From IMG/VR virus record IMGVR_UViG_3300032271_000550, positions 1 through 63,398 of that record: 63,398 nucleotides of DNA, one strand, 5' to 3'. The stretch comes from a virus (taxonomy: Duplodnaviria > Caudoviricetes). Within the stretch, counting starts at the first letter, position 1; each line of letters starts with the position of its first letter. Under the pieces are notes generated by a model. That model saw only the letters and a list, made by a program, of their open reading frames with translations. It was not told the origin of the DNA and ran no database searches. A program made the position numbers and the translations under genes. This document shows positions 1 through 63,398 of the stretch, in pieces.

Positions 1-135
1 GAGCGTAAGCCCAATGGTGAGCCTACGCGTCTGCTATTATCATTACAGGCATGGGGCGCTTCTTCAAAAGCTGACGCTAAGAAAAAGGCAGCAGCTATGT
101 CTAAACGACTCGAAGCTAAAAAAGGAAAAAAATAA
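1..135 (+). CDS. 3' part of a small basic protein (DUF6321-like), truncated by the window edge
   Basis: Frame 1 reads ERKPNGEPTRLLLSLQAWGASSKADAKKK..., TAA at 133-135 overlaps the next ATG; not in the ORF track. Confidence 0.6.
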   Translation, partial: ERKPNGEPTRLLLSLQAWGASSKADAKKKAAAMSKRLEAKKGKK

Positions 136-287
136 TGGCTCGCAAAGACCCAGTTAAAGCAACTGTTGCCCAGATTAAAGGTGTAGGCGCTAAGCCATAC
201 ACTGGTCCAGGCGTAACAAAAACTTCTAGAAAAGCAAGTTCTAGAATCATTTCCGCTAATAATCAAGCTATGGGAAAGAAGAAGTAA
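135..287 (+). CDS. small Lys-rich hypothetical protein (50 aa)
   Basis: Translated by hand (MARKDPVKAT...MGKKK); TAATG overlap upstream and abuts the next ATG. Confidence 0.65.
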   Translation: MARKDPVKATVAQIKGVGAKPYTGPGVTKTSRKASSRIISANNQAMGKKK

Positions 288-488
288 ATGGCTGAAAAGA
301 AAAAGACTGCTAAAAAGCCACCACTAGGTCAGGGCGGACGCTTCAAGAAGATTGAAGAAGAGGCTAAAAAATCTGGTGCCAAGAATCCTGCAGCAGTTGC
401 TGCAGCTGCTGGTATTGCAAAGTACGGCAAAAAGAAAATGGTAAAGCTTGAACAAAAAGGCAAGCGCGACGCCAAGAGAGGCAAATAA
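288..488 (+). CDS. small Lys-rich hypothetical protein
   Basis: ORF track; PLGQGGRF and AAVAAAAGIAKYGKKKM segments; tightly packed. Confidence 0.75.
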   Translation: MAEKKKTAKKPPLGQGGRFKKIEEEAKKSGAKNPAAVAAAAGIAKYGKKKMVKLEQKGKRDAKRGK

Positions 489-490
489 TA

Positions 491-745
491 ATGGCAATGA
501 AAAAGTGCGGTAAATGCGCTGGCTGCAAGAAGGGCACAATGTGCACCAAGCAGTGGGCAGACTCAAAGGCTGACAAAGCTGCTGACAAGAAGATTATGAA
601 GGGCATGACACCTGCCCAGAAGAAGGCTTTCGAGGCTGGCGACGAGAAGATGGACAAGAAGAAGCCATCTAAGAAGCAGGATGAGAAGATGGACAAGGCT
701 TTAGCCCGCAAGGTCAAAAAGTCTGTTCCGCCTAAAAAGAAGTAG
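491..745 (+). CDS. small Lys-rich hypothetical protein
   Basis: ORF track; repeated DEKMDK; operon packing. Confidence 0.75.
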   Translation: MAMKKCGKCAGCKKGTMCTKQWADSKADKAADKKIMKGMTPAQKKAFEAGDEKMDKKKPSKKQDEKMDKALARKVKKSVPPKKK

Positions 746-747
746 TA

Positions 748-1101
748 ATGGCTAAAACCGACAAAGCGCTTAGAAAACTTAAAAAAGATGCTGCTACTGC
801 AGCCCGTGTGTTAAGGTCTGAAGTACCTCAGCAACCTGGGTATAAGGGAGTGGCTACTAAAAAAGAGCAAACTAAGCGCGTCGGTGCTGGGGCACTAAGG
901 GCAGAAAAACGTGACATAAATACGTTTGATGCCGTTAGCTCTAAAGGGTTTGATGCAACACCTCGCGAAAACCAAATGTTTAGAGCTATGCGTACTGGTA
1001 GAAGTCGCCAGTTTACTGCGGATGTTAAACGCAGTAAAGTTGGCGACTTAGTGCAAGGTGTCGACATGCCAAGAAAAGGCGTAGTCGGTAAAAATAAGTA
1101 A
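748..1101 (+). CDS. basic hypothetical protein
   Basis: ORF track; followed by a terminator. Confidence 0.7.
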   Translation: MAKTDKALRKLKKDAATAARVLRSEVPQQPGYKGVATKKEQTKRVGAGALRAEKRDINTFDAVSSKGFDATPRENQMFRAMRTGRSRQFTADVKRSKVGDLVQGVDMPRKGVVGKNK

Positions 1102-1111
1102 ATAAAAGTTT

Positions 1112-1138
1112 AGCCCCCTTTATGGGGGCTTTTCTTTT
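1112..1138 (+). terminator. intrinsic terminator
   Basis: AGCCCCC-tttat-GGGGGCT followed by TTTCTTTT. Confidence 0.8.
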
Positions 1139-1211
1139 AACCTAGAAGTAGCCTCATGCGGAGGCTAGATTTAAATTGCGCTGTATTTTGCTTACTCCAA
1201 TGGAGACTGAC

Positions 1212-1358
1212 ATGTCAACTATTGACAAGGACAAAAAATCCAAGGTTGTTAAACCTACGGATAAAAAGTTCTTTTTAGGTGTCTCAGACGGCTACCTAGG
1301 GCGCGATAAACACATGATGGTCACTCTTGTAGCAGCAATTTTACGGCGGCGTAAATGA
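1212..1358 (+). CDS. small hypothetical protein
   Basis: GGAG RBS before ATG 1212; ATGA overlap with the next gene. Confidence 0.55.
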   Translation: MSTIDKDKKSKVVKPTDKKFFLGVSDGYLGRDKHMMVTLVAAILRRRK

Positions 1359-1675
1359 CAGTAGATATTAGCGTTTCTACAGATTTAGATGTTCTTGCGG
1401 CTGACTTAACTGCCATGCTTCAAAAAGACGCTATTAATATGGGGTGGCCTAGACAGTATGCTTCTGCGCTAACTGTTAGTGCTGAAGGTACTCAAATTGT
1501 GGTTGGTTACCCAGAAGAGTACGAAGAACAAATAAACGACCTTGAGTATGGTGCAGAAGACACTACACCTATTCCAGTGCTTAGGCGTTTTTTAGACAAA
1601 AACCAAGAGTATGTCTCTAACCATTTAGCAGAAGCATCTTTAAACTATTTATTTGACTTTGGGATTTTGCCATGA
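1355..1675 (+). CDS. putative neck/tail-completion protein
   Basis: Lies before the tail terminator and sheath; DLEYG...P.P.LRRF motif reminiscent of HK97 gp10-like proteins. Confidence 0.5.
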   Translation: MTVDISVSTDLDVLAADLTAMLQKDAINMGWPRQYASALTVSAEGTQIVVGYPEEYEEQINDLEYGAEDTTPIPVLRRFLDKNQEYVSNHLAEASLNYLFDFGILP

Positions 1676-2289
1676 GTTTTATATTAAGTGAAGACCTTGC
1701 TCTCAAAACTCTTATTAGCGGGATTACCGTTACCGATGAAAAAAATAACTCACGCACAGTTGGCGTATGGTTTGCCTACCCTGACGTAGAATCTCGTAAC
1801 CAGTCATACCCTTACATGACTATTGAATTACTCGACTTTCAGCCTGCCGCCTATCGTCAGCACTCTGGTCTTTACGTAGATAGCGATTTGCAGGGTACTA
1901 TTGCACCAGTTTCTGGAACTGAATATCAGTATGAGATTCCTGTGCCTTGGGACTTAGTTTACCAAATTACTACGTATTCTCGTCACCCGCGCCACGACCG
2001 AACTATTATTTCTTACTTGCTAAACAATGTGTTTATTGGTCGTCGCGGCTATCTTCCTGTTCCCAATGATTTAGGAACTGAAACAGCTTATAGACATTTA
2101 ACGCTAGATGAGTTTGTTAAGCGTGATACCATTGAAGATAACCGACGTTTATACAAAAATGTGTTCACACTTACAGTTACTAGCGAAGGAACTGCGGCTA
2201 CGTTCTCTAAGACTACCACCGCAATTGCAAGTGTAAAAATTAATAAAGCCACAACAGCCGACATCCCATCTGGACAACAACCCGTTTAA
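1672..2289 (+). CDS. putative tail terminator/completion protein
   Basis: YPYMTIELLD and PVPWDLVYQITTYSRHPRHDR motifs; immediately upstream of the sheath. Confidence 0.6.
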   Translation: MSFILSEDLALKTLISGITVTDEKNNSRTVGVWFAYPDVESRNQSYPYMTIELLDFQPAAYRQHSGLYVDSDLQGTIAPVSGTEYQYEIPVPWDLVYQITTYSRHPRHDRTIISYLLNNVFIGRRGYLPVPNDLGTETAYRHLTLDEFVKRDTIEDNRRLYKNVFTLTVTSEGTAATFSKTTTAIASVKINKATTADIPSGQQPV

Positions 2290-2328
2290 TATACGTCTAA
2301 TCTCAACTAAACCCAAGGAGAAAATCTC

Positions 2329-4623
2329 ATGGCGACATACAACCGCCCAGGAGTATATCTAGAAGAAGTATCATCTTCTTTTCCAGTATCTGCTTCGCCT
2401 ACAGCTACTATTGCCACGTTTACAGGTCCTGCCCTACGTGGACCAGTTACCCCTACCCTAGTGTCGTCATGGAGTCAGTTTACTTCTTTGTACGGTGACA
2501 TTGGAGCTAACTCTGCAGACGCTGACCTACCTACCGCAGTTTATTTATTCTTTGCCAACGGTGGAAGCCAGTGCTACATTCAGCGCACTATGGTTACCGT
2601 TCCAGTAATTGCTTCTGCAGCCAGCAGCGGAACCAGCCTTTCAGTTATTTCTGTTAGCAGCCTACTTAGTAGCGATGGTTCTACTTCAATTACCCTTACC
2701 ACAGCTAACGCTAAGGGCGCTCTAATTACAGGTAGCGGTATTGCTGCAGGTACTTATGTAGTGTCTATTTCCAGCACTACTCTTACCCTAAGCCAGTCAG
2801 CGTCAGTTCCTTCAGGTGCTACTTTGGCTATTGCAACGCCTTTGCTTTCATCCGCTAGCATTTACGGAAACAGCACTGTTCCAGTCCCAACTGGCGCGGT
2901 AACCCAGTCAGGTACCAGCGTTACGCTGACTACTACTGGTAGTCACAACTTAAAAGTTGGTCAGTCAGTAGTTATTGCTGGAACAGCCTCATCTACGTTT
3001 ACTACTAACACTAGTGTTTACAATGGTACTTTTACAGTTACTGCTGTTCCTAGCGCAACCACTTTTACGGTTACAAACCCATTCTCGCCTTCAACTAACA
3101 TCTCTACTGCTGGTACTGTTACTTCTCAGTCTAGCCAAGTAGAACTTACACTTACCGCTAAGTCGCCAGGTGCTTGGGGTAACAGTCTTTACTACGAAAT
3201 TTCTAACTCAACTGCTAGCACAGGATACCCAGGTAAGTACTTTAACCTGGCTATTTACTCTGGCGGTACTGCTACTGGAAACATTGTTGAGCGTTTTAGC
3301 GACCTTACGATGCTATCAACAGATTCATCTTACGCAATCAACGTCATTAACGCAGGTTCCAACTACGTTGTTGCTAGTGACTCTAACGCCGCTAACCACA
3401 CTAACGCTACCTTCTCAACCAGCGGAGCCAACACGCCATTAACTACTAACCTAGTAGTATTAAATGCTACTGGTGGTACAGCTGGTTCATCAAGCACTAG
3501 CTTGACTTTAACCTCAACTGCTCCAGCAATTAGTGTGGGTATGTATGTTTACGGAAATGGTATTACTAACGGAACTACCGTATCCTCATACAACACGGGT
3601 ACTTACGTAGTTGGTCTTAGCTCAGCTATGACAGTTAACAATGGTACTGCAATTACTTTTGTAAACTCCCCATTTACTGGTGGAGCTGACGGAACTACAG
3701 TAAACAATACTGCTATTGCTGCTACTACTGCTCTAGCTAAGTTAGACTCTGTTTCTCAGCCGTTGCTTCTTAATGCCCCTGGTGTTACTGAACTGACAAA
3801 CGTAAACAACTTGCTTAACTATGCGTACAACCGCGGTGATGTGTTTGTAATCATCGACCCTACGCAAACTACTCTAGATGTTACAAGCCAGCTTGCTTTG
3901 ACCAATACATACACTGGTGGTTCTGGTGGTTCTGCGGCTCTTGGTTTTGGTGCTGTTTACTATCCCAACTTAACAATTCCAACCCCAAACTCTAGCACCC
4001 CTGGCTCTACTGTTACCGCCTACCCTGGTGGTGCAATTGCAGCTAAGTACGTGACCACCGACGCATCACGTGGTGTGTTTAAGTCACCTGCTGGTCTTGA
4101 AGCTCGTTTGTCAGGTGTTGTAGCAGTAGCTAGCCTAACTAACACAGAACTAGACTACCTAAACAACGGAACTGTTAATCCTAACACGTTCAGTAACGCC
4201 ACCCCAGTTAATGCTATTCGCTACATTCCAGGCGCTGGAATTGTAGTTATGGGTGCTCGTACCTTGAACAGTTCGTACGCAACACGTTACGTGTCTGTCC
4301 GCAGAAGCTTGATTTACTTACGTAAGGTACTTTCAGACTCAACTGCGTTTGCTCTGTTTGAAACAAACGACCAGCGTCTGTGGAACCGTTTACAGACAAC
4401 CTGTGAGGCTATCCTAATTAGCTTCTGGCAGTCTGGCGGTCTTAAGGGAAACACCGCTCTGGACGCTTTCTATGTTAAGAGCGACAGCAGCATCAACACC
4501 GCACAAACAATCGCCCTTGGCGAAGTCCACCTAGAAATCGGTGTGGCGCTACAGCGTCCTGCTGAATTTGTAGTTATCCGTATTAGCCAGTACGACAGTG
4601 GCTCTGTTGTAACAGTCCTGTAG
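2329..4623 (+). CDS. contractile tail sheath protein with inserted beta-rich domains
   Basis: RPGVYLEE N-terminus, FFANGGSQCY, SPGAWGN, RGVFKSPAG, VMGARTL, YVSVRR, ALQRPAEFVVIRI. Confidence 0.95.
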   Translation: MATYNRPGVYLEEVSSSFPVSASPTATIATFTGPALRGPVTPTLVSSWSQFTSLYGDIGANSADADLPTAVYLFFANGGSQCYIQRTMVTVPVIASAASSGTSLSVISVSSLLSSDGSTSITLTTANAKGALITGSGIAAGTYVVSISSTTLTLSQSASVPSGATLAIATPLLSSASIYGNSTVPVPTGAVTQSGTSVTLTTTGSHNLKVGQSVVIAGTASSTFTTNTSVYNGTFTVTAVPSATTFTVTNPFSPSTNISTAGTVTSQSSQVELTLTAKSPGAWGNSLYYEISNSTASTGYPGKYFNLAIYSGGTATGNIVERFSDLTMLSTDSSYAINVINAGSNYVVASDSNAANHTNATFSTSGANTPLTTNLVVLNATGGTAGSSSTSLTLTSTAPAISVGMYVYGNGITNGTTVSSYNTGTYVVGLSSAMTVNNGTAITFVNSPFTGGADGTTVNNTAIAATTALAKLDSVSQPLLLNAPGVTELTNVNNLLNYAYNRGDVFVIIDPTQTTLDVTSQLALTNTYTGGSGGSAALGFGAVYYPNLTIPTPNSSTPGSTVTAYPGGAIAAKYVTTDASRGVFKSPAGLEARLSGVVAVASLTNTELDYLNNGTVNPNTFSNATPVNAIRYIPGAGIVVMGARTLNSSYATRYVSVRRSLIYLRKVLSDSTAFALFETNDQRLWNRLQTTCEAILISFWQSGGLKGNTALDAFYVKSDSSINTAQTIALGEVHLEIGVALQRPAEFVVIRISQYDSGSVVTVL

Positions 4624-4635
4624 GAGGAAAATTAA

Positions 4636-5271
4636 ATGGCACAAAGCTCAATCTCTCGTTACTCTAAGCTGGCGACTGACCCTTTAAGAAATTTTAGGTT
4701 CCTTGTCAACTTCCGTGTAACTGGTGACACTGGTGTTCCTGGGTCAGCGGCTGCTGGTCAGAACTCGTTTCTTAAGTTTAGCGGCGGATTTACTTCTGTA
4801 GATGGCCTAAGCATGAACGTGAGCGGTATTAGCTACCGTGAAGGTGGCATGAATACCACTCTACACCAGCTTCCTGGAATGGTTACATACCAGCCACTTA
4901 CACTGTCTCGTGGAGTAATTCTAGGTCAGAGTGAAGCAATCAACTGGTTTAAGCAGTTGTTTGCTGCTTCTTCTGGTGAAGGTGTTTCTGGTGCTGATGG
5001 TTCGTCATTCCGTTGCGACCTAGACATTTATGTTCTAGACCACCCAGCTACTGGCTCGCCAAACATTAGCGTTTCTGACATTATCAGTAGCGCCTCGTAC
5101 AAAATGAAGTTCATTGTGCACAACGCTTGGATTTCTGGACTTAACTTTTCGTCGCTAAACGCCTCAGACAACGCCCTAATGTATGAGACTATGACCCTAA
5201 TTCACGAAGGTCTTTCAGTCCAGCTGGCAAACTTTGGGTCTAACGTACCTGCGACACTAACAGGAAATTAA
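4636..5271 (+). CDS. tail tube protein (T4 gp19-like)
   Basis: DPLRNFRFLV, YREGG, LPG..TY.PLTLSRG, ETMTLIHEGL; follows the sheath. Confidence 0.9.
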   Translation: MAQSSISRYSKLATDPLRNFRFLVNFRVTGDTGVPGSAAAGQNSFLKFSGGFTSVDGLSMNVSGISYREGGMNTTLHQLPGMVTYQPLTLSRGVILGQSEAINWFKQLFAASSGEGVSGADGSSFRCDLDIYVLDHPATGSPNISVSDIISSASYKMKFIVHNAWISGLNFSSLNASDNALMYETMTLIHEGLSVQLANFGSNVPATLTGN

Positions 5272-5317
5272 TATTTAAAACCTGTTAAACTATAAATAAC
5301 TTAATTAGGAGTACTAT

Positions 5318-6115
5318 ATGGACAACAATATTATCAGTGACCCTTCAACATTCGCGCAGCTTGCTGAAGAAGTTACTAACCCACAAGTTGAAGTTAAAAC
5401 CGTTGCACCATCAAACTCGGATGTTATTCTTCCTGGTGGCTTTATTGCTAAAGATGGTTCTTTAATTAAATACGCCGAAGTTCGTGAGCTAACTGGCATA
5501 GACGAAGAGGCTGTATCTAAGGCAGGAACTCCTGGCAAAGCTTTAGCCGCGATGTTGCAACGAGGCGTTGTTTCAATTGGAACTAACGCAGTTGATAAGT
5601 CAGACCTTGACCAGCTATTAAGTGGCGACCGCGATGCTCTTTTGATTGGTATTCGCAGAGTTACTTTTGGTGATGAGATTGAGTTTGGCGTAACTTGCCC
5701 TCACTGCAGGTCAGACTTGGAAATAGTAGTTAACTTAATTGATGATGTGCCAACCAAAACGTTGGATGACCCAATCAATGACCGAACTTTTACTTACGTG
5801 TCAAAAAAGAATGGTGCAATTGTAGTAGGTCTTCCTACTGGCGCAATTCAGAAAAAACTTATTGAGAATAACGATAAGAACGGTTCTGAGCTAAACACTA
5901 TTCTTTTGGCTGGATGTATTAAGTCTGTAAATGGTGAGCCTGCTATTGGTGCTACAACAGCGCTTAACCTAGGCATGGCTGACCGTGAGGCTATTATTAA
6001 TGAACTTCTTGCACGTACCCCAGGCCCACGCCTCGGGGAGGTGAAGACGACTTGCGAGGCTTGTGGAGAAGATGTTGCTACTCCACTGTCGTTAGCCGAC
6101 TTGTTTCGTCTATAA
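5318..6115 (+). CDS. tail assembly chaperone/baseplate hub assembly protein with two CxxC motifs
   Basis: VRELTGIDEE, GDRDALLIGIRRVTFG, CPHC, CEAC; between tube and tape measure. Confidence 0.75.
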   Translation: MDNNIISDPSTFAQLAEEVTNPQVEVKTVAPSNSDVILPGGFIAKDGSLIKYAEVRELTGIDEEAVSKAGTPGKALAAMLQRGVVSIGTNAVDKSDLDQLLSGDRDALLIGIRRVTFGDEIEFGVTCPHCRSDLEIVVNLIDDVPTKTLDDPINDRTFTYVSKKNGAIVVGLPTGAIQKKLIENNDKNGSELNTILLAGCIKSVNGEPAIGATTALNLGMADREAIINELLARTPGPRLGEVKTTCEACGEDVATPLSLADLFRL

Positions 6116-6254
6116 AGAAAAAGAATACGAACAACTACTCGACCAATACGAAGCATTATCTAGAACATTTCCTGGCTGGACGCTGTCTGACATCAGAAGT
6201 TTGTCCGTAAGAGAACGTGAAAATTGGCTGTCTAGAGCGGCTAGGAATCGGTAG
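6096..6254 (+). CDS. putative +1 frameshift extension of the tail assembly chaperone
   Basis: +1 frame open 6096-6254 without a usable start; encodes YEQLLDQYEALSRTFPGWTLSDIRSLSVRERENWL; TTT-CGT just before the upstream stop. Confidence 0.6.
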   Translation, partial: PTCFVYKEKEYEQLLDQYEALSRTFPGWTLSDIRSLSVRERENWLSRAARNR

Positions 6255-6256
6255 AT

Positions 6257-8131
6257 ATGTCTTTACCTAATATTGGTCCAAGTAAGACCCGTCTGGTCAC
6301 TGACCTGGACGACGCGTACAAGCGTTTAAATACTACGCTTGCCACTACCGCTAAGCTATCTGACCAAATTGCTAATGGCTTAAATGGTGGCGGTGGCGGA
6401 AACAACGCTGCCAATTCAATGGCTAACATGACGCCACCTCCCCCACCTCCTGGTATGGGTAACGGTCCTGGTGGTTCACCAGGACCTGGCGGACCTTATG
6501 GACCAAATAATAACGCCTACACCAATAATGCTAATCAAGGCACTTCGTCTTCAAGAATAGCTAGCATGGCTGGTACTGCTTTTGCTGCAATTAACACTGC
6601 AGTAAATACTGATGACATTATTGCTAATCAAAGAAGTAGAACTAGGTTTGGCTTTTTTAATGGTCAAGGCGGTGTTAATTCAGGCGCTACAGCATTTCAA
6701 AACCTACAAAACATGGGAACAGCTAACAGTTCTTTAGATGCTGCTGCCGCTTCTATGGCTGGAAACAGCGTAGGCTTAATGGCTGGGTTAAGTAACTATG
6801 GAACTATTCAAAAAAGCACAGCTGGTATTTCAAACCTTTTGCCTGGAATTGGTCTTGAAGCTTCTATGGGTGCAACTGCTGCATTAAACCAGGGTTCTAG
6901 CGTAAACAAGCTTCGCATGATTGGTATTAACGTCCGTGACCAGAATGGTTACATGCGTGACGTAGAAGCTATTGCTCGCGACCTTTGGAAAATGATTAAT
7001 GGCTCTAAAACTGGTGGGTCAAGAAAAATTAGTGTACAGGACCTATCGTTTTCTTTGCAGTCTGGTAACTCCCTTGATATGCTTCTTAATCAATATTTTG
7101 GTACTGACCAAGTTTTGCGTCAAGCAATTATTTCTTACTTATATCAATTTGCTCAAGAAAGTGGCGCTCCTGTAGGCGGGTATAGTAGCGAAGCTGGTAA
7201 AAATGCCCTTAGTGCTACAGGTGCTAGCAATGAACTTACTAGAAGCTATTCTAAACGATACGCTGCTGAGTATGGTTTAACAAATGCCATTACAACTGCT
7301 GGTGCTTCTGGAATTGAGCAGGGAAATACTATCATAGCTAAAGCTACTAACTATATGATTAGTAAACAATTGAACGTTGTTAATGGGCTAGTTGAAACTA
7401 TGACTACTGCTGAAACTCTTGCTGGTGCTCTTAACGGCGCTTTTGGAATGCTTTTGGGTGGGGCTGCTGAAGTTAGCTCTTTTATTAAAAAAGGACTTCA
7501 AGTAGCGGGGCTTATCGGTTTGGCTACAAATGTGTACAAAAATGTATTTGGTAGTAGTTCTTCTGGTTCTTCTGGCTCTTCTAATTCTTCTGGGCCAGTC
7601 AAACTAACCCCTACTTCTTCAACCCCATCTATAAAGGGAATTAACGCTGACGCTACTCCTTACTATACTGATTTTGCCGTAGCGATGCTGCATCAATTAG
7701 GAGATAAGGTTACTAATAATAACGTAAGCTCTTTAGTTTCTTGGATGCAACATGAATCTACGCAAGCAAAACTTAATCCACTTGGTTCTACATACACAAT
7801 TGGTAACGCACCACGAGATAATTTTAACTCGACGGGAGTTCAAAATTACTATTCTGCCTCTGAAGCAGTTACCTCAACTGTTGCTAACTTAACAAATAAA
7901 AGAGGCGTTGGGTACGAAAAAATCTTAACTGATTTACAAAATAATGCCGCTCCATCGCAAACACTTAAGGACGTAGCTAACTCGGCTTGGTCTGGTAGCG
8001 GGCATTACGGTCATGCGTTTGTTACTTTTAATTTGCCTAATGTTACAAACCTAGACCACCCTGATGTGCAAAAAGCATTAACTGACTGGTGGAATTCTCA
8101 CATGTCTAACAAAGTTACGAAAGGCACATAA
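6257..8131 (+). CDS. tape measure protein with probable C-terminal lysozyme-like domain
   Basis: Position after the chaperone; Ala/Gly-rich; LRMIGINVRD; C-terminal WMQHES...NPLGST...GVQNY. Confidence 0.7.
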   Translation: MSLPNIGPSKTRLVTDLDDAYKRLNTTLATTAKLSDQIANGLNGGGGGNNAANSMANMTPPPPPPGMGNGPGGSPGPGGPYGPNNNAYTNNANQGTSSSRIASMAGTAFAAINTAVNTDDIIANQRSRTRFGFFNGQGGVNSGATAFQNLQNMGTANSSLDAAAASMAGNSVGLMAGLSNYGTIQKSTAGISNLLPGIGLEASMGATAALNQGSSVNKLRMIGINVRDQNGYMRDVEAIARDLWKMINGSKTGGSRKISVQDLSFSLQSGNSLDMLLNQYFGTDQVLRQAIISYLYQFAQESGAPVGGYSSEAGKNALSATGASNELTRSYSKRYAAEYGLTNAITTAGASGIEQGNTIIAKATNYMISKQLNVVNGLVETMTTAETLAGALNGAFGMLLGGAAEVSSFIKKGLQVAGLIGLATNVYKNVFGSSSSGSSGSSNSSGPVKLTPTSSTPSIKGINADATPYYTDFAVAMLHQLGDKVTNNNVSSLVSWMQHESTQAKLNPLGSTYTIGNAPRDNFNSTGVQNYYSASEAVTSTVANLTNKRGVGYEKILTDLQNNAAPSQTLKDVANSAWSGSGHYGHAFVTFNLPNVTNLDHPDVQKALTDWWNSHMSNKVTKGT

Positions 8132-9474
8132 TGGCTGGAAATACTAGCAGCGTACCTAGCGGTCGTTCACTTGGTTATATTGCAGCAGTTGGAACTGACG
8201 GTGTTACCCCTATTCCTACTGTGGTAAATGTTTATGTAGATGGTAGTTCTAACGCCGCCTACAGCCCTATTAGCTCTACCCAGCCTGCTTCTACAAATTT
8301 TGAACAAAGCCCTGGAATTACAAGCTCATTTAAAAAATCATACCAATATGTTCCACTTGTGCCAACAGTTACTGGTAAATATACATTTGATTCCTTGACT
8401 CCTAGCGCGGCATCTACCAGCACGGCTGTGCAAAAAGTGGGTTCACCCATTAAATTGCCTAATGATAACTCAGTATCACCAACTACAGTTAAATATCTAG
8501 ATTTTCCATTTGCTCCAGCCACTTTTACAAGCAATCCAGCAATTACTTCTAAAAATAAAAATCAGACTATTGTTCCAGCGGCACCTCAAAATCCTGGAGA
8601 ATACCAGTGGAATTTGCCCCCTCATAAATGGAGCCTTCCTCGTACTGCCATGAGCGACCCTGTTAACATGCCTGATGGTTCTAAGAAACAACCTTCTGAT
8701 GACCGTTATCGTCGTGGTCGTATTTGGTGGAAAGCTACAGACCCTACAATTAGCACAGTTGATTCATCTGGAAATACTAGCGCCGTAGACAACTCTGACC
8801 GTAAATATGGTTTTCAATTTTTGTGGAACCCTGCTTCATTTTCTACAGCTGTATCTGTACAAATGGATGCGACACCTAACTCTAATGACCGTTTTATTGG
8901 AACTGTCGGTGCGTTCCCTGCTACAGAAACCATTTCATTCACGCTAGAAATAAACCGTATTAATGACTTTGCTTGTGCTAATGCGTTGTTTAAACGACCA
9001 ACTAATATTGGAAATTCTTTAGGTAATGGTGCTACAAATAACTTTATTACAACTGGTGATGTAGCTAAACTTGTCCCTTATTACCAAAACAATGGAAGTT
9101 TTACCGCCTCCCTTGTTAGAAATGGTAAAAGAAAAAAAGTAGAAGATAAACTAGTTGATTTATTTCAACGTGGAACTATTGCCGATATTGAGTATTTATA
9201 CACAGCCATTAACGGCCCTGGTCCAGGCACCACTTCGTCAGGCGGAGACTACTGGAAAAACGGTCGTGGTATAATTACTGCAGACATTGGATTCTTAATG
9301 CCTACCCTTTTAAATATTGATGTTGGTCCATTATCTTATATGGGTTATGTAACTAGCATGCAAGTTACACATTCAATGTTTACACAAGATATGATTCCAA
9401 TCCAAAGTGAAGTGCAAATTTCATTAAACCTACTCGCCACCGCTGGTGTCGCTACCACAACTACTGGAGGATAA
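8131..9474 (+). CDS. baseplate tail-tube initiator-like protein
   Basis: YGFQFLWNP, ISFTLEINR, YMGYVTSMQVTHSMF..DMIP; position after the tape measure. Confidence 0.65.
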   Translation: MAGNTSSVPSGRSLGYIAAVGTDGVTPIPTVVNVYVDGSSNAAYSPISSTQPASTNFEQSPGITSSFKKSYQYVPLVPTVTGKYTFDSLTPSAASTSTAVQKVGSPIKLPNDNSVSPTTVKYLDFPFAPATFTSNPAITSKNKNQTIVPAAPQNPGEYQWNLPPHKWSLPRTAMSDPVNMPDGSKKQPSDDRYRRGRIWWKATDPTISTVDSSGNTSAVDNSDRKYGFQFLWNPASFSTAVSVQMDATPNSNDRFIGTVGAFPATETISFTLEINRINDFACANALFKRPTNIGNSLGNGATNNFITTGDVAKLVPYYQNNGSFTASLVRNGKRKKVEDKLVDLFQRGTIADIEYLYTAINGPGPGTTSSGGDYWKNGRGIITADIGFLMPTLLNIDVGPLSYMGYVTSMQVTHSMFTQDMIPIQSEVQISLNLLATAGVATTTTGG

Positions 9475-9476
9475 CT

Positions 9477-9761
9477 ATGGCAGCCCCGTCAAACGACTCT
9501 AGATATTATGATTCAGTAATTGATTACTTTAGCACAACCGCTACAGGCGACAATGCTCCAGTAGTGTTTTACGAGTTTAGTAGTTTAGGAAAGGTAAACT
9601 ACATTGACTATTCATGGAAATATGGCGACCGTATTGATAATTTAGCATCTACTTTCTTTTTGTTTCCTAACCGTTGGTGGATTATTGCGGAATTTAATCC
9701 TAAAATTTCTGACTGGCTTAACGTAGCCCCTGGTACAAACATTAGGATTCCTCGTGTCTAA
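9477..9761 (+). CDS. LysM-like baseplate protein (gp53/tail X-like)
   Basis: GDRIDNLA...RWWIIAEFNP...PGTNIRIP. Confidence 0.8.
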   Translation: MAAPSNDSRYYDSVIDYFSTTATGDNAPVVFYEFSSLGKVNYIDYSWKYGDRIDNLASTFFLFPNRWWIIAEFNPKISDWLNVAPGTNIRIPRV

Positions 9762-11064
9762 TTACGTATCTGTTTCTTTTCCTAATAGCCCTACACAGCC
9801 TAAGCGCGTACACAGGGTTACTTTGGAGCAGGAAATTTATATGCACGACTACGCTACCGTGGAGTTTAGGGACTGGAACATCGACCCGTTAAACATTAAA
9901 CCTGGTTCATTAATGGTCATTACTATTAAAGACAAATCTTACTATGGATACGTTCACCAGTTAAATAATGAGCAAAGTTCTGCAAAAAACTTTACTAAAG
10001 TTGGGTTTATTGGTGCATCTTATGTAATGAAACAATCTAGTCAAAAGATTTATCGCAACATGTCTGCTGACCAAATTATTGCTGCTATTGCTACCAAATA
10101 TAACTTTGCCTACAAAGTTACCCCACACCCACGCGTTTACCCCCAAGTTGCTCAAGCTGGTCTTACTGACTGGCAATTAATGGTAAATCTAGCCCAAGAG
10201 TGCGGTTATTTTTTGCGAGCCGAAAATTCTGAGATTTACTTTCAACCTTATACTGAGGACTTTAATAACCTTATTACTGAAGCAGTTAGCTTTAATAAAG
10301 GCGATGCTGGATTTAAAACTACTAACCACATTTACAAGTTTAAACCTGTTATCAGTGAAACTTTGGAAAACTATGGTTTTATGAAATCGGCTGTATCGGT
10401 TGCTGGCGTTAACCCAGTTAACGGCAACTCGTTTAAAGTTACTCAGCAAAAATCATTTAATCCTAGTCGTCAATACTCTAACGTAGAATTTTTTGACTCT
10501 CACGCCACTACAACTGTGGCTAACTCTTATGAAGTTGCTGGTTATTTAGCCAAAGCTGCCGATGAAAAAAGTCGTTTTCCTTACGCTGCAAGTGTAGAAA
10601 CTATTGGTGTTTCATCGGTCAGACCCTGTCTACCAGTTTATCTTTCCAACGTCGGTTCTGAATACTCAGGCTATTGGACAGTGCTAAAAGTAACTCACGT
10701 AGTTTATGAAGAAAATCTTAATCAACAACATTATACGTGTTCTATGGATGTTGCCTCTGACTCTCTAGGTACTAACGCAAACGCTAATCAGCCTTCTGCT
10801 CCTGCTGTTACTCCTAGGCGTAAAATCATACCTAATGAAAAAAATAAAAACATTAAGCCAAAAACTATTGTTTATAAACCAGCAATTACGGCTAAACGTA
10901 CTCAACAAAAACAACTAGTAGATAGAATCAATAGGGCTACTCAAACTGGTCCATTTGTTGCAACTTCTCGTTGGGGGTCTACTCACCGTGATTTAAATTA
11001 CAAAATTATTGATGAACGAATGCCTTTAGCAGTTTTACAAAAATTGAGGGCTGATGATAAATAA
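9754..11064 (+). CDS. baseplate hub protein (GpD/gp27-like)
   Basis: QIIAAIATKYNF, QAGLTDWQLMVNLAQECGY, YSGYWTVLKVTH. Confidence 0.8.
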   Translation: MSNYVSVSFPNSPTQPKRVHRVTLEQEIYMHDYATVEFRDWNIDPLNIKPGSLMVITIKDKSYYGYVHQLNNEQSSAKNFTKVGFIGASYVMKQSSQKIYRNMSADQIIAAIATKYNFAYKVTPHPRVYPQVAQAGLTDWQLMVNLAQECGYFLRAENSEIYFQPYTEDFNNLITEAVSFNKGDAGFKTTNHIYKFKPVISETLENYGFMKSAVSVAGVNPVNGNSFKVTQQKSFNPSRQYSNVEFFDSHATTTVANSYEVAGYLAKAADEKSRFPYAASVETIGVSSVRPCLPVYLSNVGSEYSGYWTVLKVTHVVYEENLNQQHYTCSMDVASDSLGTNANANQPSAPAVTPRRKIIPNEKNKNIKPKTIVYKPAITAKRTQQKQLVDRINRATQTGPFVATSRWGSTHRDLNYKIIDERMPLAVLQKLRADDK

Positions 11065-11824
11065 TCTTAATGGAATGTACACGGGAATATATCGCGGCAC
11101 AGTTATAAATACAAAAGACCCTTTAAATAAAAATAGAATTATTTTAAAAGTTCCGCAAATATTTGGTAATGAAATTACTAACTGGGCTTACCCTATTATT
11201 GGTTTGCCAGTTAGTACTAAACCTATTTATGCTTCTTTTGTAAGTTTGGCTACTCAAACTATTTCCGATAGCACTAAAAACTATGTAGTTGCTATGGAAA
11301 CTGTAGAAAACTCTTATGGTATTAATCTTGTTAACCCTTCTTCCACTGTAACTGCTCTTACTGGAACAACTAGCTCTGTAGTGCCATCAGAAACTTCTGC
11401 CATGCAATTTTTGTACGCGGGAACTTACAACATTCAAATATCTGCTCAAATTTATACAACAATTGGTGGAAACTCTTTTCTAACTGTTGACCTGTGGGCT
11501 TTGCAAAACGGTTTGCCTATTCCAGCTTCTACAGGTCAAATTTCGGTAGGCGCTAAAAACCCATACATTGTTTCTTCCTGGAATTATATTTTGACTGTGG
11601 CTGCTGGTGATACCGTGCAATTTGCGTGGAACGTAAACACTTCTACAGCAACGTCTTTGTATGCTATTGCTGAACAAGCAGGGCCTCCGTATCAACCTTC
11701 AGTCCCGTCATTTACTGTATCCGCAAATTTAATAGGAAACTACACTCCAAAAAATAATGACAATGTATGGGTCATGTTTGAAGGCGGAGACCCCAATTAT
11801 CCACTCTGGTTAGGAACATTCTAA
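11054..11824 (+). CDS. baseplate spike OB-fold protein (gp5/gpV N-terminal-like) with an internal jelly-roll-like insertion
   Basis: GIYRGTVINTKDP...RIILKVPQI...WAYP at the N-terminus and P...DNVWVMFEGGDPNYPLWLG at the C-terminus. Confidence 0.8.
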   Translation: MINNLNGMYTGIYRGTVINTKDPLNKNRIILKVPQIFGNEITNWAYPIIGLPVSTKPIYASFVSLATQTISDSTKNYVVAMETVENSYGINLVNPSSTVTALTGTTSSVVPSETSAMQFLYAGTYNIQISAQIYTTIGGNSFLTVDLWALQNGLPIPASTGQISVGAKNPYIVSSWNYILTVAAGDTVQFAWNVNTSTATSLYAIAEQAGPPYQPSVPSFTVSANLIGNYTPKNNDNVWVMFEGGDPNYPLWLGTF

Positions 11825-12249
11825 TGACAAGTAAAGCAATTGATTACCCATTTACTTATGGTAAATCTTTTGATGGTAAAAACATTACTGGTTTAGCCGC
11901 CACTACTGACTTTAAAAAACTTTGGCAAAACCGTATCTTGCTAGTTCTTGGTACTAGACCTGGTGAACGTGTTATGCGACCTGATTTTGGCAGCAACCTT
12001 TATACGGCTCTTTACGAATCAGAAAGCGTGGCTGAACAAATTATTAACACTAGTATTAATGAGGCGTTTAACAAATGGCTTCCAGACTTGTCACTTAAAC
12101 AAATTAGCCCAACGTTTGACCAAACCACTAACGTCATAGTTATAAATATTTTATATGGTCTGCCAAATGGTGAAGTAGATAGTGTTACAATTAATAGTGG
12201 AATATTTAACCGCTCAGGTGAGCTCATTCAGGAGATTGTAAATGGCTAG
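11824..12249 (+). CDS. baseplate wedge protein (gp25-like)
   Basis: LGTRPGERVMRPDFGSNL. Confidence 0.9.
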   Translation: MTSKAIDYPFTYGKSFDGKNITGLAATTDFKKLWQNRILLVLGTRPGERVMRPDFGSNLYTALYESESVAEQIINTSINEAFNKWLPDLSLKQISPTFDQTTNVIVINILYGLPNGEVDSVTINSGIFNRSGELIQEIVNG

Positions 12250-14479
12250 TTCCGTTACTAAAAATTATATTCCGCAAATTGACTACGTTTCTCGTGACTA
12301 TACGGCAATTTTAGCGGATTTGACCGCTATTGCTAAACAGTTTAACCCTACCTGGGCTGTGTCAGACCCGTCAGATATTGGTGTAGCTCTTTTAGAAACC
12401 TTTGCTTACATGGGTGATATTTTAAGCTTTTACACTGACCGTATGGCTTCTGAAGGCTTCTTAGGTACTGCCAGCCAGCGTGCCAGCGTACTTCAAATTG
12501 CCGCAATGTTTGGTTACACCATTACACCAAGCAGCGCAGCAGTAGTTACTTTAACTTTTACTAATGGTGATACTTCTAACTCTGTAACTATAGCGGCTGG
12601 TACACAAGTAGCTTCAACTACCACGGTTAATGGTCAATCTACTCAAGTTGTTTTTGAAACTGATTCTGCGGTAACTATTGCAGCCAATGGCACTGGAAGC
12701 GTAACTGCTACTCAAGGAATTACTACCAGCCTAGAAGCAGTTGGTACATCTAATGGAACTCCTAGCCAGTCTTTTAAACTTTCTCAAACTGGTGTAATTA
12801 TTAACAGCACTGGTAGCAATATTAAAGTTTATGTAGGCGGTATCCAGTACAATTACACCTCGTCTCTTGTAGACAACAGCCCTTACGATTCTGTGTTTAC
12901 TACAGCTATGGATGCTGATGGCTACACCTATGTTGTTTTTGGTGACGGCGTTGGTGGTCGTATCCCGCCCGCTACTTACTCTGTAACCGTAACATACCGT
13001 GTAGGCGTTGGCTCACAAGGTAACGTAGCGGCTGGTTCTATTCAAGGTTCTACATTAACAGGAAACTACAACGTAACCGTATCCCAGCCTTCTGCTGCTA
13101 GCGGTGGCGCTGATGATGAATCCACAGACTCTATTAGATACAACGTCCCCCGTGCTCTTCGTACCTTACGTCGTGCTGTGTCGCTTAAAGACTATGCTTA
13201 CCTAGCTCTTCAAGTTTCTGGTGTGTCAAAAGCTAGCGCAGATTCTTCTGTGTGGTCTAACGTAAATCTTTACATTGCCCCATTTGGCTCTAGCGCGGTA
13301 AACAATTATTCTTTTACTGGGTCTAGTATTACCGCTGTTACTCAAACAGCAACAGACGGAACTTCTGGTACTGAAGGACTTACTTACACAGCCGCAGCTG
13401 GAACATTTACATCAATTTACGGATTAACTGCCAATAGCCTGTATGTAACAGTTTCAGGACTAGCTCCAGCAGACTACAATATTACAGTTCCAGTATTAAT
13501 TACTAACGTAAAAAGCGATGGAAGCGCATTTACTGTGGCAACGTCTTACAGCACATTTCCGACGTATGTCCCATCACTTTCATCTAATGCGGCCGTAAGT
13601 GTTACTGGACCAGCTACCGCAGCATTTACTACATTAAAGTCAAGCGTAATTAATTATTTTACGGATAAAGTTGCCCCTAACGTAACACTGAACGTTGTTC
13701 CACCAACTTATGTTCCTGTAAATTTAGAAATGACTTTACACGTTTTGCCTCAATATAGCCAAGCAAACGTAACCACTCAGGTTCAAAATGCGTTATCTAA
13801 CCTTGTGTCATATAACAATTCATTTTTTGCTGACCGCATTCCACCGCACTTTATTCTTAACTCAATTACAAATATTGATGGCGTTGACTACGCAACAGTA
13901 GAGCATTTACGCAGAGCGTCTAATGAACAACTATATTCAATTGCTACTTGGACTAGGCCTACAACCACAACTGCTACATTGACATTCTCAAATAACCACA
14001 CAATTACTGCTGGTCAAAACATTCGTGTGTATAACAGCGGTGGTGTTGATGGCACGTACGTGGTTAACTCTGTCACTAGCACTTCAGTAACAATTACAAC
14101 TACAGCAGCAACGGCTACCCCTACAAGCGTTAACGTTACTAGTTATGGTATTGGTCAAAAAACTGTTCTTGCCAGTTCTATTGCTGGAATTACAGTTGGT
14201 ATGCAAATAACAGCAACCAATATTTCTAGCCCAGCTATTGTTACATCTATTTCTGGTTCAACTATAGGAATTAGCACATACACTACTGCCGTAACTAACC
14301 CGACTACAGCGGCGGCTACTTTTGCTCTGCTTCCTACAGACGCCTCTAATACTGTAAAAGTTTTTGGAGTAGATTCATCTACGTCTGCTGGTGTTTCTAC
14401 ATATGGAATTGTGTGTGGAGCAAATGAAATTCCTTCTAAGGGAACGTTTATAATTACCGCTACTGGCGGATTGACATAA
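12242..14479 (+). CDS. baseplate J/gp6-like wedge protein
   Basis: IDYVSRDY, SDIGVALLE, FGDGVGGRIP, GGADDES, RAVSLKDY. Confidence 0.9.
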   Translation: MASSVTKNYIPQIDYVSRDYTAILADLTAIAKQFNPTWAVSDPSDIGVALLETFAYMGDILSFYTDRMASEGFLGTASQRASVLQIAAMFGYTITPSSAAVVTLTFTNGDTSNSVTIAAGTQVASTTTVNGQSTQVVFETDSAVTIAANGTGSVTATQGITTSLEAVGTSNGTPSQSFKLSQTGVIINSTGSNIKVYVGGIQYNYTSSLVDNSPYDSVFTTAMDADGYTYVVFGDGVGGRIPPATYSVTVTYRVGVGSQGNVAAGSIQGSTLTGNYNVTVSQPSAASGGADDESTDSIRYNVPRALRTLRRAVSLKDYAYLALQVSGVSKASADSSVWSNVNLYIAPFGSSAVNNYSFTGSSITAVTQTATDGTSGTEGLTYTAAAGTFTSIYGLTANSLYVTVSGLAPADYNITVPVLITNVKSDGSAFTVATSYSTFPTYVPSLSSNAAVSVTGPATAAFTTLKSSVINYFTDKVAPNVTLNVVPPTYVPVNLEMTLHVLPQYSQANVTTQVQNALSNLVSYNNSFFADRIPPHFILNSITNIDGVDYATVEHLRRASNEQLYSIATWTRPTTTTATLTFSNNHTITAGQNIRVYNSGGVDGTYVVNSVTSTSVTITTTAATATPTSVNVTSYGIGQKTVLASSIAGITVGMQITATNISSPAIVTSISGSTIGISTYTTAVTNPTTAAATFALLPTDASNTVKVFGVDSSTSAGVSTYGIVCGANEIPSKGTFIITATGGLT

Positions 14480-14489
14480 GGAGAAATAA

Positions 14490-15188
14490 ATGGCAACAGC
14501 ATCTTACCCTGGAGTAGTTAAAACTTACACCGATAAAACAGACGGCATTGATTATGTAAAAGCCGCTGACATGAACAGCGTTCAATCTGAAATTCAAGCT
14601 ATTGAAACTGCCCTTGGCGCTACTCCAGCTACCTCATCGCTACCCAGCGCAGGTACCTATAACTCTAACGGTGTTTCTACTTCTGTTACTGCACGTATTA
14701 CAAACCTAGAGGCAGGGCTTACTGCTGGTGCTACTGATGGCTCCCGTGTAGGTTACACGCAGTTGGCTACTGGTAGCTTTGCTTCTGCCCCTGGAGCTAT
14801 TTCAGTAACTACTACTAATTACCAAAAGCTTGTTGTGGTTATTGCAATTACTACTCTTGGTTCTGGTACTGCAATTAGCTTGCAGGTCAACAGCGCATCT
14901 GCATCTAAAATAGTTTACACAAGCTATGCAGGCACAACTACTGGTAACACTTCAGCTGGTGGTGTGGCATTAATTACTAACAACGCTGCCCCAGCAACTA
15001 ACGATATTATTACCGCAGAAATTTTTAACCCAGGAGCTACTGGATTTAAAACAATTAGCTGGACTAATGGCACTGGATTTGGTTTTGGTCAATTTACTAC
15101 TGGCGCTACTGGTGCAGTAACTTCAGTTACCATCAGCGCTAGCACGTACCCTACTGCAGCTACATACACAATCTACGGTGTTAAGTAA
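14490..15188 (+). CDS. putative tail fibre/baseplate-associated protein
   Basis: AADMNSVQSEIQAIETALG N-terminus; beta-rich C-terminus ending TIYGVK; GGAG RBS. Confidence 0.55.
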   Translation: MATASYPGVVKTYTDKTDGIDYVKAADMNSVQSEIQAIETALGATPATSSLPSAGTYNSNGVSTSVTARITNLEAGLTAGATDGSRVGYTQLATGSFASAPGAISVTTTNYQKLVVVIAITTLGSGTAISLQVNSASASKIVYTSYAGTTTGNTSAGGVALITNNAAPATNDIITAEIFNPGATGFKTISWTNGTGFGFGQFTTGATGAVTSVTISASTYPTAATYTIYGVK

Positions 15189-15198
15189 TAGGTAACTT

Positions 15199-18100
15199 AT
15201 GACAGCCTACGGTTTTAAAACATACGGTACATTTAAATACGGTGTTGCTCCCTCAACTGATATTAGCGTTTACCCATTTACAACTCAGTCTTTGGATTAC
15301 GGGTCAATAAAACTATCTTGGGTGTACCCGCTTGTTACTGGTTCTTTTACAACATTTACTATTCTTAGAAATCCAACTGGATTTCCAATTACGGCTGACA
15401 ACGGCGACCTTATTTACACCGCTACAAAAACCTCACTAAGCAACAGTAATCTTTTGGGAAAAACTGCCACACTTACAGACACTGGTGGTTTTTACGACCC
15501 TATTAGCGGAAACTTTACAACAACATACAGCGGAATTATTTCTGGAAATATTGTAAATTCTAAAACTGTAAACTTAACAACGGTTAATTCTAACATTGCG
15601 GCAGGACAAATAGTTTCTTACACGCCTTCAGGTAATTTAACTGGTGCAAATTCTGGTAGCGGGGTTATTGGTGGAACTACTGTTACTGCAGTTACTACTG
15701 ATTCTACTGGAACTTACACAATTATAACTTTAAGTGACTATGCCACAATACCTGATAAAACAACTTTAACGTTTTCTCCTACTGGTTTAACTTTAGGTAA
15801 AACTTACTATTATTCAGCTTTTGTATTAAGTAATGGAACTTGGCAAAGAGTGGGTACTGCTATTGGTACCTCAATTAAAAATTATAAAACTGCTGATACT
15901 ATGTATGATTCTTTGCCCGAAGTCTATAGGGCAGCATTACCAACATCTTCATCTACTAACGCAAATAAAAATGTAGACCTTTACAATTTTTTGCGCGTAT
16001 TTGGTGTTCAACATGACTTTATTAAAACTAAAGTAGAAAATGCTAAAAACCGTTATGATACCGCTAACTTAGATGGTCGTTTAATCCCCGCTCTTATGGG
16101 TCAAATGGGGTTTACGTACGAAAGCGGTATGGGCCTTCAGCAAGCACGACGTCTTCTTAAAAATGCTAACTATATTTATCTTAATAAAGGAACTGGTCAA
16201 GGAATAAAGCAATTTATTTCTTCTTTTTCTGGGTATACAGCATCAATTGCTTCATTTAAAAATTTATTTTTAACTTTAGACTGTTCTTCATTTGAATATG
16301 GGGACGGATTTTGGTCAACTACTGGAAGTCGTAACGTTACAACTTTTACCACTGCTGCTCTTGAAGGCGGTAGTCCGTTACCTGTTTCTATTTCAACCTC
16401 TCCTAACGGTTATCCTAACTCTCAACTAGGTTATTTAAAAAGCACGTCTTTATCTTCTTCTGGTGGTGCTTTTAGCACGTATGAATTTTCTTACGGTGTT
16501 TCACAAGATGCTTACACTATTTCTACAGTTCAAACTGGTCCTTCTGTGGGATATAACTATGTAACTATAACTGCGGATTCAGAACATTCGTTTAAAGTTG
16601 GGCAATATGTAGTTATATCAAATATGAACCCTACTTATTTAAACGGTATTCAACAAATTACTGCTGTACCAGACTCTAAAAGTTTTACTTTTTATTCTGC
16701 TAACGCTACTTCCAGTATGACTATACAACCTTACGGTAGTGCCGTTATTCCAACTGGAACTATTACTGGTGGAACTTTATCTGCAACCATAACTACTTCT
16801 GCTCTTCATTACATTATTCCTGGACAGTCAGTTACTATTTCTGGAGTTGTTCCTGCTTTATTTAACGGTACTACTACCCCAATTAACGGCACTTATGTGG
16901 CTGCGGCAGGTACTCAAAATACTACGTTAGTGTTAACTTTACCTACATCACCTAGCAACACTACAGTTACTGCTGCTGGTTCTACGTTTGTATCCCCTGG
17001 AACAGTAAGTCTTTATGATGTTAAAAACGCCAGCATTCCAGTAACTGCTGGTGGTAGTTATTTTTTCAGCATTTACACTCAAGCTAAAACTGTAGGTCGT
17101 GGTATTACTACTGGTGTCCGTTGGTATGACCAATATGGTACATATTTAACTTCAGCCGCTACTGGAACTAATAGCAATGTTACTGGTTCTTGGACTCGCG
17201 TATCTTCTTCGTTTCCATCAGTAGCCCCACCATCTGCAGCTTATGCAGCTCCATATGTTTCTTACAGCACTACTGGTTTTAATGAAGTTCATTACTTTGA
17301 TTGTGCTCAGTTTGAGTTAGTTCCTGGAAGCCTAACCACTCCTTATGTGGATTCTAGGCGTGTAGATATTTACTTAGGCGCTAGCCGAATTAATAACATT
17401 ATTAATCCAGGTTTTGAAAGCTCTACTTCTTACGTAGTTCCAACTCAAACCCCTACGTACTCAGCCCCCAACATTACTTTAAGCACATCAACCGCTCATG
17501 CTATTTCGGTTGGTTCAACTGTAACTTTATCTGGTTTTACTCCAAGCGGATACAACGGTACATGGACTGCTCAAACTGGAACTACTGGCTCTACTTTAGT
17601 GTTAAACATTGGCTCTAACCCTGGAGCAATTACTGTAGCTGGTACGGCTACGTGTAGCGTCATTAACTGGACTGCTACTAATACTACGGCATTTACTACT
17701 GATGCGGCTAACGTGTATCCTACCGCGTCTGTAGGTCTTGGTACAGCAGTTAGCGCGGCATCTGCCAAACTTACTCTTAGTGCAGGTACCAGCACTCTTG
17801 CTCCAACAAACACAATTGCTGTTACTGGTGGTAACCCTTATGCGCTTAGTGCTTACTTTAAAGCAGCTAATGCTAACGTTACGCCTAGCGTAGTTTGGAA
17901 AAATGTTAGCGGTTCTACTTTAAGGACAGATACTGCAACAGCAGCAATTAGTTTAAATGGAACTACGTTTACAAGAGTTTCTATGATACCTGCATCGGGT
18001 TCTTCAGCTATGATTGCTCCAGCAACAGCAACTACGGCCACAATTACTTTTACATTTTCTTCAGCTGGTACAACTGCGTATGTTGATTCTGTACTATTTG

Positions 18101-18330
18101 AGTCAAGTTACACAGCTAATAATTATTTTGACGGTAGCACTGGCTACAATGTTTCTGATGATATTACTTGGGAACAAAATGCCGCTGGTACTGCTGGAAC
18201 ATCTACTACTGGTAGAAGCGTTTATTATCCAAACAGGCAATTAGTTCAATCGCGTTTAAACACTGTTCTTTCTGATTACGTACCGATTGGAACTAACTAC
18301 GCTTTGTTCTTTGGTCAAACCGCTACTTGA
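15199..18330 (+). CDS. large baseplate wedge/tail protein (gpI/gp7-like) with carbohydrate-binding-like domains
   Basis: MYDSLPEVYR, LYNFLRVFG, YLNKGTGQGI, INNIINPGFE, YFDGS, C-terminal LSDYVPIG. Confidence 0.75.
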   Translation: MTAYGFKTYGTFKYGVAPSTDISVYPFTTQSLDYGSIKLSWVYPLVTGSFTTFTILRNPTGFPITADNGDLIYTATKTSLSNSNLLGKTATLTDTGGFYDPISGNFTTTYSGIISGNIVNSKTVNLTTVNSNIAAGQIVSYTPSGNLTGANSGSGVIGGTTVTAVTTDSTGTYTIITLSDYATIPDKTTLTFSPTGLTLGKTYYYSAFVLSNGTWQRVGTAIGTSIKNYKTADTMYDSLPEVYRAALPTSSSTNANKNVDLYNFLRVFGVQHDFIKTKVENAKNRYDTANLDGRLIPALMGQMGFTYESGMGLQQARRLLKNANYIYLNKGTGQGIKQFISSFSGYTASIASFKNLFLTLDCSSFEYGDGFWSTTGSRNVTTFTTAALEGGSPLPVSISTSPNGYPNSQLGYLKSTSLSSSGGAFSTYEFSYGVSQDAYTISTVQTGPSVGYNYVTITADSEHSFKVGQYVVISNMNPTYLNGIQQITAVPDSKSFTFYSANATSSMTIQPYGSAVIPTGTITGGTLSATITTSALHYIIPGQSVTISGVVPALFNGTTTPINGTYVAAAGTQNTTLVLTLPTSPSNTTVTAAGSTFVSPGTVSLYDVKNASIPVTAGGSYFFSIYTQAKTVGRGITTGVRWYDQYGTYLTSAATGTNSNVTGSWTRVSSSFPSVAPPSAAYAAPYVSYSTTGFNEVHYFDCAQFELVPGSLTTPYVDSRRVDIYLGASRINNIINPGFESSTSYVVPTQTPTYSAPNITLSTSTAHAISVGSTVTLSGFTPSGYNGTWTAQTGTTGSTLVLNIGSNPGAITVAGTATCSVINWTATNTTAFTTDAANVYPTASVGLGTAVSAASAKLTLSAGTSTLAPTNTIAVTGGNPYALSAYFKAANANVTPSVVWKNVSGSTLRTDTATAAISLNGTTFTRVSMIPASGSSAMIAPATATTATITFTFSSAGTTAYVDSVLFESSYTANNYFDGSTGYNVSDDITWEQNAAGTAGTSTTGRSVYYPNRQLVQSRLNTVLSDYVPIGTNYALFFGQTAT

Positions 18331-18356
18331 CAATAGTAAGTTCTAACCTATAAACT
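18327..18356 (+). promoter_or_regulatory. sigma70/SigA-type promoter of the replication operon
   Basis: TTGACA-N18-TAAACT upstream of AAGGAG RBS. Confidence 0.6.
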
Positions 18357-18383
18357 CTAATCTCCGTCACTAAGGAGATAAAC

Positions 18384-18989
18384 ATGAGACGAGTAACCAT
18401 CGCGGTTATAGGTAACGCAAAAACAACCCGTGCCAATGTAGAGGCACTTATCGGTGATGTTGTTGATTCAGTAGATGAAGCAGCAATCGCTACGGTCTAT
18501 GACCAAGCCCAATCTGATGGGCAAGTCTGGGCAGAACAGTACGCACAGGACAAAGAATTACCTGTTTTCCAATACGCGCACAACGCCTACGAAGAACTGA
18601 TTGCCGAAAACAAAGTTGAAGACATTAAGTTTTTTATGCTGTGGGATGACGAAGACCCAGCATGCCAACTAGCCGCATCAATAGCGCAAGAGCACACGAT
18701 TCTTGCTTATGATTTGACTGACGGTTTGATTATGATTCCGCTAAACTCTGAGCCAATTTTACGACCAGTACAAACTGAAATTCCAGTGGCTGAAGAAGTT
18801 TCTGAAGAAGTTCCCGTAGTTGAGGTAATCCTAGTCCCAGAAGAATCAGAAGACCTCTACGAGGACGAGGAAGACGAAAACGAACTTGAGTACGACTTGG
18901 GCGAATTGATGACTCTAGCAATCGAACAGGCTGGCAAGATTTTCGCTCGGTCATTTGCAGAAGAGTTCATAAAGCTGCTAAAAAAGTAG
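18384..18989 (+). CDS. hypothetical protein with Rossmann/SLOG-like N-terminus and acidic C-terminus
   Basis: TIAVIGN strand; AAGGAG RBS; fold call is weak. Confidence 0.6.
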   Translation: MRRVTIAVIGNAKTTRANVEALIGDVVDSVDEAAIATVYDQAQSDGQVWAEQYAQDKELPVFQYAHNAYEELIAENKVEDIKFFMLWDDEDPACQLAASIAQEHTILAYDLTDGLIMIPLNSEPILRPVQTEIPVAEEVSEEVPVVEVILVPEESEDLYEDEEDENELEYDLGELMTLAIEQAGKIFARSFAEEFIKLLKK

Positions 18990-18990
18990 C

Positions 18991-19845
18991 ATGGAAACTA
19001 TCAGCACGCAGGCACGTGGTTGCCTTAACTTTTTTGTATCCAATCCGCATTTGCGGATAAATTACCGCACCCTTATGACTGAGCATGGCGTCAGCAAACG
19101 TCGAAGCCTTGCCATTCTTAAGGAGTTGCGAGAAGCAAACTACTTGAAAATTGTTAAACTTGCAGGTGGCGGTACTAACGTTAAACTGGTCACGTCCGAC
19201 GTGCCCACTGTGGGAACGTCTGGTAACAGCTATACAGCTAGTAGTGCTATTTCCAATAGCTATACAGCTAGTAAAGTTAATAAAGCAACAAATAAATTCC
19301 TCGACGAGGTCGAGGGTGAGGAGAATGACGTGGGTTACGACTTTTGGGAAAAGAGGACGTCTAGTGAAAAAGATGAAATCGCTAGAGAACGCGAAAAGCA
19401 CGTGGCTTACAAGAAAGCCGAGTACGCAGAAGCTCGCGAATTAAAAGCGCAGCGACGTAAAGACTTGCACCGTTCTAACCTTGACCCTGTGCACTGGACT
19501 TGCAAAGACGTTGCTTACGAGTTTGCTGACCATATGGCAAACATCTGGACTATTGCTCCGTTTAGCGTGACGCAATCTCGGTTTGTTCAAGCTTTGGCAG
19601 TGTTCCGTAAGCAGCACGACACCAATGGCGCAATTGAGATGAAGATTGTTGAACTTTTCTTTGCTACACTGAAGCAAGACAAGTACACCGACGGTAATCA
19701 CCTTTGGCGTGCGTTTCTGTATAAGGCTCCGTCACTTATTCAGGTTGCTCGTGAGAGCATCGTCTCGACGGAAGAGCGCGAGAACAACGTCATTCGTGAC
19801 CAAGAGCTCGCAGAACGTAAACTATCTATGTTTGATGAGGACTAA
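18991..19845 (+). CDS. putative replication initiator (N-terminal winged HTH)
   Basis: GVSKRRSLAILKELREANYL; directly upstream of DnaC-like loader; internal direct repeats. Confidence 0.6.
   Translation: METISTQARGCLNFFVSNPHLRINYRTLMTEHGVSKRRSLAILKELREANYLKIVKLAGGGTNVKLVTSDVPTVGTSGNSYTASSAISNSYTASKVNKATNKFLDEVEGEENDVGYDFWEKRTSSEKDEIAREREKHVAYKKAEYAEARELKAQRRKDLHRSNLDPVHWTCKDVAYEFADHMANIWTIAPFSVTQSRFVQALAVFRKQHDTNGAIEMKIVELFFATLKQDKYTDGNHLWRAFLYKAPSLIQVARESIVSTEERENNVIRDQELAERKLSMFDED
19228..19273 (+). repeat. 16-bp direct repeat AGCTATACAGCTAGTA x2 (iteron-like)
   Basis: Exact copies at 19228-19243 and 19258-19273. Confidence 0.8.
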
Positions 19846-20531
19846 TGTACAAGCCAGATGAACTACCAGCACGTCGCCGTACGTGGGTAAAAATTGCCAG
19901 CATTCCGCCAGCCAAACTTGGTTGGACTTTGGAAGACTGCGTTGATGTTCCAGCAGACAATATGAAGATTCTAACCAAGTGGACTTCAGCAATTTACGAT
20001 GACAAAGTCATTCGTGCTGAGGGTAAGCAGACTTGCGGCATTGGACTTATGTTATATGGGCTTCCAGGGCGCGGAAAAACTACTGTCGCAAGCACGTTGA
20101 TTCAGGAAGTGCTACGCAAGTCACCGCCAGAGATTCTAGGAATGACCCCAGGCAAGATTGTTTCTCGACCTTGCTATTTCATTACCTACAACGGATTGCT
20201 AGACCTTAAGGGCGCTATCATGGATGACCATGAGCCAGAGGACGAGTTGCTTTACAACGGCATTCTAGGCGAGGCTATTGATGACGCTTATAATGTTCGC
20301 GTGCTAGTCCTAGATGACGTAGGCAAGGAGCATGCAAGCGCATCGGGGTGGCAGAAGAACATGCTTCACCACGTGCTTCGTACCCGTTTTAATAATGGTC
20401 TTCCAACCATTGTCACCACCAATATCAAAATTGATGACTGGGAAGCCCATTACGGTTCTGCCACTCAATCTTTTGTACACGAAGCGTTTATCTATGTGAA
20501 CATGGACTCTGCTTCAGATTTGAGGAAGTAA
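19845..20531 (+). CDS. DnaC/IstB-like helicase loader ATPase
   Basis: Walker A GLPGRGKT, Walker B LVLDDVGKE, LPTIVTTN. Confidence 0.9.
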   Translation: MYKPDELPARRRTWVKIASIPPAKLGWTLEDCVDVPADNMKILTKWTSAIYDDKVIRAEGKQTCGIGLMLYGLPGRGKTTVASTLIQEVLRKSPPEILGMTPGKIVSRPCYFITYNGLLDLKGAIMDDHEPEDELLYNGILGEAIDDAYNVRVLVLDDVGKEHASASGWQKNMLHHVLRTRFNNGLPTIVTTNIKIDDWEAHYGSATQSFVHEAFIYVNMDSASDLRK

Positions 20532-20830
20532 TGTCTAACAGACGACTACTTCAAGTCTTTATTAGCGGTAAGTCAGACAACCCAGGTCCAGGAATTTTTG
20601 AAGTCAACACGGACCCTGACAGAAACCTGTCATGTACTTGCCCAGGTTTTAAATCCAAAGCTACTTGCAAGCACACAGAACTTGTGGAACGCAAAATTGA
20701 GATTAGTGGCGGTGTTTATCCTTTTGAGTTTTCAGAAAAAGTAACCGCTGATGAACTTAAAAAAGCTATGGAAAGCGAAGAGGCATTTCGCGAACTGGTC
20801 ATCATGCACGGCAAGGTAGAGGTTTATTGA
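20531..20830 (+). CDS. SWIM zinc-finger protein
   Basis: CTCPGF....TCKH. Confidence 0.8.
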   Translation: MSNRRLLQVFISGKSDNPGPGIFEVNTDPDRNLSCTCPGFKSKATCKHTELVERKIEISGGVYPFEFSEKVTADELKKAMESEEAFRELVIMHGKVEVY

Positions 20831-21237
20831 TGCAGGGCAACGACATTAGCAATGCTATGCCACAGCGTGTTATAGTTACTGCAGATGTCATCACGGACAC
20901 GTATGAAGACAAGAGCAAGGTTCTTGGCGTAATACCTGTGAGCAAGCGGCGTAAAGAGTACAACAGGCTGGTATTAAGCCACCTATACATGACTACGCTA
21001 AAACGCGGCATCACAATGGAGCTGGTAAGCTTTACTCATTCGGAGGACGAGATGGTAAAGTTAATGCTTCATCTAGACAAGATTGGAACGAATCCTTTTC
21101 GTTACGGCTCGTCTTACAGGTCGGTCGATAAGTTGGTTGAAGAACTGCCTTATCGCCCAGAGGTTATCGGTGTAATAGATATCCCGTCGCGACTACTACG
21201 GTACGGTCGATGGGGAATGGACTTTCCTTCATTATGA
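20830..21237 (+). CDS. hypothetical protein, possibly degenerate HAD-like
   Basis: Coupled to both neighbours; GNDISN...RVIVTADV. Confidence 0.6.
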   Translation: MQGNDISNAMPQRVIVTADVITDTYEDKSKVLGVIPVSKRRKEYNRLVLSHLYMTTLKRGITMELVSFTHSEDEMVKLMLHLDKIGTNPFRYGSSYRSVDKLVEELPYRPEVIGVIDIPSRLLRYGRWGMDFPSL

Positions 21238-22460
21238 GTACAGAAGCAAAACTATTAAGCGCGGCTATTCAAATCCGCGACCTATCCCCGCTATTTGAGC
21301 GCGGTGTGTCAGACCATTGGTTTTCCAACGATGATGACAAGCGTGTATGGACTTACCTACGCACGCACTTTTCCAAGTATGGCGAATGCCCTAGCGAAGA
21401 AGTTGTCACCGCGAACTTTCCTACGTATCGGATTGCGGAACTAAGCGACTCAATTGACTTCCTGCTAGACGACCTAGTAGACCGACGTCGCAAACTTTCT
21501 ATCAGCAACACTTTGCGCCTTGCGGTAGAAGAAATCCAGAACAATAAGGACCACGAATCCGCTTTGCTTTTAATGCAGAGCGGTATCGTAAAGCTCGAAG
21601 AAGAGGGCCTTAACCAGACCTCAGACGTCAACCTTATTACGACTACCGAGTCACGCTGGGATGACTATGTATTTCGCAAGAATAATCCAGGTTTGCTTGG
21701 TGTTGCCACTGGATTCCCAACGATTGACGCGGTAACCAATGGTTTGCAAAAGGGTCAGTTAATTGTCGTGGTTGCCACGCCTAAAACTGGTAAGTCAACT
21801 CTGGCATTGCAAATTGCAAACAACATTCACAAGCAGGGTCTATCACCAATGTTTCAGTCGTTTGAGATGACAAACCGTGAACAGCAAGACCGATACGATT
21901 CAATGCGTGCTCAGGTTTCTCACAACCGTCTCATAACAGGTAAGCTGACTGCCGAAGAAGAAAAGCGCTACAAAGACTCGCTGGAACTTATGGCTGATGA
22001 CCCGACCAGCTTTTGGCTGGTGGACTCGGCTCACGGAATTACTACCTCAGCGATTCACAGCAAAGTTCAAACACTACAGCCTGACGTAATCTTTATTGAC
22101 GGCGTCTACCTGATGCTTGACGAAAACACGGGAGAGTCCAACACCCCACAGGCTTTGACTGGTATTACCCGTTCACTAAAGCGGCTTGCTCAAAAGACCA
22201 ATAAGCCAGTAGTAATTACCACGCAGGCGCTTAACTGGAAGTCTAAAAAGGGTAAGGTGACTACTGACTCAATTGGTTACTCATCATCGTTCCTACAGGA
22301 CGCAGACGTCGTGTTCGGCCTTGAGCGTGAAGATGAGAATGTAGATGACACCAGAACCCTAAAGGTTATGGCATCGCGCCAGAGCGGTAACGTGGAGGCT
22401 TCGCTAATGTGGGATTGGTCAACAGGTCTATTCCGTGAAATGAGCAGTGACGACGTATGA
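21234..22460 (+). CDS. dnaB: replicative DNA helicase (DnaB family)
   Basis: TGFPTID, ATPKTGKS, SFEM, IFIDGVYLM, IGYSSSFLQDAD. Confidence 0.92.
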   Translation: MSTEAKLLSAAIQIRDLSPLFERGVSDHWFSNDDDKRVWTYLRTHFSKYGECPSEEVVTANFPTYRIAELSDSIDFLLDDLVDRRRKLSISNTLRLAVEEIQNNKDHESALLLMQSGIVKLEEEGLNQTSDVNLITTTESRWDDYVFRKNNPGLLGVATGFPTIDAVTNGLQKGQLIVVVATPKTGKSTLALQIANNIHKQGLSPMFQSFEMTNREQQDRYDSMRAQVSHNRLITGKLTAEEEKRYKDSLELMADDPTSFWLVDSAHGITTSAIHSKVQTLQPDVIFIDGVYLMLDENTGESNTPQALTGITRSLKRLAQKTNKPVVITTQALNWKSKKGKVTTDSIGYSSSFLQDADVVFGLEREDENVDDTRTLKVMASRQSGNVEASLMWDWSTGLFREMSSDDV

Positions 22461-23398
22461 GACTAGAAGAGATGGAGCGCGTGCTAGAGCGCTTAAACAT
22501 TGATGTAATTAACGTGCGAGGTAATGAGATTCTTGCACTATGCCCAGGTCACAAAGAGATTACTGGCAAAGAGGACCGTAACCCATCATGGTGGATTAAC
22601 GCCGAGACTGGTGCTCACATTTGTTTTTCTTGCGGGTTTAAAGGCAGCCTATGGTCGCTTATTGCAACTGCCCAAAACCTCAAAGACGCTAATGGTTTTC
22701 TAGACTACGCAGATGCTAAAGACTGGCTGTACCTGTCATTTGACAACATTCAGCTAGGCGTACCTGATGAAGAAATAGAGCAAGAATCCATATTTAAGGA
22801 AGTAACTCAGATTACTGAGTCACGTTTGGCTTTGTTTACTTACCCGCCAGAGCACGCACTTAAAGCCCGCGGGTTTACTTTGCAGGCCGCAGAGAAGCAC
22901 CAGCTGTTGTGGGATACTGCACATTCTAATTGGATTTCAGTAATTCGTGACCCCTATTCAAATAAATTGCTGGGTTGGCAGGAGAAAGGTTTTTCTCGCC
23001 GTTATTTCCGTAATTACCCAACTGGAGTCGAAAAATCAACCACTTTGTTTGGATTAAACCGTTACAAGGGCGGACGCATGATAGTTGTAGAGTCTCCGCT
23101 TGACGTAGTAAGATTGGAGTCTATTGGAGTTACTGGTGGCGTGTCCACTTACGGCTCCATGATTTCTAACGCACAAATTGAGTTAATCAAAGATGCAGAA
23201 GAAATTGTGTTTGCTTTGGACAATGACGAGTCAGGTATCAACGCATCTAAAAAAATGCTAGAGCAAAACTTTGAAGCTTGGTTCTTTAGCTATGCCCACA
23301 CAGACATGAAAGACATTGGAGCCATGAGCAGACTCGAAATCCTTACAGGATTGGATAACGCCAAGCACTCCGTACATGGACTAGGGGCTATCGAATGA
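22457..23398 (+). CDS. DNA primase (zinc finger + TOPRIM)
   Basis: CPGH...CFSC, VVESPLD, ALDNDESG, KDIG. Confidence 0.9.
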   Translation: MRLEEMERVLERLNIDVINVRGNEILALCPGHKEITGKEDRNPSWWINAETGAHICFSCGFKGSLWSLIATAQNLKDANGFLDYADAKDWLYLSFDNIQLGVPDEEIEQESIFKEVTQITESRLALFTYPPEHALKARGFTLQAAEKHQLLWDTAHSNWISVIRDPYSNKLLGWQEKGFSRRYFRNYPTGVEKSTTLFGLNRYKGGRMIVVESPLDVVRLESIGVTGGVSTYGSMISNAQIELIKDAEEIVFALDNDESGINASKKMLEQNFEAWFFSYAHTDMKDIGAMSRLEILTGLDNAKHSVHGLGAIE

Positions 23399-24978
23399 GC
23401 TTTGTAGGTAAACTGCTTCCTTATCAGCCAGAGGCTGTAGAGAAAATGTGCAACCGTGGCAAGATGCTGGTTGCTTATGACCTTGGCCTTGGTAAAACTG
23501 TTCTTACTATTGCTGCGATTGAGCAACTTATGGATGAGCGCAAAGTTACTGAGCCAGGTTTAGTTATTTGCTTGTCTAGCCTTAAATACCAGTGGGCAGA
23601 GTCTATTAAGAAGTTTACTAACGGCTCTAAACCGCTTGTCATTGATGGAACAGCAGAGCAACGTAAAAAGCAGTATGACCGAGCATTTAAGTGGCGCTCT
23701 ACTGGTATTGACTACGTAATCATGAACTATGAGCAAGTCGTTAATGACTGGGATTACGTCAACAAATTACCTCGCGGCTTCATTGTTCTTGATGAGGCTA
23801 CCGCTATTAAGTCGTTTAAATCAAAGCGTGCTAAGGCTACTAAGAAGTTGGCAACCTGCGAGTACAGGTTTGCTTTGACAGGAACACCCGTCGAGAACGG
23901 TAAGCCCGAAGAACTTTACAGCATTATGCAGTTTGTTGACGATAGCGTTCTTGGACGCTTTGACAAGTTTGATGCTACGTTTATTGTGCGTAACGCATGG
24001 GGTGGCGTAGACCGCTACCGCAACCTGCCTACTTTGCACGAAAAGATGAAAGAGGCATCTGTGCGTAAAGCACAGAAAGACCCAGACGTTGCACCTTTCT
24101 TGCCCTCTACAATCCACAAAGACCCAATCCTTGTATCGCTAGACCGTAAGACCGCGCAGTTGTATAAGCGCATTGTTGATGACCTTATGCTAGACCTTGA
24201 CAACGCTCAAGAGATGTTTGGCGGGTCGTTTAACATCATGGCTCACTATGGCTATGAGAAGTCCTGGGGAGGTCGTGGAGACGAGTTGCAGGGTCAAGTT
24301 ATGTCTAAGGTAGGCGCACTTAAAATGCTCGCCTGCTCGCCTCAGTTGCTAAAGACTAGCGCCCAGAAGTTTAAAGCTGGAAACGGTGAAGGGTCTGCAT
24401 ACGCAGCCGAGCTAGATGACGAAGAACTACTTGACGGTTTGGCTAATACCAAACTAGATAAGTTTGTCGCCTACGTTAAAGACTTCCTAGAGCAAGACGA
24501 AAAGAACAAGTTAGTAGTGTTCTGCTCTTACGTGGACATGGTAGACCTTATCGCTGACCGCCTTGGTCAAGATATCTCAGTAACTTACACAGGTCAACTA
24601 GACGCTAAGACTAAGGAGAAACACAAGAATGCTCTCAATAATGACCCTAATGTTCGTGTATTCGTTAGCTCTGACGCTGGTGGTTACGGTGTCGACCTCC
24701 CAGCGGCAAACATGCTTATTAATTATGATTTGCCTTGGAGCAGTGGCCTTGCTACTCAACGTAATGGGCGAATTCGTCGTGCCTCTTCTGAATGGAAAAC
24801 TATTGTAATCCAAGACTTCCTAATCTCAGGTTCTATCGAGGTTCGCCAGTTTGATGCCTTACAGCAGAAGAACGCTGTAGCTTCAGCCGTTATTGACGGT
24901 GAGGGCATTAATGATAAAGGCGGAGTAGACTTGACAATAGGCACACTTCGTGGTTTTCTATTAGATACGTCTGTATAG
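23395..24978 (+). CDS. SNF2-family (SF2) helicase
   Basis: LLPYQ, DLGLGKT, LDEAT, LTGTPVEN, AGGYGVDL, QRNGRIRR. Confidence 0.92.
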   Translation: MSFVGKLLPYQPEAVEKMCNRGKMLVAYDLGLGKTVLTIAAIEQLMDERKVTEPGLVICLSSLKYQWAESIKKFTNGSKPLVIDGTAEQRKKQYDRAFKWRSTGIDYVIMNYEQVVNDWDYVNKLPRGFIVLDEATAIKSFKSKRAKATKKLATCEYRFALTGTPVENGKPEELYSIMQFVDDSVLGRFDKFDATFIVRNAWGGVDRYRNLPTLHEKMKEASVRKAQKDPDVAPFLPSTIHKDPILVSLDRKTAQLYKRIVDDLMLDLDNAQEMFGGSFNIMAHYGYEKSWGGRGDELQGQVMSKVGALKMLACSPQLLKTSAQKFKAGNGEGSAYAAELDDEELLDGLANTKLDKFVAYVKDFLEQDEKNKLVVFCSYVDMVDLIADRLGQDISVTYTGQLDAKTKEKHKNALNNDPNVRVFVSSDAGGYGVDLPAANMLINYDLPWSSGLATQRNGRIRRASSEWKTIVIQDFLISGSIEVRQFDALQQKNAVASAVIDGEGINDKGGVDLTIGTLRGFLLDTSV

Positions 24979-24986
24979 GAGACACG

Positions 24987-25157
24987 ATGCCCACGTATGA
25001 ATACAAATGCCCAAAGTGCCAAAAGGTTTTTGAGATTAACCACTCAATGACTGAACATCCAAAGCCAGCATGTTTGGATTGTGTAGTACCATTAAACCGA
25101 GTATTTAAATTAGCAGGCGTTACTTTTAAAGGTGGCGGCTGGGGAAGCAGTAGATAA
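24987..25157 (+). CDS. FmdB-family zinc-ribbon protein (56 aa)
   Basis: Translated by hand: MPTYEYKCPKC...CLDC...FKGGGW; AGGAG RBS; not in the ORF track. Confidence 0.85.
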   Translation: MPTYEYKCPKCQKVFEINHSMTEHPKPACLDCVVPLNRVFKLAGVTFKGGGWGSSR

Positions 25158-25405
25158 TGCCAGAACAAATGACGTTTGACGAGTGGCTGCAGTACGGTCT
25201 TGACCAGAAATGGTGCGGTCCTGCCGTTTGTGTAACTCATGACGGTCTTCCAATGACCGCAGATGAAGAGCAAGAGATGTATGAACTTGACCCTTGCATT
25301 CATGCGATTAGACTTTATGAGGATGAAGACACTAAGATTAAAGTTGAAGAAAATCATTCACCATCTATCTGGCGTGCAACTAACGCTGGTTACACTGTAG
25401 AATAG
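25157..25405 (+). CDS. hypothetical protein
   Basis: ORF track; WCGPAVCVTHDGLP, DPCIH; TAATG overlap. Confidence 0.75.
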   Translation: MPEQMTFDEWLQYGLDQKWCGPAVCVTHDGLPMTADEEQEMYELDPCIHAIRLYEDEDTKIKVEENHSPSIWRATNAGYTVE

Positions 25406-25411
25406 GAAATC

Positions 25412-25543
25412 ATGGCAGTAAAGAAGGGCGGAGGCCCAAAGCCACCTGTTAAGGGAGGCAACTCAGACCGAAAAAACGGCAAGGCAAACAAGAAGCACCC
25501 AAAGGTATTTGACGCAGTAAAGCGTCGTCTTGTAACTAAATAG
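25412..25543 (+). CDS. small basic protein (43 aa)
   Basis: Translated by hand (MAVKKGGGPKPP...KRRLVTK); AGGA RBS. Confidence 0.6.
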   Translation: MAVKKGGGPKPPVKGGNSDRKNGKANKKHPKVFDAVKRRLVTK

Positions 25544-25549
25544 TTACTT

Positions 25550-25621
25550 TGACCATTAGCTCAACGGCAGAGCAGAGAGCTGTTAACTCTAAGGTTCCTG
25601 GTTCGAATCCAGGATGGTCAG
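25550..25621 (+). tRNA. tRNA-Asn(GTT), CCA not encoded
   Basis: Acceptor TGACCAT/ATGGTCA, anticodon loop CT-GTT-AA, T-loop GGTTCGAATCC. Confidence 0.95.
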
Positions 25622-25680
25622 CGGACCTTGACTAGCTGAGAAGCTAGCGACATCCAAAATATATTATTATGGCTAAAGAA

Positions 25681-25710
25681 AAACCCCCAGCATTAATTTG
25701 CTGGGGGTTT
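25681..25710. terminator. bidirectional intrinsic terminator
   Basis: AAACCCCCAGCA-ttaatt-TGCTGGGGGTTT between convergent units. Confidence 0.8.
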
Positions 25711-25721
25711 CTCGTTTAATG

Positions 25722-26003
25722 TTACTTTTTCTCCTGGTCGCTAAGCGCCTTTTGGACAGCCTGCGAGAAGGCACTGTTAACATCAAGGTCGGTCACTTTA
25801 CCTGTAGTAGCAATCGCAACTCCGAGTACTGTAGCAACAATAGCCACGGTGCTCGCCCATGCGATTACACCACCCATAACCCAGTTACCGCCAGGGATAG
25901 CGGAGCCAACGCCCATACCGCCTGGAACTGTAACTAGACCGAGACCAACGCTACGCCAAATGATTTGCCAAATGAGAGTCAATGTGGTTTTCACTGGGGA
26001 CAT
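25722..26003 (-). CDS. putative holin
   Basis: Start at MSPVKT after AAAAGGAAA; hydrophobic segments; directly downstream of the endolysin. Confidence 0.65.
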   Translation of the reverse strand: MSPVKTTLTLIWQIIWRSVGLGLVTVPGGMGVGSAIPGGNWVMGGVIAWASTVAIVATVLGVAIATTGKVTDLDVNSAFSQAVQKALSDQEKK

Positions 26004-26043
26004 AGCTTTTCCTTTTTTAATTTCCTGCGATTGCCGCAGAAAT

Positions 26044-26775
26044 TTAGATGGCTGAAGGCGCACCTGGGGTGACAGGGTGGCTTTCAGTGTGAGCGGGTAC
26101 AACTGGAGCAGGTGCAACAGCTGTGTGTGCAGGTTCGCTGGGAGTTACTGCAGGAGCAGCAGGGGCTGGAGCAGCGTTAGCAGCAGCTAGTGTGTGCAAT
26201 GGCTGAACATCTGCAGGAGCAGATGCAACAGCAGGAGCACCAGTAGCCGAGTGAACCTCACGCTGACCTGGGTGAACGTCTGGAACAACCGAAGCTGGAA
26301 CACCAAACTCGACTAGACGAGCAAAACCAGCAACCCACTTAAGCGAAACAGTGTTAACTGTAACGATACCTGGGATTACAGGTCCAGTATCAGCCGAAAC
26401 ATAGGTGACGGTGTTCTTGTGGGTGTCGACCGACATAACCATACCGATGTGGTCTGTGTTGTTGTTCTTGCCAATCCATGCACCAGTTTCCCAGTCAAAC
26501 AAGACTGCGTCTCCTGGCTTTGCCTTCTTGATGTCAAGGTTCCAAACGCCATTAGCCTGTGCAAGGTGCTTTACAGCTGTGCACGAAACCTGAATTGGGC
26601 GTAGACCCGAAATGTAAGAAAAGCCAAGAGCACAGTCATAGAAGCCATGAACGCGGTTAGGGAAGCCGTGAGTTGTACCATTTAGCCAAGGCAGCTCTTC
26701 ACGCTTCTTGCCCATGAAGGACATGAAGTGGTGAATAATTGCCTGAGCTTCGTGCGAGTTCTGCTGAATAGCCAT
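26044..26775 (-). CDS. endolysin, CHAP/NlpC-P60-like peptidase with Pro/Ala-rich tail
   Basis: YDCALGFSY (Cys), KPGDAVLFDW, DHIGMV (His). Confidence 0.75.
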   Translation of the reverse strand: MAIQQNSHEAQAIIHHFMSFMGKKREELPWLNGTTHGFPNRVHGFYDCALGFSYISGLRPIQVSCTAVKHLAQANGVWNLDIKKAKPGDAVLFDWETGAWIGKNNNTDHIGMVMSVDTHKNTVTYVSADTGPVIPGIVTVNTVSLKWVAGFARLVEFGVPASVVPDVHPGQREVHSATGAPAVASAPADVQPLHTLAAANAAPAPAAPAVTPSEPAHTAVAPAPVVPAHTESHPVTPGAPSAI

Positions 26776-26777
26776 TT

Positions 26778-27356
26778 TTACTCTGCGTCTTCCTCGTCGT
26801 CAGAGAAATCAATGTCTTCATTGCCAGCAAACAGCTCCTCTAGGAAGTCAATTTCCTCAGACAGAAGTTCTTCAACCTCTTCAAGCTCTGCTTCAACAGT
26901 CTCGATTTCTGGGGTAACTTCAACGGCAGGGGCAACTGGCTCGTCAACTACTGGGACCTCTGGAGTACCAGTCTCAACAGGAACCTCTGGGGTGCCAGTC
27001 TCGACAGGTGCCTCAACTACAGGCTCAGCAACAGGTTCAGCAACTGGCTCAGCAACTGGCTCAACGACTGGTGCCTCTTCGACAACTGGAGCAGCCTCAA
27101 CTGGGGCTTCTGCAGGGGTCTCTTCGACTACTGGGGCTTCAACAGGGGCTTCAGCAGGGGTCTCTACTACTGGGGCAGCATCAGCAACAGGTGCCTCAAC
27201 TGGAGCAGCATCTACTGCTGGTGTTTCTACAGGAGCATCAACAACAGGGGCGTCAACAGGGGCAGCCTCAACTGGTGCCTCAACTGTTTCGTCTACTGTG
27301 GCGTCAACTACTGGCGCAACCTCTGGGGTTACGTCTGGAGTGATGTCATCGGACAT
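26778..27356 (-). CDS. highly acidic Pro/Glu/Val/Ala repeat protein
   Basis: GAAAGG RBS; EAPV/PVAE repeats; no Lys, Arg or His. Confidence 0.7.
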   Translation of the reverse strand: MSDDITPDVTPEVAPVVDATVDETVEAPVEAAPVDAPVVDAPVETPAVDAAPVEAPVADAAPVVETPAEAPVEAPVVEETPAEAPVEAAPVVEEAPVVEPVAEPVAEPVAEPVVEAPVETGTPEVPVETGTPEVPVVDEPVAPAVEVTPEIETVEAELEEVEELLSEEIDFLEELFAGNEDIDFSDDEEDAE

Positions 27357-27430
27357 GGTGTACCTTTCGCGAAAAGGGGGAGGGTGTACACTTCTATTGT
27401 CCGCTATTTAATTACTTTTTTCAGTAGTAA

Positions 27431-28825
27431 CTAGAACGTTGTGTTTGTGGGGGTTATTGAAGCAGTGTTATAGGTTCCATTAGTTATATTTCGAGTACCA
27501 CCAGCTGTATTAAATGTTTGAGATGTAGCGGCTCCCGTACTTTTTGTAACTCCAGCAGATACTGTTGATACAGCATTTGCCGTGTAGTTAAATGTTACGC
27601 CACTAACAACAATTCCAGAAGAAGGAACAGCACCACTTGTAGGAATTTTAATAATAAGTGGGTCTCTAGTAGTAAATTGATATGCGGCTAAAATGTAAAC
27701 ATAAGCAGTATTATTTCCAGAAATGGTAATGTTAGGTCTAGGAGTTCCATTAAGGTCGTTGTTTGATATAAAGTTTCCAGTAGCTGGAACAAAAGAGTTA
27801 TTCCAATTTTGTGTAGCAGTGCTGCCATTATCTGTGTATTTAGCTACTAATAAACCAGTTCCAGTTTTTCCAGAAATGTAAACGCTAGTTACAGTAGAAA
27901 CTGTTTCAGCATAAACTGATACGTTACTTGATGCTTCAGCAGAAGAAAAACCTGTAATTTTGTAGGACCAAACCACAGCACCATTATTATCTAGTTTGAT
28001 AATTAAAAAATCACCAGTTGGACTTCTACCTGCAACATAAGTATTATTGCTTAATGTAAAAGATGTAGAAGAATATAAAGAAACAGATAAAAGTGAATCC
28101 CAAATTATTGTTGGAAAAGAGGCGTTACTTATTTTAATTACTTCAGTATTTTCAGTTGCAAATGTTCCTTGAACAATAATTGGATTATAAGAAGAATCAT
28201 AAGTAACAGAACAAAAAGTTTTGTCAACACTCGTGGGGCCAAAACTATAAGTATTAACAAAATTTCCTGATGAGTCTGTTTTTCCTACAATTGTCCTATA
28301 AAAAGAACCTGTACCATCATCACCAATAATCCACATAACATTGTCAGGAGTTTGTAGCATACCCATTACGTCAGTATAAACATTTGCATTCCAGGCCCAG
28401 TTACCAGCACTTGGAGTAATAGTGGTTACGTCGGTTGCTGAAAATGATTGAGTTCTATGATTAATAGCACTATCAGAAACAAAAGCTATTAAATTTCCAT
28501 CACTTCTTTTTTGAAGTACTTGCCTAGTCTCAGCACTTCCAGCACCACTTCTAGCTACTACTGTAGGTGTACTAGTGTCAATTCCAGCAAGTTTAACAAT
28601 ATAAGAAGAACTACCTGTAATAGTAGTTTGACTCCCATACACATAAGCAGATGTACCAATTACTGTTAATTGACCTAAAACAGGAACAGCTGTACCAGTA
28701 ATTTGTGCAACAAATCCGCCAATAGTTGCTCCACCACCGCCACCACCTGCTGGGATATAAATTCGCCCAATGTTAATTGTAGGCTTAAAGTTAATCTGCG
28801 TAGTACTTTGTCTAATTTTAGACAT
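27431..28825 (-). CDS. beta-propeller-like putative adhesin/virion surface protein
   Basis: Poly-Gly linker near the N-terminus; repeats such as LIIKLDNNGAVVW and VGKTDSSGNFV; AT-rich. Confidence 0.6.
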   Translation of the reverse strand: MSKIRQSTTQINFKPTINIGRIYIPAGGGGGGATIGGFVAQITGTAVPVLGQLTVIGTSAYVYGSQTTITGSSSYIVKLAGIDTSTPTVVARSGAGSAETRQVLQKRSDGNLIAFVSDSAINHRTQSFSATDVTTITPSAGNWAWNANVYTDVMGMLQTPDNVMWIIGDDGTGSFYRTIVGKTDSSGNFVNTYSFGPTSVDKTFCSVTYDSSYNPIIVQGTFATENTEVIKISNASFPTIIWDSLLSVSLYSSTSFTLSNNTYVAGRSPTGDFLIIKLDNNGAVVWSYKITGFSSAEASSNVSVYAETVSTVTSVYISGKTGTGLLVAKYTDNGSTATQNWNNSFVPATGNFISNNDLNGTPRPNITISGNNTAYVYILAAYQFTTRDPLIIKIPTSGAVPSSGIVVSGVTFNYTANAVSTVSAGVTKSTGAATSQTFNTAGGTRNITNGTYNTASITPTNTTF

Positions 28826-28828
28826 AAG

Positions 28829-29110
28829 TTATCGAGCGATAGTTAGTGTTTGAATAACTGAAGAGGCAGCACTAGAAATACCGTAAATAGTTTCACCAGC
28901 TACTAGGTTATCTAGTGAAATAGAGGAACCAGCGGCAATCTTAATTCCATTAGAGGTGCTTACTGCTGAAGTTCCACCAATGTAAATAATGTCAGAAGCA
29001 GTGTTGTTCTGAATAATTACAGTAAAAATTGAATAAGGTGAAGCAAAGCTTGTTGTAAGAATCTGGGTAGCAGAGCTAGTTACTGTTACGTTTTGCTGTG
29101 ATAAAGCCAT
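28829..29110 (-). CDS. small beta-sandwich protein (possible virion decoration)
   Basis: AAGGAG RBS; IIQNN..DIIYIGG..VSTSNGIKIAAG. Confidence 0.7.
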   Translation of the reverse strand: MALSQQNVTVTSSATQILTTSFASPYSIFTVIIQNNTASDIIYIGGTSAVSTSNGIKIAAGSSISLDNLVAGETIYGISSAASSVIQTLTIAR

Positions 29111-29143
29111 TAGAAACTCCTTAAGTTCAACTACTATTGTCTC

Positions 29144-29311
29144 TTATTCATCGTGGTTTCGCAGTGGGAACGTAATGACCCACAAAGCAATAGCACCTAC
29201 GATGCACCAGCCAACTACTTGCTTAGCTGAGCCTTCTAGCACAATCCAAGCAACAAACATACCTAGCAGCGTCCAAAGCTGGCTTAGCATATCTTTAATA
29301 AATTTTTTCAT
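29144..29311 (-). CDS. small two-helix membrane protein (55 aa)
   Basis: Translated by hand: MKKFIKDMLSQLWTLLGMFVAWIVLEGSAKQVVGWCIV...; TAATG overlap with the PA14 gene. Confidence 0.75.
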   Translation of the reverse strand: MKKFIKDMLSQLWTLLGMFVAWIVLEGSAKQVVGWCIVGAIALWVITFPLRNHDE

Positions 29312-30660
29312 TATTTCTCTTTTCTTCGGATAGATGAGGTGGATGAAGAACTTGTGGCTCCTGCAGCACCAGCAGCGCCAGTAACTGCATTAACAGCAGC
29401 TCCTGTAGCCACAACAGCGGCTACGACTTCTTTTTTAGCCTTGGCGCGGTGAGCGGGGCTCATGTCCGAACCTAGATTTCCAAGAGCATTAATAGCGTTA
29501 GTAACTCCAGTTGCTACAGCGCCAAGAACAGGCACAGCCGCTAACTGTGGGTCTACCTGAATGTCATCTGCTTTAGCAGCTACCATAAGGGCATCAAGGG
29601 CTTGTTGATATTGAGGTGAATCTTCTGCCGCATTTGCAAGCGTAGTGTTAGCAGCTTCAGTTAATTGAGTTACTTGGTCAGATGTTAGTTCTTGTGGAGA
29701 AACAGCAGTTAAATTTTCTATGGTTGTAGCGGCGGCTTGGACTTGCTCTGCAATTGTTGGCGGGATGGGCTGCGTTTGTATTGGGACTTGAGTAGGTTCC
29801 TTGCTAATCGGAGGTGCAGGTGTTGGGACTTTCGCAGGTGGAACGGGGTCAACTACTGGCTCCTTTACTGGTGGGGTAACTACAGGGGGAGTAACCACAG
29901 GCGGGTCTACCACAGGCGGAACAACTACGGGCGGGTCTACCACAGGTGGTTCAATAACAGGGGGGTCAACTACAGGAGGCTCGACAATAGGTGGGTCAAT
30001 TACAGGAGGAACCACTACAGGTGGCTCTACCACTGGAGGAACTATTACTGGCGCAAAGCCATCAGTGGTAAAAAATTCTGGGGGAACAGTACTCCAGGTA
30101 TTTCCGTTGTCTGTTGAGTAAGTAAGGGTTGCATTAGCACCTCCACCATATTCGTAATACCAAGCATCTAAAGCATAAGTGTGACCACCGACAATTTGTA
30201 TGTCAGGATAGATACCACCCCAACGACCTTTGTCATACCAGTCATTAGTAATTATTGGGGTTTCGTCTAGCGATAAATAAAAACCATCATCGGCAAGTGC
30301 CTCAAACGTATAAGTACCAGAGTCTGGAAACGTCACAAAACCTGTGTAGTGCACAAGGACAAAATTATCTTGACAACCTGCCACAATACCGCCGTTGTTG
30401 TCGTCATACATTTGGTCAATGTTATCGACGTGAGTCCAAGCTCCGTCACATAAGGTATAGGGGACTCTATCAGGTCTAATCGACGGGTCGTAAGTATAAA
30501 CAGTTAAGTTAAGTCCGCTGACAGAGTCAGCAGAAGCTGATGTTGTAAATAGTAGCGAAGATGAGGCTACGAATATTACTCCGATTGATGCTGCGATTTT
30601 ACGCAGATTTGGCAATCGTATCCTTTGCAAATTAAAGCGAACATTATTATTGTCGCTCAT
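29311..30660 (-). CDS. secreted/membrane-anchored PA14-domain protein with Pro-rich stalk
   Basis: Signal-peptide-like segment ending ASA; DNFVLVHYTG, ADDGFYL, WYYEYGGGA; (V/I)xPP repeats; hydrophobic C-terminus. Confidence 0.8.
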   Translation of the reverse strand: MSDNNNVRFNLQRIRLPNLRKIAASIGVIFVASSSLLFTTSASADSVSGLNLTVYTYDPSIRPDRVPYTLCDGAWTHVDNIDQMYDDNNGGIVAGCQDNFVLVHYTGFVTFPDSGTYTFEALADDGFYLSLDETPIITNDWYDKGRWGGIYPDIQIVGGHTYALDAWYYEYGGGANATLTYSTDNGNTWSTVPPEFFTTDGFAPVIVPPVVEPPVVVPPVIDPPIVEPPVVDPPVIEPPVVDPPVVVPPVVDPPVVTPPVVTPPVKEPVVDPVPPAKVPTPAPPISKEPTQVPIQTQPIPPTIAEQVQAAATTIENLTAVSPQELTSDQVTQLTEAANTTLANAAEDSPQYQQALDALMVAAKADDIQVDPQLAAVPVLGAVATGVTNAINALGNLGSDMSPAHRAKAKKEVVAAVVATGAAVNAVTGAAGAAGATSSSSTSSIRRKEK

Positions 30661-30682
30661 ATGATAGAGTTTTACAGCATAA

Positions 30683-30755
30683 GCGCCTATAGCCCAATGG
30701 CAGAGGCAGATGACTTAAAATCGTCACAGTGTGGGTTCGAGTCCCACTAGGCGTA
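30683..30755 (+). tRNA. tRNA-Leu(TAA) with short variable arm, CCA not encoded
   Basis: Acceptor GCGCCTA/TAGGCGT, anticodon stem GATGA/TCGTC, loop CT-TAA-AA, T-loop GGTTCGAGTCC. Confidence 0.93.
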
Positions 30756-30845
30756 CTTTATGTGTTAAAGTTTTACCCATAACTGAATAGTGTCACTTTG
30801 ACAATAAACGACCGATTACTAACGCAAGGAAAGGTAGGTCGCTAA

Positions 30846-31394
30846 ATGAAGAAGTTCATTGCAACCGCAGCCCTGCTATTGACATTAGCAGGTTGCTCTG
30901 CTAGTTCAGCAGCTGCTGCAACAAACATGGAGAAAGTCTCCAAAGCCGTCGTATTTAAGGCGGGACAGGGATTGTGGAATCCCTTGAGTGTTAAAGGTCT
31001 CGTGGCTTTTACATACACTCAACGTGTAACATCCGTTACTAAAAAGCTAAAGACATACGTGGGTAAAACTTGGTACGTCTTTTCAGGCAACACCCCACAA
31101 GGGTGGGACTGCTCGGGCTTAGTTATGTGGTATTACGAGCAAGTAGGAATCACGCTGCACCACAGCGCCTATGCCGAAAAGTACAGTGGAAAACCCCACA
31201 AGTATTTTCAGGCAAAAGCAAAAGTTGGTGACATCATTGGTTTCCCAGGGCACGTAGGTATTTACATTGGCAACGGATATATGATTCACGCACCACATCC
31301 TGGAGTTCGCACCCAGCGAATCAAGGTTATGGATTGGGCCAAGCAAAATTGGACTACCGACGTAACGTACACTAGAATTGTTCAGACAAATTAG
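30846..31394 (+). CDS. secreted NlpC/P60 (C40) peptidase
   Basis: Signal peptide with LAGC lipobox-like motif; GWDCSGLV, GHVGIYIGNGYMIHAP. Confidence 0.9.
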   Translation: MKKFIATAALLLTLAGCSASSAAAATNMEKVSKAVVFKAGQGLWNPLSVKGLVAFTYTQRVTSVTKKLKTYVGKTWYVFSGNTPQGWDCSGLVMWYYEQVGITLHHSAYAEKYSGKPHKYFQAKAKVGDIIGFPGHVGIYIGNGYMIHAPHPGVRTQRIKVMDWAKQNWTTDVTYTRIVQTN

Positions 31395-31444
31395 GTATAC
31401 TAATTAAACGACGCCCAGGGGTTAGAAATAGCTCCTGGGCATTC

Positions 31445-31517
31445 GCCTCAATAGCTCATCTGGTAGAGCATCTCACTTGTAATGAGAAGGTGACGGGTTC
31501 AAGTCCTGTTTGAGGCT
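31445..31517 (+). tRNA. tRNA-Thr(TGT), CCA not encoded
   Basis: Acceptor GCCTCAA/TTGAGGC, anticodon loop CT-TGT-AA, T-loop GGTTCAAGTCC. Confidence 0.95.
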
Positions 31518-31518
31518 C

Positions 31519-31821
31519 ATGAAAGATATAAACAACTGGCAAGAGGATGTCCTTGCCCAGCCACTGGTACTGGTGGATTTTTGGGCATCCTGGTGCGCCC
31601 CGTGCAAGAAAATGATTCCTGTCTTTGAACGACTCGAACAGGAATACCCGCAACTTCAGGTTGTAAAGGTAGATGCAGACGCTAGACCAGATTTGGTAGA
31701 AGAGTTTGAGATTAATAGCATTCCTACCATGATGCTTTACAAGAATGGTGAGCATGTCTGGACTTTTACAGGCGCTAAGCCAGACCCGTTTTTTAAAGAA
31801 AAATTAACCCCATATCTTTAA
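31519..31821 (+). CDS. trxA: thioredoxin
   Basis: LVDFWASWCAPCK, SIPT; ATG 31519 preferred because the TTG at 31510 lies inside the tRNA. Confidence 0.92.
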   Translation: MKDINNWQEDVLAQPLVLVDFWASWCAPCKKMIPVFERLEQEYPQLQVVKVDADARPDLVEEFEINSIPTMMLYKNGEHVWTFTGAKPDPFFKEKLTPYL

Positions 31822-31829
31822 ACTTTTGC

Positions 31830-31974
31830 TATACTAAATAAAGACACGCCAATCGGGTGTCTATAAAACCCTTACTGTGCTACGGGCAGTAAAAAACCAC
31901 ACGAGTGGGTCTAGGACAGATTCCTAAAAATGCTCGTGAGGTGCCCCAACACAGTTGTCGTCTAAGGAGACAAC
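31830..31974 (+). promoter_or_regulatory. -10 box plus four-hairpin 5' leader of the Hsp20 gene
   Basis: TATACT 31830-31835; hairpins 31842-31862, 31872-31892, 31900-31938 and 31954-31974 (last encloses AAGGAG). Confidence 0.5.
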
Positions 31975-32490
31975 ATGAATTACAACAATAACTGGGATAA
32001 GCCATATCCAAACCCTTATGAGGGCAACGACCCTCACGGCATTTGGAACAAAAAACTCCCACCAATCCCTAAGCCAGTAACAATTACTGACTTGTTCCCA
32101 CGCATCGACCGTTGGGGCATTGGCTATATGCCACTTCTTGAAGACCTTATGCAAATTGCTAAGGAAAAGCCTTCGTATCCCCCCTATGACATTATCGACC
32201 ACAAGGATGAGACTACATCCATCTCGATTGCTGTCGCTGGGTTTGCCAAAAAGGAAATTGACGTAACCGTTCACGAAGGTACGCTCAAGATTGAGGGCAA
32301 GAAGGCGGAAAAAAAGGAAGACGGAGAAGTCGTTTATCAGGGTATTGCTGCTCGCGATTTCACATTAACTTTTGCGTTAGCTGAGTACTACGAGGTTAAG
32401 AGTGCCACTCTTGCAGATGGCATGCTTACCGTGGTGCTGTTTAAAAATGTGCCTGATGAAAAGAAACCAAAGGTAATTGACATCAAGTAG
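31975..32490 (+). CDS. small heat-shock protein (Hsp20/IbpA-like)
   Basis: SYPPYDI, IAVAGF, YQGIAARDF..TF.L, ATLADGMLTV, PDEKKPKVIDI. Confidence 0.93.
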   Translation: MNYNNNWDKPYPNPYEGNDPHGIWNKKLPPIPKPVTITDLFPRIDRWGIGYMPLLEDLMQIAKEKPSYPPYDIIDHKDETTSISIAVAGFAKKEIDVTVHEGTLKIEGKKAEKKEDGEVVYQGIAARDFTLTFALAEYYEVKSATLADGMLTVVLFKNVPDEKKPKVIDIK

Positions 32491-32514
32491 TATTTCTGAT
32501 ACTATTTAAAAGAA

Positions 32515-32553
32515 GCCCGAGATGCACAGATGATGTGTCTCGGGTTTTTCTTT
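32515..32553 (+). terminator. intrinsic terminator
   Basis: AGCCCGAGATGCA...TGTGTCTCGGGTT followed by a T run. Confidence 0.7.
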
Positions 32554-32567
32554 GCTACAATGTATAT

Positions 32568-32732
32568 ATGCCTAACGCACCTAAGACACCAACTCGCACA
32601 ATCCGAGTACCCGACGACCTTTGGCTTGCCGCACAAAAGAAAGCTGCGGAAAATAAAATCACCGTCACTTCAGTACTTATCGCCGCTTTAGCATTTTTTG
32701 TAGATTCGGAACTTGACAAACCTACCGACTAG
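32568..32732 (+). CDS. ribbon-helix-helix DNA-binding protein, probably leaderless
   Basis: TPTRTIRVPDDLWLAAQKKA; TACAAT 6 nt before the ATG and no RBS. Confidence 0.8.
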   Translation: MPNAPKTPTRTIRVPDDLWLAAQKKAAENKITVTSVLIAALAFFVDSELDKPTD

Positions 32733-32742
32733 GGTTTAGATT
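32713..32742 (+). promoter_or_regulatory. SigA-type promoter
   Basis: TTGACA-N18-TAGATT. Confidence 0.5.
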
Positions 32743-32794
32743 TGTACTGCTAAGACATAGCATCCCCCACGGGGGTTAGACTACGAAGGTACAT

Positions 32795-33232
32795 ATGCCA
32801 GTTCAAAATGACGGAATTCCAGCAGAAAACTTGGAACCAATCCGTAAAGAAGTTCAACAGTACGTCTTTCTAAAAGACGAAGTCTCTAACCTTGAGACCC
32901 GCGTTAATGAAATCAAAAAGCGCATTATCAGTTCAGTAGAACAGCTTGGTACCCCAAACGACAAGGGCAGCCTTGTCTTGTCAATTGAGGATGAGAAGTC
33001 TGGTACTGCTAACGTGGTTAAGCAGCGTCGTGTATCAAAGCAGTTTGACGAGGACACCGCCAACAAGATTCTGGCTGACAAGGGCCTATTTGAGTCTTGC
33101 ACCGAAACCATCACCGTACTTGACCAAGACGCTGTCATGGCTGCATACTACAATGGTCTTCTAACTGACGAAGACATCGAAGCAATGTTCCCAGAGAAAG
33201 TTAGCTGGGCACTAATTTTGGAGAAAAAGTAA
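32795..33232 (+). CDS. hypothetical coiled-coil protein
   Basis: GAAGG RBS; ORF track. Confidence 0.75.
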   Translation: MPVQNDGIPAENLEPIRKEVQQYVFLKDEVSNLETRVNEIKKRIISSVEQLGTPNDKGSLVLSIEDEKSGTANVVKQRRVSKQFDEDTANKILADKGLFESCTETITVLDQDAVMAAYYNGLLTDEDIEAMFPEKVSWALILEKK

Positions 33233-33420
33233 TGGCTAAAATGGCAGACCTTAACGCTGAGGGTGTTAATGATTTGGTTTCTTACAGCATTGGTATCCAG
33301 CACGGTATCGACATGGCTGTAAAAATTATCAAGGACGAGCTTGCTGACTCTGAGGCACCCATGCAGGGAACCAAAGGTGGTTGGCGTGAATACTTTGTCA
33401 GACTCATTAAGGGTGCCTAA
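33232..33420 (+). CDS. hypothetical protein
   Basis: TAATG overlaps on both sides. Confidence 0.7.
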   Translation: MAKMADLNAEGVNDLVSYSIGIQHGIDMAVKIIKDELADSEAPMQGTKGGWREYFVRLIKGA

Positions 33421-33575
33421 TGAGTATCATTGCTTATGATGCAGGAGTAGCTGATGGTAAAGCTGAGGCTATTCAGCAAGTTTTAGACTTGCTTGAAGAA
33501 ATGTTTAAAAACCCACCGATGCGCGGCGACGTTGCGCTTAGTGACCTTCGTAGACTTATTAAGGCAATTAACTAA
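33420..33575 (+). CDS. hypothetical protein (51 aa)
   Basis: Translated by hand (MSIIAYDAGVADGKAE...); fills the gap exactly. Confidence 0.65.
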   Translation: MSIIAYDAGVADGKAEAIQQVLDLLEEMFKNPPMRGDVALSDLRRLIKAIN

Positions 33576-34046
33576 ATGAGCGATAACGACTTTATTGATG
33601 ACATGTTTGGCGAACTTGACGTTTACTATCCAGGGAGTAAACGTAAGCGTCGCGAGCCTGTGCCTAAAGTCGAAGTTGACACCAGTTGGCAAAAAGATGC
33701 TTTTAAAAAAACTTTGCCAAATGGTAAAGAACTTGAGTTTTATACGCTAGGCTCTTTAGCTAAGGCGTTAAATCGTCCAACCGCTACTTTACGTCAGTGG
33801 ATGGATAGAGATAAACTTCCTTCTTCCCCTTACAAATTGCCTGATAAACCCGGCAAACATGGTAAAATGGTAGGAGGACGTCGGCTTTACAGCAAAGCGA
33901 TGGTAGAAATTACTGTCGAATTGTTTGCAAAAGCTGGACTTTTAGGTTCAGACCGTATAGACTGGACCGTACACCAGAGTCTTAGTGATAAGATATCTGA
34001 GGCGTGGGAAACAATCCGCGCAGAAGAAAATAAAACAATTAACTAA
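33576..34046 (+). CDS. MerR-like HTH DNA-binding protein
   Basis: FYTLGSLAKALNRPTATLRQW...GRRLYS. Confidence 0.8.
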   Translation: MSDNDFIDDMFGELDVYYPGSKRKRREPVPKVEVDTSWQKDAFKKTLPNGKELEFYTLGSLAKALNRPTATLRQWMDRDKLPSSPYKLPDKPGKHGKMVGGRRLYSKAMVEITVELFAKAGLLGSDRIDWTVHQSLSDKISEAWETIRAEENKTIN

Positions 34047-34053
34047 GGAAAAC

Positions 34054-34713
34054 ATGCCAATTACCCCCGATGCCCCAAATGCCACCGACTACGTTGCCGA
34101 CGACATTGATGCACGTCCATCACAGGCTACTGCCTCATCTTCTTCAGTCCAATCGGGCTGGGATGCCGCAGAAAGCCTAACCGTTTCAAGCGACTTCCCT
34201 ACAGAAGTCAAGTTTGAGGACGGTAAGCACCAGGTTTTTAAGTTCCTGGACGAAAGTGGCCCATTCGCCATTTACAAGCAGCACTTCCTGAAGCAGAAGA
34301 CAAGCGGTAAGCGCTCGTACGTCTGCATCGGTGCAAACTGCCCACTCTGCATTAAGCTGCAAGAACGCGCCGAAAATAAGCGTGCATTTACTGTTGTATC
34401 CCTTAACTCACCAGAGGGCATGCTTCGTCAAATGCTAATTTCAGGTGCTCGTCTTTATCAAGCACTTCATGCCGCACACTACTCCCCACAGGGCCCACTT
34501 ACTAAGGGCTATTGGGCTATTGTGCGTTTGGGTAAAGGCCCACAAACTAATTACACCGTAACTCCTATTAAGGAGCGCGACCTCGAAGAAGACTGGAACA
34601 TTAGTCAGGACAAGGCCTCAGCCGTTGTCGAAGCTTCAGAGGTTTATACTCGCGGTCTCATCAAGGAACACTCGTTTGAGGAACTTGACGAGATTGCAAA
34701 CTCGCTGCTCTAA
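34054..34713 (+). CDS. single-stranded DNA-binding protein (gp32-like)
   Basis: AAGGA RBS; FKFLD, H...C....CPLC, GKGPQTNYTV; upstream of the polymerase. Confidence 0.7.
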   Translation: MPITPDAPNATDYVADDIDARPSQATASSSSVQSGWDAAESLTVSSDFPTEVKFEDGKHQVFKFLDESGPFAIYKQHFLKQKTSGKRSYVCIGANCPLCIKLQERAENKRAFTVVSLNSPEGMLRQMLISGARLYQALHAAHYSPQGPLTKGYWAIVRLGKGPQTNYTVTPIKERDLEEDWNISQDKASAVVEASEVYTRGLIKEHSFEELDEIANSLL

Positions 34714-34726
34714 AGCCAATAGCATT

Positions 34727-34764
34727 AGGCGGGGATTTGACATCCCCGCCTTTTGCGCTATTGT
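34727..34764 (+). terminator. terminator hairpin overlapping a possible promoter
   Basis: AGGCGGGGA...TCCCCGCCT + TTT; TTGACA at its apex, TATTGT 16 nt downstream. Confidence 0.6.
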
Positions 34765-34773
34765 GGAGATACT

Positions 34774-36756
34774 ATGAACATTATTACGACTGCCGAACAA
34801 CTTTCCGAGATGGTAGATTACTACCTAACTCAAGATGCCTTTGCCTTTGACGTTGAAACCGTAGGTCCACGCCGCGGTATGACACCTGTAAATGAAGTCT
34901 TATGGATTACGCTTGCAACCCACGGACGCTGTGACGTTATCCCTATGGGGCATCCACACGGTTCGTTTATCGAAGAGATTTACCCTTTGACTGGTCAGGG
35001 CGAAGTCCGCAAAGAAAAGGGTTTGACACTACGCCCTAGCGACTATAGTCGTGACGCCAAAAAAGCCACCAAAGTATTTGGACCTGCACCTGAGCAGCTT
35101 TACCCAGCTGAGGTGTTTAAGGCGCTTGAGCCTATTATGTTTAATGACCAGATTCTTACTATCGGTCACAACCTTGTGTTTGACTTAACTTCAGTCGCTA
35201 AGTACTACGGGGGTCGTGTTCCATCTGCCCCATACTTTGACACAATGATTGCATCATTCATTTCAGATAACCGCAATAAAAATAAGTGCGGCCTTGCTGA
35301 CTGTCTTAAGCGCGAGTTTGGCTACGAAATGGTCAAGGGTGTGGGTAAAGAAGTAGAAGTCTACGACTTTGACACAGTTGCCAAGTACGCATACCTCGAT
35401 TCCAAGTACACGTTTCTATTGTGGAAGTCGCTAGTGCCAAAGCTAGAGGCTGGAGAACTCGACCGAGTGTTTGCGCTAGAGATGGATGTCTTAGCAGTTT
35501 TGTGCGACATGAAACTGACTGGTGCCTACATTGACACTGATTCGCTTGAGCAGTTGAAGATTGACCTTGAAGAAAAGGTAGAGGAGTCTCGCTCTAACAT
35601 TTACAAGGTCGCTGGTCGAGAGTTTAACATTAACTCCAATCAGGAAAAACAAGCTTTGCTATACGGACCTAAAGAGTCTGGCGGGCGTGGGCTAAAAGCT
35701 CAAGTATTAACTGTAAAGGGTAAGCAAAAAGATAAAACTAACGTCGAACTTACTGGTGCCGATTACTCGGTATCTGCTGAGGCGCTAGAGCCTTACCGTG
35801 ATAAAGACCCACTGGTTACAGCGTTGCTAGAGTATGCAGACTATAACAAGCTTCTTTCGACATACGTAATCCCGTATCTAGGCGGCGACATTGAGCGCAC
35901 CACGTCAGGTAAAACCCGTATCGAGACTAAAGAGACTTTGCTAATCAATGGTCGCCTACACGGTGACTTTGTGCAGCATGGCGCTGAGACTGGTCGTTTT
36001 TCTAGCCGTAACCCAAACCTGCAGAATGTACCTGCGCCACACACGCCACACGGCAAGGCTATCCGTAATCTGTTTGTGGCACCTCCAGGGCACAAACTAG
36101 TGGTTGCTGACTACTCACAGATTGAACCTCGCGTTATTGCTTCGTTTTCGGAAGACCCGATTATGATGGATAACTACCTAAACGGTAAGGACATCTATAC
36201 CACCGTCGGTGATACTATGGGCGTTGACCGCAAGGCAGGTAAGGTTCTTGTTCTTGCTATGGCTTATGGTGTAGGACCAGACAAGATTGCAAGTCAGATT
36301 GGCTGTACCAAGACTGAGGCTAAAGACTTGCTTGACCGCTTTGCTAATCAGTTTAGTTCGATTGCTAAGTATCGTGCCAAGGTTATTGGAGCAACACGTC
36401 AAGGCAAGCCTGTTCCATTTATCAAGACGCTGACTGGTCGCCGCCGTTACCTGCCTGAAATTATGTCACGAGAAAATGGTATCCGTGCGGGCGCTGAGCG
36501 TCAGGCGTTTAACACTAAGATTCAGGGCAGTGCTGCTGACATCATTAAGATTGCTATGGTACGAGCGCACAAGATGCTTCCACCAGAGGCTAAGATTATT
36601 CTTACAGTACATGACGAAATGGTACTTACTACGCCAGCAAATATGGCGGAGTCAACAGCAGAGATTCTGCGTGCAGCTATGGAAGGAATCAACGTGCTGA
36701 AAGTACCATTGATTGCAGACGTAAAGATTGTCGACAAGTGGGGAGAAGCCAAATGA
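34774..36756 (+). CDS. polA: family A DNA polymerase (3'-5' exonuclease + polymerase)
   Basis: FDVET, GHNLVFD, YAYLD, TGRFSSRNPNLQN, DYSQIEPR, IQGSAAD, VHDE. Confidence 0.97.
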   Translation: MNIITTAEQLSEMVDYYLTQDAFAFDVETVGPRRGMTPVNEVLWITLATHGRCDVIPMGHPHGSFIEEIYPLTGQGEVRKEKGLTLRPSDYSRDAKKATKVFGPAPEQLYPAEVFKALEPIMFNDQILTIGHNLVFDLTSVAKYYGGRVPSAPYFDTMIASFISDNRNKNKCGLADCLKREFGYEMVKGVGKEVEVYDFDTVAKYAYLDSKYTFLLWKSLVPKLEAGELDRVFALEMDVLAVLCDMKLTGAYIDTDSLEQLKIDLEEKVEESRSNIYKVAGREFNINSNQEKQALLYGPKESGGRGLKAQVLTVKGKQKDKTNVELTGADYSVSAEALEPYRDKDPLVTALLEYADYNKLLSTYVIPYLGGDIERTTSGKTRIETKETLLINGRLHGDFVQHGAETGRFSSRNPNLQNVPAPHTPHGKAIRNLFVAPPGHKLVVADYSQIEPRVIASFSEDPIMMDNYLNGKDIYTTVGDTMGVDRKAGKVLVLAMAYGVGPDKIASQIGCTKTEAKDLLDRFANQFSSIAKYRAKVIGATRQGKPVPFIKTLTGRRRYLPEIMSRENGIRAGAERQAFNTKIQGSAADIIKIAMVRAHKMLPPEAKIILTVHDEMVLTTPANMAESTAEILRAAMEGINVLKVPLIADVKIVDKWGEAK

Positions 36757-37202
36757 GTTGGCCTATCTCTGGTGCAGAAGGGCAGGGAAAAATGCAAAAA
36801 GTTCCTGTTAATATGCTTTATCGTTGGTATTTATACGACATTGTTGGTGAAGATGCCAATAAAAATATTGAATTGTTTAATTTATCCCCAGTGAGCACTG
36901 AGGGTGATGAAAAAGAACTAGAAGACGCAGAAAAACGTTTAATTGAAATATCTTCGCTTATTCCATTTATTAAATTGTATTCTGATATGAACGCGCAGTA
37001 CACATTTGAAGTTCACAAGAGTGAATTAAAAAAAATTGGCGGAATATCAGATGAGGCAGTTAATTCAGGGGCTGCTGGACTAAAAGAGTTTTATAGCAGC
37101 ATGACGTTTAGTGGTATAGTTGCATTACTATCCGCCGCAGTCGAACTTGAAATCATTGAACTAAATGGTACGTTTACTGGAGTTAAAGAAGAGGAAAAAT
37201 GA
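36753..37202 (+). CDS. hypothetical protein
   Basis: ATGA overlaps on both sides. Confidence 0.7.
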   Translation: MSWPISGAEGQGKMQKVPVNMLYRWYLYDIVGEDANKNIELFNLSPVSTEGDEKELEDAEKRLIEISSLIPFIKLYSDMNAQYTFEVHKSELKKIGGISDEAVNSGAAGLKEFYSSMTFSGIVALLSAAVELEIIELNGTFTGVKEEEK

Positions 37203-37621
37203 GTAACTCATGGTGGGCCGATAAGCTCGGCAACAATCAGCCACAGGCACCCCGCTACGCCCCTACGCAGCCTGTACAGCCCATACAGCCAGGTTATGTA
37301 CAGCCTTACCAGCCTGTAACCCCAAATCAGGCGTACCCGCCTGTAAGCCAACAGCCGTACATTGACCCGTCTTTGGCAGGTCACAGGCTACCAGCCAGTG
37401 CTACAGCCCCTAGCCGTTGTCCAAACTGTTCTAGCGGTAATTACGGAAAGATGACCGCTGAGACTGCGGCACGATGCTATGATTGTGGCTATCCTATTCA
37501 GCAGTCAGGCTCAGGCACCCCAGGTGTCCGTATTCCTAGCAACGGCACAGTAGAGGCTACCAAGCAGGTAAGCACATCAAATAACTTTAACCCAGGCACA
37601 TTTATCGGAAAGATTGAGTAA
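37199..37621 (+). CDS. Pro/Gln-rich zinc-ribbon protein
   Basis: CPNCSSGNY...RCYDCGYP. Confidence 0.75.
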   Translation: MSNSWWADKLGNNQPQAPRYAPTQPVQPIQPGYVQPYQPVTPNQAYPPVSQQPYIDPSLAGHRLPASATAPSRCPNCSSGNYGKMTAETAARCYDCGYPIQQSGSGTPGVRIPSNGTVEATKQVSTSNNFNPGTFIGKIE

Positions 37622-38634
37622 TGTCACTCCAAAAAGTTTTAGCACAGATTAATAAGAAGTACGGCGAAAACACCGTCGTATTGGCATCAGACGTCGCAGC
37701 ACCAACTCGTTTCACATCAGGCTCACTATCGCTGGACATGATTCTTGGAGGAGGCTGGCCTACCAACCAGTGGCACGAAATTATTGGTGAGGCAAGCAAC
37801 GGTAAAACCGCACTTGCACTTAAGACAATTGCTGCCAATCAAAAGCGTGACCCTAACTTCACCACTATCTGGATTGCTGCCGAGCAGTGGGTTCCAGAGT
37901 ACGCAGAGATGTGTGGCGTGGACCAGACTCGTGTTCACGTATTTACCAGCAACGTCATGGAAACAGCCCTTACAGCCGTTCTAGAGTTCATTGAGACTAA
38001 AGAAGTAGACTGTGTGGTCATTGACTCGTTGCCTGCTCTTGTGCCTTCAGCAGAAGACGAGAAGGAAATGGACGAGTTTACTGTTGGTCGTGGAGCTATG
38101 CTTATGGGCAAGTTCTTCCGCAAGATGGAAAAAGCTGGCAAGCGTGACCTACTAGGTGGCGAGCGTCCGTTCATTGGTCTAATCATTAACCAGTTCCGTA
38201 TGAAAATTGGCGTCATGTACGGCGACCCACGCACCACCCCTGGTGGCGAAGCTAAGAACTACTTCTTCTTTACCCGCATTGACGTAAAGCGCGATGAGTG
38301 GATTGAAGTTGGTACTGGTCAGGAGAAGAAGAAGGTCGGTCAGACCATCAAGTTCCAGACTCGTAAAAACAAGTCAGCCCCTCCAGGACAGACCGCATTT
38401 GTAGATTTCTACTTTGATGACGGTGCTGGCATTGATAAGGGCGAATACGATTACGCTAAAGAGATTGTATCTCTGGCTATCATTAATAAGCTAGTTGTCC
38501 GAGCAGGTGCTTACTACCGTTACTCGGACCGCCAATGGCAGGGTGCAGACGCCTTGCTCAGTTCTATTCGTGAAGAGGTTGACCTGCAGGAGCAGTTGAC
38601 CAAGGACGTATTGGGGACACTACAATTAGCATAG
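37621..38634 (+). CDS. recA: RecA-family recombinase
   Basis: SGSLSLDMILGGG, GEASNGKT, VIDS, INQFRMKIGVMYGDPRTTPGG. Confidence 0.96.
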   Translation: MSLQKVLAQINKKYGENTVVLASDVAAPTRFTSGSLSLDMILGGGWPTNQWHEIIGEASNGKTALALKTIAANQKRDPNFTTIWIAAEQWVPEYAEMCGVDQTRVHVFTSNVMETALTAVLEFIETKEVDCVVIDSLPALVPSAEDEKEMDEFTVGRGAMLMGKFFRKMEKAGKRDLLGGERPFIGLIINQFRMKIGVMYGDPRTTPGGEAKNYFFFTRIDVKRDEWIEVGTGQEKKKVGQTIKFQTRKNKSAPPGQTAFVDFYFDDGAGIDKGEYDYAKEIVSLAIINKLVVRAGAYYRYSDRQWQGADALLSSIREEVDLQEQLTKDVLGTLQLA

Positions 38635-38831
38635 GTAGAGCGCCCAAGCGGGCACAGTCTGTTTGTACTTTGTGCGATAAACCATTTTACGCAAAGAAAA
38701 TGTGTAAGTCGCATTACATGTCTGAGTTTAGAGAAGACTTTAAAACAATCGTTAGTAAAAAGAAAACATACGCCCCAGAAGATTTAGTTGATTTTTGGAC
38801 ATTTGTTAAAAAGGAATTAAATATTGGCTAG
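38631..38831 (+). CDS. small zinc-finger protein with non-canonical (ATA) start, or pseudogene
   Basis: Translated by hand: IGRAPKRAQSVCTLCDKPFYAKKMCKSHY...KELNIG; fills the recA-to-nuclease gap. Confidence 0.5.
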   Translation: MGRAPKRAQSVCTLCDKPFYAKKMCKSHYMSEFREDFKTIVSKKKTYAPEDLVDFWTFVKKELNIG

Positions 38832-39168
38832 GTCAGAAGGTCAAAAGCAATCCCAGAAACACGAGAAAAGGTTAGCCAAACTAACTGGCGGGCAGAAAAA
38901 CGTTGCTTCTGGAGCTTTTTGGTTTCGTAAAGGCGATGTGCGGTCAGAAGATTTGTTGATTGAGCACAAGTGGACAGGTAAGAAATCATTTAGCCTTCAG
39001 TCATCTGTGCTAGAAAAAATTATGACTGAGGCACTAATTGATGGCCGTACTCCAGTTTTGGGCATCAGCATGAATGAGGTTAATTACGTAATACTCGACG
39101 AAAACGACTTCTTGACCATGCGCGAGTTTCTGATACAATGTATAGAGGAACACACGGAAGAGAAGTAA
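38824..39168 (+). CDS. PD-(D/E)XK resolvase-like endonuclease
   Basis: HEKRLAK, SGA, KGDV, LLIEHKWT. Confidence 0.75.
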   Translation: MARSEGQKQSQKHEKRLAKLTGGQKNVASGAFWFRKGDVRSEDLLIEHKWTGKKSFSLQSSVLEKIMTEALIDGRTPVLGISMNEVNYVILDENDFLTMREFLIQCIEEHTEEK

Positions 39169-39187
39169 ATTATCATTTGGAGTTTAC

Positions 39188-39547
39188 TTGTCTTTACCAA
39201 TACCGTTTTTAGAACCAGAACCTTGGCAATTTGATTCCAAGTGTGGCGAACAGGTCTATGACCCCGCTACAAAAGATTACAAACCTGTTTATAACGCAGA
39301 CTTATGGTTTCCACCACGCGACAAAAAACTATACAAACCCATTGCTGACAAAGCTAAATCAATTTGCTACGGCAAAGACGGCAAGCCAGAATGCCCAGTT
39401 CGTATGCAGTGTTTATTGTTTGCAGATAAGAACGATGAAGTCCACGGTATCTGGGGCGGTATGAGTCACCGTGAGCGTAATGCGTTAAAACGAAAAGCAA
39501 ATAAATTAGGTACAACTTTAGAGGCGTTAGCTAAAAAAGGTAAGTAG
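39188..39547 (+). CDS. whiB: WhiB-family transcription factor
   Basis: Four Cys (KC, IC, CPVRMQC) and HGIWGGMSHRER. Confidence 0.93.
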   Translation: MSLPIPFLEPEPWQFDSKCGEQVYDPATKDYKPVYNADLWFPPRDKKLYKPIADKAKSICYGKDGKPECPVRMQCLLFADKNDEVHGIWGGMSHRERNALKRKANKLGTTLEALAKKGK

Positions 39548-39573
39548 ACATTTCGGCAAATGTGTGATAGGTT
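39545..39573 (+). promoter_or_regulatory. promoter for a probably leaderless transcript
   Basis: TAGACA-N17-TAGGTT, ATG 6 nt downstream, no RBS. Confidence 0.5.
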
Positions 39574-39579
39574 CTACGT

Positions 39580-40455
39580 ATGCCAGAGAAGAAACTAAAA
39601 AAACTGCCCGCAGGTGCCCTTAAAAACTTTGTAGACGCAGGTAAATCAACCACCCGAGTCATTAGCAAGGTAGAACGATTTGTCTTATCCCAGCCAATAG
39701 ACAACCACCGTTCGTTTGACGGATTGCACCCATCGGCTATGGTTAGCCCGTATTGGTGTCACAGAGCTTCGTATTTTCACCTACAAGGAAACCACCCAAA
39801 CCCAGAGCCACGCCAGTTTAAGCGTGAGTTAATTTTTGCACAAGGTCACGGTATTCATGCTACTTGGCAAAACTGGTTTAGAGATATGGGTAAGTTGTAT
39901 GGCGTGTGGGAGTGCAAAACCTGTGCCGTACAAGAGTGGGCGCTAAGTCCAGAGGGCTGCAGCGCTTGTGGGGCGGCATGGTCAATGAGATACCGTGAAG
40001 TACCAGTAGAGCACGCACCACTAATGATTACAGGTCATTCAGATGGTTGGCTAAAAGGATTTGGCGATGACTTGATGCTAGAAATAAAGTCAGTGGGTGC
40101 TGGTACATTTATGTGGTACGACAGGTCAGCATGGTTTGCTGGAGACCAGAACTTTGATGAGGCGTGGAAGAACTTAAAGTCCCCGTTCTCAGCCCACATT
40201 GCCCAGGTGCAGTTGTACATGAAAGTGTTAGAGCTGTCTGGTCGTGAAGACGTGCCGCAGGAAGCCGTGCTGTTGTACGAGGCTAAGCCTACGCAGGAAG
40301 TCAAAGAGTTTATTGTCCGCAAAGATGACTGGGCTATCCAGCCGATTATTGATGGCGCACAACTTGTGGTAGACTCGTTAGCAAAGAACATAGCGCCAGA
40401 CTGCAACGTCGGTGGAGCGCATAAATGCAAGCAGTGTGGAGGATTTAATGAGTAA
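39580..40455 (+). CDS. Cas4-like PD-(D/E)XK exonuclease
   Basis: LHPS...WCHR, GHGIH, GHSDG, LEIKS, QVQLYM, C-terminal Cys cluster. Confidence 0.85.
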   Translation: MPEKKLKKLPAGALKNFVDAGKSTTRVISKVERFVLSQPIDNHRSFDGLHPSAMVSPYWCHRASYFHLQGNHPNPEPRQFKRELIFAQGHGIHATWQNWFRDMGKLYGVWECKTCAVQEWALSPEGCSACGAAWSMRYREVPVEHAPLMITGHSDGWLKGFGDDLMLEIKSVGAGTFMWYDRSAWFAGDQNFDEAWKNLKSPFSAHIAQVQLYMKVLELSGREDVPQEAVLLYEAKPTQEVKEFIVRKDDWAIQPIIDGAQLVVDSLAKNIAPDCNVGGAHKCKQCGGFNE

Positions 40456-40945
40456 GCTAATCACCAGCGATACCAGCAAGTACGTGTTAGACACGTTGGA
40501 TGAGCAGGGTCTAAGTCTAGACCGAGAGATGCACATGCCTCGCCCGTCACTTCCTGCGGACATTACAGAAGTTGATGACGAAGAGCTAATGCGTTTGTAT
40601 ACCCATTTTTCGGCGTACAGCGACTTCGTTAATACCCAGCTTGCCTGTGCAGTTATTGATGAAAAAGAAGCGCAGCGTAACATTGATTACGCAGAGTCTG
40701 AGGCAATGCTACGTCACCAGAGCGCCAACGCCAAGACCACAGTTACAATTATTAAAGCGCTAGTTGATGGCGACCCTACGCTGGGTGAGTTGCGACAGGA
40801 TTCGCTAAACAAGTATTCGTACCGCAAGATGCTAGAAACTATGGCAAACAACCTAGAGCGTAGCAGTTCTGTTTGCAGCCGTGAGTTGACCCGCCGAACT
40901 TCAGGTGACAACTTTAAGACACGTAGCCGTAAGTTTACTGTCTAA
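40448..40945 (+). CDS. helical protein, possibly a recombination mediator (UvsY-like)
   Basis: Coiled-coil character, SRELTRR C-terminus, recombination gene context. Confidence 0.55.
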   Translation: MSKLITSDTSKYVLDTLDEQGLSLDREMHMPRPSLPADITEVDDEELMRLYTHFSAYSDFVNTQLACAVIDEKEAQRNIDYAESEAMLRHQSANAKTTVTIIKALVDGDPTLGELRQDSLNKYSYRKMLETMANNLERSSSVCSRELTRRTSGDNFKTRSRKFTV

Positions 40946-41532
40946 TGGCTGCCAAAAAGGGTCCAAAAGTATTTGGTAAACCGTTACCACTTAAAGTAAA
41001 CCGTTTAGCGATTGGTATTGACCAATCATACTCAGGTTTTGGTGTGACCCTTATGGACATGGATTCAGACGCTTACTACACCACCGTGTTTAAGGGAGAA
41101 GGTATCGGCATTGACCGATTGCTAGATATCCAAGAAAAGTTGTGGGCAATTATTGAAGATGCAACACCAGCATCATCAGAAGTAATTGTGGGCATGGAAG
41201 GATACGCGTTTGGCTCGCAGATGGCAAACATGGCAGGCGAATTGGGTGCGGTTGTAAAACTAACTTTGCATGACCTATTGCACAAATACCACGGTAAGTA
41301 CCCATACATCATTCCACCGACAGTATTAAAGAAGTATGTTACTGGTAAAGGTAATGGCGTACAAAAAAACCAAATACTGTTGAGTGTGTACAAAAAGTGG
41401 GGGGTAGAGTTTACCGACGACAATGCCGCAGATTCGTACGCATTAGCGCACATGGTAGCTGGTAAGTGTGACCTAGCGTACGAACGTGAGATTTACCACA
41501 ATATTCAAGACCCTAAGTATCGGGAGAAATAA
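40945..41532 (+). CDS. RuvC-like Holliday junction resolvase
   Basis: IGIDQSYSGFG, MEGYAF, PPTVLKKYVTGKGN, DDNAADS. Confidence 0.88.
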   Translation: MAAKKGPKVFGKPLPLKVNRLAIGIDQSYSGFGVTLMDMDSDAYYTTVFKGEGIGIDRLLDIQEKLWAIIEDATPASSEVIVGMEGYAFGSQMANMAGELGAVVKLTLHDLLHKYHGKYPYIIPPTVLKKYVTGKGNGVQKNQILLSVYKKWGVEFTDDNAADSYALAHMVAGKCDLAYEREIYHNIQDPKYREK

Positions 41533-41664
41533 ATGTTTTTGGTATTGCTAATTGTTTTAAGTATAATAGTATTTGTCGGAACTGCAATTGCCCTTTCAGC
41601 ACTTATGTCAGTTTTTACTATAGACGTATCACCACTTGACTTTGGTAACGAAGAGGATGTATAA
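41533..41664 (+). CDS. small single-pass membrane protein (43 aa)
   Basis: Translated by hand; GGGAG RBS; hydrophobic N-terminus, acidic tail. Confidence 0.55.
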   Translation: MFLVLLIVLSIIVFVGTAIALSALMSVFTIDVSPLDFGNEEDV

Positions 41665-41871
41665 ATGTACGGTACCGAATTTTCACGCAAACCACCTAAA
41701 AGGAAAAACAAAATGTCTGACGCAAGATTCCTAGTACTAGCCATCGCCCTCGGTTTAGTGTTTATCGGGCTATCCTACATGCTTATCGAGTCAACCCCAG
41801 CTTCGCCTATTTTAATTGGCGTTGGACTGACCCTAGCAATTGCTAGCCAAGTCCGAGTTAATGGGAACTAA
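41665..41871 (+). CDS. small two-helix membrane protein
   Basis: ORF track; two hydrophobic segments. Confidence 0.6.
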   Translation: MYGTEFSRKPPKRKNKMSDARFLVLAIALGLVFIGLSYMLIESTPASPILIGVGLTLAIASQVRVNGN

Positions 41872-42019
41872 TAAATCAGGTTGGTGCATAACTAACCACC
41901 ACACAGAATGCCCACAAGCATTCCCCACGCACATTTGCTCGTGTATATGCCACGGCGGAGTCGAAGAATCAGTCAAAGAACCAGAGGTAAAGAAAAATGT
42001 TAGACAGCGAAAAGTTTAA
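41861..42019 (+). CDS. small Cys/His-rich protein (52 aa)
   Basis: Translated by hand: SGWCITNHHTEC...CSCICH. Confidence 0.55.
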   Translation: MGTNKSGWCITNHHTECPQAFPTHICSCICHGGVEESVKEPEVKKNVRQRKV

Positions 42020-42326
42020 GCAAGAGTTCATCAACTCGGCGTTTGAGGCTGCTTTGGCTAAAAAGTTTAAAGAAGCCCAAGACATGTTGATTAAAAAGCA
42101 CCGTGACTACGGACCAAAGAACATTAGCCAGTCTCCTGGCGGACCGTTGAACGGTTTGCGTGTTCGTATCTGGGATAAGCAAGCACGGATTAATAACTTG
42201 CTAGAGTCAGGCGCAAACCCAGAGAATGAAAGCCTGCGCGACAGTTTCCTAGATATGGCTAACTATGCCATCATCGGAATGATGGTTATAGATGGCGACT
42301 GGGAAAAAGACTACCACGCAAATTAA
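41997..42326 (+). CDS. nucleotide-modification-associated domain 1 (DUF1599-like) protein
   Basis: KKHRDYG, RIWDKQARI, ESLRDSFLDMANYAII. Confidence 0.8.
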   Translation: MLDSEKFKQEFINSAFEAALAKKFKEAQDMLIKKHRDYGPKNISQSPGGPLNGLRVRIWDKQARINNLLESGANPENESLRDSFLDMANYAIIGMMVIDGDWEKDYHAN

Positions 42327-42403
42327 TAAAGATTAAAAACAATTTGCCGCCAATTACCTTTATAGTATTAATGCGGGAGCATTAATCAAACAAAAGGTAA
42401 TAT

Positions 42404-42688
42404 ATGTCTGAACTACAAAACGATGAAGATATCCTGCGCGTAAGCGCATCCAGCAACCCACAGTCGGTAGCGTCTGCAATTGCACACGCCATATACGAAA
42501 AGGGTACGTGCAAGATTCGCGCCGTAGGTGCGGGTCCAGTTAACCAAGCTGTGAAGGCAATTGCCATCGCCAGCGGTTACACAGCCCCAAGAGGAATTAG
42601 CCTAATCTGTATCCCAGGTTTCCAGTCAGTGGAAATTAATGGCGAAAAGATTAGCGCAATCCTATTTAAAGTAAATTCAGTTAACTAA
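42404..42688 (+). CDS. spoVS: SpoVS-family (Alba-like) nucleic-acid-binding protein
   Basis: LRVSASSNPQSVASAIA...AVGAGPVNQAVKAIAIA...PGF. Confidence 0.92.
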   Translation: MSELQNDEDILRVSASSNPQSVASAIAHAIYEKGTCKIRAVGAGPVNQAVKAIAIASGYTAPRGISLICIPGFQSVEINGEKISAILFKVNSVN

Positions 42689-42752
42689 GCGTATTTAGTT
42701 AAATAGCGGTACTGTTGTAGTATCAACCATCTTAGGCCAAAGAGGTAAAATT

Positions 42753-43064
42753 ATGGACAAATCAAACAGCAAGTTTAATACTATGGGCACCAGCGCATCG
42801 CGCGGCGTAGACAACGCATCAGGTAAGCCTGAACGTGGCAAGCTAATGAAAAAGGGCAACACTGCCGCTGGAACTTTAGACGGCAAAAAAGGCGTTCAAA
42901 CAATGAAGCACGTAACGTCTAAGAAGGCTTATGGAATTAAGACCAGGATGCCTTCGTACGTTGACCCACAGATTGGTCCTACCCAGGGTAACGGTCGCCT
43001 ATTCAATTCAGCAATCAACCGCACCTCGATTGATTTTGCAGATGGCATGACTGACCACAACTAA
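42753..43064 (+). CDS. basic hypothetical protein
   Basis: AGAGG RBS; followed by a terminator. Confidence 0.7.
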   Translation: MDKSNSKFNTMGTSASRGVDNASGKPERGKLMKKGNTAAGTLDGKKGVQTMKHVTSKKAYGIKTRMPSYVDPQIGPTQGNGRLFNSAINRTSIDFADGMTDHN

Positions 43065-43073
43065 GCTAAACAG

Positions 43074-43101
43074 AAAAGCCCGCCGAAAGGCGGGTTTTTT
43101 T
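43074..43101 (+). terminator. intrinsic terminator
   Basis: GCCCGCC-gaaa-GGCGGGT followed by a T run. Confidence 0.85.
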
Positions 43102-43194
43102 GTGCCCTTGACAAGTCAATAATTATCGGCAATAATCATGATGTACCGCGAAATGTTGTGGTAGAGTACTAATTAGCAAACCGAGAGAAGGAAC

Positions 43195-43437
43195 ATGCTA
43201 CTAGACGAGTTAAAAGCTATTGCAGCTAAAGCATCCATCGAAGGATGTGTAGTTGGAGTTTGGGTAAAAGAGCAAGACAAAGAATTTCAAGAAGTATTTG
43301 AACTTCTACGTAGTAAACCAAACCTACCACTACTTGAAACACAGCGTTTAATCCAATCGCACTATCCAAACTTACCCTTTAAGCGTACGTCATTTGCGTA
43401 CCATATGAGAGGAACATGCACGTGTCCGAAAGCTTAG
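43195..43437 (+). CDS. hypothetical protein with C-terminal H..G.C.C motif
   Basis: AAGGA RBS; YHMRGTCTC. Confidence 0.7.
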   Translation: MLLDELKAIAAKASIEGCVVGVWVKEQDKEFQEVFELLRSKPNLPLLETQRLIQSHYPNLPFKRTSFAYHMRGTCTCPKA

Positions 43438-44429
43438 CCCGCGAATTAGCCAAGTTACTTGGCGAAGACCCTATCAAGCAGTTCCCCGTTAGCCAAGCGC
43501 AGAAGATGACAATTAAGCCATCAACCGCAAAGCCAAGCAAGAGCAAGAACGGCTGGAAGTTGGCAGCATTGTTGCCCGACACCCAAATTGGTTATCGTGT
43601 TTACGAAGATGGCTCGGTTGTAGAGTTTCATTCTGAGGCTGCCATCGACATTGCCTTGCAAATCGTAAACTATGCCAACACAGAGTTTGGCGTGGACACG
43701 ATTGTCAATCTTGGCGACACCTTAGACCTACCACAGCAAAGCCGTCACCACCAAGAGATTGCGTTCCAAAACTCAACCAACCTTGCTATCCAGCGAGCAT
43801 ACGAATATTTGGCAGCCCAGCGTGCAACAGCGCCAGATGCGGAAATTGTATTTTTAGAGGGAAACCACGATTGCCGTATATATAAGTATCTGGCAGAGAA
43901 CGCACCAGCTGTAGCAAACATGCGTCAGGCTGGAACTACGCCTAACGACTGGCCTGTAAATAGCTTGCCACATCTGCTACGCATGGACGAATTAAACGTC
44001 AAGTACGCCAGCGGTTACCCAGCAGGCGAGTACTGGCTAAACAAGAACCTTCGGTGCATCCACGGCGACCGTGTTAATTCCAGCGGTAGCACCGCCATGA
44101 AATACATTAACTCGAACCACCACGTTTCTGTTATTTACGGTCACATCCACCGTATTGAAATGCTATACCACACAAACCATACAAGCACAGGACCCGCTAG
44201 AAACGCCGCGTTCAGCCCTGGATGCCTGTGTAGAGTAGATGGTTCAGTTCCGTCCGTTAAGGGCGGTATTACCCCTAATGAGAAACCAGTTAAGTACTGG
44301 GAAAACTGGCAGCAGGGTGTTGGATTTGCGTGGTACAAAGACACTGGCGAATTCACCCTGCTGTCTGTCCCAATTATTGATGAGTGGGCAGTATTTATGG
44401 GCAAAGAGTTTAGAACACAAATTAATTAA
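43416..44429 (+). CDS. calcineurin-like metallophosphoesterase
   Basis: LPDTQIG, LGDTLD, EGNHD, IHGD, YGHIHR. Confidence 0.9.
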   Translation: MHVSESLARELAKLLGEDPIKQFPVSQAQKMTIKPSTAKPSKSKNGWKLAALLPDTQIGYRVYEDGSVVEFHSEAAIDIALQIVNYANTEFGVDTIVNLGDTLDLPQQSRHHQEIAFQNSTNLAIQRAYEYLAAQRATAPDAEIVFLEGNHDCRIYKYLAENAPAVANMRQAGTTPNDWPVNSLPHLLRMDELNVKYASGYPAGEYWLNKNLRCIHGDRVNSSGSTAMKYINSNHHVSVIYGHIHRIEMLYHTNHTSTGPARNAAFSPGCLCRVDGSVPSVKGGITPNEKPVKYWENWQQGVGFAWYKDTGEFTLLSVPIIDEWAVFMGKEFRTQIN

Positions 44430-44449
44430 TTAGTGTCTAAACTGATTAC

Positions 44450-44974
44450 ATGGCTGCTAATCAGAACATTCAAAGCTTAGGTGCTGGTGGATTATACGGC
44501 ACTTACACCAACTATGGTGGTGGTGGCGTTGCTGTCGCCCGCTCTGAAATGGATTACCTACGCATGGGCGTGGGTCGTGAACCTTCAGCCGAGTACCCAG
44601 ATGGTTATTTAGGTACAATCAGAACTCGCCGCGATGACCGCGGACGCCCTAATAGCGTATCTGAGCAAGTCCTTCAAGGACTAAAAGTACGCCAAACACA
44701 ACGTGGATATCAGCGTGGTGTGCATCGCGGCGAGCGAATTGACCCAGGTGATTACTATTATCCTGATAACTTTAAAGCAGACCGAGGTATTGCCAGACAA
44801 ATGGCAGCCGCTCGCAAGGGCGCACCTAGCCCACGTTTTGCCCCAGCTTTTTCATTAGCCCCAGCCCCTCACTTGGTAAACGACGGCAAGGCTAACACAC
44901 GTTCTAGTTCCCCGCTAGAAATGAACAATGTCCGCAAGTCACAACTTCGCGGTTTAAGCCCACAGTGGAGTTAG
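44450..44974 (+). CDS. hypothetical protein (probably leaderless)
   Basis: TAAACT 7 nt before the ATG; AEYPDGYLG, YQRGVHRGERID. Confidence 0.75.
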   Translation: MAANQNIQSLGAGGLYGTYTNYGGGGVAVARSEMDYLRMGVGREPSAEYPDGYLGTIRTRRDDRGRPNSVSEQVLQGLKVRQTQRGYQRGVHRGERIDPGDYYYPDNFKADRGIARQMAAARKGAPSPRFAPAFSLAPAPHLVNDGKANTRSSSPLEMNNVRKSQLRGLSPQWS

Positions 44975-44982
44975 AATAAATA

Positions 44983-45702
44983 ATGCCTAGCACAAAACCT
45001 ACCCCTAATCCTATGCCTGGTCCAGCACCTAAGCCAAATACTGGAGCACACAAAGACAATGGACCTGACTGGGGTGCAATTGGTTCAACAGTAGCAGGCG
45101 CAGGTCTTTTAGCCGCAGGTGTGCTTGGAACCCCATTTACTGGCGGGCTTAGTGACGTACTAGACGCTCCAGGAGCAGCCCTGTTAGCGGGAGGAACAGC
45201 AGCAGAATTAGGTGGCGCAGAAGCCGCCGTAGGCGCAGCCGCAAATGGTTCTAGAACTGGTGAATTTTTATCTGGTGCAGCCGATAAAATAGGTAAATTT
45301 GGGGATAAAGTATTTAGAGGCGGAAAGACTGTAGGAGCAGCAAAAACTGCAAAAACTACAAGTGAAATGCCTGGCTGGACTTCTGGGCTAAAATCACCTG
45401 AAGCCCCATCAGTAATCAAGGCTTCTAACAAGGCTGATGTAGAAGCAGCTAAAGCATCTAACCGAGCAGCAGCTGGAGTACTTGGGCAAGCACCTGCATA
45501 TAAAGATTTAACTACTCCTCAAAAAGTTAAAAGAGTTGTCACAGGAACTGGAAAAGCAGCATTAAGTCTAGGTGGTCACGCAGTTGGTGGTTTAATTGGT
45601 GACGCTGCAGGCAGTGTTGGTAGTTCAGCAAACAACAATGCTCAGTATAACCCTGACATCAGTCGTTCAGCTAACTTTGAATTTGGAAGTAGCAACCACT
45701 AA
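44983..45702 (+). CDS. Gly/Ala-rich hypothetical protein
   Basis: ORF track; hydrophobic GAGLLAAGVLG..FTGG segment. Confidence 0.7.
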   Translation: MPSTKPTPNPMPGPAPKPNTGAHKDNGPDWGAIGSTVAGAGLLAAGVLGTPFTGGLSDVLDAPGAALLAGGTAAELGGAEAAVGAAANGSRTGEFLSGAADKIGKFGDKVFRGGKTVGAAKTAKTTSEMPGWTSGLKSPEAPSVIKASNKADVEAAKASNRAAAGVLGQAPAYKDLTTPQKVKRVVTGTGKAALSLGGHAVGGLIGDAAGSVGSSANNNAQYNPDISRSANFEFGSSNH

Positions 45703-45788
45703 TGATTCCAGAGTCTCGTAACGAGGCGTTCAAAGTTGGTATGGGTAACAGCGAGTACAATACTGGAATGGGTACAGGAGAATATTAA
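45702..45788 (+). CDS. 28-aa peptide
   Basis: Translated by hand: MIPESRNEAFKVGMGNSEYNTGMGTGEY; fills the gap exactly. Confidence 0.45.
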   Translation: MIPESRNEAFKVGMGNSEYNTGMGTGEY

Positions 45789-46145
45789 ATGCCTAATACC
45801 CCAAACGGTAAATACGGATTTAGAGCGTGGGATAAGCCAGTAGGCGTACCAAACCAGGCAGCTATGCCGCCACAAGCGTACATCGGCCCTTTTGCGTCTA
45901 ATCAAGAGCGCCTATTAACCCAAGCCCTACAAATTGGCAACATGACTGGTCAAGAGATACACGACTATGTTCGTCCGCCGATGCCACAGATTAATTTATT
46001 TCCGCAAAAGTTTGGTTATGAGACTAGCGAGTACGGCATTAAAGATATTGTAGAATTATCTGGTCGCCCGCAGCAGCGAGTTGATTTCAGCCAGCAGGCT
46101 ACAACCACAGAGTCCACCAGCCGAAACGCATTAGGAGACACATAA
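45789..46145 (+). CDS. hypothetical protein
   Basis: AGGAG RBS; ORF track. Confidence 0.75.
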   Translation: MPNTPNGKYGFRAWDKPVGVPNQAAMPPQAYIGPFASNQERLLTQALQIGNMTGQEIHDYVRPPMPQINLFPQKFGYETSEYGIKDIVELSGRPQQRVDFSQQATTTESTSRNALGDT

Positions 46146-46146
46146 A

Positions 46147-46362
46147 ATGGATTTATCCTCAATTGACCCAACGGGTGACGGCACAGCATTTCCTACACCT
46201 TACCCTAAAAATGTTAATGGTACCGTGTACAATGGTAGCAAAGGCTGTGAAGCCTGCGGAATACTGCTAAACCCAGTACAAGCACTTAATTCAGACATGT
46301 GCCCTTCGTGCAATAAGCGTCAGGCAGTAAACCGAGTATCCAACAAAATGGTAGGACAATAA
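46147..46362 (+). CDS. small zinc-finger protein
   Basis: CEAC...CPSC; AGGAG RBS. Confidence 0.75.
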   Translation: MDLSSIDPTGDGTAFPTPYPKNVNGTVYNGSKGCEACGILLNPVQALNSDMCPSCNKRQAVNRVSNKMVGQ

Positions 46363-46673
46363 TGGCAAAGTGCAATGGTTGCGGAATGGAAGCCCCGCGT
46401 ATTGTTGATGAGCACTACTCCACTGGCGCTTGCGCTATGTACAGGGACATGAAAGCACGCAACGGAGATGCCCCGTCAGGCAAGGGCAAGTCAAGACCAG
46501 CTGATAATGCGTCGCTCGTAGTAGGCGGAAAGCACTGCGAAGACTGCGACACAGTAGGTAAGGGCAAGAAGTTTGACGTTACCCACACAGGTCACGTTGT
46601 AAAGCGCCAGACAATTGGCCAGAAGTACAAAGATGGCCGTCTAACTCAAGACTTTCACAAGCTAGAGAAGTAG
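46362..46673 (+). CDS. Cys-containing hypothetical protein
   Basis: CNGC, CEDC; TAATG overlap. Confidence 0.65.
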   Translation: MAKCNGCGMEAPRIVDEHYSTGACAMYRDMKARNGDAPSGKGKSRPADNASLVVGGKHCEDCDTVGKGKKFDVTHTGHVVKRQTIGQKYKDGRLTQDFHKLEK

Positions 46674-46680
46674 GAAAACA

Positions 46681-46887
46681 ATGACAGTTAACAAGTCACG
46701 CTCAGAAAACAAGAGCATGCTAGAAGGCGCTACAGACGGCAAGTACCGCAAGCGTCGCCCAAACACAGAGGTTGCCCCAGGAATGGGAGACGAAAAGGTT
46801 ACACAAGACCGCGCTGCGCTGCACCCTTACATGAACTATGGTTTCATTAACAGCGAAGACCCAAACAAGCGTAACCCAGGGGCGTAA
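46681..46887 (+). CDS. hypothetical protein
   Basis: AGGA RBS; EGATDGKYRKRRP. Confidence 0.7.
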   Translation: MTVNKSRSENKSMLEGATDGKYRKRRPNTEVAPGMGDEKVTQDRAALHPYMNYGFINSEDPNKRNPGA

Positions 46888-46945
46888 TAGCACTACAACT
46901 TAGATTCATGTGATAGGCTAAACACCTATCTATTAGGAGCACAAT

Positions 46946-47443
46946 ATGGCAGAAAAAGAAGAACAAGAACCCTATTTCCGTTTACTTGTCTGTAAGACTT
47001 GTCGTACCATCGACGAATTGCCGCCTGCGGAAGAAGACCCAGACGACACCCTTTTAACCATTACAGCAGACCGCCACGGCGACCTGCACTATGGTCGTTT
47101 GTGGAATGTTCCCAAAGCTATTTGGATGACCAAGGAACTAAAAGAAGACGTCATCAAGCAGTTGTCTGGCGAAGAGGGCGCTGGTCTAGGTCTGCCTTTC
47201 TATAACACTCGCATGCAATTTGCTGAGGACGCCATGACGTGTTACAGTTTACATGGTCGCCCACAAGGTCAATGTTACGATTACAAGACGGACAAAAAGA
47301 AGTTGTCGGCGGGTACTGAGAAGATGCGTAAAGCTGAAAAGCTAGACGCATACTCAGGTCCAACTATTTATTTATGTGATTTCTGCCCAGTTAAATCATT
47401 TAACATGCAGAAGTTCCACGACGAGAAGGGCATTTCTAAATGA
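46946..47443 (+). CDS. zinc-binding hypothetical protein
   Basis: CKTC, C...H, YLCDFCP; AGGAG RBS. Confidence 0.8.
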   Translation: MAEKEEQEPYFRLLVCKTCRTIDELPPAEEDPDDTLLTITADRHGDLHYGRLWNVPKAIWMTKELKEDVIKQLSGEEGAGLGLPFYNTRMQFAEDAMTCYSLHGRPQGQCYDYKTDKKKLSAGTEKMRKAEKLDAYSGPTIYLCDFCPVKSFNMQKFHDEKGISK

Positions 47444-47685
47444 CCGAGCAAACACCCGAAGAAGAAATCCCTACCTTTGAGACTGGATTTATGCTATTAA
47501 AGGCTAAGTCTGGTAACTGGCATGTGCTAACCGACATTACTTCGCCGCTTAAACTAGAGCGTGAGGTAACTGTTAATGAGGTTCGTGTCGGTGCTACTGA
47601 GGCAGCCCATTCTATTAGCCAACAGCAGTTGGCTGCTTTGATTATAACCGCCCTATCTCCCCAGGACCCGAGTACAATAGAGTAA
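47440..47685 (+). CDS. hypothetical protein
   Basis: ATGA overlap. Confidence 0.7.
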   Translation: MTEQTPEEEIPTFETGFMLLKAKSGNWHVLTDITSPLKLEREVTVNEVRVGATEAAHSISQQQLAALIITALSPQDPSTIE

Positions 47686-47707
47686 TAAGCCTAATACAGG
47701 AGGACCA

Positions 47708-47917
47708 ATGTACATCGAAATGTCCTGCAAGTGCGGAGCCATAATTAATGTTGAAGGGTTCACCGAGGGTTTTACACAACTTACTACCAACCGATTCCTA
47801 GAAGCGCATATCAGTTGCGGTTTTGTGACACCGATTAAAAATGATGGCGCAGAACGCACTACGCGTAGGGACATTGACATACGAAAAATTGTCCAACTGG
47901 ACGATGACGAGGACTAG
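47708..47917 (+). CDS. small metal-binding hypothetical protein
   Basis: AGGAGG RBS; CKC...H..CG. Confidence 0.7.
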   Translation: MYIEMSCKCGAIINVEGFTEGFTQLTTNRFLEAHISCGFVTPIKNDGAERTTRRDIDIRKIVQLDDDED

Positions 47918-48811
47918 ATGTTAGAACCAAGTGAGACATCATACTTTAGCGAGCCTTCGGCTATCCTAGACCCACGCCTATTTAAAGGCGATAAGTTAGA
48001 TAGTTCTGTGCGTTCAGCCGTACTTCAACTGCTATTTAATCACCTTAATAGATTTTATACAGGCGGCGAGTCGTGGTCTTATGTATGGCTGGCTGGTTCT
48101 GGCGTGTCCTATCAATGGGCTGCTCACCGTGACCCAGGTGACTTAGACTGCCTGGTTGGAATTGACTATGTTAGATTTCGTCAATCAAATAACAGATTTA
48201 CTGGGTTAAGCGATAAAGAAATTGCTGACACTTTAAACGAAGGGTTTAGGGCAGAATTGCACCCTATTACTTCAAAGTTTTTAGGAGCCTTTGAGCTTAC
48301 CTTTTACGCTGTTACCACCAGCAAAATTACAGACATTAAACCTTACGCCGCTTACTCGCTAACTGATGATAGTTGGACTGTTGAGCCAGAACTAAAGTCG
48401 CTCGTCATCCCATCGTCGTGGAAGCAGGCCACTGAGGGCGACAGAATTATGGCTATTAATATTTTAACTAGCTACCAAAATGCTAAAGACAGATATGAAA
48501 CTGCTACTAATGATGCCATTAAAGCGACTGCTAGGTCAGAGATGCGCGTCGCTATGTCGCGGGCTTCAGCACTTTACGAAGGCGTTCACTCGGGTCGTTC
48601 TAATGCGTTTTCTCCTGAAGGAGAAGGTTACTCAGATTTTTACAACTATCGTTGGCAAGCAAATAAGCAATCTGGCGTAATTCAATCACTTCGTGCTATT
48701 AAAGAAGAGATGGATGCCCAAGACGAAGCACTAAATAAAAAAACATATGGCGTAGAACTGCCTAGCGCTGAAACATTAATCAGACGCGCAGCAACTCGGC
48801 GCACATATTAG
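47918..48811 (+). CDS. Pol-beta-superfamily nucleotidyltransferase
   Basis: LAGS...GDLDCLV (hGS and DxD), third acid in ELTFY. Confidence 0.8.
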   Translation: MLEPSETSYFSEPSAILDPRLFKGDKLDSSVRSAVLQLLFNHLNRFYTGGESWSYVWLAGSGVSYQWAAHRDPGDLDCLVGIDYVRFRQSNNRFTGLSDKEIADTLNEGFRAELHPITSKFLGAFELTFYAVTTSKITDIKPYAAYSLTDDSWTVEPELKSLVIPSSWKQATEGDRIMAINILTSYQNAKDRYETATNDAIKATARSEMRVAMSRASALYEGVHSGRSNAFSPEGEGYSDFYNYRWQANKQSGVIQSLRAIKEEMDAQDEALNKKTYGVELPSAETLIRRAATRRTY

Positions 48812-48823
48812 AAAGACTACATC

Positions 48824-49282
48824 GTGGCAATCGTCCTATTTTTGGATGGCGTTATGCGCTCCAAAACTAATAAAGTACCCATCTACGAGGGTGTTTCTCT
48901 GTATAAAGCCTTGAATGCCAATGGCTCTGTATTTCTTGCAGTTGATGACCAGGAAGAAGCCCTTCGCTGGTGCAAGGAACACAAACTTACCGATGTTGAT
49001 GGGTTTATTTCTAATAAAACCGTTGGTGAATACGAAGATAAAGACTATCTTAAGATTCAACACCAGCAGGCTTCAGGTCCGCTGCACATGGTAGTGTTAG
49101 CCGACGTAGATTTGGCTACTAAGTGTCTACAAAATGGTATTAAAGCCTTGCTATGGCTACACCCTGTATACCAAAGTGCTAAATTTAGACCTGATGGTAG
49201 GGTTGGGCGTAAGAGCTGGGGAGAGCTAGTCGGGGAGCTGGATAGACAAGTCGATATGATGCTGGAAGATGACAGACTATGA
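48824..49282 (+). CDS. HAD-like protein with degenerate motif I
   Basis: IVLFLDGVM (first Asp of DxD absent); GTG start. Confidence 0.55.
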   Translation: MAIVLFLDGVMRSKTNKVPIYEGVSLYKALNANGSVFLAVDDQEEALRWCKEHKLTDVDGFISNKTVGEYEDKDYLKIQHQQASGPLHMVVLADVDLATKCLQNGIKALLWLHPVYQSAKFRPDGRVGRKSWGELVGELDRQVDMMLEDDRL

Positions 49283-50727
49283 GTAAATTAGTATTTTTAG
49301 GTGCGGAAGTACCCAGTAATAAAACTATTTTAGGGTCAATGAACGCTAAGCGGGTAGGCTTCAGTTACTGGGGCGCAGTAAAGCGCGGGCTTCCTACAAC
49401 TAAAAAGTTTTTGCTGTCGGACAGATTTACTGATGAGGTAGAAATCTATGTGTTCCCAGGGATACCTGCGTCGGCGCAACTTACCGCAGAAGAACTTGAT
49501 GATTTTAGTGCGGATTATGAAAATTTTATTGCCGAAAACCTTGACCGAATTACTATTTTTACTGAGATTCAACACCCAAACATGTCTGAGGAAGCAGTAG
49601 TAGCTCAGCGGTTGGCTGCGTGGAACGACGTGGACGACGAAAAGTTTGGAGTTATTTATTCAAGTGGTGATTTAGAAGCATTAGCCACTAGGTATTTAAA
49701 TGTGTTTATATCGGGAGAGGCTGCGGAAGTGCTTGCGCCTATCTGTCGTAAGTTATCTTCACAGCACGGAACCAAGTTCCATGTTATGGGAATGGCAAAA
49801 CCTGATTTACTTCGTAATTCTCCATTTGAAACCGCCAGTACTATGTCTTGGTTGTCGCCTATGATGCGCGGTGAGACGATTGTCTGGTACGCTAACCAAC
49901 TACACCGCTATCCAAAGAGCATGAAGGACCAGGCTAGGTCCCGCTATAAAGCCGCGTACGAGGCTGCGGGATTGGACTTTGATAAAATACTAGCCGATGA
50001 TGCTATTGAAGTCTCTAAACTCGCCGTATGGTCGTTCCAGAGGCTTGAGGAGTGGCTGGCTAACACTTCACATATAGTAACTATAAGTGATGAAAAGTTA
50101 CCCCCAGAAAAACATCAAACTACCCCTGTTGATGTTAATATATCAACATCAGAATCAATCAAACTTAATACAAGAAATCCTTCCGAAATGACAACTTTAC
50201 CTGTCCTCGGCGTGGAAGTTTCCCGTGTCATTGAGACTGATGAAAATGGGCGTGATGTTCTTAAAGAAGTTCCAGTTATTCGTTCAAACAGCACCAGTTT
50301 AAGACAGTGTAATACCTGTTTTGTTAAAGATAACTGCCCTGCTTTTAAGCCCGACAACTCTTGTGCGTTTAGTCTGCCAGTAGAAGTCAAAACTAAGGAA
50401 CAACTTAAGGGCTTAATTAACTCACTCCTTGAAATACAAGGGCAGCGAGTAGCATTTGCCAAGTTTACTGAAGATTTGAACGGTGGTTATCCTGACCCGA
50501 ACGTCGGTCAAGAGATGGACAGATTCTTTAAAATGCTTAAAACTATTAAAGAATTAGACGAGTCAAAAGAGATGATGCGTGTCACTGTTGAGCGCAACGG
50601 CGCTGCTGGAGTTCTGTCATCTTTGTTCGGTGAAAGAGCCTCTAAATTAAATGAATTGCCTAATAATGGGCTTACTGAAGAGCAAACAAACGAGGTAATT
50701 AGAAAGATAAATCCGACTGACTTATAG
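49279..50727 (+). CDS. TGT/DpdA-like TIM-barrel protein (divergent) fused to a Cys4 zinc/helical domain
   Basis: GFSYW, TKFHVMG, PFETASTMSW...RG; C-terminal CNTC...CP...C. Confidence 0.5.
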   Translation: MSKLVFLGAEVPSNKTILGSMNAKRVGFSYWGAVKRGLPTTKKFLLSDRFTDEVEIYVFPGIPASAQLTAEELDDFSADYENFIAENLDRITIFTEIQHPNMSEEAVVAQRLAAWNDVDDEKFGVIYSSGDLEALATRYLNVFISGEAAEVLAPICRKLSSQHGTKFHVMGMAKPDLLRNSPFETASTMSWLSPMMRGETIVWYANQLHRYPKSMKDQARSRYKAAYEAAGLDFDKILADDAIEVSKLAVWSFQRLEEWLANTSHIVTISDEKLPPEKHQTTPVDVNISTSESIKLNTRNPSEMTTLPVLGVEVSRVIETDENGRDVLKEVPVIRSNSTSLRQCNTCFVKDNCPAFKPDNSCAFSLPVEVKTKEQLKGLINSLLEIQGQRVAFAKFTEDLNGGYPDPNVGQEMDRFFKMLKTIKELDESKEMMRVTVERNGAAGVLSSLFGERASKLNELPNNGLTEEQTNEVIRKINPTDL

Positions 50728-50877
50728 TTACTATAAGTGCCATTTTTACCCTGAAATGGTATAGTCCTAAAATTGACTAAAAAGAACACACCCCATACGC
50801 AGCAACCGGCCATCAGCTTCGTCTGATGAGTTATACTGGAACACCAACCCCCAAACAAATAGAAGAACAGGACAATT

Positions 50878-52914
50878 ATGTCGTTATCATTTAAATTAAC
50901 CGCCGATTTCGTAGAAGGATACCGCAGTAAGACTGTTCCTTGGGGGTACAAGGACGTTGCTGGTAACTCCGTTGGCGAGATTACTTTTCTCCGTACCTAT
51001 TCTCGTATGAAAGAAGATGGTACTAAAGAATCATGGACTGATGTTTGTGAGCGCGTTATTAACGGAATGTACTCACTTCAGAAAGACCATTGCAAAACTA
51101 ACCGCTTGCCTTGGAATGACGCTAAAGCGCAGGCTTCTGCTAAGGAAGCATTTGACCGTCTCTTTAACTTTAAGTGGACTCCGCCTGGTCGTGGCTTGTG
51201 GGTTATGGGTACGCCTCTCGTAAATGAGCAAAAGAACTCGGCTGCTTTACAAAACTGTGCTTTTGTCTCTACTAACGAGATGACCAAAAACAATCCTGCT
51301 AAGCCTTTTGGTTTCTTAATGGAAGCGTCGATGCTAGGCGTCGGTGTAGGCTTTGACAACAAGGGTGCTGACAAGGGTTTTAATATTTATGAACCAACCA
51401 CGCCGTCGGAATACATCATTCCAGACACGCGTGAAGGCTGGGCTGAATCAACGATGGCGCTCATCAACTCATTCCTGAAGCCTGACCAGCCTGCTTGGGA
51501 TTTTGATTACTCTCAGGTTCGCCCTGCTGGTTCTCCAATCTCTACTTTTGGTGGAACCGCGTCTGGTCCCGAGCCACTAATCTCACTTCACAACCACATT
51601 CGAAACCTGTTCATTGGTCGTGCTGGCGAACTGCTAACTGGTGTGGACATCGCCGACATCGGTAACTTGATTGGTGTCTGTGTTGTTTCAGGAAATGTGC
51701 GCCGTTCAGCAGAACTATTGTTGGGTCGGATTGATGATGAGGACTTTTTAAATCTTAAGAACTCTGACAAGTTTCCTGAACGCAACTCTTATGACGCTGA
51801 AGCCCCTGGTTGGGGTTGGATGTCTAACAATTCTGTTGAGGTTTCTGTTGGAACTGACTTCGCACCGATTGTTGATGGTATCGCACGCAACGGTGAACCA
51901 GGGGTAATCTGGATGGACACCACACGAAAGTATGGTCGTTTAGTAGATTCTCCTAATAATAAAGACTGGCGTGCTGCGGGATACAATCCGTGTGCCGAGC
52001 AGAGCCTCGAATCATTTGAGATGTGTACTCTTGTTGAGACTTATCTAAACCGTCATGATTCTTTGGAAGACTATAAGCGCACTCTCAAGTTTGCTTATCT
52101 CTACGCCAAGACTGTTACGCTTCTCCCTACGCATTGGGAAGAGACTAACGCAATCATGCAACGCAACCGCCGTATTGGAACTTCGATGTCGGGTGTTGCG
52201 AACTTTGCCGATTTGAATGGTTTACCTGTGCTTCAAGACTGGATGAATACGGGCTACGAAACTGTAATCTCTTATGATAAAACCTATTCTGAATGGCTAG
52301 GTATCCGTGAATCTATTAAAACAACCACGATTAAGCCTTCTGGTACTGTCTCTATTCTTGCTGGTGAATCTCCAGGCGTACATTGGACACCAGGCGGCGA
52401 GTACTTCTTGCGTGCCATCCGGTTTAGGAATGAAGACGCTATGGTTGCTCTCTTTAAAATGGCAAACTACCGTGTAGAACCCGCGTCTGAAGACCCTGTA
52501 AATACTTCAGTAGTGTTTTTCCCTATTAAATCTCTCGCAAAGCGCTCTGAAAAAGATGTCTCTATCTTTGAAAAAGCCTCTCTTGCTGCCACAGCTCAGA
52601 GGTACTGGTCAGACAACTCGGTTTCGGTAACTGTCTCTTTCGATTCTGATACTGAAAAAGACTACATTGGTACTGTTTTACATCTCTTTGACGGACAACT
52701 AAAGACTGTTTCCTTCTTGCCAATGGGTAACTTCACTTATCCGCAAATGCCTTACACTCAAATCTCTCAAGAAGAGTATGACAAATACGAATTAAGTCTC
52801 TTTCCTATTGACTTTATTGGTATCTATCAAGGTCTAGGGTCCGACGCTATCGGTGAAGCGTACTGTACCACCGACGCTTGCGAGATTAAGTTAATAGCGG
52901 AAAATAATAAATAA
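50878..52914 (+). CDS. nrdJ: class II adenosylcobalamin-dependent ribonucleotide reductase (monomeric RTPR type)
   Basis: TPPGRGLW, LQNC, GNVRRSA, NPCAEQSL, TTIKPSGTVS, C-terminal CTTDAC. Confidence 0.96.
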   Translation: MSLSFKLTADFVEGYRSKTVPWGYKDVAGNSVGEITFLRTYSRMKEDGTKESWTDVCERVINGMYSLQKDHCKTNRLPWNDAKAQASAKEAFDRLFNFKWTPPGRGLWVMGTPLVNEQKNSAALQNCAFVSTNEMTKNNPAKPFGFLMEASMLGVGVGFDNKGADKGFNIYEPTTPSEYIIPDTREGWAESTMALINSFLKPDQPAWDFDYSQVRPAGSPISTFGGTASGPEPLISLHNHIRNLFIGRAGELLTGVDIADIGNLIGVCVVSGNVRRSAELLLGRIDDEDFLNLKNSDKFPERNSYDAEAPGWGWMSNNSVEVSVGTDFAPIVDGIARNGEPGVIWMDTTRKYGRLVDSPNNKDWRAAGYNPCAEQSLESFEMCTLVETYLNRHDSLEDYKRTLKFAYLYAKTVTLLPTHWEETNAIMQRNRRIGTSMSGVANFADLNGLPVLQDWMNTGYETVISYDKTYSEWLGIRESIKTTTIKPSGTVSILAGESPGVHWTPGGEYFLRAIRFRNEDAMVALFKMANYRVEPASEDPVNTSVVFFPIKSLAKRSEKDVSIFEKASLAATAQRYWSDNSVSVTVSFDSDTEKDYIGTVLHLFDGQLKTVSFLPMGNFTYPQMPYTQISQEEYDKYELSLFPIDFIGIYQGLGSDAIGEAYCTTDACEIKLIAENNK

Positions 52915-52923
52915 GTAGATAGC

Positions 52924-52956
52924 AAAAAGCCCCTAGCAAATCTGCTAGGGGCTTTT
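52924..52956. terminator. bidirectional intrinsic terminator
   Basis: AAAAGCCCCTAGCA-aatc-TGCTAGGGGCTTTT at the convergence of the two genome arms. Confidence 0.85.
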
Positions 52957-52967
52957 GGCTTTGGTGA

Positions 52968-53195
52968 TTAACGGCTCTCTAACCAGTCTTCGTAAGCGCA
53001 GTCAAACTCGGCGTATTCATCTAGCCAGTCAATAGGCGTAACAAGACTGCGGTGTCTCTCAAAATCTGACATTGACCACTCTAAGAAGTCGTAGAAAACG
53101 CTCTCTGTAAGTCTGTGAAGAAAGACTACTTGATTAATCTCTCTGTGACCTGCGATTAGCAGGCTCATTTCTGTAAAGGTAATGCGCTGTTCCAT
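52968..53195 (-). CDS. small acidic hypothetical protein
   Basis: AAAGGA RBS. Confidence 0.7.
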   Translation of the reverse strand: MEQRITFTEMSLLIAGHREINQVVFLHRLTESVFYDFLEWSMSDFERHRSLVTPIDWLDEYAEFDCAYEDWLESR

Positions 53196-53215
53196 TTTAT
53201 TTCCTTTTTGTGGTA

Positions 53216-53446
53216 TTAGTCGAGTTCCTTTAGAATACGAAAGCCAATGTTCTCTTGGATTTCGTTGCCCTTAGCCAAGTCAAACTCGGCTTGGTCTTGG
53301 AAGTAGAAAAAAATACGAGAGTCAAACTCAAAGTTCTCGTCAAACTCGGTCTTGCCGTCTCCTATGACAACATAGACTTCTTGCTCGTTTTCGGGGTCGT
53401 CATACCAACTGATGACAACATCTTTGATTTCGTATTGCTGTTCCAT
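53216..53446 (-). CDS. small acidic hypothetical protein
   Basis: TAATG coupling; GGAG RBS. Confidence 0.75.
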   Translation of the reverse strand: MEQQYEIKDVVISWYDDPENEQEVYVVIGDGKTEFDENFEFDSRIFFYFQDQAEFDLAKGNEIQENIGFRILKELD

Positions 53447-53637
53447 TAGTTTCTCTCCAGTTCTTTACAGGCGCAGGGCAACTTGTCGCAAGTTAAACAA
53501 GATAGTTCCTTACAGGCGCAGGGTGAATAGTTACAATCGTAGCAGTAATACTTGGCGCAACTCTCACACAGCAGTTCGCTGTTTAGTTCTTTGGTGTCAA
53601 AATCATCTTCGCAATAAGCGCAAGTGGTAGATTCCAT
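53446..53637 (-). CDS. small Cys-rich protein with duplicated PCACKEL
   Basis: 12 Cys; TAATG coupling. Confidence 0.7.
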   Translation of the reverse strand: MESTTCAYCEDDFDTKELNSELLCESCAKYYCYDCNYSPCACKELSCLTCDKLPCACKELERN

Positions 53638-53819
53638 TAGTAGCGACCATACTTTCTCTCGTCATCTGGGTCTTGTCTAGGCAGGTCTATTGGTGTGTTT
53701 GTCAGGCTGTCAAGAAACTCGTCAAAACAATCTAAACAAACTCTTTTAGTTACGCCTTTGGCTACATCAAGGGTGATGTCGCTCTTTTCTTTTTGGCACA
53801 TTACACAAACGGTTTCCAT
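53637..53819 (-). CDS. small zinc-finger protein
   Basis: CVMC...CLDC. Confidence 0.7.
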   Translation of the reverse strand: METVCVMCQKEKSDITLDVAKGVTKRVCLDCFDEFLDSLTNTPIDLPRQDPDDERKYGRY

Positions 53820-53959
53820 TAGTCAGCCAACTTTCTTAGCACGCTGTCTAGCAAGTCTATTGCGTCAGGGAATAGAACATTCGTGCCACCTTCGGTAATA
53901 AACCAGTTAAGCCAGCCAGCAAGGTTCTCTTTTTCTAACTTAGTTAGTTCTATGTTCAT
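53819..53959 (-). CDS. hypothetical protein (46 aa)
   Basis: Translated by hand (MNIELTKLEKENL...); fills the gap. Confidence 0.6.
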   Translation of the reverse strand: MNIELTKLEKENLAGWLNWFITEGGTNVLFPDAIDLLDSVLRKLAD

Positions 53960-53960
53960 G

Positions 53961-54146
53961 TTAGTTCTCTTCCTTGTTGTTTTTAAAGTGATTAGCAAAC
54001 GCCTGACCAGCGAGAGAGAACCCTGTGACTGGCGTAGCGTTTTCTTTAATCTCGGTTACTTCGCCAGCCTCGGCTAAAAGCCAAAGTAGTTTATCTGGTG
54101 TGACATCAGAGTCAGTTACTTTTATTGTGATTGAGTATTCACGCAT
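53961..54146 (-). CDS. hypothetical protein
   Basis: Start reassigned to MREYSI after AAGGA. Confidence 0.65.
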   Translation of the reverse strand: MREYSITIKVTDSDVTPDKLLWLLAEAGEVTEIKENATPVTGFSLAGQAFANHFKNNKEEN

Positions 54147-54147
54147 T

Positions 54148-54345
54148 TTAGTATTCTTCCTTATTGTCAAAACCACACTCTTCGCAAGTGTAGTGGTCTC
54201 CATTTTCGATTGGTGTAGCAAAGTCTGTGGCGCAAAAGTCGCACCAATACTGTAGCGGATAGCACCGCTTACAGGTGTCAAGACCACAGCCGTATGCGCT
54301 ACGGCTTTGCTCTAGTATGGTAACTTGTTCTGGCGATAATGGCAT
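54148..54345 (-). CDS. small Cys-rich zinc-binding protein
   Basis: Start at MPLSPE; CDFC...CEEC. Confidence 0.7.
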   Translation of the reverse strand: MPLSPEQVTILEQSRSAYGCGLDTCKRCYPLQYWCDFCATDFATPIENGDHYTCEECGFDNKEEY

Positions 54346-54542
54346 TAGAGTATCTCTTCTTCTTCCCACTCTTCAACATCAAAGTCTGCGCTTAGGGCTA
54401 CTTCGTTCTCACCGTGTATGAACATCTTTGTAACAGCCTTGTTTGTGATGTGTAAGGTCTGCGTCTCAAAGTTCTCTTCGGTAACTTTTTGGTCTGTCTC
54501 TACGGTTACACCGTAAGTAATAAATACTGTGTATTTAGGCAT
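54345..54542 (-). CDS. small acidic hypothetical protein
   Basis: MPKYTVFI start; coupled. Confidence 0.7.
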   Translation of the reverse strand: MPKYTVFITYGVTVETDQKVTEENFETQTLHITNKAVTKMFIHGENEVALSADFDVEEWEEEEIL

Positions 54543-54728
54543 TTAAATCGTTGTCCATTCCATTACGGCGTTGCGTATGGCTAAATCAACTGTGTCTCCC
54601 CAGCCGTCAGCAAGCAGGTCTTCTTCGTCATAGACAGACGCTCTAAACTCCGAGCGTGGGTTGTTATCTGGCGACACATCATCTACGATAATGCGGATAG
54701 TGAAGTCAAGTAGAATGTCGTCTTTCAT
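54543..54728 (-). CDS. small acidic hypothetical protein
   Basis: Start at MKDDIL after GAAAGGA; GWGDTVDLAIRNA. Confidence 0.65.
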   Translation of the reverse strand: MKDDILLDFTIRIIVDDVSPDNNPRSEFRASVYDEEDLLADGWGDTVDLAIRNAVMEWTTI

Positions 54729-55021
54729 TAGTTTTCCTTTCTCAAACATTCGGGGCATAGCATAAACTTGCTACGGTCTTCGGTGTCGTAGTTTAGGTCT
54801 TCGGTAGGATAGTCGTCAAAGCACTTAGGGCAGGTGCTTTCAGGGCTGTTAAACAACTCTTCGTCAATGTAATGTTCAATGTCGCCAAGGTCGCACTCTG
54901 GTATTCCAAAGGTGGGAATGTCTGTGGCTATCTGGTCAATAATCTCTTGCGTGGTTAGCGGTCTGTCAGCACTCACGCTAAAGCCGAATGAGATTACGCC
55001 TGTGTAAGTGTGTTCAGCCAT
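54728..55021 (-). CDS. acidic zinc-finger protein
   Basis: Start at MAEHTY; CPKC...CPEC. Confidence 0.7.
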   Translation of the reverse strand: MAEHTYTGVISFGFSVSADRPLTTQEIIDQIATDIPTFGIPECDLGDIEHYIDEELFNSPESTCPKCFDDYPTEDLNYDTEDRSKFMLCPECLRKEN

Positions 55022-55209
55022 TACTCTTCCCAATGCCCTTCTTCGACTTCGACTACTAGCGTCTCTAGCAGTTCGTCAAGGTAGTTATTCACTCTGCCGT
55101 CAATCTCGTCAGCGAGATTTTCCCATTGAGCGTCGGTGAGCGTCTCACCCAGCAACTCTTCGAATGTAACTTTGCTAATACCAAAGTTCTCTAGTGCGTT
55201 CTTATCCAT
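55021..55209 (-). CDS. small highly acidic protein
   Basis: AGGA RBS; LTDAQWENLADEI. Confidence 0.75.
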   Translation of the reverse strand: MDKNALENFGISKVTFEELLGETLTDAQWENLADEIDGRVNNYLDELLETLVVEVEEGHWEE

Positions 55210-55222
55210 TTTGTTTTCCTAT

Positions 55223-55435
55223 CTAATCTAACTGGTTACAGTAGCAGGGTTCATTTTCTGACAGACAAGTGGCGCAACGAATGTCGCCCATGTCGTCTTC
55301 ATTGACCTTAAGTATGTCTTCCATAATGACTATCCATGTCAGGCAGTAATCACAATGTGTTCTAAGCATAGGCTTAGGGCAGTCTGCCGTCAAGTCTTCA
55401 AGCGTGTCTAGCACTTCGTCTAACGGATTTATCAT
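55223..55435 (-). CDS. small Cys-rich protein
   Basis: Start at MINPLD; ATGA overlap. Confidence 0.55.
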   Translation of the reverse strand: MINPLDEVLDTLEDLTADCPKPMLRTHCDYCLTWIVIMEDILKVNEDDMGDIRCATCLSENEPCYCNQLD

Positions 55436-55596
55436 GAGTTCAACATCATTCCGCACTCGGCTACAAACATCTCGCACTCCAAGCACTCATTCACAGCGCA
55501 CTCAGCAAGCCCGCATAAGTTACTCTCATGCCAATACTCAAATACCGAGATGTGTTCGCAAATAGGATTTTCGGGCATAACTAGGTTGTGTGACAT
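55432..55596 (-). CDS. small Cys-rich protein (54 aa)
   Basis: Translated by hand (MSHNLVMPENPICEH...); GAAAGGA RBS. Confidence 0.55.
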   Translation of the reverse strand: MSHNLVMPENPICEHISVFEYWHESNLCGLAECAVNECLECEMFVAECGMMLNS

Positions 55597-55808
55597 TACG
55601 CTGTCCTTTCAGGTAGTTCTTCCAACTCGCCTTGGTAGAGTTCTACATTGATACTAGAGTTGCGCCACTTAGCGTTAGGCAACTCGTCAATGTTGATTTC
55701 GTCATCTTCGACCTGCGCTAGTAGATACTGTGCGTGTTCTAGGCTGTCTGCCGTGAATACGCCTTTCCAGCACTCCACCACATCATACCTAATAAAATAC
55801 TCTGGCAT
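55596..55808 (-). CDS. small acidic protein (F.ADSLE.AQ family)
   Basis: Start at MPEYFI; FTADSLEHAQ. Confidence 0.7.
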   Translation of the reverse strand: MPEYFIRYDVVECWKGVFTADSLEHAQYLLAQVEDDEINIDELPNAKWRNSSINVELYQGELEELPERTA

Positions 55809-55809
55809 T

Positions 55810-55995
55810 TTAGTCTTCGCTTTCTTCGATTGTGTCTTCGCCGTCAAGATACTCAAAGTCTTCGTCTTCCATGACAAGCGGAATAGGCTCTTCAAGGTTG
55901 TTGTGGAAGTGGTGAAAGTGGTTTAGGACTGTGCGTGGGTCTTGGTCGCTTTCGACTTCGTAACGCTCAACCTTGGTGATAATGTATTTAGCCAT
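55810..55995 (-). CDS. small acidic protein
   Basis: Start at MAKYII after AAAGGA. Confidence 0.7.
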   Translation of the reverse strand: MAKYIITKVERYEVESDQDPRTVLNHFHHFHNNLEEPIPLVMEDEDFEYLDGEDTIEESED

Positions 55996-55996
55996 T

Positions 55997-56203
55997 TTAG
56001 TTTTCCTTTGATAGTGCGATTTGATAGGCGATTTCAATACGCTCGTTCTCGCCTGCGTTGGATACCTGCTCTAGTTCTGCGTCAGTCCAGTTTGTAGTGT
56101 CAATGATTAGCACTTCGCCTGAACCGTATGAGCCGTCTTCCGTGACCCACATGACATGGGTTTCGTATGGATAGACAATGAATGTTTTGTGTTCTGCTGG
56201 CAT
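55997..56203 (-). CDS. small acidic protein
   Basis: WVTEDGSYG; TAATG coupling. Confidence 0.75.
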   Translation of the reverse strand: MPAEHKTFIVYPYETHVMWVTEDGSYGSGEVLIIDTTNWTDAELEQVSNAGENERIEIAYQIALSKEN

Positions 56204-56541
56204 TAGTTCTGTTCCTTTGTTGCGTTGGATTGTGTTGCGTATGTGTTAGCCCACGCTACCACATTTTTTGCGTCAAGGATACCGCCCTGCCCGCAAAACT
56301 CTGATAAGGCTGTTAGGACATCATCAACGCCACCGTCATAGCCTTTTGAGAACCACTCCCACTCAAACTTAGGCAAGTCAAGTTTATTAGGCTCATGCCA
56401 GTCTGCGAAGTTGCTGGCGTTCTCGTTGTCAAAGTAAAACTTGAGCAAGCACTCGTCACAGTTGCGAACGGTTGCGTCAGTAGCGTTACAGCCACAGGCA
56501 GGGCATACCCATTCGGTAGCCCACAGTTTTCCAAATACCAT
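56203..56541 (-). CDS. zinc-finger hypothetical protein
   Basis: CPAC...CDEC; AGAAAGG upstream. Confidence 0.7.
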   Translation of the reverse strand: MVFGKLWATEWVCPACGCNATDATVRNCDECLLKFYFDNENASNFADWHEPNKLDLPKFEWEWFSKGYDGGVDDVLTALSEFCGQGGILDAKNVVAWANTYATQSNATKEQN

Positions 56542-56545
56542 TTTC

Positions 56546-56725
56546 TTATTTACCTTTCTCTGATAAATCTATTTCGTTTAGCATGAACAACGCTACTTCG
56601 TAAGCGTCTGTGACACCGCAATAATAGGCGTAGTCGCTGTTGCCGTCTGATTCTGCGCTTTTCTTGTCTTTGGTGTATTTGGCTAACAGTTTAGTTATGT
56701 CAGCCTTTACCTGCTCAACGGTCAT
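56546..56725 (-). CDS. hypothetical protein (59 aa)
   Basis: Translated by hand (MTVEQVKADI...); fills the gap. Confidence 0.65.
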   Translation of the reverse strand: MTVEQVKADITKLLAKYTKDKKSAESDGNSDYAYYCGVTDAYEVALFMLNEIDLSEKGK

Positions 56726-56726
56726 G

Positions 56727-58766
56727 TTATCTACCTGCCTTAATCGTGTGTTTGACTACATCTTTAGCGACCTTAACTAAATCGCTAGGTTGTGTGATTG
56801 TTCGGAAGTTCTTAGCACCGTGACTAGCCTTTTTAACGCCGTCTGGGTCAGCCAATAGTCTCTGCGTGTATTCGTCAGTCCCAAGAAAGATGACGCTGGT
56901 GAAGACACCGCTTTGACCCATTTCGCTAATGAGTGGGTCGCTAGTAGTGCTAAAGCCACCGTCAGTCAGTAAGAATAATAGTTTTGTTTTAGCCTTGGAC
57001 TGCTGAAAGATACGCTGGCTTTCTAGTAGCGAGTAGTATGGGTCAGTTCCACCAGTTGCGTGCGCTATAAGAGCCTTGCTAGGGCTTGCTTTTTGGTCAG
57101 CCGAGTAGAGCATACGGCTGTCGGCGTTATAGGTCATGACTGACACCCTGCCGTTGATTTTCTCAATGGCTCGCTTGATTACCCACGCCGAACGGCTGGC
57201 AGAGCCAATCTCGTTCCACATAGAGCCTGAACGGTCAAGCGCAATACAGCACTCAATGTCGTAGTCTTCGTTGCCTAATGTCCAACGGTCAAACAACTTG
57301 CCTATCTCATTGACATCGGCGTTCATGGCACGCCTGACATTCAGTTTGCCAGTTGGTCGCTCAAGTTCCCACGCTGGGTCACACTCAATACGGATACGCT
57401 CTAGTTCTTGACCGAATAGGCGACTAGCCGTAATCTCGGCTTGCGTAGGTTCGTCAGCCGTTCCCTGTCCCTTGCCCAAAATAGACTTGGTAGATGAATC
57501 CTTGTTAATAGCCTTGATAGTCTCTCGGACTTTAGTTTTGAGAGACTCGTCATTCTTGGCACTCTGGACTGCTTGCTCAACGCTTTCGGCTAGGGCTTGG
57601 TCTTTATCGGTATTAAAGTCTTTGGTGTCTTTATTAAACTCGCCGTCACCGTCACCAGTAATCGAATAGCCTGCGCTGTTCTTATCTAAGTTCAGTTCGT
57701 CTGGTTCGCCGTCATCGGCAATAATAGCGTCTAGTTCTTTTTCACCAAGTGGCTTGCCGTTACGCATGACAGGGCGACCATCGCAACCGCTAGGTGTGTG
57801 TAGCGTCTCTGGAATGATAGCGATAAACTGCTCAATGAGTTCTTGACCCCGATTGTAGTCCCTTGGATAGACCAAAGAGCGATACTCTGAACAAATAGAA
57901 TAAACTTGTTTAGCCTGTTCTTCGCCGTATTGTTTGGCGTATGCCATAGCCGAATACTGTCGTGCTGGTAGCGAGAAGTATTTGCGACCTGCTAACAAAA
58001 CAAAGTTGTCAGAGAAGTCTTCTTGGTGTTTGGCGATGTATTCGCCTAGCAAGGCTGTGAAGAATGGGCGTGTGCTTGGATACTTGGTTGTCATGTAGTA
58101 TTCGGCTCGGCAGTCTTCCAAGATGTTAAACGCTCTAGCCCTAGCAGGGCTGACCAACTCTATGCTTTCAGCGGTAGTGGTGTGTTCGTTGCCTTGATAG
58201 TCTTTCCACTTGTTTTCGTGCGTAATGGTTTTCTTTTCCATGACCCACTTGCCTAGAGCCGTTCCCTGCCTTGGTGTGAATAGCAGGTGAGCGAGTTCGT
58301 GATAGTTCAAGCCGTGTAGCGAGATGACGGTTTCGTCTGTAAGAGCCTTGATGTGCTTGGCGTTAAAGGTGACATTCTTACCGTCATTCCACGCTGGGGC
58401 ATACTGTAAAGGGTCATCGTTCAGAAATACATCTACTGACAAGTTAGATAGGATACGGTCAGCCTTTTGGAATACTGAACAGAAACTGTCAAGCAAGTTG
58501 TTTCTTAATAGGATTGTCTGTTCCCTGTCTGCCGTCATGGTGCGAATGTGGTATTCAAAGTCAAGGCTGACTTGCTGGTATTCTTCCCAACGCTGTTGGA
58601 ATACAGTTTCGTATTCTTGACCAGTTAGTTTTGCGTGTTCTTCAGCCCACCTGACAATGCCGTTAGGGTTTTCTAGGTATTCTTTGTCCTGCGTTTTTAG
58701 AAAGTCAGTCCAATCCTTGAATGAGTGACCCCTGTTGGTTGCGATGTTGCGAATGTGCTTAGCCAT
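56727..58766 (-). CDS. VWA-domain protein (CobT/NorD-like) with N-terminal HExxH metallopeptidase-like domain
   Basis: YHELAH, FNILEDCRAE, TGKLNVRR, MIDAS DRSGSM, GGT, LTDG. Confidence 0.88.
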   Translation of the reverse strand: MAKHIRNIATNRGHSFKDWTDFLKTQDKEYLENPNGIVRWAEEHAKLTGQEYETVFQQRWEEYQQVSLDFEYHIRTMTADREQTILLRNNLLDSFCSVFQKADRILSNLSVDVFLNDDPLQYAPAWNDGKNVTFNAKHIKALTDETVISLHGLNYHELAHLLFTPRQGTALGKWVMEKKTITHENKWKDYQGNEHTTTAESIELVSPARARAFNILEDCRAEYYMTTKYPSTRPFFTALLGEYIAKHQEDFSDNFVLLAGRKYFSLPARQYSAMAYAKQYGEEQAKQVYSICSEYRSLVYPRDYNRGQELIEQFIAIIPETLHTPSGCDGRPVMRNGKPLGEKELDAIIADDGEPDELNLDKNSAGYSITGDGDGEFNKDTKDFNTDKDQALAESVEQAVQSAKNDESLKTKVRETIKAINKDSSTKSILGKGQGTADEPTQAEITASRLFGQELERIRIECDPAWELERPTGKLNVRRAMNADVNEIGKLFDRWTLGNEDYDIECCIALDRSGSMWNEIGSASRSAWVIKRAIEKINGRVSVMTYNADSRMLYSADQKASPSKALIAHATGGTDPYYSLLESQRIFQQSKAKTKLLFLLTDGGFSTTSDPLISEMGQSGVFTSVIFLGTDEYTQRLLADPDGVKKASHGAKNFRTITQPSDLVKVAKDVVKHTIKAGR

Positions 58767-60157
58767 TAGTTGTTACCTACTTCGTCTGCTTGAATCTTAC
58801 CAGTAGCGACAGAGATACCAAAGTCTTTGCCGATGTTTGACTTAGCCGTGTCGAACGCCAACTTCACAGCGTCACGCTCGTCATCTAGGAATCCGTTGAT
58901 GTAGGACATAACAGCATAGTCAAGCCCAAGGTTCTCAACATTCTTAACAAAACTGATTAGACCGCGAGTAGAGATAGGCGTGTCAATCTCGCCTTTGTCT
59001 GCTTGCTGGCGTAGTTTGCCTGCCAACTCCAAGAGAGCAGGTGACTTAATCAACTTCTTCTCAATAGCCTTGTCATAGTCAAACTCTAGTTTGTGAGCGA
59101 AACGGTCTTTCCACGCTTGGTTCATCGGGCGAGAGCCACGATAGTTCGGGTTGTGGTCGCCAATCACAACTAGGTCTGGGTGCGCCTTGATAACTTCGCC
59201 ACCGTTCTCTAGCAACTGTATTTCACGGCGGTCATCTAGCAGACCAAACAAAACTGTTGTGATACGCTCTGGCATAAAGTCAATCTCGTTGAGCAACAGC
59301 ACGCCACCGTGTCTTACCAAGTCTGTTACAGGTCCGTCTTGCCAACGGAATACGCCTGCCTGCTCGGTTGGTGTCCATGCGCCGAATAGGTGACTAGGCT
59401 CAAGCCCGACATTCGCCGAGATGTTGTAGTAGCGGTAGTTGTTTGTGCTTGCCCACGCCAAGACACACATAGTCTTACCCGAGCCTGCGCCACCACGAAT
59501 AATGACATTCTGCTTTTCGGCTTTGGCTGTGTCCAAGACATCGAAGTCGGTGATGTTCTTGTTGATAACATAACGGTTTAGATAGGTCTCTGCCCATTTC
59601 TTGTCTGGCACGCTGGCTAGTTCCGTAGGTGCGTATGAAGATGAACGAGTGACTACTGGCTGGTCTGTAACAGGCTGGTCAAGTGTCGTGCTGATTGGAT
59701 AGAACGCTGATTCAAGGACAGGCTCAACAGACTTGATAGGCTTGAGCGCAACAGGGCTGGTGCGTCTGCCGTCTCGGACATAATCGTTTAGGTGAGTGTC
59801 GCCGTTTTCCAACATCTCAATAAAGTGGGTTACAGCGTCATCGTGGTTCATCTCAACGGCTGGGTCAGTTGGTGCGACAGCGAGAGCCTTAGTTGCGAGA
59901 GCCGTAACAATACCCATTTTGGCTTGGGCTACATCTCGCTCGCTGATGATGACAGCGACAGGCTGGGCGGTTACAGGGATAGATTCAAAACCGAACGATA
60001 CTCTTGACCAACGAGAGCCACGACCACGCTGACCATTGGTTCGGCGTGAGAAGATTAGGACTTCGCTCTCGGTAGGAACGAGTAGCGTTTCGACAAAGAT
60101 AGCCCAACCGTCTTGTTGCTGTTCGGTCTGGCTCTTCAATAGGACTGCTAGTGACAT
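58766..60157 (-). CDS. MoxR-family AAA+ ATPase (CbbQ/NorQ/CobS-like)
   Basis: GGAGSGKT, WQDGP, LLNEID, NPNYRG, AWKDRF, ISTR. Confidence 0.92.
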   Translation of the reverse strand: MSLAVLLKSQTEQQQDGWAIFVETLLVPTESEVLIFSRRTNGQRGRGSRWSRVSFGFESIPVTAQPVAVIISERDVAQAKMGIVTALATKALAVAPTDPAVEMNHDDAVTHFIEMLENGDTHLNDYVRDGRRTSPVALKPIKSVEPVLESAFYPISTTLDQPVTDQPVVTRSSSYAPTELASVPDKKWAETYLNRYVINKNITDFDVLDTAKAEKQNVIIRGGAGSGKTMCVLAWASTNNYRYYNISANVGLEPSHLFGAWTPTEQAGVFRWQDGPVTDLVRHGGVLLLNEIDFMPERITTVLFGLLDDRREIQLLENGGEVIKAHPDLVVIGDHNPNYRGSRPMNQAWKDRFAHKLEFDYDKAIEKKLIKSPALLELAGKLRQQADKGEIDTPISTRGLISFVKNVENLGLDYAVMSYINGFLDDERDAVKLAFDTAKSNIGKDFGISVATGKIQADEVGNN

Positions 60158-60214
60158 GGGGGTTAGTTCTCTTTCGTGTATGTGCCTTGAGCGTTTCTCT
60201 CGGCTACAAAGAAC

Positions 60215-60236
60215 AGACTACGCTATCGGGGTGACA
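60215..60236 (-). promoter_or_regulatory. promoter TGTC-N12-TAGTCT
   Basis: Same architecture as 62354-62375; upstream of the AAA+ gene. Confidence 0.55.
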
Positions 60237-60258
60237 TAACCAAGGCACTTAGGTATTT

Positions 60259-60280
60259 ATTTACCAAATGTTCATCTAAC
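60259..60280 (+). promoter_or_regulatory. two 11-bp direct-repeat units (PHO-box-like)
   Basis: ATTTACCAAAT GTTCATCTAAC. Confidence 0.45.
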
Positions 60281-60592
60281 TGTGACCTGCCGTAACCTTC
60301 GGCAAAAAATCGGGGGCTTTGCTATTTCTTTGTATTCACCTATTAGAGAGAGACATTTAGATAGAGAGATAGGGATTGAGTGTAGCGTATGCGAATAATC
60401 CCACAGACATTTATTTCTCTCACGCTCTCTCTCTCCTTATAGCAACTACAACAAGCCCAGTAAGCCTTGCTCATCTGGGCTTATCCCTGCTTGCTTGTCA
60501 GGCTTGTTAGGCAGTAGCCTTTTTCGGCTCAAATCACATAGCATACTTCTCTCTCTATAGCAATAACCGTAACCAAATCGTTATAGCCAAAG

Positions 60593-60636
60593 ATTTACCC
60601 GCCGTTTACTCTCTGTTAACTCTCCGTTCACCTAAA
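60593..60636 (+). promoter_or_regulatory. four 11-bp direct-repeat units (PHO-box-like)
   Basis: ATTTACCCGCC GTTTACTCTCT GTTAACTCTCC GTTCACCTAAA. Confidence 0.6.
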
Positions 60637-60661
60637 TATGGTAGGGCAAAGCTTAGCAGGC

Positions 60662-60750
60662 TTGTTGAGTTGGAGCCTTTTAGCCATTTCAGCTTAATAG
60701 AGGATTCCGTCCGTCCGGCCGGCTATGGCTAAAAGGCTCCAACTCAACAA
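60662..60750. repeat. long perfect inverted repeat, copy 1 (26-bp arms, 37-nt loop)
   Basis: TTGTTGAGTTGGAGCCTTTTAGCCAT ... ATGGCTAAAAGGCTCCAACTCAACAA. Confidence 0.95.
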
Positions 60751-60771
60751 ACTTGCGTAGTTTGGCGCAGA

Positions 60772-60811
60772 AAAGGGAAAACCCCCAGCCAAATAGCGTT
60801 GGCTAGGGGTT
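60772..60811 (-). terminator. intrinsic terminator
   Basis: Minus strand ACCCCTAGCCAA-cgctat-TTGGCTGGGGGT then TTTCCCTTT. Confidence 0.65.
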
Positions 60812-60812
60812 C

Positions 60813-60846
60813 TAGGCAGGCACAGAAAGGGGAAGAAGCCTGCCTA
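60813..60846 (-). other. hairpin with pyrimidine-rich anti-SD-like loop
   Basis: Minus strand TAGGCAGGC-ttcttcccctttctgt-GCCTGCCTA. Confidence 0.6.
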
Positions 60847-60868
60847 TCGTGTAGGAAGAAAGATAGAC

Positions 60869-61219
60869 CTACACGCCGTCTTTGTAGTTAGTGCGACAGT
60901 TTTCGCACCACCATTCGTTACCTGCTTTGGTTTCTATGCGTTCGGTTGCTAGACCATTTCCGCAGAACTCGCAGGTGTAAGTGTGTTCGCCGTGTTCTGT
61001 GCCGTGTGCGCCCATACATACTTCACAGTCTTCGTTGAAGTCTAGTAAGCCTGTTTCGCCTACTTGTAGGGCTACGACAAGCATTTCGGCTTGTTCGCGT
61101 GTAATAAGCCCATCGTGGTCCCAGTTTAGTAGCAGATTGCGGATACGCTCTCGTTCCATAGAGATTCCGAATAGCATAATCTCTATGCGGTTTGCGTCGA
61201 ACTCTGGTTTTTCGTTCAT
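60869..61219 (-). CDS. zinc-finger hypothetical protein
   Basis: Start at MNEKPE; CEVC, CEFC, CENC. Confidence 0.7.
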   Translation of the reverse strand: MNEKPEFDANRIEIMLFGISMERERIRNLLLNWDHDGLITREQAEMLVVALQVGETGLLDFNEDCEVCMGAHGTEHGEHTYTCEFCGNGLATERIETKAGNEWWCENCRTNYKDGV

Positions 61220-61432
61220 CTTAGTTTTCTTCCCTGTAACAAGATAAGTTTGCTTTGTATTGTGAGTAGAACACGGATTAGTGTCCCGATTGCGTTGATA
61301 CCTAAGTGTATCACATTTTGCGGTTGGCGATGACGACCCATTAGTCTTCATCTTTTGTGTGGCAGTCGCAGTTGATACCAAAGTAACTGAACTGAACTCC
61401 GCAGGTGTCGCAGTATTCGGGTTCGTCAGCCA

Positions 61433-61597
61433 TTAGTAATCTTCTTCTGGTAGTTCGACTTCGACTTCTGTGTCACCGAACATACAGTTGCCTTCGGCAA
61501 ATGCTATTTCGGCTAGGTCTTGGGCGTCTTCTAACGAGTCTGCTTCAAAAATACCTGAAACAAGTTGGATTATTCTGCCGTTGATTTCGTATTCCAT
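61433..61597 (-). CDS. small acidic protein (F.ADSLE.AQ family)
   Basis: Start at MEYEIN; FEADSLEDAQ. Confidence 0.7.
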   Translation of the reverse strand: MEYEINGRIIQLVSGIFEADSLEDAQDLAEIAFAEGNCMFGDTEVEVELPEEDY

Positions 61598-61782
61598 TAG
61601 AAAGTCACTTTCTGTGGGTCGTCCCAGTCGGTGTCGCCGTTTTTGTAAAAGCGTTCTGAGTTTGGTAAGTCTTCCCAAGAGAGAACTTCGTCCATAAGTA
61701 TCTGGGCGTGTTCTAGGTCATCAGCCTCAAAGGTGATGATTGCGATTGTGTTTTCGATTTCTCTAAACTGGAACTTAGGCAT
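61597..61782 (-). CDS. small acidic protein (F.ADSLE.AQ family)
   Basis: FEADDLEHAQ. Confidence 0.75.
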   Translation of the reverse strand: MPKFQFREIENTIAIITFEADDLEHAQILMDEVLSWEDLPNSERFYKNGDTDWDDPQKVTF

Positions 61783-61972
61783 TTTGGATACCTGCTTTCA
61801 GGATTTCGGTGGCGTGGGCGATTTGCCCGATTGTGATTTCACTTTCCCACTCTTCCGATTGGGTGTCCCAGACTGTTCCTTCTGGGAAACGAGCGACAAG
61901 GGTGCTGTCGTCAAAACTAACTTGTTTGGTTTCTGTATCAACACAGATGACAAAATAGACTTGCTTAGACAT
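61775..61972 (-). CDS. small hypothetical protein
   Basis: Start at MSKQVY. Confidence 0.7.
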   Translation of the reverse strand: MSKQVYFVICVDTETKQVSFDDSTLVARFPEGTVWDTQSEEWESEITIGQIAHATEILKAGIQNA

Positions 61973-62144
61973 TCTCTTCTTCGCTTTCTTCTGGTTCTCC
62001 AACTTCAACACCGCTGTCGCCGTATTGTTCTAGGATTTCGCTAATAGGGCTGGATAGGTAAGTCATGGCTTGATGCCAAGCCGTAAATGCGTCTTTGGCT
62101 TCGATTTCCACCCAAGCCTCAATGGGGATAATGTATTTAGGCAT
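61965..62144 (-). CDS. small acidic protein (59 aa)
   Basis: Translated by hand (MPKYIIPIEAWVEIEAKDA...); AGGA RBS. Confidence 0.65.
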   Translation of the reverse strand: MPKYIIPIEAWVEIEAKDAFTAWHQAMTYLSSPISEILEQYGDSGVEVGEPEESEEENV

Positions 62145-62322
62145 TCTCTTCTTCCTGTTCTACTAGGGTTAGCCAAACATTCCAGTTATCAGGATTGTTT
62201 GCTAGGTTTATTAGGCACTTAGCACAAAGCGGGGTTTTTGTGCCAATGTATACTCCAAGAATAACTTGGGCGATTGCTGGTTTCTCATAACAGCCTTCGC
62301 AAGTGGGGGCAACTTTTGCCAT
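62137..62322 (-). CDS. small zinc-finger protein
   Basis: AGAAAGG RBS; CEGC...CAKC. Confidence 0.7.
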   Translation of the reverse strand: MAKVAPTCEGCYEKPAIAQVILGVYIGTKTPLCAKCLINLANNPDNWNVWLTLVEQEEENA

Positions 62323-62353
62323 AACTCTCACCCTTTCTATCTGGTGTAATACC

Positions 62354-62375
62354 ATACTAGTCTCTCCCACTGACA
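62354..62375 (-). promoter_or_regulatory. promoter TGTC-N12-TAGTAT
   Basis: Minus strand TGTCagtgggagagacTAGTAT. Confidence 0.55.
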
Positions 62376-62387
62376 TTGTGCGCCACT

Positions 62388-62420
62388 TTCAGGTAAATGG
62401 TTTATGAACATTAGGTAAAC
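62388..62420 (-). promoter_or_regulatory. three 11-bp direct-repeat units (PHO-box-like)
   Basis: Minus strand GTTTACCTAAT GTTCATAAACC ATTTACCTGAA. Confidence 0.6.
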
Positions 62421-62434
62421 AACTCTTCGCAAAC

Positions 62435-62516
62435 TTGTTGAGTTGGAAGCCTATTAGCCTATAAAGACCGACGGGCACAAACAGCTACTTAGGCTAATAG
62501 GCTTCCAACTCAACAA
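62435..62516. repeat. long perfect inverted repeat, copy 2 (27-bp arms, 28-nt loop)
   Basis: TTGTTGAGTTGGAAGCCTATTAGCCTA ... TAGGCTAATAGGCTTCCAACTCAACAA. Confidence 0.95.
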
Positions 62517-62521
62517 AATAG

Positions 62522-62680
62522 TCAAGCCCCGAGGCTGGGGAAACCTCGGGGCTTGATTTTGGTTGATAGCGGGGTCAAGGCAGGCGACACCTATGGCAAG
62601 CCAACTCGGTCTAAGCGTCGCCCCGCTATCAAGGGGAGTGGTAGGGCTAGGGGAAAAGAAAGGAAAGCCTAGCCCTACCA
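62522..62680 (-). ncRNA. candidate structured RNA/3' UTR with three hairpins and C/U-rich loops
   Basis: Perfect stems 62639-62651/62668-62680 (13 bp), 62563-62574/62621-62632 (12 bp), 62522-62534/62544-62556 (13 bp). Confidence 0.5.
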
Positions 62681-62687
62681 AATCTAT

Positions 62688-63167
62688 TTAGTTTTCTTCG
62701 CAGTCCGTGACTTCGTGGTCTTCGACAGACACATCATCAAGGTCGCCACGATTGTAACCGTAACCAACACTAGCCGAGATGTCTAGGTCAATCTCTGAAC
62801 CGTCAAAGTTGTCCCAGTCGTAAGCAGGGCTGTTAGCAGTTACTTCGACATCGACATTTACAGTCAAGCGGAATGTCTTGGTGGTGGTCACATCAAGGTC
62901 AAAGATTTCTGAGATTTCTGTGGCGTGTTCGTCAAGGTCTTCCCAGTTCTCTTTGACATACTCCGCTAACTTGTCACGCTGTCCGACAAGTTTGGCGTGG
63001 TTTGTTTTGTGAGTGTTAGCCGAAAACTCCAATGAGTTCTTCTCACGAGTCACCTGTGCGAGTTGGGCTTCCAACGCTTCGTATGACGGTTTTTCTGATT
63101 CTGCCTGAATGTCTGCCATAACGCTGTCAGATAGTTCGGCTGGTTGATTCTCTTGGTTCTCCCACAT
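62688..63167 (-). CDS. acidic coiled-coil hypothetical protein
   Basis: Start at MWENQ after AGAAAGAG; TATAGT -10 at 63213-63218. Confidence 0.75.
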   Translation of the reverse strand: MWENQENQPAELSDSVMADIQAESEKPSYEALEAQLAQVTREKNSLEFSANTHKTNHAKLVGQRDKLAEYVKENWEDLDEHATEISEIFDLDVTTTKTFRLTVNVDVEVTANSPAYDWDNFDGSEIDLDISASVGYGYNRGDLDDVSVEDHEVTDCEEN

Positions 63168-63243
63168 GGTAATCTCTCTTTCTGTTAGGTGTGTATTTCC
63201 ATGTAGTTCCATACTATACCCTGCCCTACTCTCTACCTACTCT

Positions 63244-63276
63244 TTTTGGCAAACGGCAAGTGAACAGTAGGTGAAC
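63244..63276 (-). promoter_or_regulatory. three 11-bp direct-repeat units (PHO-box-like)
   Basis: Minus strand GTTCACCTACT GTTCACTTGCC GTTTGCCAAAA. Confidence 0.6.
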
Positions 63277-63292
63277 GATTTCTGTGACAAAC

Positions 63293-63376
63293 TTGTTGAG
63301 TTGGTTGCTTATTTGCTTATAAAAGCTGTTTAGACTTCCTCCGTCTGTCTAAGCAAATAAGCAACCAACTCAACAA
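63293..63376. repeat. long perfect inverted repeat, copy 3 (27-bp arms, 30-nt loop)
   Basis: TTGTTGAGTTGGTTGCTTATTTGCTTA ... TAAGCAAATAAGCAACCAACTCAACAA. Confidence 0.95.
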
Positions 63377-63398
63377 ACTTGGTAGGCAAAAGCCCGCC

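Follow-up and report, generated by a model that had tools for sequence, protein, structure and literature searches.

The window analysed here, a stretch of 63,398 nucleotides from an uncultured freshwater phage of the Caudoviricetes (IMG/VR record IMGVR_UViG_3300032271_000550), carries near its end three long perfect palindromes which stand between units of small, presumed early genes. The best explanation, to which we give a probability of about 0.42, is that they belong to a clade-specific family of DNA-level cassette boundaries, whose outer box may be read by a protein and whose arms may be kept perfect by template switching.

Palindromes of the window and of related phages

Three elements were located with the same coordinates and sequences as in the original prediction. 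They are given below along with the gene that was used as the anchor for finding relatives.

60662..60750, no strand assigned: copy 1, a type A palindrome with a 37-nt loop between arms of 26 bp
62435..62516, no strand assigned: copy 2, a type A palindrome with a 28-nt loop between arms of 27 bp
63293..63376, no strand assigned: copy 3, a type A palindrome with a 30-nt loop between arms of 27 bp
58766..60157, minus strand: AAA+ ATPase gene (AAA_5; PHROG 249), which follows the array

Every arm of the three copies starts with the 12-bp box TTGTTGAGTTGG and pairs without a mismatch; in copy 1, the nearest of them to the AAA+ (CobS-like) gene, the box is continued by the inner arm AGCCTTTTAGCCAT. 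The exact 12-mer has six matches in the window, which make up the three elements, and with at most one mismatch there are eight matches where 0.45 are expected, a count reached in 0 of 100 shuffles. The reported overlap of CAAACTTG with the element ends was found again. In a search of the whole 63 kb for perfect inverted repeats with arms above 14 bp and loops of 3–60 nt, copies 1–3 stand alone, and the longest arm in 20 shuffles of the window was at most 12 bp. Folded as DNA, either strand of the copies reaches −29 to −33 kcal/mol, with z at about −10 to −12. Run X1, assembled independently, gave the same sequence as the window over 60100–63369 (0 differences); as X1 may be the source sample, this represents an independent assembler and not independent reads. 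That assembly breaks at 63369, within the right arm of copy 3. The same family was found in more than 10 further viral and metagenome contigs, and an assembly artefact was set aside on these grounds.

The complete relatives are freshwater myoviruses of 82–88 kb, probably actinophages, with about ten elements within about 9 kb; G007 (100% complete) has 10 paired elements at 37.3–46.2 kb and G001 (97% complete) has nine. The earlier suspicion that the array may run past the window is borne out by them, and by this comparison the window is the truncated end of a longer array. The array is internal in one complete circular assembly and has no special relation to contig ends, which speaks against a role as signals for replication (origin-like or primosome hairpins), packaging (terminase sites) or DNA entry (injection pause sites). 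Origins and the first-step-transfer regions of T5-type phages do contain hairpins with conserved boxes, and many assemblies break at the elements. However, such breaks are expected at any repeat, and ten copies spread over 9 kb, one per transcription unit, are unlike a single origin or pac site, so that signals of this kind are very improbable.

Three forms of the element occur. Types A and B, which differ only in the orientation of the box, have above it a copy-specific perfect stem with no extrahelical bases; in the Y type, seen in four elements from two lineages, the box helix forms the base of two hairpins, each of about 15 bp and with one conserved bulge. Across the family the elements measure 62–106 bp, with arms of 23–31 bp and loops of 13–40 nt, and the order Y, B, A along the array is conserved in several lineages. 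The folded hairpin form may itself matter, since the Y-type copies retain single-base bulges which homogenisation would erase. Extrusion of type A as a cruciform from duplex DNA is doubtful because of its non-palindromic centre of 26–40 nt, which is expected to make it unfavourable.

The outer arm had been described as invariant, which is true within the lineage of the window but does not extend to the clade, where the box reads TTG(T/C)T-R-N-GTTGG (TTGYT-RN-GTTGG, essentially GTTGN-GTTGG) and forms a 12-bp closing helix. Its two arms mispair in 9 of 51 type-A copies, always at box positions 4, 6 or 7, and a compensated change within the box was seen in G002. Conservation of the box is much stronger than that of the DNA around it, the core genes of the relatives having 65–74% nucleotide identity and a median of 63–81% amino-acid identity. 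Isolated boxes outside the array, 3–5 per genome against 0–1 for the reversed control pattern, belong to the same evidence. We suggest that it is kept through sequence-specific recognition by a putative protein of the phage or the host, as a boundary element this distinct and structurally demanding (closing helix, private perfect stem, Y variants) would imply a reader. The flipped box of type B is awkward for a reader which senses box polarity relative to the stem, and a screen for proteins co-varying with the box variants returned only genes missing from the window and no reader.

Pairing of the arms and inversion of the loop

The pairing analysis covered 40 aligned type-A copies with 26 pairs each, and 99.2% of the cells were paired. 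In the 560 cells of the inner 14 pairs there were no wobbles, no mismatched or unpaired bases and no one-sided changes, and 180 changes were double-sided. The covariation score was 0.536 against 0.130 in shuffles (0 of 500 reached 0.536) and at most 0.13 in slid controls. Arms are 26–28 bp long in 41 of the 44 type-A copies. It had been claimed that every inner arm is compensated and that pairing and arm length are maintained, and both hold on these data. The positional orthologues of copy 1 in G001, G002, G003 and G004 have inner arms which are related yet different, and fully compensated. In the control set of 54 terminator-side windows upstream of the elements, 71 of 1044 MFE pairs (6.8%) were G·U and 46 windows held a G·U or a bulge.

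The inner arms had also been seen to differ between copies. Their sequences are indeed copy-specific, but to call them fully variable would be an overstatement, as each arm is built of two degenerate units of 7–8 nt (tandem unit WWGCYYWT), with a unit identity of 0.74 within the same element, 0.60 across elements and 0.43 after shuffling.

The loop is inverted between orthologues: at the same array position, G001 and G005 agree at 9 of 28 positions in direct orientation and at 24 of 28 when one is inverted. Arm homogenisation with spacer inversion is the signature of polymerase template switching according to the available excerpts of PMC8604942. On these two grounds homogenisation of the arms, offered at first as an alternative to selection on pairing, is the better of the two options. 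Template switching between the arms would be the main process which keeps them perfect; it would also invert the loop and would act most strongly on the sequence adjoining it. The family may thus offer an unusually clean natural case of inverted-repeat arm homogenisation and spacer inversion. A long-stem small RNA, one of the roles first suggested, is unsupported because the terminator T-run and the element leave no room for a promoter between them, the orientation of the loop is not kept and no G·U pair occurs.

Terminators, repeats and exchange of cassettes

Read on the gene strand, a unit is composed of an intrinsic terminator with its T-run, the palindrome, phased direct repeats, a −10-like box, an RBS and one to six small genes, the −10-like boxes and phased repeats being recognised by eye. 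The order terminator, palindrome, operator-like repeat was found in all the units inspected, from the window, G001, G002, G003, G004, G005 and G007. In the window the parts are as follows.

60778..60813, minus strand: intrinsic-terminator-like hairpin of 15 pairs with a T-rich tail, which ends cassette 1, upstream of copy 1
60869..62322, minus strand: cassette 1, with about six small ORFs that matched no family
62391..62420, minus strand: three direct repeats, GTTTACCT, GTTCATAA and ATTTACCT, spaced 11 bp apart, which on the gene strand follow copy 2 after 14 nt
62522..62556, minus strand: intrinsic-terminator-like hairpin of 15 pairs, whose T-rich tail enters the box of copy 2
62688..63167, minus strand: cassette 2, a single ORF of family F00, with likely start ATG at 63167 and a purine-rich RBS
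63247..63276, minus strand: three direct repeats, GTTCACCT, GTTCACTT and GTTTGCCA, spaced 11 bp apart, which on the gene strand follow copy 3 after 16 nt

The gap from the T-run to the palindrome is 0–10 nt in most units and about 25–27 nt at copy 1 of the window; the contig stops 22 nt past copy 3, and these 22 nt are the whole sequence upstream of that copy on the minus strand. Between palindrome and phased repeats there are 1–16 nt, and the elements sit 90–130 nt from the start codons. The repeats behind copy 2 may be operator or activator sites and those behind copy 3 resemble an operator array; a triple GTTCAYCT repeat like the former also follows elements of the complete relative G007. 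Cassette 1 stands in the slot of the F03 and F05 genes of G001, G002 and G004, and the F00 ORF also forms a unit of its own in these three genomes and in G005.

The proposed placement of each element between a terminator and a promoter region stands for the terminator hairpins at copies 1 and 2, but no match to a sigma-70-type consensus promoter was found on the gene strand in 60100–63398, and the promoter region is drawn from conserved motifs. The elements are not themselves terminators, as had been stated, because separate canonical GC-rich hairpins with a T-run lie directly upstream. An intrinsic terminator was also rejected as a description of the element on account of arms of 26–28 bp, loops of 13–40 nt and no U tract after the window copies. 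The elements lie outside the predicted transcription units, and the words non-transcribed and early refer here to predicted terminators and motif positions only. By this position an element may insulate or co-regulate the adjoining units, for example by blocking read-through or by docking a regulator beside the operator repeats.

A less probable reading places the function in RNA, where a read-through transcript would form a hairpin of 26–28 bp which is cut by host RNase III or serves as a back-up terminator or pause, uncoupling the units as a fail-safe. Perfect duplexes longer than 20 bp are typical targets of RNase III, and the short distance behind the T-run in most units inspected is in keeping with such a role, as is the linkage of terminator and palindrome, which survives when the cassette interior is replaced. 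The closing helix, variable interior and bulged hairpins resemble a folded RNA domain. Type B presents on both strands an A/C-rich tract, the hairpin and a U/G-rich tract UUGUUGAGUUGG, and T-rich sequence like GTTTATTA follows type A in many relatives, but the T-rich tails in the window (GTTTGTCA, GTTTGCGA, GCCTGCTA) are weak. The absence of G·U from all 560 inner cells, compared with 6.8% in the adjoining RNA hairpins, argues against a function in RNA, with the reservation against our preferred explanation that it is also expected if an RNA-level function were combined with homogenisation of the arms in DNA. As the orientation of the loop is not conserved, a loop RNA would switch to its complement; moreover, a fail-safe hairpin leaves unexplained a sequence-conserved box which works in either orientation. 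An Rfam scan of the window gave nothing above threshold except three tRNAs elsewhere, and for the elements, where no family was at or above its gathering threshold, the best matches were miRNA-precursor models at 23–39 bits against thresholds of 55–135.

Cassette content varies among the phages with the elements as boundaries, and cassettes are gained, lost and replaced with joints at the outer box ends. The comparison of 11 arrays gave 187 homology blocks of at least 150 nt, with 374 block ends. Within 15 nt of the terminator-side edge of an element lay 23 block starts (1 at the opposite edge), and as near to the promoter-side edge lay 23 block ends (4 at the opposite edge); six endpoints fell inside elements, the expectation being about 5 per category. 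The enrichment at the edges is about 4-fold, with 307 of the 374 ends located elsewhere and with endpoints which are not independent events, as many of the pairwise comparisons have common ancestry. The block shared by the window and its relative L143 ends 4 nt from the promoter-side edge of copy 2. With copy-specific stems, the homology between copies would be just 12 bp, so that the array would be shielded from deletion while exchange of whole units at the boxes is still allowed; the elements would be a natural set of mutually orthogonal hairpins.

REP and BIME-REPIN sequences (with their RAYT transposases) and MITEs are likewise short palindromic intergenic repeats with conserved ends which can form hairpins. 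The present elements differ in occurring one per spacer in a single array with private interiors, with no copies in about 185,000 prokaryote genomes, no Y1 transposase encoded in five genomes and no target duplications. Outward pairing past the box is zero in 21 of 29 copies and the flanks differ; palindromy thus ends at the box end, which leaves no target-site duplications. It is improbable that they are selfish or neutral repeats of this kind which spread in spacers, are maintained by template switching and have no role for the phage. The many copies with conserved termini would suit such repeats, as would the isolated boxes outside the array, some of them within coding regions, and in the available parts of PMC8604942 and PMC13100816 template switching can make inverted repeats perfect, and longer, with no selection involved. 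Against this, the site between terminator and operator repeats is fixed, the order of types is kept, positional orthologues persist at 65–74% genome nucleotide identity and arm length is held at 26–28 bp.

Comparison with known systems

No described family was matched by the elements, in agreement with the original prediction. The attC sites of integrons are the boundaries of a cassette array; they measure 57–141 bp, have conserved outer cores (RYYYAAC ... GTTRRRY, in that order), a variable interior and an imperfect stem with extrahelical bases whose pairing is conserved, and are functional as a folded single strand. The present elements likewise bound a cassette array and have conserved outer sequences, variable interiors and kept pairing, with extrahelical bases in the Y type only. 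The order of the attC cores is matched by type B and reversed in type A; GTTGAGT, contained in the box, fits GTTRRRY of the attC core consensus, but the variants GTTGTGT, GTTGCGT and GCTGGGT depart from it.

Structure-specific recombination sites, like attC or those of hairpin transposons, at which a putative phage enzyme cuts and rejoins the folded strand at the base of the box helix and so moves the cassettes, are unlikely. The cassettes are bounded by elements of 62–106 bp with conserved ends and interiors conserved in structure but not in sequence, the Y type has bulged bases and the joints fall at the outer box ends, but crossovers in the 12 bp of shared homology would yield the same joints without a dedicated enzyme. 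A search of five genomes, three of them 97–100% complete, found no IntI-type or other tyrosine recombinase (14 of 14 controls positive), nor a Y1 (HUH) transposase or a serine recombinase or resolvase (control genomes positive for both). An unrecognised enzyme could be among the phage proteins that matched no family, which make up about 70%. Types A and B have perfect stems, every cassette has its own terminator and promoter-like region where attC cassettes are promoterless, and the host of the array is a virulent phage. A further reading, of equally low probability, is that virulent phages have a cassette system which needs no integrase and for which the box-closed hairpins provide the cis sites. 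A putative phage protein would recognise the folded element, with its basal box helix and the private stem or bulged hairpins above, and would nick or join at the outer box end, insulating early units and moving them between co-infecting genomes. Such a system would be a separately evolved functional counterpart of the integron attC.

The homologous regions (hrs) of baculoviruses contain multiple dispersed palindromes of about 30 bp, which are imperfect, follow one common consensus, are bound by an early viral factor and serve early-gene expression and recombination or replication. Multiple palindromes of such a length, in a virus with a large dsDNA genome, are common to both, as a functional analogy only, the hrs being those of a eukaryotic virus.

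The extended start-associated sequences (ESAS) of Cluster K mycobacteriophages, in the available portion of their description, are inverted repeats of 17 bp which are imperfect, follow one consensus, have spacers of 4–13 bp and accompany a 13-bp motif where translation begins (PMC3203893). They resemble the present elements as phage-specific inverted repeats which precede only some of the genes, do not occur in the genomes of hosts and may be the target of a phage or host factor. In the present family the arms are of 23–31 bp, perfect and private, the loops are of 13–40 nt and the place is the spacer between terminator and promoter.

Phages keep most of their host-takeover and anti-defence genes in the early regions, whose organisation and reshuffling are poorly understood beyond the PeSLs (promoter-early stem-loops) of T4. 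In the available excerpts on T4-type myoviruses, a PeSL is a terminator stem-loop with a sigma-70 consensus early promoter, and mini-circles are excised during infection (PMC2839356, PMC4122927). The present elements may work like the PeSLs of T4 yet would fall outside that family. Here a separate component, the 62–106-bp perfect palindrome with its conserved box and copy-specific stem, stands between terminator and promoter region, no sigma-70 consensus occurs on the gene strand of 60100–63398, and PeSL stems are not reported in those excerpts as perfect palindromes with private sequences. In both cases composite modules recur between the genes of a plastic region in a virulent myovirus, where the genes are small and for the most part orphans. 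Each spacer has its terminator and its promoter (here predicted), no dedicated recombinase is present, as far as the excerpts go, and the indel and replacement joints between relatives fall at the modules.

Palindromes of the window and their relatives

The three elements at the contig end were found to be perfect inverted repeats, with positions and sequences exactly as the original prediction had described them. The features of this region are as follows.

Features of the element region
60662-60750, palindrome copy 1 (arms 26 bp, loop 37 nt)
62435-62516, palindrome copy 2 (arms 27 bp, loop 28 nt)
63293-63376, palindrome copy 3 (arms 27 bp, loop 30 nt)
60869-62322, minus strand, cassette 1 (six orphan ORFs)
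58766-60157, minus strand, AAA+ (CobS-like) ATPase gene

Every arm of the three copies starts with TTGTTGAGTTGG, which forms the closing helix at the palindrome base (the box), and beyond the outer end of this 12-mer, as at the loop, pairing breaks off sharply; the copy-specific inner arms make up the private stem. No other perfect inverted repeat with an arm longer than 14 bp was present in the window, the longest arm in shuffled sequence being at most 12 bp, and the 12-mer with one mismatch allowed gave 8 matches in the window against 0.45 expected. Folded as DNA hairpins, the three copies have energies of -29 to -33 kcal/mol on either strand and z scores near -10 to -12. An independent assembly of sequencing run X1 reproduced 60100-63369 without difference; X1 is possibly the source sample, so the assembler is independent and the reads are not. 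Contigs of related strains from three other runs span the elements or break there, and the two results together exclude the assembly artefact which the original prediction had considered. The feature is real, statistically overwhelming and wider than was first stated. Private arms serving as addresses were also considered and rejected, as they do not recur in the window or in the related genome G001 beyond one match with 1 mismatch.

The window is an entire IMG/VR virus record, linear and estimated to be 73% complete. Its genes include those for a contractile tail and baseplate proteins, a DnaB-like helicase, primase, family A polymerase and RecA/UvsX-like recombinase, and it further encodes ribonucleotide reductase, SpoVS and a WhiB-like factor, the last of which suggests an actinobacterial host. 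The genes surrounding the elements are carried on the minus strand, and the elements lie upstream of the ATPase gene and of a large ORF downstream, whose orthologue in G001 bears vWA domains. Three tRNA genes (25550-31517) and a queuine tRNA-ribosyltransferase-like gene (PHROG 887, 49279-50724) were also seen, the latter hinting at 7-deazaguanine DNA modification.

Relatives were retrieved by motif search and by similarity of the AAA+ ATPase, and from these it is seen that the window holds merely the last three units of a longer array.

Related phages with long arrays
G001: 88.6 kb, 97% complete, 9 elements
G007: 87.3 kb, 100% complete with terminal overlap, 10 paired elements within 37.3-46.2 kb
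G004: 7.9-kb fragment, 9 elements

The contig starts inside an element in many relatives. The DNA identity of core genes between the window and G001 is only 65-74%, between proteins of five genomes the median identity is 63-81%, and the DNA polymerase of the window shares no more than 40% identity with those of Streptomyces phages. The element family is confined to a clade at about 59% ATPase identity or above; loci L163-L165 (47-49% CobS identity) and the complete 95.8-kb genome G006 had no box and no long palindromes.

A known family, the other identity that had been weighed earlier, was matched neither in Rfam nor in prokaryote genomes or phage records. At gathering threshold Rfam returned 3 tRNAs elsewhere in the window and no family for the elements, with only generic miRNA-precursor matches far below threshold in their region; contigs of about 185,000 prokaryote genomes held 0 copies, which rules out a host repeat; and none of 50,697 phage records was matched in a blastn search with the region of elements. 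The metagenome motif scan gave at least 115 loci, of which at least 71 (in the range L028-L141) belong to a different, unrelated foldback repeat longer than 280 bp and were excluded from the family. This repeat has the same 12-mer pair at its centre, an inner arm (AACTGATTCATGTGTATCGTACGG...) which is conserved but imperfect, and flanks that are reverse complements over more than 100 bp; one group of metagenome contigs is rich in it, and its motif was absent from the viral contigs searched. It is MITE-like, and the 12-mer in common is probably due to chance.

Organisation of units and pairing of the arms

On the gene strand the order of parts was identical in every unit written out from the window and its relatives.

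Parts of a unit, in order on the gene strand
1. GC-rich hairpin and T-run
2. Gap of 0-10 nt in most units (1-3 nt in G007 type-B units, about 25 nt at window copy 1)
3. Palindrome
4. Gap of 1-16 nt
5. Direct repeats with 11-bp spacing
6. About 40 nt
7. -10-like box
8. Purine-rich RBS
9. Small genes, one to six

The direct repeats are 3 x GTTCAYCT in G007 and at window copies 2 and 3, and TTATAAC-N4-TGATAAC in G001-like phages. A consensus scan of the gene strand found terminators and no sigma-70-type promoter, so the promoter positions are putative. The palindromes lie outside the predicted units, and three architectures with a common box were distinguished.

Element types
Type A: box, private stem, loop, stem and box complement; the form in the window
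Type B: as type A, with the orientation of each 12-bp box flipped on the spot
Y type: paired boxes as a 12-bp helix that closes a pair of hairpins (about 15 bp, a single bulged base in each)

The Y type is represented by four elements in two lineages, and a related form in G004 has a stem in which the operator repeat recurs in inverted copies. Read in the direction of transcription, the arrays of G001, G004, G005 and G007 all show the types in the sequence Y, B, A.

Some further structures were noted around the window copies. Between copy 1 and the ATPase gene lies a non-coding leader of about 500 nt (60158-60661) with repeated GAGAGAGA tracts, inverted copies of a GTTCACCT-type repeat and a 16-nt inverted repeat (60361-60376 / 60543-60558), and this layout is kept in relatives. 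The 3' region of the 174-aa ORF is unusually structured, with two extra hairpins, 62563-62632 and 62640-62680 (arms TTGATAGCGGGG / CCCCGCTATCAA and GGTAGGGCTAGG / CCTAGCCCTACC), between its stop and the terminator before copy 2.

For the pairing statistics 72 distinct box pairs were gathered, the metagenome part being among the matches listed, after removal of 71 loci of the foldback repeat; 6 short-arm type-A metagenome matches, of or like that repeat, were left out of the counts. Arms of 23 bp or longer occur in 44 type-A copies and measure 26-28 bp in 41 of these; type-B arms are 24-42 bp (n=17). Forty of the 44 type-A copies, those 75-94 nt in length, were aligned, and pairing is seen in 99.2% of the cells of the 26-pair helix. 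Its 14 inner pairs (560 cells) have 0 G·U, 0 mismatches and 180 double-sided changes, the Watson-Crick symmetry being strict on both strands, and the 13 non-Watson-Crick cells are all confined to positions 4, 6 and 7 of the box. Covariation scored 0.536 against 0.130 for shuffled data (0/500 reached 0.536), and slid partners gave at most 0.13. As internal control the terminator-bearing 70 nt upstream of 54 elements were folded; these gave 71 G·U among 1044 predicted pairs, with a G·U or bulge in 46 of 54, a rough control because some of the pairs counted do not belong to the terminator. Applied to the inner arms, that rate predicts about 38 wobbles.

The outer arm, earlier called invariant, is conserved but varies between lineages as TTG(T/C)T-R-N-GTTGG overall, positions 6-7 being GA, AG, GG, GC, AA or GT and position 4 either T or C, and the two arms differ at the variable box positions in 9 of 51 type-A copies. 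Nor are the inner arms free sequence: in each, a degenerate unit, WWGCYYWT, occurs twice. The mean match of the second unit to the first is 0.74, compared with 0.60 when units of other elements are used and 0.43 in shuffled arms, so the tandem pattern is mostly a theme common to the elements, and the two units of one element are modestly more alike than this theme requires.

Evolution of the arms and exchange of cassettes

The proposal that the arms change in a compensated manner was borne out in related phages, where the inner arms of positional orthologues are related but different and always compensated; in one copy a compensated change lies within the box itself. The loop is inverted between some orthologues (G001 and G005 match at 9/28 positions directly and 24/28 inverted), and G001 and G002 match directly at 22/27. 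Template switching between inverted-repeat arms is described as giving perfect pairing on the loop side, a looser base and inversion of the spacer (PMC8604942, PMC13100816; a related paper is PMC7202029), and the pattern of arms and loops is what polymerase template switching would produce. The neighbouring terminators are not perfected like the palindrome arms and the arms keep to a length of 26-28 bp, hence selection must act too. The Y-type elements keep conserved bulges which homogenisation would erase, and this argues for a functional folded strand.

These data also bear on the main rival, in which the palindrome would act in RNA as a fail-safe hairpin for read-through transcripts. Its tight coupling to the T-run and the inheritance of terminator and palindrome together speak for such a role, but the absence of G·U, the loop flips and a box conserved independently of orientation speak against it, and we consider it unlikely.

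The cassette content varies among the phages, and the boundaries are the elements. Cassette 1 of the window stands in place of gene families F03 and F05 of G001, G002 and G004, G004 has an additional cassette with its own element, and the unit to which families F07 and F08 belong differs among phages. Two G001 cassette genes (locus L018, 10922-11935 and 12195-12536) have the domains DUF932 and DUF3846, which mobile elements often carry in their leading or early regions. Between the window and its closest relative L143 (77% ATPase identity) the homology occurs in blocks, one of them with its end 4 nt away from copy 2 at the promoter-side edge, and terminator and palindrome are conserved jointly while the cassette interior is replaced. 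Within cassette 1 a stretch of 178 bp (61606-61783, a 61-aa ORF) is 97.8% identical to L143, its flanks being 68-76% identical or unalignable, which points to a recent exchange of one small gene.

Among 11 arrays 187 homology blocks of at least 150 nt were collected. Block starts lie within 15 nt of the terminator-side edge in 23 cases and of the other edge in 1, block ends within 15 nt of the promoter-side edge in 23 and of the other edge in 4, and only 6 endpoints fall within an element, against about 5 expected per category; the endpoints are not independent events, and 307/374 are located elsewhere. The directionality is nevertheless clear, as palindromes move as wholes with either flank and the joints are found at the outer ends of the boxes. 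Crossovers limited to the sole sequence common to non-orthologous copies would yield exactly this pattern.

Possible roles and comparison with known systems

We tentatively favour a DNA-level cassette-boundary element, at a probability of about 0.4. What the data establish for it is the position outside the predicted units, the strict pairing, the flipped loops, the conserved box and the joints at the box ends. The private stems would keep very stable hairpins yet leave only 12 bp of homology between copies, the folded form may itself be functional, a sequence-specific reader may recognise the box, and an insulating or co-regulatory role beside the operator repeats is conceivable. Isolated boxes outside the array number 3-5 per genome against 0-1 for a reversed control pattern; G008 has its own box variant in 3 of 5, and G009 likewise has 5 isolated boxes. 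In G001 exact isolated 12-mers lie inside large ORFs at 12590, 34970 and 41361 and between genes at 75219, exactly at the junction of the leftward arm and the rightward genes; none of these is conserved in the window. A screen for the reader among 74 families common to G001, G007 and G008 grouped the GA-box genomes only by 4 small proteins, which are absent from the window and hence gave no candidate.

An active recombination site like integron attC would fit the architecture, but no known enzyme accompanies it, and we regard it as quite improbable. Tyrosine recombinase, Y1 transposase and serine recombinase were not found in five genomes (controls positive). In Pfam scans of 93 window and 58 G001 ORFs neither RNase III nor an RNA polymerase, a sigma factor or a junction resolvase turned up, and no recombinase or nuclease family except one HNH domain upstream of the G001 terminase gene. 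The attC layout is similar, but its integrase, imperfect stem and promoterless cassettes have no counterpart in the palindrome units. Selfish repeats fit poorly and are a still weaker candidate; no target-site duplications were found at the elements. Signals for replication, packaging or entry, also a poor fit, seem the least probable of all.

Returning to the cassette-boundary reading, the nearest likeness is the promoter-early stem-loop (PeSL) of T4-type myoviruses, where shuffled orphan cassettes are bounded without a recombinase, as far as its published descriptions tell (PMC2839356, PMC4122927). The PeSL motif as described there has a sigma-70 consensus promoter, which the scan of the gene strand did not find here, and its stem-loop is the terminator, whereas here the palindrome is an additional component. 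The palindromes differ from the Cluster K ESAS in the form given for the latter (PMC3203893), and the literature searched for this analysis gave no description of box-closed palindromes with private stems.

Some look-alikes were rejected on anatomy alone. CRISPR-like or anti-CRISPR repeat units do not agree with arms that are inverted and not direct, and Chi-like sites leave the palindromy unexplained. For a retron, no reverse transcriptase domain was found in the Pfam scans of window and G001 ORFs, and for an N4-type hairpin promoter the stem is far too long and there is no giant virion RNA polymerase.

A separate observation concerns GATC, which has 0 sites in the window (1-63398) against about 248 expected from length, suggesting strong avoidance of a GATC-specific host restriction activity; GGCC is depleted (37), and G001 has 37 GATC in 88.6 kb. 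In the type-B-rich lineage (L155, the G007 region, 1-7500; L158, 600-6550) GATC sites are few and mostly in or beside palindrome loops, with 14/16 of those in L155 inside its 7.5-kb array and 6/9 of those in L158 within palindromes. The loops of this lineage have a common motif like CTAGATCGG, by which the otherwise avoided GATC is retained at the hairpin tips.
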